DNA of 54,442 nucleotides, filler included, from Jimgerdemannia flammicorona (lineage: Eukaryota), in the NCBI GenBank assembly GCA_003990765.1. It is 3 parts of 3 records of this genome, joined end to end, with 100 filler letters (N's around TTAATTAATTAA, not from the genome) between each part and the next. Parts side by side here need not be neighbours in the genome. Positions count along the whole stretch, not along the records: positions 36,370 to 54,442 come from RBNJ01002313.1; 2 more parts are not named here. The stretch is one strand, 5' to 3'. The position numbers and the translations under genes were made by a program. Every line of letters begins with the position of its first letter. The stretch's first letter is position 1. This document shows positions 1-54,442 of the stretch, piece after piece. The notes beneath the pieces were generated by a model that saw only the letters and a program-made list of their open reading frames with translations, was not told where the DNA came from and made no database searches.

Positions 1-3000
1 GTCCCCCTCCTCACCCACCCCACCCCCCTGCCAAAGGACAACCCACCCACCCACTACCCTAATTCTCCCCTCACTCTTCTTGCAAATACATTCTACCAAT
101 TTCCGGCGACTCCCCCCACCCTCTCCCCATCCTCGCCACCAACCATTCAAAGTGTCTAGTATTAACCATTCCCAGCGCGCCATCCTCGCCGCAATGGTAG
201 TTGCCCGACCCTCCTCAAAGACACTCAACCAATGACCAGCCATCCCTACCCAGATTGCCAGGGCCCAACCTAGGGTCAACTATTCATCCCCTACCCCACC
301 CACTAACCTCCACCTAAAGTACCCCCATCTCCCTCCCTCCCCTTCCAACAAAGGCCATAGGCCCAACTGACTAGCAATAATGTTCCAAAAGTCCCCCATT
401 ACTACACACTCCCCAAGCCAATGTTCAGGTGTCTGCACCACTCCCCCCTCCTGACCTATATTCAAACATTCCTCACACTCAAACATACCATCAGGCACTA
501 AGTGCCCTGACCGGTAGTTCAGCATCACATTCCACCTCAAGAACCTCCACCACGTCACCCAGAACTTGGGGGGGAGCCACTGTGACACCTGTTTGCTCCA
601 AAGCCAGACCCCATTCCAATCCCACTCCTCTCCAATCCCAGCTCGCTGCCAAGCCTCAGGCCATATATCACCCCCAAGACCCATCTGACATTCCATACCG
701 TTGCCAAGTTGGAAATCCTCCACCAAAGTACCACCCAGCAGCAGCTGGTCCCATCTCTACATCCACGGACCCCAATCCTCCTCCCCCTCATCTCCCCTCC
801 ATTGCAGCCCTATTCGCCTTGCACTGTCCACCACTCCCCACCAAAAACCCTTGTAGCGTATCTTTCGACTACCATCCAGAGCCACCAGCGCCAACAGATC
901 ACCGGATGTGCCACGGGGGGAGTACCGAGCTTCCCATACTCTCTGCATAAGTGGCAACCATTCTCTTCCACGCAACTCACTAGCCCTCCTCAGCCACCAA
1001 GCTCTCAGGCAATGTAGATGCTTGGCCAAGTCCACCAAGCCCAGCCCACCCCAGTCAACCGGTAGTGACAGGACCTCCCAGCCAATTTGGCTCCGCCGTC
1101 CTGCCCAGATCCATGAGCGTGACATTTTCAGAAGCCGCTTGACCACCCAGGGAGGGAAGTCCAGATGATACCCCATATACCACAACTTTGGCAGCCAATA
1201 CCGGTTCAGCACCATCACCCTTCCTGCCAAGGATATATGCCGACCACCCCACCTCAGTAGAATGTTCCCCCACGCCAGCAGCTGCTGTTCCCACCATGCA
1301 CGGGGGAGGAGAGACCCATACACCGAGAAATATATCCCTAAGTACTGGACAGGTTCTCCAGCAGGGACCACAGTTCCAATTACTTCGCCGCCAACTATTC
1401 CTTCTCCAAGCACCATAGTTTCACATTTGTGCCAGTTGAGTCGCACACCCAAGCCCCTCTCATACCACTCCACAGTCCTACGCAGTTCCTCCACATCAGC
1501 AAACGAACCCAGACCAACCACCATGTCATCCACGAAGGCTCCAACCTTCCAGTTAATCTCCAAAATGTCCAAACCCCCTATACAGCGCCGGATCCTGTCC
1601 AGAAGAGGCTCCAAGGATAGGGCATATAGAATAGGTGACAAAGGATCCCCTTGTGGCACTCCACGACCTAGTGGGAACTCCAGTCCCCTGTGCCCATTCA
1701 CTACCAAAGCCACTTGACTGTCCTCCAATAAGCTGATTAATGACCTCTGAAACTCCATCAGGATGCCTACACGCCTCAATACACCTTCCAGCCAGACCCT
1801 CCTTACTCTGTAATATGCCTTCTCCTGGTCCAAAAACACCAACCGGCCATCAACCCCAGCCACCCGAGCTCCTTCAATCACCCCATGGACCCATGCAGTT
1901 CCATCTCGAATCAACCGACCCCCAACAAATCCTCTCTGCTCCACTCCCAGAATATGCTGAGCGATACCCTGTAGTCTATTCACCAAGATCTTTGTCACCA
2001 ACTTGCGGTCCATGTCCAGGAGCATGATCGGTCGCCAATTCTTCCAATCCTCCCTCCTCCCCTTATCCTTAAAGAGCAGAGAGACCAGTCCCAGGCGCTG
2101 ACCCCCAATCCAGACACCAGATCGAATAACTTCATCACACATCGCAGTCATCTCCTCCAAGGCCCCTTCCACCTTGACCATCCTCTTCCAAAAGTCTCAG
2201 GGAAGTCCATCCTCTCCTGGAGCAGTCTCTCTACTTGTCGCAGCCAGAACTTTACACACCTCCTCTCCTCGTACTGGTTCTCCCAGTGTCCCCAGACCCA
2301 GGGCTGGGTCCGGATGCCAGTCCTCCAACTGCCTTTCAATGTTCAGTGCATCCTCACCTCCATCCTCCTTGCTCCACAAACACCCCCAGCGATTACGCAA
2401 CAATCCCAGTATTTCTGGCATACCCCCCACCATTTCCCCATCCTTGTCCAAGATACTATCCCACCACTGCCTGGTCCGCCGTGCTTGGAGCAGCCTGGAG
2501 AGAAACTTAGTAGGATACTCCCCATCCTCCAGTCTCTGCCACCTCAGTCTCGCCACCATTCCCTCTATCCAATTCTCTTCCTCTCTCCGTAGCACCTCCT
2601 TCAGCTCCTCTACTTCCTTCTTTATCTGCTGAATTCGCCACTCCACTACTCCTTCACCTTCTATCCACCCTGCCCATTTCTCCAATAGTGTCCCCAATCT
2701 ATGTGAAGCCCATTGTACCCACCTCCACCATTGTGCACTCTTCCCTCTCCCTGCTTCCCCCCAGAACCGCTGAGCACTTGACTTCAGCCTCCTCCATCGA
2801 TCCCCAATGACCAATCCCTGCTCCCGCCATCTAATAATCTTCTCAGTAGCCTCCACCTCCCAATCAGTCCATAGAGAACCATCCTCCAATAGAGACAAGT
2901 TGAGCCGCCAATGTCCTGACCCATCCCCACTTCCCCCAAATCTCCCACTCCCTATTAGCCCCCAGTGATCGGACCACGGGCACCAAACCACCTCCAGTAT

Positions 3001-3645
3001 AGCCCAGACATCCACTCCCCAGCACTCTGCCATTAACACCCAGTCGATCCTGGATCCAAGTCCTGCCATCCAATGAGTATAGATTCGGCGATCCCCCCAG
3101 AATTGTCGCCCTGAGTCCACCAATGAACTCAACCTCTCTACCTCCATCCAATCCTCCAGCCCTCCACTTCTACCTCGCAGTCCTCGCCCCCCATCAGTCC
3201 TATCCACCACATTATCACGCACCATATTGAAGTCACCCCCCAGACAGTCAATCCCAGCTTCCCCCAAGACCCCTGCCTCGCACAAGTCCTTGATCCAGCC
3301 TATGCGCTCCCCTCTCTCAGCTGGGCAATAGCACGACCCAACAGTCAAAGCATTCCAACCAGGCCTCCTCCACACTCCCCATACCAATCTACTCCCCCAA
3401 TGTCCATCATCCCCAATATCCCCCATCCCTTTTCTAACCAGGATGCCCACCTGCCCTGTCCATATAGCTGCCCCACCCCATTCCCGAGTCCAGTCCAGTA
3501 GGTCCACATCCGGCTCATACTGCACATCCTGCAATAGGAAGAGATCTGCCTCCAGACCCTTCAACCAGCTAAAAATATTTCTACGCCGTTTTGCCCCCCT
3601 TAGCCCATTGACATTCAAAGAAAAGATTCTAGTTGTACTGTTCAT
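1..3645 (-). pseudogene. LINE ORF2: AP endonuclease, reverse transcriptase, C-terminal zinc-finger motif
   Basis: APE motifs SLNVNGL, GGDFN, SRIDW, SDH. RT motifs WRPIMLL, DQEKAY, GVPQGDPLSP, AFVDD, YLGI, GGLGL. CEEC...HWLGEC near the C-terminus. In-frame stops at 2197, 757 and 280 replace Trp codons; a 1-nt deletion lies near 240. Confidence 0.93.
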
Positions 3646-3675
3646 AATGAATAATGTTGGTAGGGATATCACCAT

Positions 3676-5595
3676 CTAGAACTCCATGCTCCTCCTGTCC
3701 CCCTCCAGATCCAGGCACCGCTCAGCCTCCAACTCTTTCTCCCTCACCTCCTGTGCATCCAGTGCCTCCAAGATTTCCTGGCACTCTGCTCCATCCACCA
3801 CTTTGAATTCGGTCTGATACTCCCTGCACACCACTCCCCACTTCTCCAACCCTTTCTTCAAGTTCCACAGGTAAGCTGCTCTATCATTCGCAATCACTCG
3901 AAGTTCCTCCTCTCACTGATCATCGACTTGATACTCCACCGACTCCAGGAGCACCGCCAGAATTTCATTCCAGACCTTCTTTGGCACCTCCTCACCACGC
4001 AGAATCTCCTCCCAGTGCCTATCACTCATAACCTGGAAGTCCTCACCTCCCAGCTCCTCAGCTGCCACCCCTTCCAGAGTCTTCCACAGCCACTTCTCCT
4101 CCTCCACCACTGCCTCGGCACCCTGGGCACTTCCTTCCCCCCCCACCACCGGGTCCACCAATGCGATCCTCCTTCCCGACTCATCCCACTCCTCCTCCAG
4201 GACATCAAGAAGCTCCTCCTCACCTCCGACTCCTCCCGGGACCCCGTACTGCAGCTGTACTTCTATGCTCATCTCAGCGTCCTCCACCACACTGCCCTGC
4301 CCTCCTTCCCCACGGACCTCTTGGGCCACCCTTTGATCCACTCTGGGCTCCCCAGCCCAGTCACTTCCTCTCAATCCTATGCCACTTCCTCCCTCTCAAC
4401 CTTCCACCACGCCTCCTCCCAATTTCTCCAACAGCTCCTTCTGAATATGCCTCCCCTGCATCTTCTCCCAAGTTCCTCGATCCATCCTGATCTTCTTCCC
4501 TTCTACAATTTCCACCACCGTCTTGGCCTCATACTCCTTCCAAGCCAATCGTCTCCTCTCGACAGCTCCCGCCAGATCCTCAAGAGCCTCCAGCAAATCC
4601 TCCTCTTCCTCCAGCGACCCTTTCACCCGAGAGACCCTGCACTCAACTGGTCCCCACTTCAGCATTGCCGGCCAGTCCCTCACCTTCCCCATGTTCTCCT
4701 GACCAAACAAGCGTACTCTTACATCAACATCTCCAGTCCTAAGTTCCGTACCCTCCCAGACTTTGAACCCGATATCGATGACATCTCTATACTCCTTTAC
4801 CACCTCCACAATCAACTCCCTAGCCCTCTCCCATGACACCATAGGAAGATCCAGCACCGTCAACTGCACCACTCTCGGGTCCCAGCGCATGCACCTCGCC
4901 ATAGGAACTACCACTCCCCCCACTACCACCCCTTTCTCCATAGCCTCCAGCATCGACACCTCTTCTTCAAACCCAACCTCAATCCCTTCCTTCCCCTTCA
5001 TGAACTTGACCATAGCTGCCCCCTTCACCTCCTGCGCCACCAGCCCCAGAATCATCCTCGCAGTCACTGCCAAGCCTCGGAAACACAATGTGACTGCGAA
5101 TTCGGACCTCGACTTTTTGAGTAATGGTGCCGACACCATGCCTGTCACTCCATCCGCCAGGTCCCTGGGCCTCGTGCCCTCCTTCTGTCCGGATCCGCCA
5201 ACCACCATCACATCTGGATTTTTTTCCAGATTCCCCATCACAGCCCCATCAGCAGTCACATCTCCAACCCCTACTCCCCCTCCCCCCATACCGATGGCGG
5301 CTCCCATAGGGGCTCCTCCCTGCCCTCCTCCTGAACCTGGCATCGCCTTCCCCAGTCCCAACCAACCATCCAGCCCTGTGGCCATCTTCCCCATCCTGAC
5401 CTTGTTGGCAAAGGTCGCCCTCCCCCCACCTCTCTGCCTCAGTCCACCTCTCCCTCCACCCCCAGCGCCACCGCCCACCACAGACGGCCCTGGCATCCCC
5501 AAACCATCTCCTCGTTTCCTCCCAACCTGCTGCCAGTCGAAGGCCTGGCTGCCCCCCTGGCCAACCTGCCCACCAGTTTGCTCATTGCTCACCAT
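3676..5595 (-). pseudogene. LINE ORF1 (~639 aa), two in-frame stops, no frameshift
   Basis: ORF-track pieces 4396-5595, 3913-4374 and 3676-3897 are in one frame. Homologous to ORF1 of copy 2. Gly-rich N-terminus, alpha/beta middle, acidic helical C-terminus. Confidence 0.85.
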
Positions 5596-5680
5596 GTTGA
5601 TAGTAGCTTTTCACCAAAAACTTCGCAGAAAGTGTTGTCCAAATCTTGTATCACCTGAATGTTACCGGTGAGAGAGCGCG

Positions 5681-8600
5681 AATACTCCACCATCCACCAA
5701 GTGTCCAGACTGATAGTTCAATATCACATTCTGCCATAGGACCCGCCACCACACCACGCAGAACTTGGGGGGCAGCCACTGCTGCACCTGTTTGCTCCAA
5801 AGCCAGAGTTCATTCCAATCCCACTCCTTCCCAATTCCAACTCTCTGCCAGACTTCTGGCCACAGGTCTCCACCTAGGCCTCACAGACACTCCAGGCCCT
5901 TGCCAAGCTGAAAGACCTCCACCAGAACCCCACCCAATAGAAGCCTGTCCCACCACTACATCTGCGGTCCCCAAACCTCCTCAGCTTCATCACCTTGCCA
6001 CCAAAGTCCAATCTTCTTAGCACCATCCACCACCCCCCACCAAAAGTCCATAAACTGCATCTTCCTGCTTCCTTTCATGGCCACCATCGCAAGCAGATCC
6101 CTGGAGCCACCTCGTGGGGAGTACCGAACCTCCCACAACCTCTGTATGAGTGGCACCCACTCCTGCCCCCTGAGCTCACTTGCCCTTCGCAGCCACCAGA
6201 CTCTCAGACATAGAAGCTGCTTAGTAAAATCCACTAGGCCCAGCCCACCTCTTTCCAAGGGCAGTGTGAGCACCTCCCAACCAACCTGGCTTTGCCGCCC
6301 TCCCCAGATCCATGACCTTGCTATCTTCAACAACTCCTTAACCACCCAGGGTGGGAAATCTAAATGATATCCAACATACCACAGCTTCGGCATCCAGTAC
6401 ACATTCAACACCATCACCCTTCCAGCAAGGGACATATGCCGGCCTCCCCATCTCAGCAAGACATTACCCCACTCCAGAAGTTTACGGTCCCACCATGCCC
6501 AGGGAAGAAGAGATCTGAACACCGAGAAGTAGATCCCCAAGTAGCGCACTGGCTCACCCACCAATACCACTGTCCCAATAACATCACCACCAATAATTCC
6601 AGCACCCAGCACCAGCATCTTACATTTGTGCCAGTTAAGTTTAGCACCAGAACCCTGCTCATACTATTCCACAGTCCTCTGTAACTCTCCCACATCTCCC
6701 AAGGAGTCCAGCCCGACCACCATATCATCAGTAAAGGCCCCCACCTTCCAGTTCACCCCTAAAATATCCAAGCCTCCAATCTTATGCCAAATCCTGTCCA
6801 GTAGTGGCTCCAGAGAAAGAGCATACAATATGGGCAACAAGGGGTCCCCTTGTGGTACCCTACATCCCAGGGGAAAGGTCACCCCCCAGTGGCCATTGAT
6901 GACTAATGCCACCTGACTGTCCTCTAAGAGGCTGATCAATGATCTTCGGACCCCTGGCAGGATGCCAATCTGCTTCAGCACTCCCTCCAGCCATATTCTC
7001 TGCACTCTATCATAAGCCTTCTCTTGGTCCAGAAACACCAATCTGCCATCTACTCCTGATGCCCAGGCACCTTCAATCACTCCATGAACCCAGGCTGTCC
7101 CATCTCGAATCAACTGACCACTGACAAACCCACATTGCTCCACACCAAGAACCTGCTGAGCGATGCCTTGCAACCTCATCACCAAGATTTTCATCACCAA
7201 TTTGCAGTCCATGTCAAGAAGCATAATTGGCCACCAGTTCTTCCAGTCCTCTCGCCTACCCTTATCCTTAAAGAGCAAAGAGACCAGCCCTAAGTGCTGT
7301 CCCCCAATCCAGGCACCAGACTGAAGAACTCCATCACACATAGCAGTCATTTCCTCTAGCACCTCACCCACCCCAGTCATCTTCTGCCAAAAATCCCAGG
7401 AAAGCCCATCCTCTCCCAGAGCTGTCCCCTTACTCATTGAGGCCACAACTCTGCAAATCTCCTCACCACTCACCAGGTCCCCCAATGCCCCAAGTCCCAT
7501 CGCAGGGTCCAGGTGCCAATCCCCCAGCTGTCTTTCAATGTTCAGGGCATCTAATCCCCCATCCTCCTCACTCCAAAGATTCCTCCACCAGGTTTGCAGT
7601 AGGTCCAGAATTACCAGAGTCTCCACCACCAGCTCACCATTCTTATCCAAAACTCCCTCCCACCACTGCCTCATTCATTGTGCTTGTAACAACCATGACA
7701 AGAATCTGGTAGGCCTCTCCCCCTCCTCAAGCCCCTGCTACCACAGACGGGCCACCATTCCCTGCAACTGCTCCTCCTCCTCCCTGTATAGTACCCCTTT
7801 GAGCTCCTCCACCTCCAGCCAGATTCTCGCAATATGCCAATCAGTCATGGCCCCATCCTCCAGCACACCTGTCTATCTCTCCATGAGTGCTGCCAGATGC
7901 TGTGAGGCCTACAGCACCCGCTACCTTCACTGGGCACACTTCCCTTTCCCTGCTTCCCTCCAATACTCCTGAGTCTTTGCCTTCAGCCTTCTCCAGTAGT
8001 CCCCAATCTCCAGTTCTTGTTCCCGCCACCTATCTATATTTCCAACCACCTCCGATTCCCATCCCTCCCACAATACCCTATCCTCTAACAGGGAAGAATT
8101 TAGTTGCCAATATCCAGGCCCATCCTCATTTCCCCCAAACCTCTCCCCTCCAAGCAGCCCCCAGTGATCAGACCATGGACACCATATGACTTCCAGCGCC
8201 AACCAGACATCTGTTCCCCAACACTCTGCCATTAGAACTCAGTCAATCCTGGAGCCCAGTCCTGCCACCCAGTGGGTGTACATCTGCCGATCCACCCAAA
8301 ATCATCTTCCTGAGTCTACTAGAGAACACAACCTCTCCATCTCCAACCAGTCACCCAACCCACCACTTTCACTCTGCACACCTCTCCCTCCATCAGTTCT
8401 GTCCAACTTCTTATCCCATACTATGTTGAAGTTACCCCTCATATAGTCTAACCCAACTTCTCTCAAAACACTAGCCTCTTTCAATCTGCGGATCCATTCC
8501 ACCCTCTCCCCTCTCTCAGCTGGGCAGTAACAGGACCCGACCATTAGCAGGCCCTATCCAGGCCTCTTCCACACTCCCCACACCACCTGAGACCCCCAAT

Positions 8601-10877
8601 GTCCAATGTTCCCAATGTCCCCCATCCCTTTCCAAACGAGAATACATACTTTCTCCCTCCAAACAGCTGCGTCCCCCCATTCCTTAGTCCAATCCTGTAA
8701 GTCTACATCTGCCTCATAATGAACATCCTGCAGTAAGAAGAGGTCTGCATCCAGTCCCTTAAGTCAACCAAATATATACTTCCTCCTAGCCAACCCCTGT
8801 AGCCCATTAATATTCAATGAGAAAATCCTAGTTGTACTGTTCATATTGAAGAAATGTTGCAATAGAGACCCCAACCTATAATTCCATACTCATCTCATCC
8901 CCCGCAAGATCCAAGCGCCACTCAGCTTCCAATTCACCCTCTGCATTATCCTGAGCATCCAGTGCTCCCAAGATTTTCTGACGTTCCACCCTGTCCACTT
9001 CCTCCATATCAGCCCTGTAGTCCAAGCAGACAGCATGCCACTTCCCCAGTCCCTTCCTCGAATTCCACAAGAAAATTGCTCTATCACTCGCAATCCTTCT
9101 AAGTTCCTCCTCCCACTGATCATCAACCTGATACTCAACTGACTCCAGGAGGACTGCCAGGATCTCATTCCTCATCTTCCTCAGCACCTCCTCCCCCTGT
9201 AGAATCTCCTCCCAATGCTTCTCCTCCAATACCCTGAAGTCCTCACCCCCCAGCTCTTCAGCCACTACCCCTTCCAAGGTCTTCCACATCCACTTCTCCT
9301 CATCCACTGCCTCCACCACCCCCTGAGTGATTTGTCCTCCATCCACCTCAGGGTCCACCAGCATGCTCCTTCTCACCGACTCATCCCACTCCTCATCCAG
9401 CACATCCAGTAGCTCCTCCTCTCCCACTGCTCCATCTGGAACACTATACTGAGAGTGCACACCCTCACCCATTTTGGCATCCACCTCCAAATTGCCCTCC
9501 CTCCCCTCCCCACCTCCAATCTGATCTCTGCCCTGGGCCAACTCTCCCCCCTCAGCCCAGGCACTCTCCTGTGACCCTGCAACTCCCTCCCCTGAGCTTC
9601 CACCAGCCCCACCCCCGCTCAACTTTGCCAACAGCTCCTTCTGGATCCTCCTCCCCTGCATCTTTTCCCAGGCCCCCTTCTCCATCCAGATCCTCTTCCC
9701 ATCCACCTCCCCCACTACTGTCCTGGCCTCAAACTCCTTCCAGGCCAATCTCCTCCTTGCCACTGCCCCTTCTAGGTCCTCCAGAGCCTCCAACAGGTCC
9801 TCCTCCTCCTCCAGAGTCCCCTTCACCCTGGTGACCTTACACTCCACCAGTCCCCACCTCAGTGCCACTGGCCAGTCCCTCAACTTTCCTGTATTCTCCT
9901 TCCCAGCCAGCCTCACCCTGACATCGACATCACCAGTTCTAAGCTCTGTGCCCTCCCAGACCTTGAACCCAACATCCATAATCTTGCCATACTCCTTGAC
10001 TACCTCCACAACCAACTCTCTGGTCCTTTCCTTTGACACAGTCGGGAGGTCCAACACTATTAACTGTACCACTTGGGGGTCCCAGCGCATGTACCGGGCC
10101 ATAGGGACCACAACTCCACCTACCATCACCCCCTTCTCCATGGCTGCCAACAAGGTGTCTTCCTCCTCAAACTCCACCTCAACCCCTTCCTTTCCCCTCA
10201 AGAACTTCACTGACACCGCTCCCTTAGCCTCTTATGCCACCAGCCCCAAAATCATCCTCACCGTCACTGTTAAGTCCCAGAAGCACATCATGACCACAAA
10301 TTCTAATGTTGACTTCTTGAGTAATGGGGCCGACACCATGCCTGTCACCCCATCAGCCAGGTCCCTGGGCCTCATGCCCACTCCAAGTCCCGAATTGCCA
10401 ACCACCATCACATCTGGATTTTTTGCCAGATCCCCAGTCACAGCTCTATCAATAGTCATATCTCCAGCCTCTACTCCAGCCCCTTCCCTAATACCAGAAG
10501 TACCCAGGGGTACACCTCCCTGACCCCCAGCAGTAGCTATTGATGCCTTCCCCAGGCCCAGCCAATCATCTAGCCCAGAAGCCATCTTCCCCATTCTGAC
10601 CTTGTCAGCAAAGGTTGACCTCTCCCCTTCTCTCTGTCTCAGACTGCCCCTCCCTCCACCACCAGGGCCTCGGCTAGCCATTGAGGCCCCTGGTATCCCC
10701 AAACCATCTCCCCTCCTCCCCACCTGCTGCCAGCCAAAGGCGCCATCACCCCCTGGCCTGTATGCTCACCAGTTTGATCATTGCTGTCCATGTTGTTAGT
10801 CGTTGGATACCAAAAATGTTGTAAAAAGTGTTGTCTGAGTCTTGTGTCACCCGAATGTTACTGGTGAGGAAGTGCTC
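5681..10877 (-). mobile_element. LINE copy 2 (same family, more degraded), interrupted near its 3' end by copy 1
   Basis: ORF1 ~8876-10791 and ORF2 fragments 5681-8845 are collinear with copy 1. The 5' leader at 10840-10870 matches 5645-5675. The right boundary is approximate. Confidence 0.92.
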
Positions 10878-13562
10878 ATCTATGGCAAGTACTCCTTCAT
10901 TCTGATGCAGGATCTTAAGAAGTTGTTCTTCTGGGGGAAATTTTTCTCCAATAGTATATATGTGCTTGTTCTGGTCCTTATCTTTCTTGTACTCAAGTTT
11001 GGTAATCTTGATAGCAGTATAGACTCCTCTTCCAGTAGATCCAAAGTCTTGTTCTTCTCTCTTAGTCTTGATGAGTTTGATGACTTTAGTGAACTTAGGC
11101 TTCTTAACTTCATGGATCAGTATCTGGCCAATCCTGTCATACTTCTTGACTTTGAATGGGGTAGTGGGGTTGTGATTCCTGACTATAAGGAAGATCTCAC
11201 CAATATAATTAGGGTTAATAACTTCTCCTTTAACTGCAATTTTGCTCTTAGCCAGACTGCTCCTGGCCTTGATAATTCTGGTATAGTTCTCTGGTAACTT
11301 GACTTCAAATCCAGTACCAAGTAGAGTAATGGTCTGTAGTTTAAGAATAGTATCTTAGATGCTAGTAAGGTCTATTTCTATGGCTCCTTCAGTCTTATAT
11401 TCTGGAATCTTGGCTTTAGGGTAAAACTTCTTAATCTTAAGTATAATGTCTAGTTCTTGTTCCTCCTCATTATCACTATCAGCTTGAAGCTCTGAGGGCT
11501 GGTCACCTTCTTCAGCTTTCTTTTTTTACTTTAGCAGCTTCTTCCTTATACTTTTATTGATAGATTTTTCTAATCTCACTGATATAGGACCAGTAGTCAT
11601 TCAGATATTCAGAGTAGTACATCCTAGCACCATAGGGGTATCTTCCTTGAGGGGCATAGTTATCAATAATCTTGCTCATCTATAAGCTTGGTTATTTTGC
11701 TCTTATTTTTATATACTGAATATATGAAGACTTCTATATCCCCTTCATCTCCTTTCTCTATATCTGGTAGTACTTCTTTGTGGATATTGATAGAGACTTA
11801 TATCTTTCTTTCTCTATAGTTGATCTACATCTACTAGGTATTGAGATCAATGATAACCTTGGCCTTGTGAAGCCATTGGTTACTAATGAGGATATCATAG
11901 TTAGTGGTACTTATAATAATTATATCTACTGAGATGATAGCTCTTCCAATCTTGATAGAGACTTTGCAGATCTTATCTAGGAGTATAGCTTATATATCAT
12001 CTGCTGTAATATAGAAAATTTTGGTAGATTCTTCAATGTCCCAGCCTAGGCAGTCAATTGCCTTCTTGTTTATGAGATATCCTCCAATACTGGTATCAAT
12101 AAAAGTATCAAAGATACAATTTTCAATCTGATATTAGATATAGGCTGAGGTCTTACACTAATCTTCAGATTCTTTATCTGAGTCTTCTCATTCATTATTG
12201 TGAGCTTCTATGATCTTATACTCTTGGTTCTTGAGAGTAGTTGCAAGTCTTTCTCTCAACTGCTGTCTGAAGGTAGAGACTTCTACTAGTTGTTCAAAAG
12301 TAGCATTGACCTTCTGTTCTTTGAGGTTTTTGTTAATATTATACTAGTGGACCTTGGTCTTATATAGCTTCTGTTCTTTCTTACTTTCACTTTCTCTTAA
12401 AACTGGAGTAGTGTCTTCAATGATTTGGTAGGTAGCTTTATCTAACTCCATGTCTTGATCAATCTCCCCAGATCAGGTCTTACTTTGAATAATGATAGTT
12501 GGAGTCTTTTTTGGTCTTCCAACTGGCTTGGTGTTACTCTTCTTATTATAGAGCTTAGACTGGATTCTGATAGCTTCTGTAATATATTCTTCATCATCAG
12601 TATTACCAATCTCCTCAATAACTACAGAATTAGTTTACTTTCTGATTCTGGTAGTATCACTTAGTTGGGCTCTGTGCCTTATTTCAGTCATGCAATTCTT
12701 TGCATAGTGGCCTTCTTCTCCATATTTGAAGCATATAATGGTATACTCCTCTATAGTAGCTGCAAACTTCTGTACTGGTCTTCTATTGGTACTTTGTACT
12801 TCTCTAAAAATATCACTAAGATATGTAGTTATCTTGGCAAACTGCTGGGTGAGTTTCTCTACCAGGTCAGTTTTGGTCATCTTAGAGATAGATAGAGATA
12901 GTTGTCTATTGCTATATAGCTGTGGTAGATATAGTATTGATTGGCTTTGGTGGCTCCATCTTAATACCAGTTATCCTTTCAATTGAGTGTTTAGTAGGAT
13001 GTCAAGTGGTTCAATATCTCTGTACAAAGACCACTTTCTGGTCAAGGGTCAGGGTAGCTGGGATAGATCAGATTTTTAGGGCAATTTCATGATAAACTCC
13101 TTTTAGGAAGGTTGTATTGGCTATCTATTCCTTGAGGGCATTATCATAGCCAGCCAAGACAACCTGGTGGTTGATTTGGATGTAGAATGAGTTGGAGTCT
13201 TTATTGAGTCCTTGGCAGATAGTATTGAGTTGATCTTTGAGAGCTTGCTTGATCTCTTCAGTATAGTATATAGTTCCAAGAAAATTCTTCATATTGGTGA
13301 GTTTGGCTGCACCATTGTCAACAATGGTGGCTATATTGAACTTATCTGGTAGGTCTTCTGAGACTAATAGGTAGAAGGGCCAATTGTTCTTCAATACTGA
13401 GAACTTATATAGTGGCAAATTATTTAAAGTCTTCAATGAAGGTCAGGATTGACTCTTCAGTGATAAATTGATTGAATGTGGGAGAATGTATTTCTATCTT
13501 GTCTTGAATTCTTGCAGAGAGTGACTCTTATAATCAGAGTAGTTGTTATGGTGGTTGTTCAT
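10878..13562 (-). pseudogene. Ty3/Gypsy gag-protease remnant, truncated by LINE copy 2
   Basis: Degenerate zinc knuckle CFKYGEEGHYAKNC (~12690-12735). Degenerate aspartic protease FIDTSIGG...YDILISNQWL (~11870-12110). Many stops. Confidence 0.75.
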
Positions 13563-13601
13563 TTTTCAGCTTAAAAGTGAGGAATCCTAATAGTATCACC
13601 A

Positions 13602-15168
13602 GTCAATAGGCACTAAGTTGCTATATAGTGGGTACTAAGTTCTCCAAGTATATCAGTTTTTCTTCAAGATATATCTCTTAGATCAACTATAAGTTTCTTA
13701 TAAGCAAGTCCTATTGGAGTATCTTTCCAAGGTCTTATGTTCTCAAACTTCTTATCTTTAAACTATTCTGTTGTCTTCTGGATTTACTTGCTTGGAATTA
13801 AGTAGAGGACTAGAACTTCTGTACTCTTGAGTAGTTGGGGACTTAAAGTGTTTGAATACTTGACTACTAACTTTATTTCAAAAGAAATGAGAGGTGTATT
13901 TATATAAAATATAATTCAATGATTGCTAAGTTGTAAATATAAATTTGAGTGTCTGTATAATTGGTTATACAAGATTAGAATACTGGAATAATTTTCAATA
14001 GTTATATAAGATCAGAATACCAGAAGAATTTCAACAGTTATACAAAGAACTCAGAGCAGAATATTCAGAATCCTGAAAACTTCATCTTCATCACTGTCAT
14101 CAAGACTAGAGGTCAGAGACAGGATGTCTTCAAAGAAAATGGGGTTAGCAAATAAATCATCTATTTTATGTATTTCATATGTATATATCACATGTTTCAT
14201 ATATATCAATCAGCAGGATGATGTCATCACTGATAATAACATTATATTTGGTAGTGGCAGGGGAAGCAAAGAGATCAAGGGCTCTCTAATCTATAATATA
14301 TTTCTCCACAAAGTAGGGGACAAAGGTGGGATCTTAAGGGGGTCAAACCTGGATAATGGAGCCTTGGAATATTAAGATTAATCCTTACAGATATGATCTG
14401 AATTATTCTTGTGAATGGGATTCTAGAACTCTTCTACCTTATTACTTTTAAGAGTAATGGGCTTCTATAGCCACTATGGCCTCCATTGTATCTATATAAT
14501 GGGCTGACAATTTCTTGAAGTCTGAGACTCTGGTATACTCCAGGTTGGAGATTGACCAAGTTGTATGCCTGAAGACCTAATAGATCTTTTTGGCTATCCT
14601 CAATTTATATATATCTATAGAGGTAGCATCTTATATCTTTTGGGGACAGGCTTGAGGGAATTCCTAGTAGAGGAGGTTTTCTTTTTCATATTTCTACCAC
14701 ATCTAAAGGCATTTGATAGCAATAGTGATCCTTGTTTCTATTTCACAGCAGTAGAGGATAAAGTGGTAGAGGTCACCAGTACTCAGGTTGAGGCTAGGAG
14801 TCCTTCTGGTATAGGTCCTTATGGCTCTCCTGATATCTTAGAATATTCTTTCTTGAACTGAGAAGTCTTGGTAGTTCCTGGACCTCAAGGTTTGGTAGAT
14901 GGTAGGCATTTTATTTATAGTAAGTCTTTGAACTATTTTGGAATTTTATGAGTCTTATTTGAGTTGCTGCTGCTATGGTTTCTTAGTTCTTCTTTTATAT
15001 TCCTTGAGATGTCTATCTTATGGTTGTGATAACTCATAGTTGGTCATCATTACTTATCTTATAGCCTGGGTGAGTTATGTTATATGATCTTCTTATACTC
15101 TGATCTGGTAACTTATAAGGAAAGACTATCTTCTGTAATGATATCACTATTCTGAGATCATCATTACA
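13602..15168 (-). mobile_element. LTR family 2, 5' LTR (~1.57 kb) of the Gypsy element at left
   Basis: Starts TGTAA on minus at 15168. TATAAATA at ~13897-13904 and AATAAA at 13872-13877. A PBS-like TGGTGATAC follows at ~13593-13601, then gag. Homologous to 37150-38444. Confidence 0.75.
14051..14909 (-). pseudogene. U3-embedded accessory ORF of LTR family 2 (degraded copy)
   Basis: Collinear with the 37400-38203 ORF, with the same ATG context and stop context. Contains stops and at least one frameshift. Confidence 0.7.
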
Positions 15169-16799
15169 ATATATATGCTATAGAAATAATTGTTGTTTTA
15201 GTGACTATCATCAGATTTCTTATATGAGTTAAAACAGAATTATATCACTACAATCAAAAATAACTTTTAAAATATATAACATTCTTAACAGTAATTCCCA
15301 CCATCTACTTAGCTATCCCAAGATATCCTGATTCTATGAAATTCTATTGTTGTCTTCAAAATGAAGAGATAATTACAGTAATAATAATATAGAGAGAGAA
15401 AATAGTGGGCTTAAATGATACAATCAGCCAAATATAACTACAATTGTAACTTGAGAACTAAGGCATCTACCCCAGAATATAAATAATATTATAATTGGAT
15501 ATCTCACCTAGTGCAATTTGTATCTAGGATATCTAGGGCCATCTGATATCTACATCTATGATATCTTACTCTACATCTGTATAAAGATATCTCTTATCTA
15601 TATCTATGATATCTAAGCAATCTACATTAGGACCTATTGACATCTGTACTGACCTCTATGTCTTCTGTTTTGATTTTCATAATTTCAAATTTGAGTAATT
15701 TATAAAATTTAAAAAGATACACAAAAGTTATAAATAAAGCCTTGATAGTAATATATATATATATATTAGTAAAATATCTCCTATACCTCTCTATCACTAT
15801 AATGATTTTCTAAATATTTATCAAAAGAGTAAACATTTTTTTACTCTTCTGGCTAAGATATATACTTCAAAGAATAGAATCAGATGTAATTTCATATAAT
15901 AGAATTAATACTAATAATATGAAAATTTTGTAATTGAGTTATAATACTTATCTGAGTATCAGGATCTTAGCAATTGTTAATTTCAAATTACTGTACATAT
16001 ATCAGATAGTATTTCAGCCTTCTTTGTTCAATAGTAAAGAGTAGATAAATTTATCCAATTTTGAATTTATTAAGTCTATATATTGTGGTGTTGGTTATGT
16101 ATGATGAACTTCGACTTCACGGCTCAATGTATGCTACTTGGTGAAGCGCACGATGTATAACTGAGTGCGTTGGTAATGTTCGCGATGGTTACGGGTCGTT
16201 GGTCACATGATCGGCTCGTTCGATTCATGCGGTATTTGATAACAGGTCATTTGACGATGGCTTAATTGTTTAGTAGATAAGGGCGGCGATTATGCTGGCT
16301 AAGTTTCCTGGTGGCGATTAACTTGGCGGTGAACTTGAATTTATGCGGCGATGACAGGCTTGATGGTCTTGCTCTTTGTGCGGTCAATTAAAGCAGTCTG
16401 TGGTGCAGTAGGTCAGGAAAACGGTTGACGGCTCGCTCGTCCATCTTGTTTAGCTTGAGAGAGTGGGATAACTTGGGTCTTTGGCAGTCATTCGGGTCTT
16501 TGGCAGCGGGTCGGTCTTTGGCTGGGTACCCTTGGGTTTCTGGGTCTTGAATCTCGAATGGTGGTCTCGAATGCGCGGTCCGAATGGTGGTCTGGTCTTG
16601 AATCCTTGGCTGGGTCTCGGGTCTCAAATGGCGGTCGAATTGCGCGGTCCGAATGGCGGTCCGAATGGTGGCGGTCGGGTAATGTTTTCTTTAAACACAA
16701 ACTGACTGAATTGCAGGCGGTTCGTGGTCTTGAATACTTTTTGTGGTGGCAAAATTGGCGGTCTAGTGCGGCTTTCCTTAGCGGCGGGTCTTGAACGTT

Positions 16800-17351
16800 T
16801 TCTTTCTTTCCGTGGCAAGAGAAAATTCTTTAACTCAAACTTCCGAGCAATCCATTGCTCTAGGTTATCTTGTTCTCAGAATTTATCTGGTCTCTTGGAG
16901 GCAGTGTGTTTTCTCTGTAAAACTATCTGGCTTGTGGGCGGTCCGTGGTCTTGAATCCTTGGCTGGGTCTCGGGTCTCGAATGGCAGTCGAATGGCAGCG
17001 GTCAGGTAACGTTTTCTTTCCGTGGCAAGAGAAAATTCTTTAACTCAAACTTCCGAGCGATCCGTTGCTCTAGGTTATCTTGTTCTCAGAATTTATCCGG
17101 TCTCTTGGAGGCAGTGTGTTTTCTCTGTAAAACTATCTGGCTTGTGGGCGGTCCGTGGTCTTGAATCCTTGGCTGGGTCTTGGGTCTCGAATGGCGGTCG
17201 AATGGCGGCGGTCGGGTAACGTTTTCTTTCCGTGGCAAGAGAAAATTCTTTAACTCAAACTTCCGAGCGATCCGTTGCTCTAGGTTATCTTGTTCTCAGA
17301 ATTTATCTGGTCTCTTGGAGGCAGTGTGTTTTCTCTGTAAAACTATCTGGC
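16800..17351. repeat. 210-bp tandem repeat, ~2.6 copies
   Basis: CGTGGCAAGAGAAAATTC recurs at 16811, 17021 and 17231, with near-identical units. Confidence 0.95.
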
Positions 17352-17485
17352 TGAGGTTTATTCACTCTAAGAATATGGGTTATTTATACAAGTTTGCTAG
17401 CTATGAGGGGGTGCGACTAAGGCTAAGGTATACTACGTTGTGGCAAACTTCGCTATGTTATTGGCTTGCATGATGTGAAGGGCTA

Positions 17486-17770
17486 ACTTGCTGACAAGAT
17501 GCTGAAAACAGTTGCACTGGGTAGCAATGCTGGATTCGGTTGTGCTGGGTAGCAATGCTGGATTCGGACTTGCTGACAAAATGCTGAAAACGGTGGTACT
17601 GGGTAGCAACACTGGATTCGGACTTGCTGACAAAATGCTGAAAACGGTTGCACTGGGTAGCAACGCTGGATTTGGTTGTGCTGGGTAGCAACGCTGGATT
17701 CGGACTTGCTGACAAAATGCTGAAAATGGTTGCACTGGGTAGCAATGCTGGATTCGGATGAGCTGACTAA
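17486..17770. repeat. Composite tandem repeat (~54-bp unit with optional ~28-bp subunit)
   Basis: Repeats of ACTTGCTGACAAAATGCTGAAAACGGTTGCACTGGGTAGCAAYGCTGGATTCGG and TTGTGCTGGGTAGCAAYGCTGGATTCGG. Confidence 0.9.
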
Positions 17771-18085
17771 AAGCTTGGTTCTCACGGCTGATAGGCGGTA
17801 CTCTAGAGGGAATAGTACTATTCGTCCGTGGTGGGCAAATCTTGCTGGGTTGCGATTTCTTCTTCATCATATGTATCTCTCCTCAAAAGGGAGAAGCACC
17901 GGCCAAGAGGTGAGGGGGTAGAAAAGTGGCCAGTCATCTTCAATAACATTCTCCAACCCTTGAACAGCTTGAATGCGGACAGAGGACTGGTAGACTCTCT
18001 GTTGCTCCTCTTCTTCTTCTGAAGGCTCGTCAGTTTCAGTGTCAGAGGGGGTTTCCTCAGGGGCAGGGTCTTGGAGTTCTTGGGT

Positions 18086-18185
18086 NNNNNNNNNNNNNNN
18101 NNNNNNNNNNNNNNNNNNNNNNNNNNNNNTTAATTAATTAANNNNNNNNNNNNNNNNNNNNNNNNNNNNNNNNNNNNNNNNNNNN
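18086..18185. other. Artificial contig spacer (N run with TTAATTAATTAA)
   Basis: 100-bp N block with a central six-frame stop linker, identical in design to 36270-36369. Confidence 0.97.
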
Positions 18186-18482
18186 CCCGCAGTCTTTTCC
18201 CTCTCTTTCTCTTCCCCGAAACAGCCACCCCATACTGTGGTTGCACAAGTTTGTTTACGAACGGGCGTCAGCTGCGCTCACCTATTCGAGTCTAACGTGA
18301 GCAAAACCCTCCTCCCCACCACCCTTCCAACAAACACTAGTCCGGACAGACCCTTATTTTTTATACACAGGGCTGACACAGATACTTGCAACACACCTTC
18401 TCCCCCTCCCCCCCCCCCCTCCCAATCCCCCACTCCACAAACATTTCAACGACGGAATAGCTCACTTTCCTCCCGTCGCTGA

Positions 18483-21400
18483 ATGTCTTACAAACCGCGC
18501 GATCGCTCTCACTCGCTTAATGGCACCAATGCGTCTGCCCGCCAAAACACATTGCTGGGCGACGCTGGCGCCGAGGACACGGTGCGCAGCTTCGTATCCA
18601 ACTATGAAGAGGTCCAAAAGAAGTCCCTGACCAAGTGGGTGAACTCCAAGCTCGCCCTTAGCGACCACGTGAACGACATCGGCAACGATCTCAAGGACGG
18701 TAAACGCCTCCTGAAATTACTACAAGCCCTATCCAAGGAAGCGTCACCGAAACCCGAGCGCGCGTCGATGCGCATCCACCAAATCTCAAACGTGGCACGT
18801 GCACTTGAATTTCTCAGCGAGCAGCTCGGGGAGTCACTACCCAATATCGGAACTGAGGATATCGTCAACGGCGATGTAAAGAAAACTCTTGCGTTAATAT
18901 TCTTCATCATGCTTAAGTATCAAATGCAAGGAGTGATGGAAGAACCGTTTAGTCTCGGGGTCATCAGTGTAAGTTCAATTTTTTTTCTTTTTTTTCTTAC
19001 CAACATGAGTTTACTCGGTATCCGATTGTGTCCTGGGAATCTGTGGTTTTGGAGGCACGTCTGCCCTGGTGATTCTACTCGTTTCATGTACTCACCAATT
19101 CGTGCTCACCAATTTGTGCTTGACATTCGCAGGAGGATGATGAAGGCCTAAGAAAGAGAGTTCACAACGCCTCTTCGAAAGGCGACGCGAAATCCGCCCT
19201 CCTGCAATGGGTGCGCATCCAGCTTAGCGACTTCAAGGGCGTGATTCCACCCGTTCAAGATTTCCACCGCGCTTGGCGGTCCGGGCTAGCCTTCTCACTC
19301 CTCATCTTCAGGCACGATCCGTCACTGCTCCCGGACCTGTTCGACATCGAGATTCCCGCGACCCGCCTTAACAACAGGCCGGATAAGTGGCGAGCCAACT
19401 TGAAGCGCGCGTTCGAGGTCGCGCGCGAGCGCATGGGGATACCGGAGCTACTGGATCCGGAGGACCTGGCGGACGTGGACTTCCCCGATGAGCCGTCGGT
19501 GATGATGTACGTGGCCGAGTATCACAAGGTGATGTCCAAGGTGCAGAAGGAGGAGTCGCCGGATATCGCAGCGGAGAAGACGGAGGCGCGGAGGGCGACA
19601 GTAAAGCAATATCAAGCGGTCGTATCGGAGCCGGTGGGAATCCTTGATATAGTAGGACCTGAGGAAGACTTTATGTTCATGGAGGAGGCCATGCAGGATA
19701 TCGAGGAGGATGTTGTGACCGACATGCGTGAACTCGATGTCAAGCCCGTAGAACAGTCGACGATTGTCGAAGAGAAAATTCAAGAGGTCGTGGCCGAGCC
19801 CGTCCAAGAGGTGCATGAGGTAGTCGTCACGAAAAGGGACGGTGATGAGGTGGTGCTGATGACCGGGCCTGTTGAAATTTTGCAACGAGTGACTGAGGCG
19901 GTCGAGGTGCCGACACCGAAACGAGTCGAGGAACCTGCTCCTGCGCCTGCGAAAAAGCCATCTGGCAGAAAAAGCACCTCCATGAACGATGGCGAAAAGG
20001 CAAAGATAAGGAGTGACCTCAATGAGCGTCTGAGGCGGCAACTCGCTGGCGAGCTCCCCCGCGGTGTGCATCCTCTCCTCGATAAATTCTTGGCCGGCGA
20101 AGACGCCATCTTGGCATGGGTCAAAACCGAACGCCATGTGATCGGTACAATCCCCAAGGATGCCACGGCGAAGGACCTGAAGGAGGTCAATCGGATACTC
20201 GGTGTTATCAGCGTGACCGAGGAAGAGTTTGGCGCGAAGGAAGAGATTCGTAAGCAGATGTTGGTGCTCAGGGATGAACTTACGGTCCCGGCCCACGAAA
20301 CCTCGGATGAGTATGTGAAGCTGACTAACGAACAGATTGCTTCCGTCGGTTACCATTACGACAACCTGCGCACCGATCTCAAGTCGTTCCAGGAGCACGT
20401 GGCGGACATCAAATCACGCGCCGGGGCCATCCGCGTGGAACTGGGCGACTTCGCCACCGCCATCTCCGACTTCGAGACCCGCGCCGAGCCCATCCTCCAC
20501 CGCATCCGCGAGCTGCACGACCAGGTGGAGGAGATCCCCCCGTCAAGGTCCGCGTCCTCGCAGTCGCGTGAGGGCAGTGTCTCATCGCGAGCAACGTCGC
20601 CCACAGACGACGGAGAGCGGGATTCGGAACAACCACGCATCCTTCACCCGATCGAGGCCGGCGAGGAGGACCTGGCGATCTACCAGGCGAACTTTGAGGA
20701 GGCGGGGGCAGCGGTGATCGAGTTCAACGAGAACGAATGGCTCATGTTTTCGGAGTACGTCGAGAAGCTGCCCGAAAGCTTGCGGAAGGCCGTTGAAAAC
20801 GAATACAAGACTGTCCTAGACGAGCATACGGAGCTGCAGGAGCTGCTCGAGACGTACGGGCCCAAGCTGGAGGCGTACAAGAGAGGCGTCGAGTTCGCTC
20901 AGGCGACTCTCGCAGCCCGCAACGAGCTCGAATTCATTCAGGCCAAGATGGTGAAAACGACCAACACGGATACAGGGATACAGGATCTAGAGGATCGCGC
21001 CAAGAAGACAAAGGACATGATTGAGGAACTGAAGGTCAAATATGTCGATCTCTTGGATCCTCTGGCTTCTCGTCATGTAATCAAAGAAAGGGTTGAAGGC
21101 GATGAAAAGGATGAAGGAGATGAAAGGGCTGAGACTGAAGGAGCAGTGGAAGCGGAAACGATAGTGGAGGAGCCGACAGAACCAATCTTCACATCGATTA
21201 AGGATCCGGCATATCAAAAGCACTTTGACGATCTCGTGCAGAAGTACGACACTGTACAGGACTGGGTTGAAGAAGTCCGCGTCTGGTTCACCCGCGCCGA
21301 AGATATTCGCGAATGGATTGAGGTACGTATCAACATCCTGGTGGGCAAGCCTGATCTTGACCCGCTCGCTTCTGAATTACCCGCAGTGCTTGAGATAGTG

Positions 21401-24400
21401 GAAAAGATGAATGAGGAACACACTGCCCTGTCGCGTGAGATCGATCAGTTCGACACAGAGGACATGACGCGTTTGCGCGCTCACGTCAAGGAGCTGACTG
21501 GGGCTGATCGTAAGAAGGATCTTAGCCCTGCTGACACCACCACAATCGATATCACGCTCACGACGCTGATGACGCTGGACAAGCTGATGGGCTTGATGAG
21601 GCAGAGGACCTATGATCTCCAGATTTTGACATTGCGCGCCCAATGGGAGGACGATTTCGAGAAGTCGGTAAATTGGGTGGAAACCACGGATGTTGACGTC
21701 GATGCTTTCTTGAAGGGGAAGGCCAGATGGAAACCATACGTTGAGCATGAATTGGTTGAAGGGCACACGTTTGAAGAAGGTGGCACACCCCAGATCACGC
21801 GAGCGAGAAGGCAGGAATTGATCAAGGAGCAGTCGATTCAGACGTTGTTGGCTCTGGAGCGGCAAATTGCGGACTTCGACGCGAATCTCTACACCAACAC
21901 CATGAACTCGTTCCAAGATATTTGTGATGCGTCGTCGAGTGTCGAGGTTCCGGTCTACCTCGAAGAGCGTCAGAGTGGGCTCGAGGAGGATTTCGAGGTC
22001 CTGCACAAGCGAGTCGGCTTCGCTCGTCAGGTCGTCGAACAACATCTGTCGGTCATAGATTTTCTCGATCAGGTCGAGGTGCTCAAGCGCGAGGGCGACA
22101 TACTGCACCAAGACATCATAAATGCAGAACTCGCCGCTAAACCAGGTGACAGCGACAAGGAGTTCACCGAACGTGTCGCCACCTGGCTGGAACGCTCCGT
22201 CCAGCTTGTGACTGGCGTGGCCGCCAGAATCCCCTTCCCGACAGCGCCCAATGAGGAGGATCAGCAGGACAATCTTGAAGCAAACGACGCCATTCGTAGC
22301 GCCATTGGGTCCCGCAAATTGATGCTAGTCTCGTTTGGAGAAAATCTTGATAGCAAGTTGAACACGTACCGGCACGTACTGATGCTACACAAGAAAGCCA
22401 AGGGCTACTTGGAGGATATCTCGAGGCTGAACAACTTGATCGACGAACGGATCAAGGTCGTTAAAAAGGCCAAGGTGGACGTCTTCGTTGCGAAGCTGAA
22501 CCTGGATGAGGACGACTTGATGCGACTGGAGAAAGACCGGGACAGCCAAAACAACAAGTTGAAGTCTCTCGAAGATAACGATCTCGCCAAGTTGCGATCC
22601 AACATTGAGCAGCTAGTGGTTGCCGTTGAGGAAGCGCAGGCGATCTCGGTTGACAAGGACGGGCTGACCGCGTCGCTGAGCGGTCTGGTTGACCATATTG
22701 AGGAACTGCGCGGCGTCATCTCTGCACATTCGGTTGACCTTGATGTACTCGGCCGGCGAATCACATGGGAGAACCAGCATGCCAAGGCAAACCAGTGGGT
22801 GTCGTCGACGTCAAGGAAAGTGTGGGATTTCATTGGCAAGAAAGGGCAGTGGAAACCGAGCGCCGAGAATATGGAGAGGCCGTCGGACTCGGAGAATGCC
22901 GACATCATGCATACATTCACCTCTTTCCAAGATCGTGTGAAAGAATTCGAACAAAAGCAATTGATTCCCGCCGAGGAGGAATTTGACACCCTTACAGAAG
23001 GATTCCTCCTCCTCACGACCGACGGCCTCCCCGAGCATCTCACCAAACGTCAGGCGCAGCTCAAAGACAATTTCGCGCACCTCACCGAGTTAATGAATTA
23101 CACGGATGAAGTAATTGGCCAACGCGCTTTGATGATCGAGTACCTGATCAACGTGCAAGAAGCTCAGCACGAGGGTGAGAAATGTCGCGACGCCATCATC
23201 AAATCCACGAGACGCGTCATGGAGGATGATAACCCGCAATACGAAGATCGCATCAAAGAGAACGAAGAACTGGCGGCCCGATTGTGGGAGGCATATGGTT
23301 CGGTCATGCCGTACCCACCTTGCCCTGATGGTGCTCGTGCAACTCGCCCTACGTCAGAGAACGACAACATCAACCCCAGCATCACAAAGGTCGTGCTGTC
23401 CCGTAAGGAGGCTTTGGAGGCTCTCAGTCGCACGTTGTGGGAGTTAAACAAGGCATACGTGCATTCTGTTGAGTTGAAAGGGTCCGTATACAGTTGCCGT
23501 GACGAAGCCGAGCGTCTCAAGAGTTGGTTGGAGGAGAAAGGGAAAGAGTTGGCGGAGCGAAGGGTTGATGTTTTTGCGGAGACGTTCGAGACCACCCAGG
23601 AAGATGTCGATCACATGTTGGAATTGCACGGCCAATTCGTGAGCGATGTCGACGGATTCGAGGCTGGGGAGGTGATCGACCTGCAGAATAAGCTTCGAGC
23701 GCTTGCCGAAGAGATTCGCGACTCGAACTCTGTCAGCGTCGATAAATCAACAGCGGTCCAAGGTCTCGACGATGTGAGTATGAACTTGAAGATGTTGCAA
23801 TCGCAGCTCGCCAACCATTTGCAGGATTTGGGTGCCCTCGGCAAACGGGTTGAGTTTGAGAGGGAGCTTAGCGAAGGTTTGAGGTTGATGGATATCATGA
23901 ACGACAGGCTCCGAGAGTTTACGAACAAGAAAGACGGATGGCTGGCCAATGACGCCAATGATTCGGACAATATCACTCTTGCCGGCTTGCAAGGGGAGCT
24001 CGAAGACCTCCGCGAGCGTCTAAATGCCTTTGTTGAAGATCCTCTGTACAAAGCACAAACAAAATACGACGAATTCGGCGATTTATGTATTCAACTGGAG
24101 GCCACTTCCGCCACGCCCGATCACATCGACTCGCGAATGAATAAGCTCAACAAATCAGCTGTTCGGCTGCAAGAGGCGCTGGACACTCGATCAAAGGAGT
24201 TGGACGTATTGTCGCAACGCGTCGCTTGGGAGAAGGAGGCTGCGACCGTGTCGCACTGGTGCACGGAGGCTGATATTAATGTGGAATCATTCATCAGAGA
24301 CAAGGCACGTTGGACTCCCGAATGCCCCACCGAGGACCCTGCTGGCCAAGAGGAGGCATTGAAAGCGGAGCTGGCTGAATTGAAACGGCAAGTATTGGAG

Positions 24401-27400
24401 TACGAGGAAGGGGTCATAACGGCAATGCAACACAATTTCGATAACCTGCAGTCGGCCGCGACTGATTTCGGTTCCGCTGTTCTCCCGGAGCATGTTCAAA
24501 GAAAGAAGAGTACAATCTTGAGCAATATCAAGCGACTTCACAGCCAAATTGCATATGCTGAAGATGTTGTCGCTCAGCGAAGCGCTGCCACAGTGTTCGT
24601 CGCTCGTACCATCGATCTCGAAAAAGTGGCGGAGGCGCTGAGAGAGAAATTCTTGGCCGCCTACGGAAAATCGCCTGATCAGTATAAAGAAGTGAAGCAG
24701 TACGACGCGGACGTTGCCGACGTCATCGACCAGCTCGAATCGAAGATCACGTATCCGACACGTTCATATGATGGTCTTTCGCCCAAGTCCAAAGCTGAGG
24801 ATGAAAACGCCAACACGGTGCTTCAAGAGACTGTGAATGCACGTAACTCGCTGTTGAGAGACCTTTCGACTACTCTTCACGCTTTGATCGAGTCCAACGA
24901 AAGATTCTCGCGCCGAAACATGGCAATTCGGTCATACATGAAACAAGCCGATGATGTTCGAGCGTGGATCTTGCCGAAATTAGATGTTGTTCGCAAGGAA
25001 GCTCATGACCATGTGGGCACTCTAAACAGTGTCGAGCATCTAAGAGAGTCTCTCGGCAAAGTCGAAGCCGTGGATGCCGCAGTGAAGGCGTATGGGTTCG
25101 CATATACTTCGCTTAAAATGACAGCCGACAAAATTATCGCAGAGATTGACGCCGAGTCGAAGAAGATCGTTGATGAAGAGCTCGCCAAGGCAACCAAAGA
25201 TTTGACGCTCTTGCACGAGAAACAAACTGAAATCGATAGACTCTGGCAGGAGCTCAGCCAAGAAGCCGATACGACTAAGCGAACCTTATCAGCAATTCTA
25301 CGTCTTGCCGAGTTCATGGACCGCGCCGAAAACCTTTCGATTTCGTGCGACGACTTAATCAAAGAGCTTTCCGCAGCAGACCATACCGTTGTGACGGACG
25401 ACGAATTTGCCAAGTGGCAGCAACATGTCGAAGAGCTGGAGGAGAAGGAGCTTGACGTATTGCAAGCGCAAATCGCATTCGAGAAGACGCAAGAAGAAGG
25501 AGACGGGCTCAAAGGAGAAGACATCGCGACTATGGAATCTAAGCTCGTACAAGCAGAGAAGAAGATGGCCCGACTGATGCAGATCCTGGCGGAGTTGCTG
25601 AAGAACGCGAAGAGGCATCGCATGAGCAAAGCTTACTTCGATGATGCTGCACATCTGGAAGTCCTCATCGCCGAAACTGTCGTTGCGATTGGCGATTGCA
25701 AGCAAGCGAACGGCCTGATCAAGGGTCTCTCTGCTGAGGAAGACAAGCAAACGCACCAGTCGCTATCGAAAGCTGTCAGAGCAATCGAGTTGAACGTGAG
25801 CGATCGCAAGGATCAATTTGACAACCTCTGCTCGTACCACAACTACATCAAGCCGCAAGAGGTTGAGCGTATGGAAGATATTGAAGAGCTGCAGAAAAAG
25901 CTGGAAGAGGATTGGCAAAGACTACAGCTTGCGTTCAACGGGCTCAAGGATTTTGCGGAGAAAGTGGGACGATGGTACGAGTATCACGCAATGGTTCACA
26001 AGGTTGAAGATGAGGTTCTGGTAGGCGTGAAGGCACGTGCGGATGCCCTTGCCACCGCGGGATGGGACGCGTTGGAACCTGAGGTGAATGAGCTCAACAA
26101 GAAGATCAACACTGGCATCTCGATGTTGGCAGACGTACGGATCGCTGCTGACACAATCCAAGTATTGGAAAACGAAAACTTGGAGGTCCAAGACAGGCAA
26201 TTCTTCAACGAGCATCATGAGAGAGCCGCCGCAAACCTCAATGCCCTAGCGGTTTCCTTCCAGGCCCGACTCAAGACCTCTCAAAAGGCGTCAGCCCTCG
26301 CAAACTTCCGTGCCGAAGTAGAGCGGATTCAAGAAGCCTGCCACAACCATGTGGATACGATGAACAACCGACAAGAGGAGTTACGTCGTAGCGCGTATTA
26401 CTCTTACGAGGTAGAAGTTATCGAGAAGACGTTGCGTCAACTGATCGGATCTTACAAAGAGAGCGAGCAAGAATATCAAAACCTCACCAAACTGTACAAT
26501 GGGCGATTGAAGCAAGACGCGGAACGGCTCGTTTCCACCTATGGATTCAATCGCGATAAAGTGAATGAAATCCTCAAGCGCGTCCCTACCGCCTTGGCAG
26601 GTTTTGAGGAAGGGTTGAGTGCTGAACGTCGTCAGACAGATCTCGTCAAAAAGATCTTTGGTCACGCCAAGAGCGCGAGTGATATCCGAAATTGGATGTC
26701 TGGTGCAAGGGTGGCCATCACGAACATTCCCGTGGACAACTACCAATACGACGAAGCTGAGCAGAAGGCTGAAATCGACGACCTTGAGCAAAGATTGGCT
26801 CAGTTTGAACCCACGGTCCTGGCCTTCGGGGGCTTGGCTGCCAAAATCTTTGGTGATGAAACCACGAAGCTGAAACGCGGAGATGGTGTTGCGGCCCCAT
26901 CCGCTAGGGATGCCGTGGAAGAGAAGTCAAAGCGGGTTATGGAGGACTGGGAAGCCCTCAAGGAGCTCTTGGGTTCGTGCAAGGCTCACATCGGTCACGC
27001 TCGCCGTGGCGTAGAAGTTGCAAGGAAGGTAAAGGAGATTATGGTGTTGTTGGGTGACATCAAGGAACACGTCATGAACATCCATTTACCGATGCCTGAG
27101 CAATCCGCCGAGCCCATTTCACCGAATGGATCTGGTCTCTCCAAGCCGCTGTCCAGCATGCCATCTGAGAGCGACGCCGTTGCTGCCGAAGCTGATTTGG
27201 ATCAACTGGAACTCGAGGTTGAGCAACATCTCCAACCAAAAATCAAAGATTTGGACGTTATGATCAGCGGCATGGACGACGAAGATGGCGCTTTCATGAG
27301 ACATCGTGCGGAGATTGCCGAGGCCATGTCAGGATTGATGGCGTTGATGAAGTCAAAGCGTGTACTGATTGTGGAAGCACTGAAGTTGGGCGGGTTCTTA

Positions 27401-28416
27401 ACCGTAGCCGACGAATTAGACATTTTGATGGGTGCCCTCCTGGAAGTCGTTGAGAAGTCCTCGCCACATCACGCGCGGCTCATCGAAAATACACTCAGCA
27501 AAGCTGATCTTCAGGCAATGCTTATCGAGCTTGACACACGGTACAAATACTACGAGCCCAAAATTGTGGAAAAGATCGACGAGACGAGACAGGCAGCCAG
27601 TAATTTATCGGATGACTGGAGGGTGGAAGAGCGGCTGGGGATCGTTTCCGAACAATGGGCAGAGCTACAAGCTTTAGCAGCCGCCAAAAAGGAAGAAATA
27701 CTACGCTGTATCGAGAGACTCGAGCATCCTTACTTCTCGCTTCATTCGTCTCTCAAGCCCACAACCATAGCTCCTAGGTCTCGCAAGATCTCTGTGCCGA
27801 GGGCCAAAGCACCGGCTCGTGACACGTTGTCGCCACCACCTGCGGGCGGCAGACCCCGTACGACAGGGGCCGTCCGAGGAGCAGGAAGCAACCTCAAGAC
27901 CACGACAGTCGCCGCAGGGGCAAAGCGTCGTGTGAGTTCAAAGCCAGCACTTCCAGCGTCTACCAGCGACAGTTCGAAGCCAGAGGCATCAAAGACAGCA
28001 AAGAGTCCTCCCCGTGGCCGCGCTTCACATACTCCGCGACGGCCTTCACGAACCCCGGCGGCGCCAAATCATTACGTGGCGGATCCCAAGAACGATCTCG
28101 ATATGCTTCTAGCACGCATCGTTAATGAAATGCCCCACAAAGTTACTGTTAAGATGGTCCCAGGTGAAGTTGGCAAATACTGGTTTGGAGATGTCGATCC
28201 CAAATTGGCCTATTGCCGCGTCCTGAGAGGAGGCATGGTGATGGTTCGTGTTGGTGGTGGTTGGGAAGAGCTGTCCAAGTAAGTATTACCGTTTCACAAT
28301 GTTGGTACATTTATTGACTGGTTAATGGGTTTTGCGTTTGACTAATCAACACCTCCTTGCTTCGAATTTTAGGTTTCTGATGGGTAAGCTTCAACTTTTC
28401 TCCATTGGTTTGCCCT

Positions 28417-28452
<36 letters not shown>

Positions 28453-29030
28453 CAATCATTGCTTACGACTCAGACAATAACCTGAAGTCCCACTCTTACA
28501 AATCCGTTGACAATGCTGTATTTACAGATCATGGAGCGATTGAAGGGAAATTCACCCCAACCCCGAAGGTAGGTCATCCTCACAAATCGCCAATTCCCTT
28601 TTATTTACCAAGTATTGATTTTATTTTATTTTTTTTTCCTGGTATTTACTCTCTGAACTCTTACCAGTCTTCTGGGAAAGCACGATCCGAAGCCGGTGAT
28701 GACGACACAGCAAGTACAGCGTCTGAGGGATCCGCGTATCAAGATGGTTTCCTCACCGCCATGCGTGCAAGCTCGACCTCGCCGTCTCCGTCCGCGTTCT
28801 CTCCGATTGGATCGTCCCGCAGCACACCGCGGTCGTCCCTCACACCCAAGTCTCCCGGATTGCGCCCCATCTCTCCCGGTAACTTGCTAAGTCCCCAGCC
28901 CACGTACCAGGGCAAGAAGGAAGGGGATAAGTTCAGCTTCTTGGATGGCACAGGCCATAGCGTTTTGGTCAGAATGAAGAAGGCCAAGGATACCGACGTG
29001 TCGCCAGTCATACCGAGGAAGAAGGATTAG
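18483..29030 (+). CDS. Spectraplakin-like cytoskeletal crosslinker, ~3348 aa: tandem calponin-homology actin-binding domain, long spectrin-like helical rod, C-terminal GAR (Gas2) domain. Exons 18483-18968, 19133-28278, 28373-28383, 28528-28568, 28668-29030
   Basis: CH1: EEVQKKSLTKWVN, DLKDGKRLLKLL, EDIVNGDVKKTLALIF. CH2: AKSALLQWV, WRSGLAF, LGIPELLDPED-type motif, PDEPSVMMYV. GAR: GKYWFGD...CRVLRGGMVMVRVGGGWEELSKFLMDH. All four introns are GT-AG and keep frame (10047 nt total). Confidence 0.9.
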
Positions 29031-30050
29031 TTATTTCATTTGCGAAGGAAAGGGAAGAAGCCTTTGGCTTATGGATTGATTAACCCCTCCCCCCCCTTTT
29101 TTTTTTTTTTTTTTTTTTATTTTTTTTTTTTTTTTTTTTTTTTTTTTCAATTTTTTTTCATTTTTCATTTTTCTTTTTCAATTTGAATGGGTTCAGTAGA
29201 TTTCCTTTTCTTGTTTGATCGGGATTGGGAAGGAAACGTTGATAGTGCTGGTAGATTTTTCGTCAATGAATATTGCACGCGGAAGGGGGATAAAAATTGC
29301 AAAAAACTAAAAATTTCCTTCACATTGGGTCGTATCTGTTTTTCCTCATCACATCACTTGCGCTCATATAATCCATCCTATCCATTCTATCCAATTTCCT
29401 TTTCATAGCTCGTGTGTTCATTTTCAATACACAGCTTTATTTTGCGGCCGTTTCCTTTTCTTTTTTCACTCATTGTGTTCATATGGTATCTGCCTTTACG
29501 CGGTTTTGAGGACACGGTTGGAAAGTCATTAACCTAGACAAAAGTCATCCTGTTTCAATTGGTCGTATAATTTTCTTTCTCGTGTGCGCGAACACTCTTC
29601 TTCCTCTCTTGGTTTGGTCGGTTGTGGAGTTCGAAAGATCCTGGAGGTGGTTTCCTTCTGATATTTTCAGGAAACGAAAAACATGGTTTGTATCCTTCCG
29701 CTCGATGGAGGTGGTAATTCATGAACATTTTGAAGTTGATGACTTTAGGTTGTTTCGACGTACGTGTTTTCTATGTACGCTTGTCTTTCGTGTATATATT
29801 TTAGCTTCCGCTGCAACAGCATATCATACCTGTGGCGTGGTATATCAATGTCATTTCGCGGCTTGTCTATGTAATAAAAAATATCGCGTTTTCTTCGACC
29901 TTATAACACCATATCCAATCACCTGGTCCCATCATACCCTTCGTTCTGCAGGAACCATGGCAATGCAGAGTCTATCTTCCCGCTCTACATCACCTTTCCG
30001 ATACCCATCGAACTCAGTAGCTACTGCGCACAATGGATCCTTTTCCTTAT

Positions 30051-30179
30051 TTACAGGCCCCGGTTGACCGAGCGGCGAGAAGGCTCTTTCGGGTTCTTCT
30101 GCGTTAACGGTTGGTCCTGTGCTGGATGAGATTAGGTCGAGAGTTTTTAACTTTCATGATGGAAAGAGTTGTCCACGCG

Positions 30180-30210
<31 letters not shown>

Positions 30211-30569
30211 GTTTTTGATGCATAGATGCGTACATTGCGCGGCACCCTTCGATAGATTCGTCTGATCTTCCATCCTGATGCGCTGCCTACTCTCCGTGTA
30301 TTTTTTCGCTGTGACGTAGGCTGTGATGCCACCTTCAGCGGATTGTTTAGGGGAGGGGTTGATGTTCAGTACATGAAAGGATGGGATAGAGCTAGTAAAA
30401 GGCTATGATCCGAGACTGTGCGTTACCTAGACCGAGAAAGAACCTATGTAGACGGGGGTGGTTGAGGACATGATAAGGATGGTGGTGAGATTTTGATAGA
30501 TTATGGGTAGGAAGGAGTTGTTGTGGCATACCAAGCTTTGAGGATGTTCCTTGGGTTGTTGAGGTTCAT
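30051..30569 (-). CDS. Small 74-aa protein with one hydrophobic segment, DUF4748-like. Exons 30569-30532, 30443-30427, 30332-30234, 30121-30051
   Basis: Splicing three GT-AG introns gives MNLNNPRNILKAWFFLGLGGITAYVTAKKYTESRQRIRMEDQTNLSKGAAQSQDQPLTQKNPKEPSRRSVNRGL*. The N-terminus resembles the fungal DUF4748 pattern, recalled from memory. Not present in the ORF track. Confidence 0.75.
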
Positions 30570-30619
30570 GGTTACGAAAGCTCTACTCTATTATGGATCC
30601 TATTCTGGACTTGAGTGCC

Positions 30620-30639
30620 TTCCACGTGGCCATGTGGAA
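30620..30639. promoter_or_regulatory. Near-palindrome with E-box (CACGTG) in the 121-bp bidirectional promoter
   Basis: TTCCACGTGGCCATGTGGAA lies between the divergent ATGs at 30569 and 30691. Confidence 0.45.
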
Positions 30640-30690
30640 TGCCAAGCCACACCACCCTCTTTGCTCTACCTCTCTTACCAATCCAGCAAA

Positions 30691-31750
30691 ATGTACTCCA
30701 ACAAGTCTATGGGCTCCACTGCCCTCAAGCGCTTAATGACCGAGTATAAGGGTGAGTCCCAGAAAGCTTCCATTCCGTTTGCATCTCAGACACATCATTA
30801 ACAGCCTAACACAACCTTTAATTCCCTTTCAGAGCTGACCTTGAATGCTCCAGAGGGTATCACGGCCGGTAGGTTGCTCGACACGCTATAGATCTGACAT
30901 TTCGGACGTTCTTTACCCTAACGTATTCCATTGCGCCGCACCGTTCTCAGGTCCCGTTACGGAAGACAGCTTCTTCGAGTGGGAAGCTCTTATCGCGTAA
31001 GTCGTGGGTTACGACGCACGTCTTCAAACCTTGTACTCGTTCAGTCTGTTAATATCTGCATTTGCCTTCGATCAATAGAGGCCCAGAAGGCACTCCTTAC
31101 GAAGGTGGCATCTTCCCCGCCACTCTCACCTTCCCACGCGACTACCCACTCAGCCCGCCCGCCATGAAATTCACATGCGACATGTTCCATCCCAATGGTA
31201 TTTCTTCTCGTCAGCATTCTCCTGTATCATTGTGAACTTACATGTTCTCACCTCCTTCCTCCCTGGGCGTGTGGAAAATAACCCCTGAACTCTGTCAACA
31301 GTCTATGCCGATGGCACCGTCTGCATCTCGATCCTGCACCCTCCAGGCGACGATCCCAACATGTACGAGACCAGCTCAGAGCGGTGGAGTCCCGTGCAGA
31401 GCGTGGAAAAGATCCTGCTGAGCGTCGTGAGCATGCTGGCTGGTAAGTGTGATTTCCTTGGCGTCTGCAGTGGGACTGGTTGGAGGTTGCACCGGGTGTT
31501 CGCTCATCATACAATTAACATCTCGCGGCACATGTCTCTCCTCGTGCCTCAGAACCCAACGATGAGAGTGGCGCCAATATCGATGCATGCGTATGTATCC
31601 ATTTCTCCGACGATATTCTTAATGTCCCGTGTTACTGCCTTGTGCTCATTTTCTTCTTACTACGATGTCCTGCAGAAAATTTGGCGCGCGGACCGCAAGG
31701 AGTTTGATCGGATCGTGAGGCAGAACGTGAGGAAGACGCTCGGCGTGTGA
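30691..31750 (+). CDS. UBC7: Ubiquitin-conjugating enzyme E2, Ubc7/UBE2G2 type (171 aa). Exons 30691-30751, 30833-30868, 30951-30996, 31079-31197, 31302-31442, 31553-31590, 31676-31750
   Basis: [49 protein letters not shown] (catalytic Cys plus acidic loop), [16 protein letters not shown]. Six GT-AG introns keep frame (516 nt). Confidence 0.95.
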
Positions 31751-32228
31751 CAGAAGCGCGCGTGGGTGATGGGTTTGGCTGTGAATGGGTTCGAGTTGGG
31801 AATTAGAGATGCCTTGGGATATATACCTAAAAAAAACGCTAGTGTGGCTTTGGCAGTTGCGCGAAACATTTTAAATTTCGTTAAAGCTTCTTTTGACTTG
31901 GGATCAAGTGCTTGGCACGGGGGAATGTTGAATAGCTCAGATTGTTTGAAAGCTACTACCATGCGACAATGCTAGCACATCGGCATCTTCTACGAGGAAC
32001 TTTTGTTTCATTCTAAGAATCTATGTTTTAACACAGAAGACATGAAGGGGATAGAGAGAAAAATAGGAAAAAGAGAAAAAAAGAAAAAAAAAAGGTACGA
32101 GTTGGCCCGCCTTCAAAGTGTTCGAATTGAACTTTTTTTTTCCTGATGAGTCGCGTAGCAGTTGCCCATATTACATGAAATGAAAGAAAAAGGCCCAAAC
32201 CCCACGAGCAGCACAAACCTGACCCCCA

Positions 32229-35200
32229 CTAAAGCTCCAAAAGTTGTATCCCCCTCATAGCCGCCACCTTTTTCAACAATGCTCTTGCCTCCTCCGTCTC
32301 GAACAGCCGATCCTCCTCCTCTCGCCTCGCACCTCCCACCGTCGTCACTTGGCCCTTCCCTTGTGTCCCCACAGCGGCCTCCTCCCCAGCCCTGCTCCTC
32401 AGCCTTCTGAACACCTCTGTATCGTCCATACCGAGTACACGATGGACGCGAGTCAGGTCGGGTACGGGCTCAATCTCAAGAGCAGCGAGCACATTCGTCA
32501 GGTACCCTATATCGGTGGCGAGCTGGCGGGCTCCCTGAGGCGACAGGGAGGGCACGCGCAGGATTTGGTCGAGTAACGCATACATCGTCCCGCGTGAAAG
32601 CGATGTATACCAGAGGTGGGTGACCTCCTCGGCGGTGATAGTGGGCGCAGGCGGCGCGGTGGGGGGTGGTTTCGCGACGGACGCGGAGCGCGACCGCGAG
32701 CCGGGAAAGATTGACGGGGAGGGCAGGGTCACATTGACGTTGACGTCGACTGGCGCAACGCCGTCGTCCGTTTCCCGCTCACCCACAAACTCGGCTGTGT
32801 CCTCCCCCTGCTGTTTTGTCTCGTCTTTATTCGCTGGGGCCCCATCCTCGTCCGCGAATGGCAGCCCCTCGACGCCGAACGCGAGCGCGTCGCGATCGAT
32901 GGCGTAGACTTCGAACTGCTGCGGCAACGTGAGCAACTGCTCGCCGACGCTGGTGATGTAGGGGGATGGTGAGAGGCTGAACTGTGGGATCTCGAGGTTG
33001 AACGGGCTGCGACCCTGGCGTCCGCCAAGCGAGGATGTGTCGTCCGCGGTCCAGACAGCGTTCATGGCCGCGACGCCGGTGAGGTGCCTGACGATGGGGA
33101 CGTGGACGGTGTCGAAGACGAAGCGCTGACAGGCGCGGGTGAACCCGGTGAGGGCGAGCGATGCACTGGACAAGAGCGCTTGGCCCGGCTGGTCGAACAC
33201 CGATAGCAACCGCCCGAGTTCGTAGCTGTTGAGTGACGACTGACGTAAGAGTGACAACGACGCCTTGGGGCCGACCTGGCTCTGCGGGGACACGTGTCCA
33301 TACAGGTGCGGGTGTGCGCCGACGCCAGCAATGGTGGGCGGGACGGGGGTGCCTCCTCCGTCGGACCTGACGAGGCTCTCTCGCCTGGAGTGGCGGGGGG
33401 AGAGCGGGGCGATGAGGCTCTCACGACGGTCACCGCGCGGTATGATGCTCTCGCGGCGAGCGCGGTCGACAAACGGGTGTTCGTCGTCATCGCCCTCGGC
33501 GCCGGGGTCTTCGATGAGCGACCGCGTCGAGCCCAGGGCCTTGCGCGCCCTGTCCTCAAGCGCCGTGAGCCGAGCGGCCATCCCACGGCACGCCGCCAGC
33601 AGCCGCAAGCCGAGCTGGAAGTTAGACCATTCGCCTTGCTCGAGCTCGTCCTCGTCGAAATCAAAGTCCGAGTCGTCTGCACGGTCCATAGAGATGCGTC
33701 TATCCGGCTTGGTTGCCGCCCGACCTTTCGTTCCCACCACCGCCCCGGAGCCGGTCTTCTTGACCCCCTTGCCGGCTCTTTTGTCTGCGGCGTCCAATCC
33801 GCAATCGATCCTGACCTGCCCGAGCACCTTTCCGAACTCACGCGCCGCCTCCTCAAAATATGAGTTCAGCGTGGCCACGAGCCCGGCGCCAGCAAACCCG
33901 TGTGTCAGCTCGAGGCATCGGGTGACGGCCGCGTCGGCGAGCGAGAAGACCCGTGCGACGGCCGCGTCCGCCAGGAGCTTGGCCGGGTCGGTCGCACCGG
34001 CGGTATGGGCGGGGTCAACGTGACGATCCGAGGGTTTGAGTGCGGAGGCGAGTTGGTTGGAAAGGTAGTTGTGCTCATACGCTGCGTAGTCGCGCTGGAA
34101 CTCGTGGAACGGCTCGTAGAGGATGTAGGCCCATGCGTGTGGATCGTCATGCGTCTTGGGACCGGACATAGAGAGGTGGGTCGGGTGGCCGCCCGATGTG
34201 CGGCGGAGGAGCGGGGAGGCAATGGTAGTGGCGGAATTTAGTGTCTGGGCGGTTGAGGTGTCCGGGGCGGCGACGACAGTTGGGCGTGCGAAGACGCGTT
34301 CGAGGGATGTTCCGAATTTCTCCGTGGCGACGAAGGCAGCGATAATGCGCGGGAGACACTCTTCGCCGTGATGGTCGACGACGGCGGCGAGACGGGCGGA
34401 GACGGTGGGGGCAAGGGAGGTGAAGAGGGCACGGACGAGGGATTGGGTTGTGGTGCGGGGGTCTGGGAATATGCTGCCGCACCATGCGTACTCTTCGTTG
34501 AGGACCACAAAGGATTCTTGGTAGAATCGGGAGAGAAAGTCGGTGAAGGCCGGATGGGACTGGGAAGCAGAGGAGGAGGAGGAGGAAGGGGAGGAGGAGG
34601 TGGTGATGGTGGTGGTGGTGGTTGTCGTGCTTGTGGGTTTGGCCTCGGTCGATGACCCTTCCTCCTCCATCAGCGTTTTCTCGCTCCACATCTTCACTAG
34701 CAACTCCGTCCGCGAGTCAAAATAGCAATCCATAAAATCCCCCCTGCGCTGGATCCGCTCAAAGATGACAAAGTACTTGTGGCACGCTACGGCGTCATGA
34801 TCGACCAGCGCCTGTGCAAGTTGCGGCCTGACGGCGCGCTCAAGTTCCCCCTGCAGGCGCTCAAGCAATGCGCGACGCTGCTCGTACTCTGGTGTGTTCT
34901 GGAACACGTCGAGGCTCCGTCTTGCGTCCTCTAGCCTTACGGCAGCGCGATCGTGGTCACCCGCCGCGAAGATGCGCGACGCCTCTGACTCGAGGTTGGA
35001 CCAGTTCTCAGCCTCACGTAAGGCGGCGCGGCAGGCCTCCATGCGTGACTTGACGAGGTCAAGCTGCTTAAGACGCTCGAGAGCGCGGGAGGTGTCGTTC
35101 TCGACGCGGGAAAGGTTGTTACGCACGGTCTCGACGGCCGTCTTGGTCGCCAAGGCGTCCTCCTTCATGAGCTGGAGGTCGTACAGGACCCGCGGCATGT

Positions 35201-35662
35201 TCTTGACCACGGCATCGGTCGTGTGGGTCAGCCGCGCGGAGACTTCCTGACTGAGGAGCTGTAGCTTGGTCACGAGCATGGTAGCGTGCTGGTCGGTGGG
35301 AAAGGCGGTGGTGGTGGTGGTGGTGGTGGTCGAGGTAGTGGGAGAGCGCGCGTACACGTCGACGAAGGTCTTGACGTCCTGAGTGGTGTCGACCAGGCCA
35401 GCCAGCAAGGCGTCATTCGCGTCGGGGTCCTCGCCACCAGCAGTTTCGGCGGTGGGGACGCCGGCGGTTGGACGGTTCTGGTGGAGTGCGACGGAGGAGG
35501 AGGAGCTCCCGAGGGCGAGCGAGGCGTTGATCCAATCCTTGATAACAAAGCTTGGGTCGAGGAATGCGGCGAAGTCGACGTTGCCTGCGGACGAGAAGGA
35601 ACGCTGCAATGATGGGGGGGGGGGTCGAACCTAATGTGAGAAGTTGGGTCGTCTCGAGACAT
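32229..35662 (-). CDS. COG7: Conserved oligomeric Golgi complex subunit 7, apparently single-exon; first ATG (35662) is out of frame by 1 nt in a G11 run
   Basis: DFAAFLDPSFVIKDWIN, LVTKLQLLSQEV...NMPRVLYD, FSLSPSPYITSVGEQLLTLP and QLATDIGYLTNVLAAL match the COG7 family. Confidence 0.88.
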
Positions 35663-35785
35663 GTCTGCTATAGCATTGCGGGTTCGGAGGTCGAAAAGCA
35701 CCAAAAGCTCAGAAAAAGCACGAAAAAGCACCAAAGGCTCAGAAAAAGCAAAACGCGGTCAAACGCGGGGCTAATTACGGAGGGG

Positions 35786-35797
35786 GGTGACGTCACC
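35786..35797. promoter_or_regulatory. CRE/ATF-type palindrome in the COG7-Mis18 bidirectional promoter
   Basis: Perfect 12-bp palindrome GGTGACGTCACC, with two AAACGCG motifs at ~35751-35767. Confidence 0.5.
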
Positions 35798-35913
35798 ATC
35801 ACATCACTATAGCTAGTGGCTTAATAGAATACTATTAACTTTCTATGGCTTGCTGGACAACACTTTTGATTAGACCACTCTCTCGCGTTGTTCACTCTCA
35901 TTCCACCTTGCAA

Positions 35914-36232
35914 ATGGACCCTCCTCCTCCCGCAACCCCTCCCACCGAACCCGCTGAAAACACCCAGCCCTCCACTGAACCCCAGGAGATCGACGCCCCC
36001 CTCGTCTTCCAGTGCGCCAGCTGTAGCACTATCGTCGCAGACTCTTTCGCCTGGTTCGAGTCACAACAGCTCCTCAAGACAATCACCCTGTATGGTGAGC
36101 TTTTCAAGTATCAACCTGTAACTCTGGTGCTCCAGTTCTAATATTTGCTATCGCATTTTGCCCAGCGCAACCGAGCAACGTGACCGTCAGCACCGAACTC
36201 GCCTTCTCAAGCGCCGGTGCTGATCTTGGAAG
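35914..36232 (+). CDS. MIS18: Mis18-like Yippee-domain centromere protein, 5' part only (exons 35914-36094, 36166-36232), cut by the gap
   Basis: PLVFQCASCSTIVADSFAW matches the Mis18 N-terminal CxxC zinc motif. One GT-AG intron, and a second donor at 36233. Confidence 0.75.
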
Positions 36233-36269
36233 GTAACGTCCTCGCGTGCGTTTTTTTTTTTTTACAAAA

Positions 36270-36369
36270 NNNNNNNNNNNNNNNNNNNNNNNNNNNNNNN
36301 NNNNNNNNNNNNNTTAATTAATTAANNNNNNNNNNNNNNNNNNNNNNNNNNNNNNNNNNNNNNNNNNNN
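36270..36369. other. Artificial contig spacer (N run with TTAATTAATTAA)
   Basis: Same design as 18086-18185. Confidence 0.97.
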
Positions 36370-37147
36370 AATGCCAAAGGGGTCCAGGCCAGGATCTGTG
36401 GCCTAGTGGTTGGCAAGGAGTTGGAATTGGTGAGGAGTGGGACTGGCATGGGGTTTGGACCTGGAGTGCCACAGTGAAAAATTGGATGCCGCCGAAGTAT
36501 TAGGTAGTCTGGTGGCATGTACTGAGGAGGAATGTGATGCTTAACTTCTGCTCAGGACACCTTGTTGTAGGGAGCTGCTTTGACTGTGAGGAGTGCCATA
36601 ATGTCGGACAGGAAGGGGGATTGGTACAGATGCTGGAACATTGGCTAGGGGAGTGTAAGGTGTTGGGAGACTTTTGGCAGGCTATTGGAGACCGCTTGGG
36701 GGTAAGGTGTAGGGGTGATGATGTACAGGAGAGGTGGGAGGACCTGAGGGATTGATTGATAGGAGGGGATAGGGAAGAGTGGATTACTCTAGGCTGGACA
36801 TTAGCTATTTGGGTTGGGCTGGCCGGCCACTGGCTATTTGTATTTGAGGAGGAGAAGTGACTGAGCTTGGGGAGCCAGTTAGCAAGGTGGCAGTTCCTTA
36901 TGGAGGATACCTTGACAGGCTGGTGGCTTGGTTGGGGGCTGCAGGGGGGTCAGAGGCACCACTTAATGGTGAAAATTTGTAGTCAGAGTGGTGGGAGAGT
37001 TGGAGTTATTGGTGAGAGAGTGGTCTTTATATGTGATGAGGTGGGGTGGGGCCACCCGATGGGGATCGGATAGGGGGTGGTGATATTGTATACTTATTCA
37101 TAGACTGGTAATAAAGACAGAGTCCAAGGGACTATAAAAAAAAAAAG
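36370..37147 (+). mobile_element. LINE copy 3, 3' end with poly(A) tail
   Basis: CEECHNVGQEGG...EHWLGEC is homologous to the copy 1 ORF2 C-terminus. AATAAA at ~37110 and an A run at 37136-37147. Confidence 0.9.
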
Positions 37148-37194
37148 ATATAAAGCTAAATATAAATTCCAGTAACTAAAACTACTAAGTTCCA

Positions 37195-37392
37195 GGACTG
37201 GCATTATTTAGTGTTACATCAAAATACCAGTGCTGGAATAATTTCGTGTCACCTCAGAATACCGGTGCTGGTATTATCCAGTGTTATATAAGAATACTGG
37301 TGCTGGCATTATCCAGTGTTACATGAGAATACTGGTGCTGGCATTATCTAGTGTTACATGAGAATACCAGTGCTGGCATTATCTAGTATAAC
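37195..37392. repeat. ~35-bp tandem array, ~5.5 copies, inside LTR family 2 U3
   Basis: Unit GAATACTGGTGCTGGCATTATCCAGTGTTACATGA. Confidence 0.9.
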
Positions 37393-37399
37393 AAAGAAC

Positions 37400-38203
37400 T
37401 TAGAGCAGAAAGTTCAGGATTATGGGGGCTTCATCATCATCATCACTGAAGGAGATGAGATCCGTGAATTCATCGTTTTCATGTACTTCGATGTTATGCA
37501 GGATGATGTCATTGATGACATCATCACGTTCAGCTGTGGTGGAAAAATCAGGGACAAGGTCTGGAGCTCTCCAGTCTATGAGATTCTCTTCAACAAAATA
37601 AGGAACAAATGTGGGGTCTTGGGGAGATCTAACCCAGATGCTTGGGCCTTGGAATACTGAGATCAATCCTTGCAGGAATTGATCTGGGTTGTCCTGAAGG
37701 ATAGGGTGCCAGAAGTCTTCTACTTCTTCGCTGTTGAGGGTGATAGTGGACTGGGCTTCTGTAGCCACCCTGACTTCTAGTGCATTGATATGGTAGGATG
37801 ATAGGTCTCTGAAATCTGAGACTCTAACATACTCCAAGTTGGGGATCGACTATGGTGCATGCCTGAAGATCTGATGGATCTTCCTAGCTATCCTTGTTTC
37901 GTGTATATCCATGGGAGTGGCATCTTGTAGCTCTTGGGTACTGGCCTGTGGGAACTCCCGGCAGAGGAGGTTTCCTATTTTGTACTCCTACCATATTTGG
38001 AGGCATTCGGTAGCAATGGTGATCCTTGTTTCCATTTTGTAGTGGTATAGAATAAAGTGATAAGGGTCTGCAGTACTCAGGTTGACACTAGGAGTCCTTC
38101 TTAAGTGGGTCCTTATGGCTCTTCTGATGTCTTGGAACATCCTTTACTCAACCAAGATACCTTGGTGATTTCTTGACCTTGAGGTTTGGCAGGCAGCAGG
38201 CAT
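37400..38203 (-). pseudogene. U3-embedded accessory ORF of LTR family 2 (267 codons plus stop, three internal stops, no frameshift)
   Basis: AAACAAAATG start and TATAAAAG ~80 bp upstream. Reads MPAACQTS...EYKIGNLL...IARKIHQIF...SIPNLEYVRVSDF...DDDDEAPIILNFLL*. Confidence 0.78.
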
Positions 38204-38444
38204 TTTGTTTATGGTAAGTCTTTGAGCTATTTTGGGATTGGTGGTTCTGTTGGTTGCTGCTACTGCAGTTCCTTGATCCTTCTTTTATATTCTTCAGGAT
38301 GGTCATGCTGTGGTCACAATGACTTACAGTTGGTCATCATTGCTCATCTCATATGCCATATGATCTTCTTGTGCTCCGATCTGGAGGCTTATAAGAAAAG
38401 GCTGTCTCCTGTACTGATGTCATCATTCTGGGGTCACTGTTACA

Positions 38445-40510
38445 ATATATATAAATCATATCCAGCTACCTTTTGGCTTTCTTTGATTGAGACTATAACT
38501 ATTATCCTTAACTTGACAAAGTTTAGTATCTTGGTACTCAGATTATTGAGGTGATGTAAAGTAGTAACTGTGGCTTATATTGTAGTATAGGATCTTCAGT
38601 TAGAGAAAATACTGGTCATATATCCTGTTTTTTGGCAATAGAAGCATACTTTGCTTCTTCAAAGTTCATTTCTTTCTCCTTTCGTGAGTTTCTTAAAGAT
38701 ACTCAGCTGGGTGGGTTCAGAATTTTAGAATGTCCTAGAGGTAGATATAGAGGGAGCAAGATGCTTCATACTTGGGTTCTTCTTTCTTGCTCTAAGATTT
38801 TTCCTTGTTTTAGAATTGGTTTCAAGGCAGAATTGTTCTAGCTGTTAGGATTCACTTGATTATAGTTTTGATTATAGCTAGATACTATTGTTAGTAATTA
38901 TAACCTACTAGGTATTCTTGTTCTCATATCTTTCTTGTGAGCCATTCTGGTAGTATATTGAATAAATTGCCTGCTCTTGTACCATTCCATGTTTCATCAT
39001 TGGCAATATATCCTAGACCAATAATATTCAGAAGTGACTTGAGTTTTGTATAGAAGGTCTTGAATTTCTCTTTACTATCTATATTAAATTTGAGATTGTG
39101 GAGTTTTACTTGGAATTCAGTGATCAGAGTTTCATTATAATATTGAGAAATTATGAGTTTTTTGAGCCTAGGGGCTGCAGAGTGATCTCTATACCCAGGG
39201 GTATTATTTATTATATTTTGGACAACAACTATAGGTCAGATATTCCATATAAGAGGTTTTTAGGAAGAGTTTGCCATCATTCTTCAGCAGGTCTCTGGAA
39301 GAATATAACAACTTGATGGATATAAGCTGTAAAAATAGCTAATAGTTGTTTGATAGTATGGTCTTGGTTATTTGTTTAGAGGTAGTCAGTAACTTATTCA
39401 TTGGTCTATTGATTGGCTTCAAAGTTAGTATCTATTATACTAAGGAAGCTTTGAACTTCTTGTGCAGTACTGTTAAAGATAGATAAACTCAGGCTCTTTA
39501 TTAGTTGGGTCTGTTCTGCTAGGACAGTAATAGTTGCTACCATTATAGCTATCTGGGCCATGAGGTCTAAGTTTGCTAGTTTGCTATATTGTTTACTAGA
39601 GGTAGTTAAACTACTGATAGTAGAGTTACTGGTATAACTTGAGGTACTGATATAGAGTGTAATAGTGTTCTTTGAGTCTATATGAGTTACTGGAGTAACT
39701 GTTGTCTGGTATAAGGACTTGATAAATAACTATATATTGTTTTATAGGTATATTTTATTCTGAGGAAGATATATCTTTTTTGGCAGTATATCTATAATAA
39801 AATTTAGTGAGATACTCCTCCTCTTCTTCATTTTGGTCTATATATAGTTGGGTTTATTCTGTATCAAAGTAGATGGTATCAGTTGTATATTAGATTTCAG
39901 ATGGACTTAAATCAAAAGCTGGTTGAGATTCTGCTTCAGATTTAGGTAAAGTTGTAGCTGAGTCTACTTCTGGTTCAGAGTCTGGTTATTGACAAAGGGT
40001 TTCTCTCTCTTCTTCTTTGAGTATATAGTGGGTCTTGTAATTCTGAAAATAGTGGTATAAGGTAGTCTTGGTCCTGGTAAAGTGATAGCTGGTAGAGTTG
40101 AGCTACTTAGCTATAGTGGCTTAGGCTTCATAAGGAACTAAGACTAGGAAAATAGCTACTGGTTATCCTAGGTTACATAGGTCTGTTGAGCTTATAAAAC
40201 ACTTATTGAGAAGAGTAAAAAAAGCTTCTATAAGACCTTCTTCATCTTAACTTATAGAGTAGAGCAAAGAGTTTGGTGAATAGAGTTTTATCTATCTTCT
40301 AATTTAATTGGAGTACTTTTTTATATATATGAAAGCTTGTCCCACTTATTATAGGTGTAATGGTCTAATTGTTCTTATATATCAGGTTCAATTTGCTTTA
40401 GATTGTCAGTAGTTGGGCTTAATACTGATTTGTATAAATTTCTATAGAGATTTGTAGCTAGGTAAAAAAGTATCTTGAAGTAGAATTGGATCATAAACTA
40501 CTGCTATCCA
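38445..40510 (-). pseudogene. Ty3/Gypsy internal region (gag remnant) downstream of LTR family 1 copy A
   Basis: Gag-like EFQVKLHNLKF...FYTKLKSLL (~38950-39120) and zinc knuckle CFYCQKTGY (~38620-38650). PBS-like TGG 2 nt after the LTR end at 40510. Confidence 0.65.
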
Positions 40511-40512
40511 GT

Positions 40513-43156
40513 TTTAAGAGAGTACTTTGTTAGAGTACTGTTATGTAGTTCTGAAAGAGGTTTTAGAAATTTCTAGATATTTAATGACTATTTTCTTAAA
40601 ATCAAAACCAATTTCATATAGAGTACATCCTCTATACTAATTGATTTTAAGAGTAAGTTGATATCTCAACCAAAGTCCCTTTTTGGACTTATTCTGGATA
40701 TTCAGAATATTTTATATTTCAGAAAGTTTAAGAAACTAAGACCAGCTTAGTTGAATCAGTGTATCACTACAGAAAATACCCAATTAGGAAATTTTGGGAT
40801 CTAGCCAGAAGTGAGATCTAATATAGTACAGATCCACCTAAGAGCAGCCCATGAGTTATTATATAGGTTTAATTACTATTTATAATATTACTATTAGTTA
40901 ATACTAGGAGTAGTATGTGAAGGGATATTTGTATAGGAAAGTATTCTTGACTTATTCATCTGTATTCTTGTCTGTATTTTTGTCTAAGTTTCTGAGATCT
41001 GAAAGAGTAGTTATTTATACTAATGGAAGACTATCTGGACTATATTAGTACTTAGTATTTTGATGAGTCAGAATACAGTCATATAATACAAGTGTGAACT
41101 AAAATATCAAGAGATCAACTGACTGCTGAGTCAGGATATAGTTATGTAGTATAAGGCTAATTTAACTATACTAATAACCACTACACTATTTAAAGATTTA
41201 GACACTATCTGGATATTCTTCAATAAGATCACCATTGATAACATCATCTCTGATAAAGTAGTCATCTAAGAAGAGTGGTTTTTAGATTACATCTCTCTGT
41301 TCATTTATATAATAATATGTTAGAACTATGTTATTGTTTTACAGGATGACATCATCTATTTCATATGCTAGATATGGTATTAGTGGGCAAAGAAGGAATA
41401 TATTATCTTCTCTTTCATCAGATTTGCTATCTATATATCTTTAGTAGATTACAGTGCTATGTATTGCAGATAGTACTCTGAACAAGTTGATCTGGATCAG
41501 AATCAAATCCCATCCAGATTAGCTCAGATGGGATTCAAATCTCATCTGGATTGATTCAAATCAACTATTGTTTTGATTTCCAAATTAGATAATTAAATGT
41601 TTATATCAATAACGTGATGAATAATCATCCAATTTTGATGATCTTGGTGTCATTTGAAAGCCCTTAAGAAGGCCTTTCTAACAATATCAAGACCTTGGAA
41701 ATTAGATTATGTCTTGCCGAGTTATCAAGGAAAATGTCTGACTTACCAATTTTGGAAATTTCTTCAAAAGAATGCTTTCCTTAATAGCTTGGCAACACAT
41801 AATCTGATTTTAATATTCTTGGTATCATTAGAAAAGCGTTATTACAGGCTTTCAAATGACACCAAGATCATCAAAATTAGATGATTATTTATTAAGTTAT
41901 TAATGTAAACATTTAATTATCTAATTTGGAAATCAAAACAATGGTTAATTTGAATTAATCTGAATGGAATTTGAATCCCATATAAGTTGATCTGGATGGG
42001 ATTCAATCTGAATCTCATCTGAATCCAATACAGATTAAATTGATTCATTAAGAGCAATAGTTACAGAGTTATAATATACTGATAGCTATTATTCATTTGG
42101 CTTATACTTGGGAAGTGAGATTGTTGGTTCTATCTTGAGGGTTGACTGAAGGTATAGCTTGTGTTCTCCAGTCTCTTCATTATAGTTGAAGTAATTAGGT
42201 ATGAATGTAGATTGATACTCATACCAGTGGTCATTGTCTCATAGGTCTTGTATATAATTATGAACTATTATAAGTTCATTGGTAGGATTAGGAGAGTGAT
42301 CAGAACTGGTAGGAATCTTTGACTAGAGGTCATATCAGTATCAGAGGGATCATTGTCTTCTGCTTTTTCATTATTGAACTAGATTATATTATAGATATCT
42401 TTCATAATATATCTGACTTTAAGTATTTACAGAATGTGGTCATTTGGGTATAAGAAGAGTCTGTCTATAGTTTGAGCATACTCAATATACTTGTTGTTGA
42501 GTACTTGTATCATATCATCAATTTGGCTATAGATTAGAGTGGTAATCATTTCAGTAGTAGTAACTCAGAGACAGAGAATAAAGATACTGTACTTATAAAA
42601 GAGTTCTCAGTGTTTGCAGATGATAATTTTCTGATATTGAGATATTTTAATAATATCTATATATAGTGATAATTAACCATATCTTCCAGGAGGTAGCTGA
42701 TCTGATAATAGCTTAAGATTTGACTGATTCCATAGGCCTCACTAAGCATATTTAGAATATTCCATTAGGCTTCTACAAAATAGAGAGGTGCTAGGCTATG
42801 GATATTTATGAGAGATAGAGAAGCTGTGACTTTATTGATAATAGTATTCCAAATGTCAGTTCAGATGCAGTTGTAGATTTCAGTAGTCATATCTGGATAT
42901 ATATTTGAGAGTTATAGTTATTTTTTTAATTTGTTGTGATTATCTATTTTGAGATACTGTATATTCAGAATATATGTTTTTAGTCCTAATTGGTAAGATC
43001 TCATTTTTATAAATCTTATATTCTGTAACTTTAAGTTAACTCAACTTTGTGATCTATAACTTTAGTTTGACTCAACTTCATAATCTGATAGGTAATTTCT
43101 AAATTTGTTCTGAGGGTGATAGGTAATTTTGGTGACTTAGAGAATATATACTTATA
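40513..43156 (-). mobile_element. LTR family 1 copy A (5' LTR), interrupted by a MITE; degraded accessory ORF at 41198-42890
   Basis: Collinear with 44590-46650 along its length. Termini are mutated versions of TGTAAG...CTTACA. Confidence 0.85.
41462..42059. mobile_element. Foldback/MITE (~600 bp) with ~270-bp inverted arms
   Basis: TATTGC...GCAATA ends (possible TA duplication). TTTTGATGATCTTGGTGTCATTTGAAAG pairs with CTTTCAAATGACACCAAGATCATCAAAA. Absent from the homologous position in LTR copy B. Confidence 0.85.
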
Positions 43157-44172
43157 AAGTTAGTCTATTACATATCTCCTAGAGAAATTGATATACCCAA
43201 AAATGAGATTAATAAACTTCTCAAAAAAGAATTCATTAGACCTAGTATATCACTATATGATATATCAGGTCTCTTTATTATCAAGAAAGGAAGAGACCTC
43301 TAAATATATATTGATTACCAAGATCTCAATAAACAGACTATCAAGAACTGTTGCCCATTATCTCAAAATAATGAAATCTTTAATAGACTTACAAATCCAC
43401 AATTTATGAGTTATTTTGATCAATAAAATAGTTACTGGAAAATTATTATAAAAAAAGAAGATAACTACAAAACTGTCTTCTGAACTCACTATGAATATTT
43501 CAAGTTTTTAGTTATATTCTTTAGCTTAACTAATATTCCTATAATCTTCTAGATACTGATAAATACTATCCTATATCTATACCTAGACAAAATTGTTATT
43601 GTCTATATTGATTGACATTCTAGAAATATTTTGAATATCTTGAACTAGTACTACTTAAACTCTTCAAAAACTGACTCTATATAAAAACTTAGCAAATATG
43701 AATTCATTCTGTAGATAATTCAATTTTTTGAATATATTATCACTTTTAATAAAATCAAAGTAGACTCTAGCAAAATCTCTGCAATTAAGAAATGACTCAG
43801 ACCTAAGAAGCTATAAGACCTTCAATTATTCCTTAGATTAGCAAACTATTAGAGACAATTTTTTGTAAACTTTGCTAAAATCACTATCACTCTTATCTAA
43901 CTGACTAAGTATAGTAAAAAAGAATGACAACTCTGGCCTACAAAGTAAGAAAAAGACTTTAATAATCTTGTTAAATGGGTAACTAAAAAAGATACAACCT
44001 TTTAAGCTTTGAAAGATACTTTGATAATTACTCTTATATTTTAATAGCAAATTCTACTCTACTATATGAAATTAAAACTAATGTCTCTGACCTAGTTCTT
44101 GAAGCAAGAAGGACACTCTATGGCCTACCATTCTTATAAGTTTAATAATAATAAAATTAACTATACTATCTA
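43157..44172 (+). pseudogene. Ty3/Gypsy reverse transcriptase-RNase H fragment, heavily transition-mutated
   Basis: EFIRPSIS...YIDYQDLNKQTIKN..PL, SYWKI, YKTVF, FLVIFFSLTNIP, DKIVIVYID and IKTNVSD correspond to Gypsy FIRPS, DYRxLN, GYWQ, KTAF, PFGLTNAP, VYLDD and TDAS. Confidence 0.85.
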
Positions 44173-44410
44173 TATAAGCATACAACCTCTAAGTCACCAA
44201 AATAACATATTACTCTCAGAACAAATTCAGAAATCATATGCCAGATCATAAAGCTAAGTCAAACTGAAGTTATAGATTACAAAGCTAAGTCAAACTGAAG
44301 TTACAGATCACAAAGCTAAGTCAACTCAAAGTCACAAAATACAAGATTTATAAAAACAGATCTTACCAATTAGAACTGAAAGTATATATACTGAATATAC
44401 AGACATATTA
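44173..44410 (+). mobile_element. LTR family 1 copy C, 5' part
   Basis: TATAAGCATACAACCTC matches the reverse complement of the copy B end. Contains three ~31-bp AAAGCTAAGTCAAACTGAAG repeats. Confidence 0.85.
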
Positions 44411-44589
44411 TAATAGATAATCTTTCTCTGATAACATTCAGGTTATACAAACTTCTGGCAATACTTAAGAGAGAATAGGTACTAGCAATATGATAATCAA
44501 TGAGCATTCCAAGGTATATGCTAGACAGAGCAGCTCTAGTATATTTGACTAGAGAGAAGTCATGGCTTGGGAGAAAGTATGAGGGGCTT

Positions 44590-46650
44590 TATAAGAGGGT
44601 TGCTTTTTAGGGTAACCGTTACGTAGTTCTGGAAGAGTTTTCTGGAAGTTCTGGATATTCTGGAAGACCGTTTTCTTATGGTCAAGATCAATTTCATATG
44701 GAGTACGTCCTCTATGCTTATTGATTTCAAGATTGGGTTAACATCTCAACCAAAGTCCTTTTTTGGACTAGTTCTGGATGTTCAGGATTTTCCATATTTC
44801 AGGAAGTTCAAGAAACTAAGACCAGCTTAGTTGAATTGGCATATCGCTACAGACAATACCCAATGAGGAAATTTCGTGATGGGGTTAGGAGTAGAACCTA
44901 ACAGAGAGCGGATTTACTTAAGAGTGGTTTGTGAGTTATGGAATAGGTTTATTTGCTATTCATGATATTACTATACTAGGAGTATTGGTGTGAAGGGGTA
45001 TTGTGGGGAAGTATTCAGAAATGTTCTTGTATGTTCGAGTCTGAGATTCTGAGGTCTGTGGGAGGGGGTATTTATACTAGTGAGGGGTTATCTGGGCTAT
45101 GCTGGATATGGATGTGGCACTAAGTGCCTTGCTGAGTTGGAATGCAGTCACGTAGTACAAGTATGATCTGACATGTCAAGAGATCATCTGACTGCTGAGT
45201 CAGTTCACAGTCATGTCATATAAGACTAATCTAACTATACTATGACTGCTAGGCTATTTATGGTTTAGGCACTGTCTGAGTAGTCTTTGATGACATCACC
45301 ATCAATTGCATCATCTCTGATGAAGTAGTCATCTAGGAATAATAGTTCATGGATTACTTCTCCTTGTTCGCTGAGGTAATAGTACATTGGAACTTCATCT
45401 CTGTCCTACAGGATAGCATCGTCTGTCTCGTAGGCTGGATAAGGTGTTGGTGGGCGAAGGATGGGTGTATTGTCTTCACTTTCATCGGATTCACTGTCTG
45501 CGTACCTTCTATAGGTTACAGTACTATGAGTTGCAGGATTGTAGTAAGCTGGTGGCTGTGGTTCATGTCACTTGTACTCAGGTGGTAGAGTGGTTGGTTC
45601 AATCTCGAGGGTTGTCTGGAGGTACAGGTTGTGTTCTCCAGTCTCTTCATTATAGTTGAAGTAGTCAGGGGTGAATGCGGGTTAGTATTCATGCCAGTGG
45701 TCATTGTCCCAATAAGTCTCATATGTGGTTATGAACTGTTGTAAGTTCATCAGTAAGATTGGCGGTATGATCAGGGTTGGCAGAGATCCTTGGCTAGAGG
45801 TCATGTCGGTATCAGAGGGATCGTTGTCTTCTGCTTCGTCTTCATCAAACTGGATTATATCGTAGACGTCCTTCATAGTATATCCGACTTGGGGCATTTG
45901 CAGGATATGGTCATCAGGGTGTGGTAAGGTTCTGTCTGTGGTCTGGACATACTTGAGGTACTTGTGGTTGAGTTCTTATATTATGTCATCGATTTGGCCA
46001 TAGGACAGAGTAGCAACCATTTCGCTGGTAGTAACTCAGAGGTGGGGAATAATAGTGCTGTACTCGTAGAAGAGTTCTTGATGTTTGCGGGTGATGAGCT
46101 TCTGGTGTTGAGACATCTGGGTAATGTCTGTATCTTGGTGGTGTTCGAGCATGTCTTCCAGGAGGTGGCCAATCTGGTAGTAGCTTGAGATTTGTCTGAT
46201 TTGGTGGGCCTCGCTAAGCATGTTCAGAGCATTCCATCAGGCTTCCATAAAGTAGAGAGGTGCCAGGCTATGGATATTCATGAGGGGCAGAGGGGGTGTG
46301 GCTTGGTTGACAATGGCATTCCAAATGTCAGCGCGGATATGGTTGTAGATCTCAGTGGTCATGTTTGTGTATTTGGAAGTTGTGGTTGTTGTTTGTTTTG
46401 GTTCTCTGATTCGATGTGTCTTGGTGCTCGGTATATATGCATTTGGTCCTGATTGATAAGATTCTGTTTGTGTAAATCTTGTGTTCCATGACTTTGTATT
46501 GACTCAGCTTTGTGCACTGTGACTTCGGTTTGACTTAGCTTCATGATCAAGCAGGTGATTTCCAGATTTGTTCAGAGGTCATGTGTGATTTCAGTGGCTT
46601 GTTCAGAGGGTAATGTGTAATTTCAGTGGCTTGGAGGTTGTGCACTTACA
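44590..46650 (-). mobile_element. LTR family 1 copy B, solo LTR (2061 bp) with 5-bp TSD
   Basis: Termini TATAAG (mutated TGTAAG)...CTTACA. GGCTT at 44585-44589 and 46651-46655. TATAAATA at 45069-45076 and AATAAA at 44948-44953 on minus. Confidence 0.9.
45265..46362 (-). pseudogene. U3-embedded accessory ORF of LTR family 1 (365 codons plus stop, ~6 internal stops, no frameshift)
   Basis: ACAAACATG start and TATATA ~70 bp upstream. Reads MTTEIYNHIRADIW...YYQIGHLL...ITRKHQELF...IIPHL followed by an acidic, Pro/Tyr-rich tail. Confidence 0.8.
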
Positions 46651-49600
46651 GGCTTGCTGACTAGAGGATATGAAAGGAGAAGAGATAGTACTGGAGGACA
46701 GGAGACTGAGAGGATGAGCTTTACAGATAAGATAAAGAAGAGTCATCTGATAACTGGACTGGAGGGCTGGCTGAGGAAGAGCAAGGAGATGGTGAGGGCT
46801 GCAGGATCTGGTGGAGCAGCCTATGGCAGTGAGAGCAGTAGGGCTGGAGGAGTAGTGGTTAGGAGAAGTAGGACTGCTGATGGCAAGGAGACTACCAATC
46901 TGAAAAAAAATCCAGATATGACAGTTGATGGTAGATCTGGACAGAGGGAGAGCATGAGGTCTTGGGATCTGACAGATAGTGTGATGGGCCTAGTAGCAGT
47001 ACTGTTACTTAAGAAATTAAAGTCAGAATTTACTGTCACATTGTGCTTCTAAGGATTGGCAGTAATAATGAGAATGATTCTGGGGCTTCTGGTCTAGGAG
47101 GTGAAGGGAGCAGTATTAGTGAAGTTTTTGAAAGGTCTGGAGGGGGTGGAGGTAGGCTTCAATTAGGAGAATATGCTATTGGAAGTGATGGAGAAGAGAG
47201 TGGTAGTGGGGTGGATGATGATCCCTATAACCTGGTACTTATGCTGAAATCCCCAAGTAGTACAGCTGACAGTACTGGATGTTCCTATAGTGTCAAAGGA
47301 AATGGCCAAGGGGTTGATTGTAGAGGCCATTAAGGAGTATGGAGATATTATAGATATTTGGTTTCAGGTCTGAGAAGGTACAGAATTCAGAACAGGAGAT
47401 ATAGATGTCAGAGTGTGGCTGACAGGCAAGAAGAATATATAGAAGGCCAGAAACTAGCCAGTAGTTCTCAAATAGAGATCTGTGGAGTGTAAGGTCTCAA
47501 GAGTGAAAGAGATGCTAGAGAAAGAAGAGAACTTACTAGAGGCATTAGAGGATCTGGCTGGAGCTATAAAGAGAAGGAGATTAGTCTGGAAGAAGTTTGA
47601 GACCAAGATGGTTGTAGAGATCATAAATGACAAGAAGGTGTGGCTGGATTAAGCAGCCTGGGAGAGGGCACAGGGGAGGTATATTCAGAAGGATCTGTTG
47701 GCTAAGTTGAAAGGGAGGACTGCCAGGGGGATCACTACTGATGAAGCGGATCAAGGGCAAGTGCCTGAGCAGAAGAGAAGGGAGCAGCACCAGAGGGGAC
47801 CCCAGGAGGGGGGGAAGGTGCAGGGCTGAGTATCATTATGGAGGATGCAGATTTGATAGAGGAGGAGTGCTCTCAGTATGGGGTACCAGATGGGGCTATA
47901 GGGGATGATGAATTGCAGGATGTGCTGGAGGAGGATTGGGATGAGTCAGCAAGGAGGAATGCAGAGGGTAGGCAGATGGAAGGGGGGAAGAGAGTGGTCC
48001 AGAGAGTGGCAGAGACTGAGGTCAAGGAGTAATAACTGTGGAAAATACTTGAAAATATAGTGGCTGAGGAGCTGAAGGGAGAGGACTTCTGGATACTGAG
48101 CCATGAGACACTGGGGTGAAATCCTGCATAGTGAGGAGATGTTGTAAAAACTCCAGAATGAGATAATAGTGGTATTACTGGAGGCTGAGACATATCAGGT
48201 AGATGATGACAGAGAGGTAGTACTTCTGGTAATTGTAAATAACAGGGCTGCATATATGTGAGGTCCAAGGAAAGGGCTGGCAAAGTGGCGGATAGTGTGT
48301 GAGAAGTACCATATAGAGAAGGAGACTGTAGATGATACAGATTATCAGGAGATCTTAGAGGCATTAGAGGCTCAGCAGGGAGAGACAGATGAACTGGAGG
48401 CAGAAAGGAACCTGGATATCACTGCGGATGCAGTGAGTATGGAATTGTAGAGTAGATAGTAGTTCTTTAAATAATATTTTTCAATATAAACAGTATAACT
48501 AGAATCATATCTTTGAATATCAATGGACTATGAGAAGTAGTGAGGTAGCAAAATATCTTTGAATGACTAAAGGAGACAGAAGCAGAACTGCAGAATATTG
48601 GCCATTATGGAGACTTGGATATTCAGAACTGGATGAAGAAATTGGGTGGTCTGGCTGTTTGATAAGAATGTGAAGGCATTCTGGTTAAGAAGGATAAGAA
48701 GGATATTGGAGACATTAGACATTGGGAAAGCAGGGTAGTGTGGAGAGTTTGGAAGAGGCCAGGCTGGAGACTCTTAATGATTGGGTCCTGTTATTGTCCA
48801 GCAGAAAGGGGGGAGAGAGTGGAATGGATTCAAGGACTATAAGAGTTTAAAGTATTGGTGGAGGCAGGAATTGATTGTTTATGGAGAGACTTTAATATGA
48901 TAAATAATAGAAAGACAGACAGAATAGATGTGAGAAGGGACATGGTAGATAGTGGAAGCCTGGGAGGAAGTCAAACATTTGAGCTCTTTAGTGGATATCA
49001 GGAGGCTTAGATGGGAGAATCATAGGGTCTTTACCTACTAGGTGGCAGGGCTGGGCTCAAGGATTGACTGGATGTTGACTACTGATTGCTAGAGAGTTGA
49101 TATCCAGAGAACTTTGGAAATTGTTTGGTGTCTGTGATCAGATCACTGGGGTCTTCTAGGAGGGAGGTGTTTTGGGGGAAGTGGGAAGAGACCTGGACAT
49201 TGGCAACTAAATATCTCTTTGCTAGAGGAGACCTCCCTATAGGAGGGATGGGTGGTAGATATTAGCTCCAGAATTCTTAATTAGAGAGCAGAGGGGCTGG
49301 AAATTGGAGATCACTGGATATGATTGAAATCTGAGACATAATGGTACTGTGGGAAGGCAGAATGGATGTAGGGTACTCAGAAGAAGAAGTGAGTGAGGTG
49401 GGCCTCCCAGAGGTTGGTGAGATTGTTAGTGACTTAGACAGATCTGTTAAATGATGGTACAGAAGAGGATTGGTGAATACAGTGGATCAGGCAAGAGGTG
49501 GAGGAGCTGAAGAGTTTATTGAGGCAAGAGGAGGACCTACAGATTAAGGGTATGGTGGCCCAGCTGTAGTAACAGATATTGGAGAAGGGGGAAAGGTCTA

Positions 49601-52183
49601 TCAAGTTTTTATCATGGCTTCTGCAGATGAGGAGAGTATGGCAGCAGTGGGAGGGGGTTTTGGATGAGGCTGGGGAGTTGGTTGTTGAGATACTGGAGAT
49701 TCTGGACTAGTTGAGCAGATGGTGGGGATATTTGTAGAGCAAGGAGGATGGAGGGGTGGTGCTGAACATTGACAGGAACTTGAAGGAATAGCACCCTGAT
49801 CAGGCAGTGGGCTTTGGTGACCTTGGTACTGCTGTCCAAGGGGAAGAGATTTGGCAGGTTTTGATGACAACAAGCTCTGAGACTACGTCAAGAGAGAATG
49901 GCTTACAGTGGTATTTTTGGAAGTAGATGGCATAAGTTGAGTTGATCCTAGAGAAAATGATAGCAATGTACAATAAAGTGATTGGCTCAAGAGTATAGAT
50001 TGGGGGGCAGATCTTGGGTCTTATGTCTCTACTGTTTAAGAATAAGAGGAGGATAGAGGAGTGAAAGAACTGAATACTGATCATGCTTCTAGATATGGAT
50101 CACAAACTGGTCATGAAGATACTGGTGGCTAGGCTATAAGGAATAGTGCAACAAGTTCTGGAGACTGAGCAGAGAGAATTCATAAGGAGACAGCTGATTA
50201 GAGATGGGACAGCCTTGGTGTATGGTGTTATTGAGGGAGCTCACACTGCTGGGGTGGATGACTGGCTGGTTTTCTTAGATCAAGAGAAGGCCTATAACAG
50301 AGTCTGATGAGTGTGGTTAGAAAGGGTTCTAAAGTACATTGGGGTCCCTCTTGGGGTCTGGCAGGCCTTGGTTGGTCTGCTAGTAGGGTATTAGACAGTA
50401 ATTATAATAAATAGACACAGAGGGATTTCATTCCCTTTGGGCAGAGGAGTGCTGCAGAGGGGTCTACTGTCACTTATTCTATATGTGTTATCTCTGGAGT
50501 CTCTTTTGGATAGAATATGGTGAAAGATGGGAGGGTTGGATATTCTGAAGGTTAATTGGAAGGTGGGGGCCTTTACCAACAATATGATAGTTGGGCAGAG
50601 GTTAGCTGAGGATGTTGCAGCCCTGAAAGAAGCAGTTGAGTAATATGAGAGATACTTAGATACTAAGCTCAACTGGTATAAGTGTGAGGCTTTGGTGTTG
50701 AGAGGAGAGATAGTAGGTGGGGATGTGATTATTGTCCCTATAGAAGAGGCTGTTTACTAACTAGAGATTAACTTTTCAGTATATAGCTCCTTCCCACCAT
50801 ATGAGTGGTGAGAGTAGTAGTTGGCAGAGTGGGGAAGAACTCTCTTTGGGTGGAGTAATTGCCATATATCTCTAGCAGAAAGGATGACAGTATTGAATAT
50901 ATACTGGTTATCTAAGCTATGGTATCTGAAATACCACTTGGACTTTCTGGCATAGGTGGTCAAGTAATTTTTGAAGATGGCCAGAACCTGAATATGGGTA
51001 GAGCAATGGGGTCAGATTGGTTAGAAGGTATTGACCTGGCCAGTAGACCAGGGAGACCTGGGTCTGATAGATTTTCCCAAGTATCTTTATTGCTTGAGTG
51101 CATGGTAGCCAAAGCATGCAAGTGAGTTGAGGGGTGGAGAGTGGATTCCCCTCATGCAGAGGGTATGGGAGGTCCAGTTCTCCCCCCATAATGTGACTGG
51201 GGATCTTCTTCTCTAGTGGCTTAGGAGGAGAGTCAGAGGATATATTATAGGGGATTCTAGTAGGAGGTGGTTGATGGGTGCACCATATTGGTCTCTGATA
51301 GAGGGGTGATGAGGGGGAGGAGGAATAGAGATCTCAGATGTGGAGGTGGAACTACCTTCTGTTGGGCAGGGCACCAGTGGATGACTTCTGCTTAGAGGAT
51401 AGCATAGAGTGCTTTTAGAAATATGAGAGAGATCTGTGGCCTAAGGCATAGCAGGGGGGTAGGGATTGATAAGGAGTGAGAGTGGAATAGCATTTGGCAG
51501 TAGGGCAAGCAGGTGGCAAGATAGATTTCCCCCAAGTTCTGGATAGCATAATTCTATGATATAATGTAATTTTGAACTACCAGATGAGTCACTTGGTGGA
51601 AGGAGGTACTCAGGAGTATGAGGAGTGTCTGAATGTCAGGCAGGAGAGAGAAGTGGTACAGACTTCTGAATATTGACTAGGGGAGTATAAGGTGATGAGT
51701 AACTTTTGGAGAGAGATTGAGATACAGCTAAGGGTACACCCACCAGAGTTAGTGGTAAGAGGGAGATGGGGTGACCTCTGGAGGAGGCTGGTGGGGGAGT
51801 TGAGAGATGAGTGATTGATATTAGGATGGGTGCTAGTGATTTGGGTTAGACTTGTGGGACATTGGCTATATGTATTTAAGAAGGATCAATGGTTGACATT
51901 AGGAGTGAGAGTAGCTAGATGAGAGTAGTTGATGATAAATATATTGAATAAGTAGTGGAGGAGTGGAAGTGCTGATGGAGGATATTAGAGATAATTGGTG
52001 GAGACAATCTGTAGGAAGAGTGGGGGGATGATTGGAATAGCAGGGGGATTAGCAGTATTTCAGAGAAATGGTGAGTGTGAGAGGGAGTTTCCAAGTGAGA
52101 TTAGGTGAGGAGCTCATCTGTATTAGTATATCATAGATGGTTTGGTAAAAAAAGTAAAAGAAAAAAAAAAAAAAAAAAAAAAA

Positions 52184-53402
52184 AGACATATTAAAATAAA
52201 GAACTATAATAAACCAGACAAATAAACTCTCAAACATATACCCAGTTATGACCACTGAAATCTACAACTACATCCATACTGATATTTGGAATACTGTTAT
52301 CAATAAAGCCACTGCTCCTCTACTCCTTATGAATATCTATAGCCTAGCACCCTCCTATTTTATAGAAGTCTGAAGAAATACTCTGAACATACTTAGTAAG
52401 ACCTACTGAATTAGACAAATATTAAGCTACTCTTAGATTGACCACCTTCTGGAAGATATAATTAGCCACAACCATAATATAGATATTATTGAAATGTCTC
52501 AACACCAGAAACTCATTACTTGTAAATACTAAGAACTCTTTTATAAGTATAGTATCTTTATTCCTTACCTCCAAGTTACTACTGCTGAAATGGTTGCCAC
52601 TCTAATCTATGGACAAATTGATACATAGTATAAGAACTCAACTACAAGTATATTGAATACCCCCAAACTATAGACAGACCCTTCCTACACTCTAATGACT
52701 ACATCCTGCAAATACCTCAAGTTGAATATACTGTAAAGGATAACTATGATATAATTCAGTTTGATAATAATAAAGCAAAAGACAATGACTCCTCTGATGC
52801 TGATATAATCTTCAGCCAAAGATTTCTGCTAATACTAATTACTCTAATAATCTTACTAATAAACTTATAATAGTTTATAACTATATATGAGACTTATTGA
52901 GATAATGATCACTAGTATAAGTATCAATCTTCATTTTTGTCTAATTATCTCAACTATAATGAAGAGACCAGAGAATACAACCTGTATCTCCAGACAACTC
53001 TCAAGATCAAACCAATAACCTCACCTCCTGCATATGAGTGAAATGAACTACAATCACCAGTTTACTACAACTTTGCAACTCACAGCACCATTACCTACTA
53101 AAGGTATGCTGACAGTGAATCTAATAAAATATACCTCTCCTTTATCCATCAATACTATATCCAGTATATATAATATTTGACACTATCCTATAAAATAGTG
53201 ATATGGTTCCAATATACTATTATATATATAAATGAACAGAGAGACATAATCCAAGAATCACTCTTTCTAGATAACTACTTCATCAGAGATAATATTATTG
53301 ATGGTGACCTTATTGAAGAATATCCAAATAATATCTAAATCTATAAATAGCTTAGCAGTTATTAGTATAGTTAGATTAGCCTTATACTATATATGTAACT
53401 AT
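52184..53402 (+). mobile_element. LTR family 1 copy C, 3' part; degraded accessory ORF at 52248-53338
   Basis: Reverse-complement homolog of ~45210-46420. Resumes exactly at the LINE TSD. Confidence 0.85.
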
Positions 53403-54442
53403 TGTAACAGACCAAAAACGTACCACCTGAATTATAACCTAGCCAGATGACGCAAACAATTAGCATACTTACTCAGCATGATGTGACTTCCAGTGTATCA
53501 TAGTTACTCATGCCTGCCACACTTATAATTAGCCAAGACACCAGATCAGGATTGTTTACCTGTGTCCTGAGGACACACTCATGTCCGGCGGACACACTCA
53601 TGTCCTGTGGACACACTCATGTCCTGCGGACACACTCATATCCTGTGGACACACCTGTACCCAGAGGACACACCCAAACATTACCAAAGATAGTAAATGT
53701 ATAATTAGCCACATAGTAACCAGATAGCAACCAACTTGTATAAATTACCCCAGTGGCGAGAGTGAATAAAACCTCAGTCCGAAAGTTGAATACAAACCAA
53801 AGCAAAAGTCAATTGTCTGGTACACTTAGGAGAAACGCCTGCCAAAAGCCACTTGATCCAGGAAGGATTGCAACACTTAGGAGATACGCCTGCCAACGAG
53901 CCACTGCCAAGAAGTTGTGAGCTTGGTTCTCTTCTCTTCTACTCTGGTCCACTTTCCGATACAAAGCCGATTTGCCGCCCAAGTTCAAGGAAGAACTTCA
54001 CCGCCGTTTCCCAGTTAGAAATCCGCCGATTCGGGAAGGATCTGCGCCATCGTATTCCCAGTTGAAGCCGCTGGTTTAGAAGAATCCGCGCCACCCGAGT
54101 TAATTCCCAGTTAAGCCGCCGTTTTCAAGAAGTCCGCCGATTCAGGAAGAATCTGCGTCATCCGCCATTCCCAAGTTATCCGCATTCCCAGTGAGCCTGT
54201 TATGGAAGAATCCACGCCATACAATTCCCAGTGAAGCCCGCCGCTTTTGGAGAATCCGCACCAAATCGAGTTATCCGCCAAATTATCAGAATGCCCCGCA
54301 TAAGGAACCCGCCGCGCTACACAGAAATCGTCGCACTACACAGAGATCGTCACGCAGAAATCGCATAAGGAGAACCGCTAAATTACCAGACCGTCATGCA
54401 CAGAGATCGTCGCGCTACACAAGACCATCACCCAGAAATCGC
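53403..54442 (+). mobile_element. Younger LTR-like element (family 3-related), runs out of the window
   Basis: Starts TGTAAC where copy C homology stops. AACTTGTATAAAT...GAGTGAATAAAACCTCAG resembles the reverse complement of 17350-17395. CpG-rich degenerate repeats follow. Confidence 0.55.
53563..53675. repeat. 19-bp minisatellite (~6 copies) with an internal hairpin
   Basis: Unit TGTCCnGnGGACACACTCA; TGTCC-nnn-GGACA is self-complementary. Confidence 0.9.

Follow-up and report, generated by a model that had tools for sequence, protein, structure and literature searches.

Does the decayed reading frame on the minus strand at 37400-38203 belong to a gene housed within a long terminal repeat (LTR), and is it a true homolog of the frame found in a second, distinct LTR family of the same DNA? 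We addressed both questions using the window, i.e., the whole stretch of 54,442 bases that was analysed, which consists of three contigs (A, B and C) joined by N44-TTAATTAATTAA-N44 linkers at 18086-18185 and 36270-36369. Contigs A and C are retroelement mosaics in which LINE units occur together with several LTR-type repeats. Our overall reading, to which we give a probability of about 70%, is that the frame is a dead copy of a selected accessory gene located in the U3 of a dUTPase-bearing element, that the versions of this gene in the two families are homologous, and that its product would act as a factor of the element.

The family-2 LTR and its reading frame

The family-2 ORF at 37400-38203 comprises 267 codons plus a stop and is broken by in-frame stops at codons 20, 72 and 118; the gene of which it is a copy encodes roughly 250-320 amino acids. 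The following features define its two copies in the window:

37087..38444, minus strand: family-2 LTR copy A, solo-like, 1.36 kb, with the ORF wholly inside
38282..38291, minus strand: TATA-like sequence AATATAAAAG, about 80 nt upstream of the ATG
37198..37387, no strand: 35-bp tandem repeat, 5.4 copies, between the copy-A ORF stop and the LTR end
13860..15168, minus strand: family-2 LTR copy B, in the 5'-LTR position, starting with TGTAAT; 3' end approximate
13964-14045: tandem repeat of copy B, 37-bp unit, 2.2 copies
10749..13800, minus strand: interior of the copy-B element with gag, protease and dUTPase, truncated by the LINE array at about 10868

Copies A and B are alike from exactly TGTAA(C/T), at 38444 and 15168, over about 1.3 kb, with a nucleotide identity of 72%, and the likeness spans the ORF, the tandem repeats, the TATA and the AATAAA. 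The elements of copy A follow each other in the order TGTAAC, TATA, ORF, tandem repeats, AATAAG and ACA. Its 5' terminus is TGTAAC (TGTAACAG), and its 3' terminus is GAATAAGTATACA, with GTATACA, ending in ...AATAAGTATACA. The second TATA, of the GTATAAATACCCC type, is decayed in this copy, which ends at 37087, a few bases past AATAAG, with unrelated DNA beyond. Copy B (14992-15001) likewise has the TATA-like box upstream of the ATG, and so does L001, at its start. L001 is a JGI metagenome contig of 1345 nt that contains an intact family-2 ORF of 323 codons. In L001, the ORF stop is followed by GTATAAATACCCC, AATAAA, ...CA and TTGGTATTTATCT.

Copy A is flanked by ATAT at both ends. All three TGTAA termini with a readable upstream flank adjoin (TA)n, which fits a target preference; since every readable upstream flank is (TA)n, the 4-bp ATAT duplication is weak evidence.

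In copy B, the ORF starts at 14909, reaches about 14100 and contains stops as well as a late frameshift; tblastn of the intact relative P0004 recovers it with an E-value of 5e-69. Its TATA and AATAAA signals are located at 13893-13906 and 13871-13879, directly upstream of gag, protease and dUTPase. The gag CCHC knuckle at 12638-12970 matches zf-CCHC at E 0.0062, below the Pfam cut-off, while the protease matches RVP_2 at E 2.8e-4 (21.1 bits against a cut-off of 20.3) and the dUTPase at 10749-11354 (minus strand) matches its Pfam family at E 3.3e-16. No stop interrupts the 202 codons of the dUTPase frame, although many stops interrupt the gag and protease that immediately precede it in this element. 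No reverse transcriptase of the ORF-bearing elements was found within the window.

Related LTRs in the window

Three further types of LTR were localised, two of which carry a version of the ORF:

44864..46650, minus strand: family-1 LTR copy 2, the best copy, starting with TGTAAG; TATA-like sequence at 46431-46439
45265..46362, minus strand: family-1 ORF copy 2, one frame of about 364 codons with several in-frame stops
40784..43156, minus strand: family-1 LTR copy 1, with its ORF at 41201-42893 in four frame pieces
52180..53402, plus strand: family-1 LTR copy 3, with its ORF at 52248-53335 in two frames
17990..18082, minus strand: C-terminal end of a third ORF subtype (P0013-like), truncated by the contig end
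53403..53800, plus strand: family-4 LTR, related and ORF-less, inserted into family-1 copy 3; end approximate

The family-1 ORF sits at the same LTR position as the family-2 ORF. In copy 2 of family 1, a second TATA, GTATAAATACCCCC, is located at 45064-45077 and AATAAA at 44946-44953, followed by CA and then TTGGGTATTG at 44854-44865. The 3' boundary of this copy is uncertain and may reach about 44466-44589, and copies 1 and 2 are alike for about 300 nt beyond the proposed 3' end. The ORF of copy 1 includes about 590 extra bp at 41469-42059, and the copy continues into a decayed gag-like stretch down to about 38460. Copy 3 is cut at its 5' side by the poly(A) end of a LINE and at its 3' side by the family-4 LTR. 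For family 1, assignment as an LTR is argued from analogy; for family 2, it is better argued. Between copies 2 and 1, at 44162-44422, the 5' part of the family-1 LTR is present as inverted fragments.

The third subtype was identified by tblastn of P0013 (77% identity over 31 amino acids, E 3e-4). The remainder of this LTR, down to about 16043, comprises tandem repeats that directly follow the ORF remnant at the contig edge, AATAAA and AATTGGATAAATTTATCT. This LTR type is GC-rich, and its repeats at 16803-17775 include a 210-bp unit present 2.6 times at 97% identity as well as 54/136-bp units. The family-4 LTR starts with TGTAACAG, carries 19-bp repeats, GTATAAATTACCCC and GTGAATAAAACC, and is too short for the ORF. 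Its 19-bp repeats are palindrome-like (TGTCC...GGACA type). In the stretch 53403-54442 (plus strand), this LTR is followed by GC-rich sequence and by an open frame at 54104-54442 that runs off the window end and may be the gag of a fourth element.

A GTATAAATACCCC-type TATA followed by AATAAA is found in L001, family-2 copy B, copies 1 and 2 of family 1, and family 4, and tandem repeats lie between the ORF and the TATA in both family-2 copies and in the family-3 LTR. Past AATAAA...CA, copy B, L001 and family 3 have a common leader of the TTGG(T/A)...TTTATCT type; a TTGGTATT-type motif follows the CA in L001, family 3 and family 1, and copy B has a similar leader. Because at least three LTR families carry a version of the ORF and a fourth, related LTR carries none, we consider the gene to be an optional accessory module and not a part of gag-pol.

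Location of the ORF with respect to the LTR

TG...CA termini with short inverted ends were found in the form of TGTAAC...GTATACA in family-2 copy A, and their 5' parts are TGTAAT in copy B, TGTAAG in family 1 and TGTAACAG in family 4. The TATA and the poly(A) signal follow the order expected of U3-R-U5, and copy B, which occupies the 5' position, is succeeded by a putative primer-binding region and the gag-protease-dUTPase block. The window includes no complete element with two LTRs; consequently, the placement of the ORF inside the LTR rests on one solo-like copy together with these signals.

Sequences related to these elements were present in a single listed sequencing run, X1, a soil metagenome (share 0.09), in which 5933 short contigs are at least 80% alike to the region 36900-46700. 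The element families are abundant and diverse in this sample. No RNA run was among those listed. The differences between the run and the window are mostly transitions (A>G 185, G>A 182, C>T 111 and T>C 109). Across the 5' end of copy A, the depth of this run drops from 985 to 161. For family 1, the depths, which are crude, are 1208-2228 past the proposed 3' end and about 1050 over the ORF; the depth remains high down to about 44421, and by this crude measure the LTR does not stand at the 2:1 to the interior that would be expected.

These depths bear on the alternative that best survives, namely that the ORF is not in the LTR at all and instead, as a leader gene ("ORF0"), follows a short 5' LTR and precedes gag, so that the repeat would be the 5' part of the element. 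Three of the four copies in which the downstream sequence is readable (family-2 copy B, family-1 copy 1 and family 3) do continue into leader or gag-like sequence, no 3' LTR is seen in the window, read depth is the same for the family-1 leader and the ORF, and the related family-4 LTR, devoid of an ORF, is only about 400 bp long. Nevertheless, in all families a TGTAA terminus lies upstream of the ORF and a TATA and AATAAA pair downstream of it, whereas a leader gene would be expected after AATAAA and the primer-binding region. Additionally, copy A stops a few bases after AATAAG, at ...ACA, without the leader of copy B and L001. We therefore regard a leader gene as unlikely and, based on the termini, the absence of the leader, the drop in depth and, as weak evidence, the ATAT flanks, we read copy A as a solo-like LTR with the ORF wholly in its U3.

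Homology between the proteins of families 1 and 2

The original prediction had proposed the relationship from short peptides, which are indeed encoded at 37964-37999 and 37835-37924 in family 2 and at 46159-46194 and 46039-46128 in family 1, all on the minus strand. The reported identities of 7/12 and 11/30 were correctly counted, and 5 of 500 shuffles reached 11 identities in their best ungapped 30-mer. The layout that it described, TG - TATA - ORF - TATA - AATAAA, is likewise present in both families. Its statement that the two LTRs lack nucleotide similarity agrees with blastn and tblastx comparisons between the families (best E-values of 0.041 and 0.46, respectively), but not with a 13-nt core promoter, GTATAAATACCCC, that both have in common.

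When the window ORFs were compared by BLASTP with X at the stop codons, 25 of 88 positions were identical (30.0 bits, E 3e-5), and none of 1000 shuffles reached the Smith-Waterman score. Profile comparison by hhalign of the window copies gave an E-value of 0.059; 4 of 200 column shuffles did equally well, and in this first run a reversed control nearly equalled the true alignment (19.1 against 20.6). Upon inclusion of more diverged family-2 members, the E-value was 0.01. The intact P0004 aligned to family 1 at E 0.6, and further tests of some pairs against family 1 were also weak (P 0.64 and 0.039 for P0004, 0.27 and 0.62 for P0013, and 0.1 for P0005).

Clearer results were obtained with intact sequences from outside the window. 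BLASTP of the L001 ORF against P0014, an intact family-1 N-terminal domain, gave 24/104 identities (32.7 bits, E 1e-6). The family-2 HMM scored P0014 at 23.5 bits and its reversed sequence at -0.6; none of 1000 shuffles of P0014 reached 23.5 bits (894 were scored, the best at 7.0). Including P0014 in the hhalign comparison yielded an E-value of 7.8e-4 over 122 columns. When the family-2 HMM was run against all six frames of the window, its best match other than family 2 itself was the family-1 ORF (12.7 bits, with the best decoy at -1.3), in the right frame and register, and all significant alignments between the two families are in one register. The reciprocal window search with the family-1 HMM, built from near-identical copies, does not detect family 2, and the family-2 profile retrieved no family-1 protein at E <= 0.001 in a search of 1.84 billion sequence clusters.

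The match of the intact family-1 domain P0014 to family 2 settles the question: the sequence comparisons solidly support homology of families 1 and 2, over the N-terminal 105-125 residues or so only, in what is probably a mostly helical domain. The proposal that a second LTR family encodes a homolog is thus upheld for this domain (E 1e-6, 23.5 bits) and not for the whole length of the protein. The C-terminal halves, both strongly acidic, have diverged past recognition, with only a 10-column acidic match (E 0.054), so that of the shared acidic tail originally described a likeness of composition is what stands. The gag regions of the family-1 and family-2 elements gave nothing in tblastx, and their Smith-Waterman score of 59 compares with 44.9 +/- 5.8 for shuffles, the maximum of which was 67.

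That the two ORFs are unrelated, their likeness being chance or convergence between helical, low-complexity orphan proteins, would account for the silence of tblastx, for the first profile tests and their reversed control, for the several non-significant pairs and for C-terminal halves that fail to align. Against this stand the intact sequences, with their BLASTP E-value of 1e-6 and an HMM score that shuffles never approached, the identical register of every significant alignment, the same position in the LTR and the common core promoter. Unrelatedness is therefore very improbable and is largely refuted already.

Intact relatives and selection

Six public proteins of 161-271 amino acids, 85-58% identical to the ORF at 37400-38203, were retrieved with E-values from 2e-130 to 4e-38, and a full HMMER scan of 1.84 billion clusters with the family-2 profile returned five cluster representatives, all of this type. 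For family-1 copy 2, the relatives were P0014, 85% identical over the N-terminal 128 amino acids, and P0009, 64% identical over the C-terminal 247. Word-based searches gave 6, 1 and 2 proteins, all from JGI or ENA metagenome sources; the relatives are named at most "hypothetical protein", and the libraries searched carry no taxonomy. ORFs of transposable elements are frequently omitted from annotated proteomes. Within these libraries, the searches gave no support to the suggested resemblance to an expanded family of uncharacterised Glomeromycota proteins. Regarding the genomic context of the relatives, no locus was found in viral contigs or in genome contigs and two were found in metagenome contigs, of at most 1.6 kb; one of these, L002, is a chance match of 15 residues.

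In ten pairwise comparisons by the Nei-Gojobori method, dN/dS ranged from 0.11 to 0.34, with bootstrap upper bounds of at most 0.59. In the five comparisons that had frame-shifted controls, dN/dS was 0.11-0.23 in the true frame and 0.60-1.50 in the shifted ones. Among codon positions, the third differed most often, followed by the first and then the second. These ratios and the codon-position pattern indicate that, during diversification of the families, the two ORFs evolved as protein-coding genes, and the copies in the window, all of them dead, decayed after the families had spread. Since both ORFs were under purifying selection, a selected accessory-gene family of LTR retroelements, as had been surmised for this locus, is the best reading.

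It is also very improbable that the elements acquired the gene from a host by transduction, or that it belongs to a host gene family whose members just happen to be close to LTRs. LTR elements do capture host sequences, according to an excerpt of PMC7264820, and the protein has no retroelement-type domain, but the position of the ORF is constant across three LTR families and all copies seen, which the same excerpt treats as the mark of conserved additional ORFs and not of transduction, and no host-like relatives were found among the five clusters detected in 1.84 billion.

Protein features and proposed role

No Pfam family matched the window ORFs or seven intact relatives at E <= 1, and a sequence-profile search of the PDB gave no match at the same threshold. 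AlphaFold2 models of P0004 and P0014 were both too poor (pLDDT of 50.9 from 10 sequences and 49.9 from 12 sequences, respectively), and with these models Foldseek found nothing in the PDB at E <= 0.001. The helices of the two models are collinear, which is not independent evidence because the second alignment contained family 2. In the ESM Atlas, the first matches had scores of 0.83 and 0.93, shared few features with the queries and pointed to no family; some unrelated-looking clusters were listed for both queries, which is a lead at most.

The highest hydropathy over 19 residues is at most 1.05, indicating no membrane or hydrophobic segment. The first 40 residues have a net charge of +1 to +8 in five of the six family-2 proteins. 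For the last 60 residues, the net charge is -6 to -16. Family 2 accordingly combines a basic N-terminus with a strongly acidic remainder. From its position and composition, we infer a soluble, probably nuclear, trans-acting factor of the element. An activator acting on the repeats and promoter of its own LTR would be an example of such a role, albeit a doubtful one.

The ORF could be transcribed as the 3'-terminal gene of the element RNA, which would include the U3 of the 3' LTR. Alternatively, it could be transcribed from its own upstream TATA, with transcripts ending at the LTR poly(A) signal. Tentatively, the LTR might then be a self-contained cassette, with its own TATA about 60-90 nt before the start codon of the ORF and with the poly(A) signal of the LTR, that encodes a trans-acting regulator of the element family; we hold this to be possible, with the odds somewhat against it. 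If so, every LTR, solo LTRs included, could express a regulator of the element family. U3-encoded accessory proteins would then form a family beyond the vertebrate retroviruses, diversified among at least three LTR families, and the gene would have been lost from, or never gained by, the fourth.

Comparison with known systems

Accessory genes separate "complex" retroviruses from simple retrotransposons. To our knowledge, genes wholly within an LTR are very rare and are best known from one mouse retrovirus. The sag gene of MMTV, or "LTR ORF", lies wholly inside the U3 of the LTR and encodes a membrane glycoprotein. Like sag, the ORF described here is a gene of a few hundred codons in U3, upstream of the promoter of the genomic RNA; each LTR copy carries it, and reverse transcription itself does not require it. 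The likeness is positional only: no Pfam family matched the seven intact proteins at E <= 1, the window protein is devoid of membrane segments, and in this setting, which is not that of a vertebrate retrovirus, acting as a superantigen would be meaningless. The regulatory and accessory genes tas/bel of foamy viruses and nef of HIV, located at the 3' end, also reach into U3; of their products, Tas activates its own LTR and has an acidic tail. Unlike the present ORF, which lies entirely within the LTR, these genes merely overlap U3. Similarity to env, GDSL or DEDDy types was not detected with Pfam, and the ORF differs from the env-like ORF3 of retroviruses and errantiviruses in having no hydrophobic segment and in being located in the LTR instead of after pol.

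Among LTR retrotransposons, the Vesta, Juno and TelKA elements of bdelloid rotifers carry diverse extra ORFs according to PMC5408684, which also places a dUTPase between protease and RT in bdelloid LTR elements, certain retroviruses and basidiomycete elements. In the plant elements Grande, RIRE2 and Retand, the additional ORFs are mostly located between pol and the 3' LTR (excerpt of PMC7264820). The ORF3 and additional ORFs of bdelloids and plants resemble the present gene in being family-specific, placed beside gag-pol, found in most copies and often functionally obscure, and the copy-B element shares a dUTPase with the bdelloid lineages; in contrast to their location between pol and the 3' LTR, our ORF is within the LTR. 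Among the matches listed in the open-access literature, no LTR retrotransposon with a gene inside its LTR was found, and "LTR ORF" referred mostly to MMTV.

The present case is one of a selected orphan family in the U3 of several diverged LTR families, in a non-vertebrate group of dUTPase-bearing retroelements, and suggests that LTR retrotransposons also evolve regulatory or host-interaction genes in U3. Given intact copies and a host, a small soluble protein with a defined promoter and defined repeats would be a tractable system. For annotators, a note of caution follows: LTR consensus sequences taken as "non-coding" may conceal genes.

Other features of the window

The remaining features are as follows:

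1-10868: two LINE units, head to tail, with a 5.2-kb period and 73% identity, encoding an endonuclease (Exo_endo_phos) and an RT (RVT_1)
46846-51710: third LINE copy, 65% identical
18186-36269: contig B, GC-rich, with host-like genes
19124-28282, plus strand: uninterrupted ORF of 3052 codons, spectraplakin-like, with an N-terminal CH (calponin-homology) and a C-terminal GAS2 domain
32229-35630, minus strand: COG7 gene, 1133 codons, uninterrupted

The coding strand of the LINEs is unusually G-rich and C-poor, with a GC skew of about 0.4-0.55, and their GC content is 53-57%; that of the adjoining LTRs is 28-35%. Family-1 copies in opposite orientations lie on either side of the LINE at 46846-51710, both with their 5' ends towards it. 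Within the window, contig B has no repeat in common with contigs A and C; it is therefore hardly informative on the organism carrying the repeats, and may belong to a different one. Its uninterrupted 3052-codon and COG7 frames point to an intron-poor eukaryote as the source of contig B.

Follow-up and report, generated by a model that had tools for sequence, protein, structure and literature searches.

LTRs are usually treated as non-coding promoter/terminator modules, and annotation pipelines for transposable elements, as well as estimates of LTR age, assume that they evolve neutrally. In MMTV, the U3 of an exceptionally long LTR contains sag, a complete, sense-oriented ORF with a length of about 320-365 codons, which both LTRs carry and partial proviruses retain. 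The ORF region of the MMTV 3′ LTR controls superantigen expression (abstract of PMC2118998). Extra lineage-restricted ORFs with no assigned function (aORFs) are found in Ty3/Gypsy-like elements, such as Ogre, Retand and Grande of plants and Boty/BcGypsy1 of Botrytis, whose brtn is a fungal example (PMC8365987); these ORFs sit in the internal region, either after the 5′ LTR and ahead of gag or after pol and ahead of the 3′ LTR, and several of them run antisense. Finally, crapaud of Podospora, one of the fungal LTR families with a variable U3, has a RIP-affected Ty3/Gypsy LTR of 339-443 bp, with a non-coding U3 of less than 200 bp forming the 5′ half before the TATA and a conserved 3′ half (PMC10787394). 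For a gene of a retrotransposon, the LTR is an uncommon location. The plant review PMC7264820 has 0 occurrences of 'in/inside/within the LTR', PMC5408684 has 0 occurrences of the phrases searched, and the 'LTR ORF' of PMC12037069 denotes polyprotein ORFs; a full-text search of the literature outside subscription journals and supplements brought up no retrotransposon of a fungus or plant with an ORF inside its LTR.

The window analysed here, a stretch of 54,442 nucleotides (filler included) from Jimgerdemannia flammicorona, contains three copies of a repeat unit, the least mutated of which (copy 2) is a solo LTR (table 1). With a probability of roughly 0.7, we read this unit as the LTR of a RIP-hit fungal LTR retrotransposon whose U3, of about 1.6 kb, carries a true, sense-oriented, 365-codon orphan accessory gene. 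The features of sag listed above invite comparison, but here an env-less retrotransposon resides in a fungal host, sequence relation is absent by Pfam (0 families for the ORF and its relatives P0001 and P0002), the product is an acidic, probably disordered protein where sag is a membrane glycoprotein, and the ORF has a putative promoter of its own directly upstream. In contrast to the aORFs, the ORF lies inside the LTR itself and would, therefore, be duplicated in each element and survive in solo LTRs. The unit shares with crapaud its RIP-affected state and the layout of the two halves, but its U3 is long and coding.

Table 1. Coordinates of the LTR copies, their internal features and neighbouring elements along the window.
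Feature	Position	Strand	Remarks
gag-like frames	38473..39729	-	downstream of PBS; zinc-knuckle-like CFYCQKTGY by eye in translations
PBS-like TGGATAGCAGTAG	40498..40510	-	2 nt past end of LTR copy 1
LTR copy 1, 5′ LTR of truncated element	40513..43156	-	heavily transition-mutated; foldback insertion of ~590 bp (41469-42058) within ORF
Ty3/Gypsy RT-RNase H fragment	43157 to about 44171-44176	+	flanked by LTR copies 1 and 3 at their 5′ ends
LTR copy 3, 5′ part	44172..44422	+	from alignment to copies 1 and 2
LINE	44423..52184	+	inserted in LTR copy 3, with solo LTR copy 2 inserted in it in turn; poly(A) end
TSD GGCTT, left	44585..44589	.	read from sequence
Solo LTR, copy 2	44590..46650	-	2,061 bp; least mutated copy; defined by termini, TSD, empty site, contig loose ends
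LTR AATAAA poly(A) signal	44948..44953	-	copy 1 here reads AATTAAA
LTR core promoter TATAAATA	45069..45076	-	about 190 bp past ORF stop; conserved in copy 1
Accessory ORF in U3	45265..46362	-	365 codons + stop; in-frame stops at codons 42, 109, 129, 227, 265, 319
CA-rich leader	46363..46430	-	between TATATA box and ORF; kept in three copies
TATATA box	46431..46440	-	about 70 bp upstream of ORF ATG; kept in 3/3 copies; putative function
Repeated (A/G)AGTCA / TGACTCA-like motifs	46463..46577	-	upstream of ORF TATA; copy 3 has one more repeat unit
TSD GGCTT, right	46651..46655	.	read from sequence
LTR copy 3, post-LINE continuation	52206..53393	+	carries ORF at about 52248-53340; 3′ ~630 bp absent

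The first-pass annotation of this DNA had described a single-frame ORF upstream of the LTR TATA, present in all three copies and broken only by stops explicable as single transitions, with a TATA-like box of its own, and these claims hold. The ORF lies wholly upstream of TATAAATA, in sense orientation and inside U3; its start and stop codons are common to 3/3 window copies, and each of the six in-frame stops is explained by one C>T or one G>A change, the other five frames over the same interval containing 9-31 stops. The LTR TATA and AATAAA are both read on the minus strand where they had been placed, and the TATATA box is found in all three copies. That a solo LTR would amount to a complete transcription unit was also claimed: TATA, CA-rich leader, ORF and AATAAA do follow one another in that order, and the unit itself is kept as a proposal. 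The gene would be self-contained, running from the TGACTCA-like repeats, presumably candidate binding sites, through the TATATA box, the CA-rich leader and an ATG set in CAAACATG context to the ORF and the LTR AATAAA as terminator, and both LTRs of an element, along with every solo LTR, would carry an expressible copy. A scan for bacterial-type promoters and terminators, which is not applicable to a fungus, scored at shuffle level.

In the 3′ LTR the ORF would be located between PPT and R and, therefore, also within the genomic RNA, in the very interval where retroviral 3′ accessory genes reside. A genuine accessory gene could be translated near the 3′ terminus of the genomic RNA, or from a subgenomic transcript of the 5′ LTR promoter after splicing, in the manner of retroviral 3′ accessory genes, for which the MMTV LTR ORF and the snakehead retrovirus 3′ORF are precedents; solo LTRs would in that case be silent for the ORF. 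We regard this as unlikely, given that 3/3 copies have kept the TATATA box 70 bp upstream of the ATG and the CA-rich leader.

The ORF is dead in all three window copies, and the window repeats have been struck by RIP-like C>T/G>A mutation in the host fungus (CpA context at 196 of 402 transition sites). Only two relatives of the ORF were found among 1.84 billion representatives. The metagenome protein P0001, starting at residue 115, is 64% identical to the ORF (161/250 identical and 201/250 positive positions, with two in-frame gaps of 2 residues each) and is open over 247 residues with no stop; P0002 (128 aa), which is 85% identical, ends at residue 128. No single relative is, thus, open over the whole 365 codons. 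Opposite the stops, P0001 has Q at codons 129, 227 and 265 and W at codon 319, and P0002 has R at codons 42 and 109. At position 45978 (stop 129) the non-stop base of other copies accounts for 1993.2 of 2431.3 depth units (sequencing run X1), 58.8 of 60.8 (X2) and 22.5 of 22.5 (X11). A consensus of the genomic copies had been suggested as a way to find an open frame, and with the three window copies this succeeds in part: reversion of transitions removes four of the six stops and raises the identity with P0001 to 170 of 250, stops 42 and 319 being common to all three copies. These shared stops could mean that the source lineage carried an already broken ORF and yet transposed, the alternative being convergent hits at CGA and TGG.

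Transversion columns among the three copies are distributed over codon positions 1/2/3 as 25/10/32 (chi-square p=0.0035). Between copies 1 and 2, transversions affect 49/1096 positions of the ORF and 43/634 and 15/251 of the non-coding LTR parts, which have 65 and 43 gap columns, respectively, the ORF having fewer indels. The ORF is considered a real gene because P0001 is open, transversions are biased by codon position and the ORF carries fewer indels than the LTR around it. Comparison of the sequences indicates past purifying selection on the ORF, which is apparently kept open in relatives elsewhere though dead in the window. A gene fragment captured into U3 as a passenger, useless to the element and in neutral decay, would account for the breakage of 3/3 window copies, for two stops in all three and for the lack of a full-length open relative among the 1.84 billion representatives. 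Such an origin is improbable in the face of the codon-position bias, of the rarity of transversions and gaps within the ORF relative to the non-coding LTR parts and of the exclusively in-frame gaps of P0001 over its open 247 residues, and a host-gene relative is likewise absent among the same representatives.

As to the accessory gene's carrier, the termini and the 5-bp TSD first reported for copy 2 are confirmed. Its sense strand (minus) starts TGTAAGTGCAC and finishes CCTCTTATA (TGTAAG...CTTATA), i.e. the ends are of the short inverted TG...CA type, with CA>TA in CTTATA being a transition (the terminus of copy 1 reads CTTAAA), and GGCTT flanks it on both sides as an exact duplication within the 4-6 bp of LTR insertions. 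Copy 2 is located within the 5′ part of the LINE and is an insertion, because its flanks, joined in silico, yield an empty-site sequence that aligns across the junction with the paralogous LINE copy at 5675-5246 (274/450 columns identical). In other sequencing runs, differing contig loose ends fall exactly at 44589/44592 (X2, 1+2 contigs; X11, 2; X13, 3) and at 46650 (X2, 3 contigs). In run X2, contigs terminating at one LTR boundary go on with TGGTAGCAGCAGTTTACAATCCAATT, the PBS and leader also present by copy 1, and 3 contigs at the opposite boundary have AAAGCTAAGAAGGGGAGAGT, a polypurine tract, before it; these are short contigs of another organism and not one element. The 2,061-bp unit is an LTR, since in contigs of other runs its copies are followed by the PBS seen at copy 1 and preceded by the purine tract AAGAAGGGGAGAG, in addition to the ends and TSD described. 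That it is, instead, an independent small mobile element, lying by chance near retrotransposon pieces, is very improbable: the window holds no pair of units around one gag-pol and a truncated RNase H stands before copy 3 in place of a PPT, but PBS and leader follow the unit in copy 1 and in another run's contigs, 3 contigs have a polypurine tract ahead of it, and the unit has TG..CA-type ends, a 5-bp TSD and, in LTR order, an internal TATAAATA and AATAAA.

The PBS-like TGG and the gag that the first-pass annotation had placed beside copy 1 fared differently. The former is present as TGGATAGCAGTAG, 2 nt from the LTR; for the latter, a CFYCQKTGY-like knuckle is recognized by eye, while Pfam gives 0 families and PDB 0 matches for the gag-like frames, in a heavily mutated region with a GC content of about 0.30-0.33. 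The element behind copy 1 is truncated after these frames, at about 38450. No further PBS was found with a degenerate PBS pattern, the window contains no tRNA gene matching the PBS, and scans of metagenome and viral contigs confirmed no related loci. Copy 3 is inverted and split by the LINE, which has a flanking duplication of ~18-21 bp (44402-44422 / 52185-52205), an RVT_1 match (E 4.9e-08) and paralogues at 488-10868. The Ty3-like RT that begins at 43157 (Ty3 RT 4ol8, E 2.1e-23; RVT_1, E 2.6e-4, below the Pfam cutoff) is a separate fragment where LTR copies landed, and not the pol of the LTR family, whose own pol is absent from the window; the Gypsy-type assignment made in the first-pass annotation is, accordingly, only putative.

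The predicted ORF product belongs to an orphan protein family with no annotation. Pfam returned 0 families for the ORF and P0001-P0004; for the ORF, P0001 and P0002, this holds at E up to 0.01 and up to 10, similarity to the MMTV superantigen model being absent. Profile searches and structure models had been proposed for the protein and gave no match: the best PDB profile match of the ORF has E 0.26, AlphaFold2 on the ORF alignment gives an unusable pLDDT of 31.0, and the Atlas model of P0001 (pLDDT 0.39) has no feature match and a TM of at most 0.30. P0001 contains 18.6% D/E and 14.6% F/W/Y, with a net charge of -36, a composition that, together with the low model confidence, fits an acidic disordered segment with bulky hydrophobic residues; no DNA-binding domain was found. 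The product would consist of a helical N-terminal region of ~140 residues and a long acidic, aromatic and proline-rich tail, probably disordered, and would serve as a trans-acting helper of the element. Its function, including the transactivator or anti-silencing role suggested in the first-pass annotation, is a guess from composition because domain, fold and structural matches are absent; our preferred guess, held with the odds against it, is an adaptor or activator through which host factors of transcription or chromatin would be recruited to the LTR.

A second, unrelated-looking repeat unit is found on the minus strand of the window, from 38443 to about 37090 and from 15176 to about 13600. 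It has a TGTAAC start, a TATA, a CA-rich leader and an ORF of ~268 codons with an acidic tail, and one copy is followed by TATATAAATAC and then by gag. Its ORF is weakly similar to the U3 ORF (BLASTP E 7e-5, hhalign E 0.006), while nucleotide comparison of the LTR with this unit yielded nothing significant, the gag-like region had no tblastx match in the other element, and the AlphaFold2 model of the second ORF family is unusable (pLDDT 35.5). The same layout and the weak ORF similarity are a hint of an old, unrecognised LTR-borne regulator family, possibly of transactivators or genome-defence antagonists. We tentatively put forward, with the odds against it, the broader idea that some fungal LTRs are themselves genes, encoding a selected U3 protein with a helical head and an acidic tail under its own promoter, with two copies per element and with solo LTRs as live transcription units.

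A selected U3 gene would alter how such LTRs evolve and would double its dose per element, and a protein of the retrotransposon could still be made from solo LTRs, which are usually taken for inert remnants. Fungi would then have an equivalent to the accessory genes that complex retroviruses carry in their LTRs; if it is true that the protein acts on transcription or genome defence, it would also offer a handle on the persistence of elements in RIP-active genomes.

In four sequencing runs, cover is nearly absent outside 44590-46650. Summed contig depth in X11 and X13, whose RNA origin is a guess, is high over 44728-45055 and low from 45056 on, unlike that in X1 and X2; this step was discarded as a signal, since contig depth cannot rank parts and the loose ends at 45012 proved to be an indel variant. 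A 9,601-nt X11 contig, which may represent a whole element, matches ORF codons from about 186 to 302 at 81% and extends 9.2 kb further.

The comparisons support an LTR carrying a real, selected gene in U3, present in the 5' LTR of a truncated element (copy 1), in a solo LTR (copy 2) and in a third copy, so that the occurrence of the ORF in all three copies, as claimed in the first-pass annotation, is upheld. The copy-level analysis comprised these three window copies, recovered by BLASTN of 44590-46650 against the window, and contigs from four public sequencing runs (X1, X2, X11 and X13). The order of elements on the sense strand places the 365-codon ORF wholly within U3, in agreement with its earlier placement upstream of the LTR TATA and AATAAA; the TATA-like box ascribed to the ORF itself is also present, and both LTR TATA boxes are kept between copies. 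Running from the upstream repeats through TATA, leader and ATG to the AATAAA of the LTR, this series of motifs may be proposed as a stand-alone unit of ~1.45 kb, which would occur twice in each element and once in each solo LTR; the genomic RNA would carry the ORF too, at its 3' end. That last location is common ground with the main rival explanation, namely that the ORF is expressed solely from genomic or spliced RNA; to be weighed against it is the conserved TATATA in front of the ORF. The favoured role of the product would be that of a trans-acting helper of the element.

Features of the LTR unit, of the repeats around it and of the ORF stops
Feature	Position	Remarks
LTR copy 1	40515-41469 + 42059-43138	BLASTN vs copy 2, ~72-74% identical
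LTR copy 2	44590-46650	BLASTN query itself
LTR copy 3	53386-52235; extra inverted piece 44191-44394	inverted partial; BLASTN
LTR sense strand, start		TGTAAG
Repeated (A/G)AGTCA / TGACTCA-like motifs	46577-46463	(-)
TATATA	46440-46431	(-)
CA-rich leader	between TATATA and ATG	(-)
ORF ATG	46362	(-)
ORF stop	45267-45265	(-)
TGACTCAGCAGTCA block	between ORF stop and TATAAATA	(-)
TATAAATA	45076-45069	(-)
AATAAA	44953-44948	(-); ~350 nt further to LTR end
LINE	44423-52184	RVT_1 E 4.9e-08; terminal 24-A run
Second unit, layout		(-); TGTAAC start, TATAAAAG box, CA-rich leader, ~268-codon ORF
Window stops 129, 227, 265		aligned residue Q in P0001
Window stop 319		aligned residue W in P0001
Window stops 42, 109		aligned residue R in P0002

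The ORF of copy 2 contains 6 in-frame stops in 365 codons, the five other frames 9-31, and each of the six could have arisen from a sense codon by one transition, as had been suggested. Transitions between copies 1 and 2 lie in CpA context at 196/402 sites; a CpA bias of transitions is the signature of RIP, and the LTR copies thus appear to carry RIP-type damage. A word-indexed search with the ORF found 1 protein among 345 candidates, and HMMER run in full against 1.84 billion representatives gave two relatives: P0001 (a metagenome protein, 247 aa), which spans residues 115-364 in a stop-free alignment with two 2-residue gaps (161/250 identical, 201/250 positive), and P0002 (128 aa), which spans residues 1-128 with 85% identity and whose C-terminal end coincides exactly with window stop 129. 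In the public runs, the non-stop base at 45978, the first base of codon 129, accounts for 1993.2/2431.3 depth units in X1, 58.8/60.8 in X2, 22.5/22.5 in X11 and 2.3/4.7 in X13. The corresponding values for 45570 (codon 265) are 101.5/240, 42.9/55.2, 368.7/368.7 and 0/20.4, in that order of runs.

Since RIP makes only transitions, transversions were taken as the RIP-free signal. Transversion columns among the three copies are distributed 25/10/32 over codon positions 1/2/3 (chi-square p=0.0035); between copies 1 and 2 they affect 49/1096 aligned sites in the ORF, as compared with 43/634 and 15/251 in two non-coding LTR parts, which also contain 65 and 43 gap columns. The open consensus frame asked for at first was obtained in part: reverting transitions with the three copies clears 4/6 stops and brings the number of identical residues up from 161 to 170 of 250 for P0001 and from 109 to 111 of 128 for P0002, but stops 42 and 319 are common to all three copies. 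Taken together, the relatives, the codon-position bias, the non-coding comparison and the reversion indicate that the ORF was formerly under purifying selection in the lineages giving rise to the window copies. The shared stops, which either arose convergently at CGA and TGG or point to transposition that went on despite a broken ORF, count against this reading, as does the fact that neither relative alone is open over all 365 codons; these are the points in favour of a neutral passenger, which remains a minor alternative beside the codon-position bias.

That the 2-kb unit is an LTR is supported by other copies. Contigs of the four runs were placed on 44400-46850 at >=80% likeness (n=3655, 411, 413 and 326). 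At the 3' boundary (44589/44592), X2 contigs run on into TGGTAGCAGCAGTTTACAATCCAATT, which is the PBS and leader of copy 1 apart from one indel and three transitions. In 3 X2 contigs, the polypurine tract AAAGCTAAGAAGGGGAGAGT precedes the unit at its 5' boundary (46650). It is this pairing, a PBS after the unit and a PPT before it, that defines an LTR. The minor view that the unit is not an LTR can appeal to the window itself, where no gag-pol is bracketed by two copies, the element to which copy 1 belongs ends abruptly at ~38450, and copy 3 adjoins a truncated RNase H, not a PPT. Of the PBS-like TGG and gag reported beside copy 1, the former holds (TGGATAGCAGTAGTTTATGATCCAATT, 2 nt past the LTR end on the sense strand), while farther downstream there are only gag-like frames with a zinc-knuckle-like CFYCQKTGY, read from translations, for which Pfam and PDB searches gave no match. 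The putative Gypsy-type assignment is likely; the sole recognisable RT (43157-44176; Ty3 RT 4ol8, E 2.1e-23) is a separate fragment trapped between the 5' ends of copies 1 and 3.

Copy 2 is, as described, a discrete element with LTR termini (TGTAAGTGCAC/CCTCTTATA at the start and end of the minus, i.e. sense, strand) and a 5-bp TSD, GGCTT, at 44585-44589 and 46651-46655. Its flanks, joined by script, match a paralogous LINE copy (5675-5246) across the junction, with 274/450 columns identical, so that the insertion site of copy 2 lies in the 5' part of a LINE. This LINE, bordered by a ~18-21-bp duplication (44402-44422 / 52185-52205), sits inside copy 3, which is for this reason split into two pieces (44172-44422 and 52206-53393); the order of nesting read from these junctions is LTR copy 3, LINE, solo LTR copy 2. 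The LINE family has three copies, at 488-10868 (-) and 44423-52184 (+), two of which form a head-to-tail pair with a 5.2-kb period; in either orientation, its sense strand shows strong G enrichment and C depletion (GC skew ~+0.5, -0.5 where inverted). Within the ORF of copy 1, a ~590-bp insertion (41469-42058) with two 228-nt inverted arms (41506-41733 / 41776-42003, 84% complementary) resembles a foldback or MITE-like element.

Pfam assigns no family to the ORF protein, P0001 or P0002, and the PDB search with the former gave nothing significant (best E 0.26). The proposed structural check matched no described family, and the models are weak (AlphaFold2 mean pLDDT 31; Atlas model of P0001 pLDDT 0.39, with no usable neighbour); together with the sequence they suggest that helices occupy the N-terminal ~140 residues and that the remainder is largely unstructured. 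P0001 contains 18.6% D/E, 14.6% F/W/Y and 9.7% P, with a net charge of -36, and acidic tails with bulky hydrophobic residues are typical of activation domains. This composition is the sole basis of the transactivator idea, which is speculative, no DNA-binding domain being seen in the protein; an activator or adaptor specifically is doubtful.

In architecture, the nearest analogue is found in mouse mammary tumour virus, with an ORF in the 3' LTR (PMC2118998) that has no sequence relation to the present one. In the accounts cited, additional ORFs of plant LTR retrotransposons (PMC7264820) and brtn of Botrytis Boty elements (PMC8365987) lie in the internal region, outside the LTR, whereas the present ORF is inside it; the fungal crapaud LTR, described with a variable U3, has 339-443 bp and is non-coding (PMC10787394), as against 2,061 bp with a U3 ORF here. 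An LTR-internal gene in a fungal retrotransposon was not found in the full-text literature searched, a scope outside which subscription journals, Repbase entries and supplements fall, so that its status as not described is provisional.

A second unit, a different repeat at 38443 to ~37090 and 15176 to ~13600 (-), with copies ~71% identical over 997 nt, has the same layout and is a candidate LTR. The protein encoded by its ORF (38206-37400) has an acidic C-terminal tail; homologues with open frames come from metagenomes and number three (P0003-P0005; 247, 271 and 215 aa; 69-85% identity), and its N-terminal part is co-linear with the N-terminus of the ORF under study, with weak similarity (BLASTP E 7e-5, 27% identity over 86 aa; hhalign E 0.0058, probability 6%). 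Downstream of the ORF in the 15176 copy come TATATAAATAC and AAATAAAG, and beyond them a gag-PR-dUTPase element (zf-CCHC E 0.14, RVP_2 E 0.0016, dUTPase E 8.6e-19). Immediately downstream of the 38206-37400 ORF, about five tandem ~70-bp repeats (ATAATGCCAGCACCAGTATTCT...; 37198-37393) look enhancer-like.

The window alternates between GC-rich genic DNA and AT-rich repeats. A heavily mutated LTR-retrotransposon piece (10870-16802, (-)), in which a zinc knuckle of gag, an RVP_2 protease and a dUTPase domain are recognisable, is truncated by the LINE array (~10868); between it and the first host gene lie two tandem arrays, one of three 210-bp units (16803-17432; the first two 97-100% identical) and a shorter one with 54/28-bp spacing (17486-17757). 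Four N runs of 44 each (176 total) fall at 18086-18185 and 36270-36369, near the borders of repeats, and were read as masked or withheld DNA; the GC-rich part contains two very long open frames, 19124-28282 (+; 3,052 aa) and 32229-35630 (-; 1,133 aa), presumably host genes.
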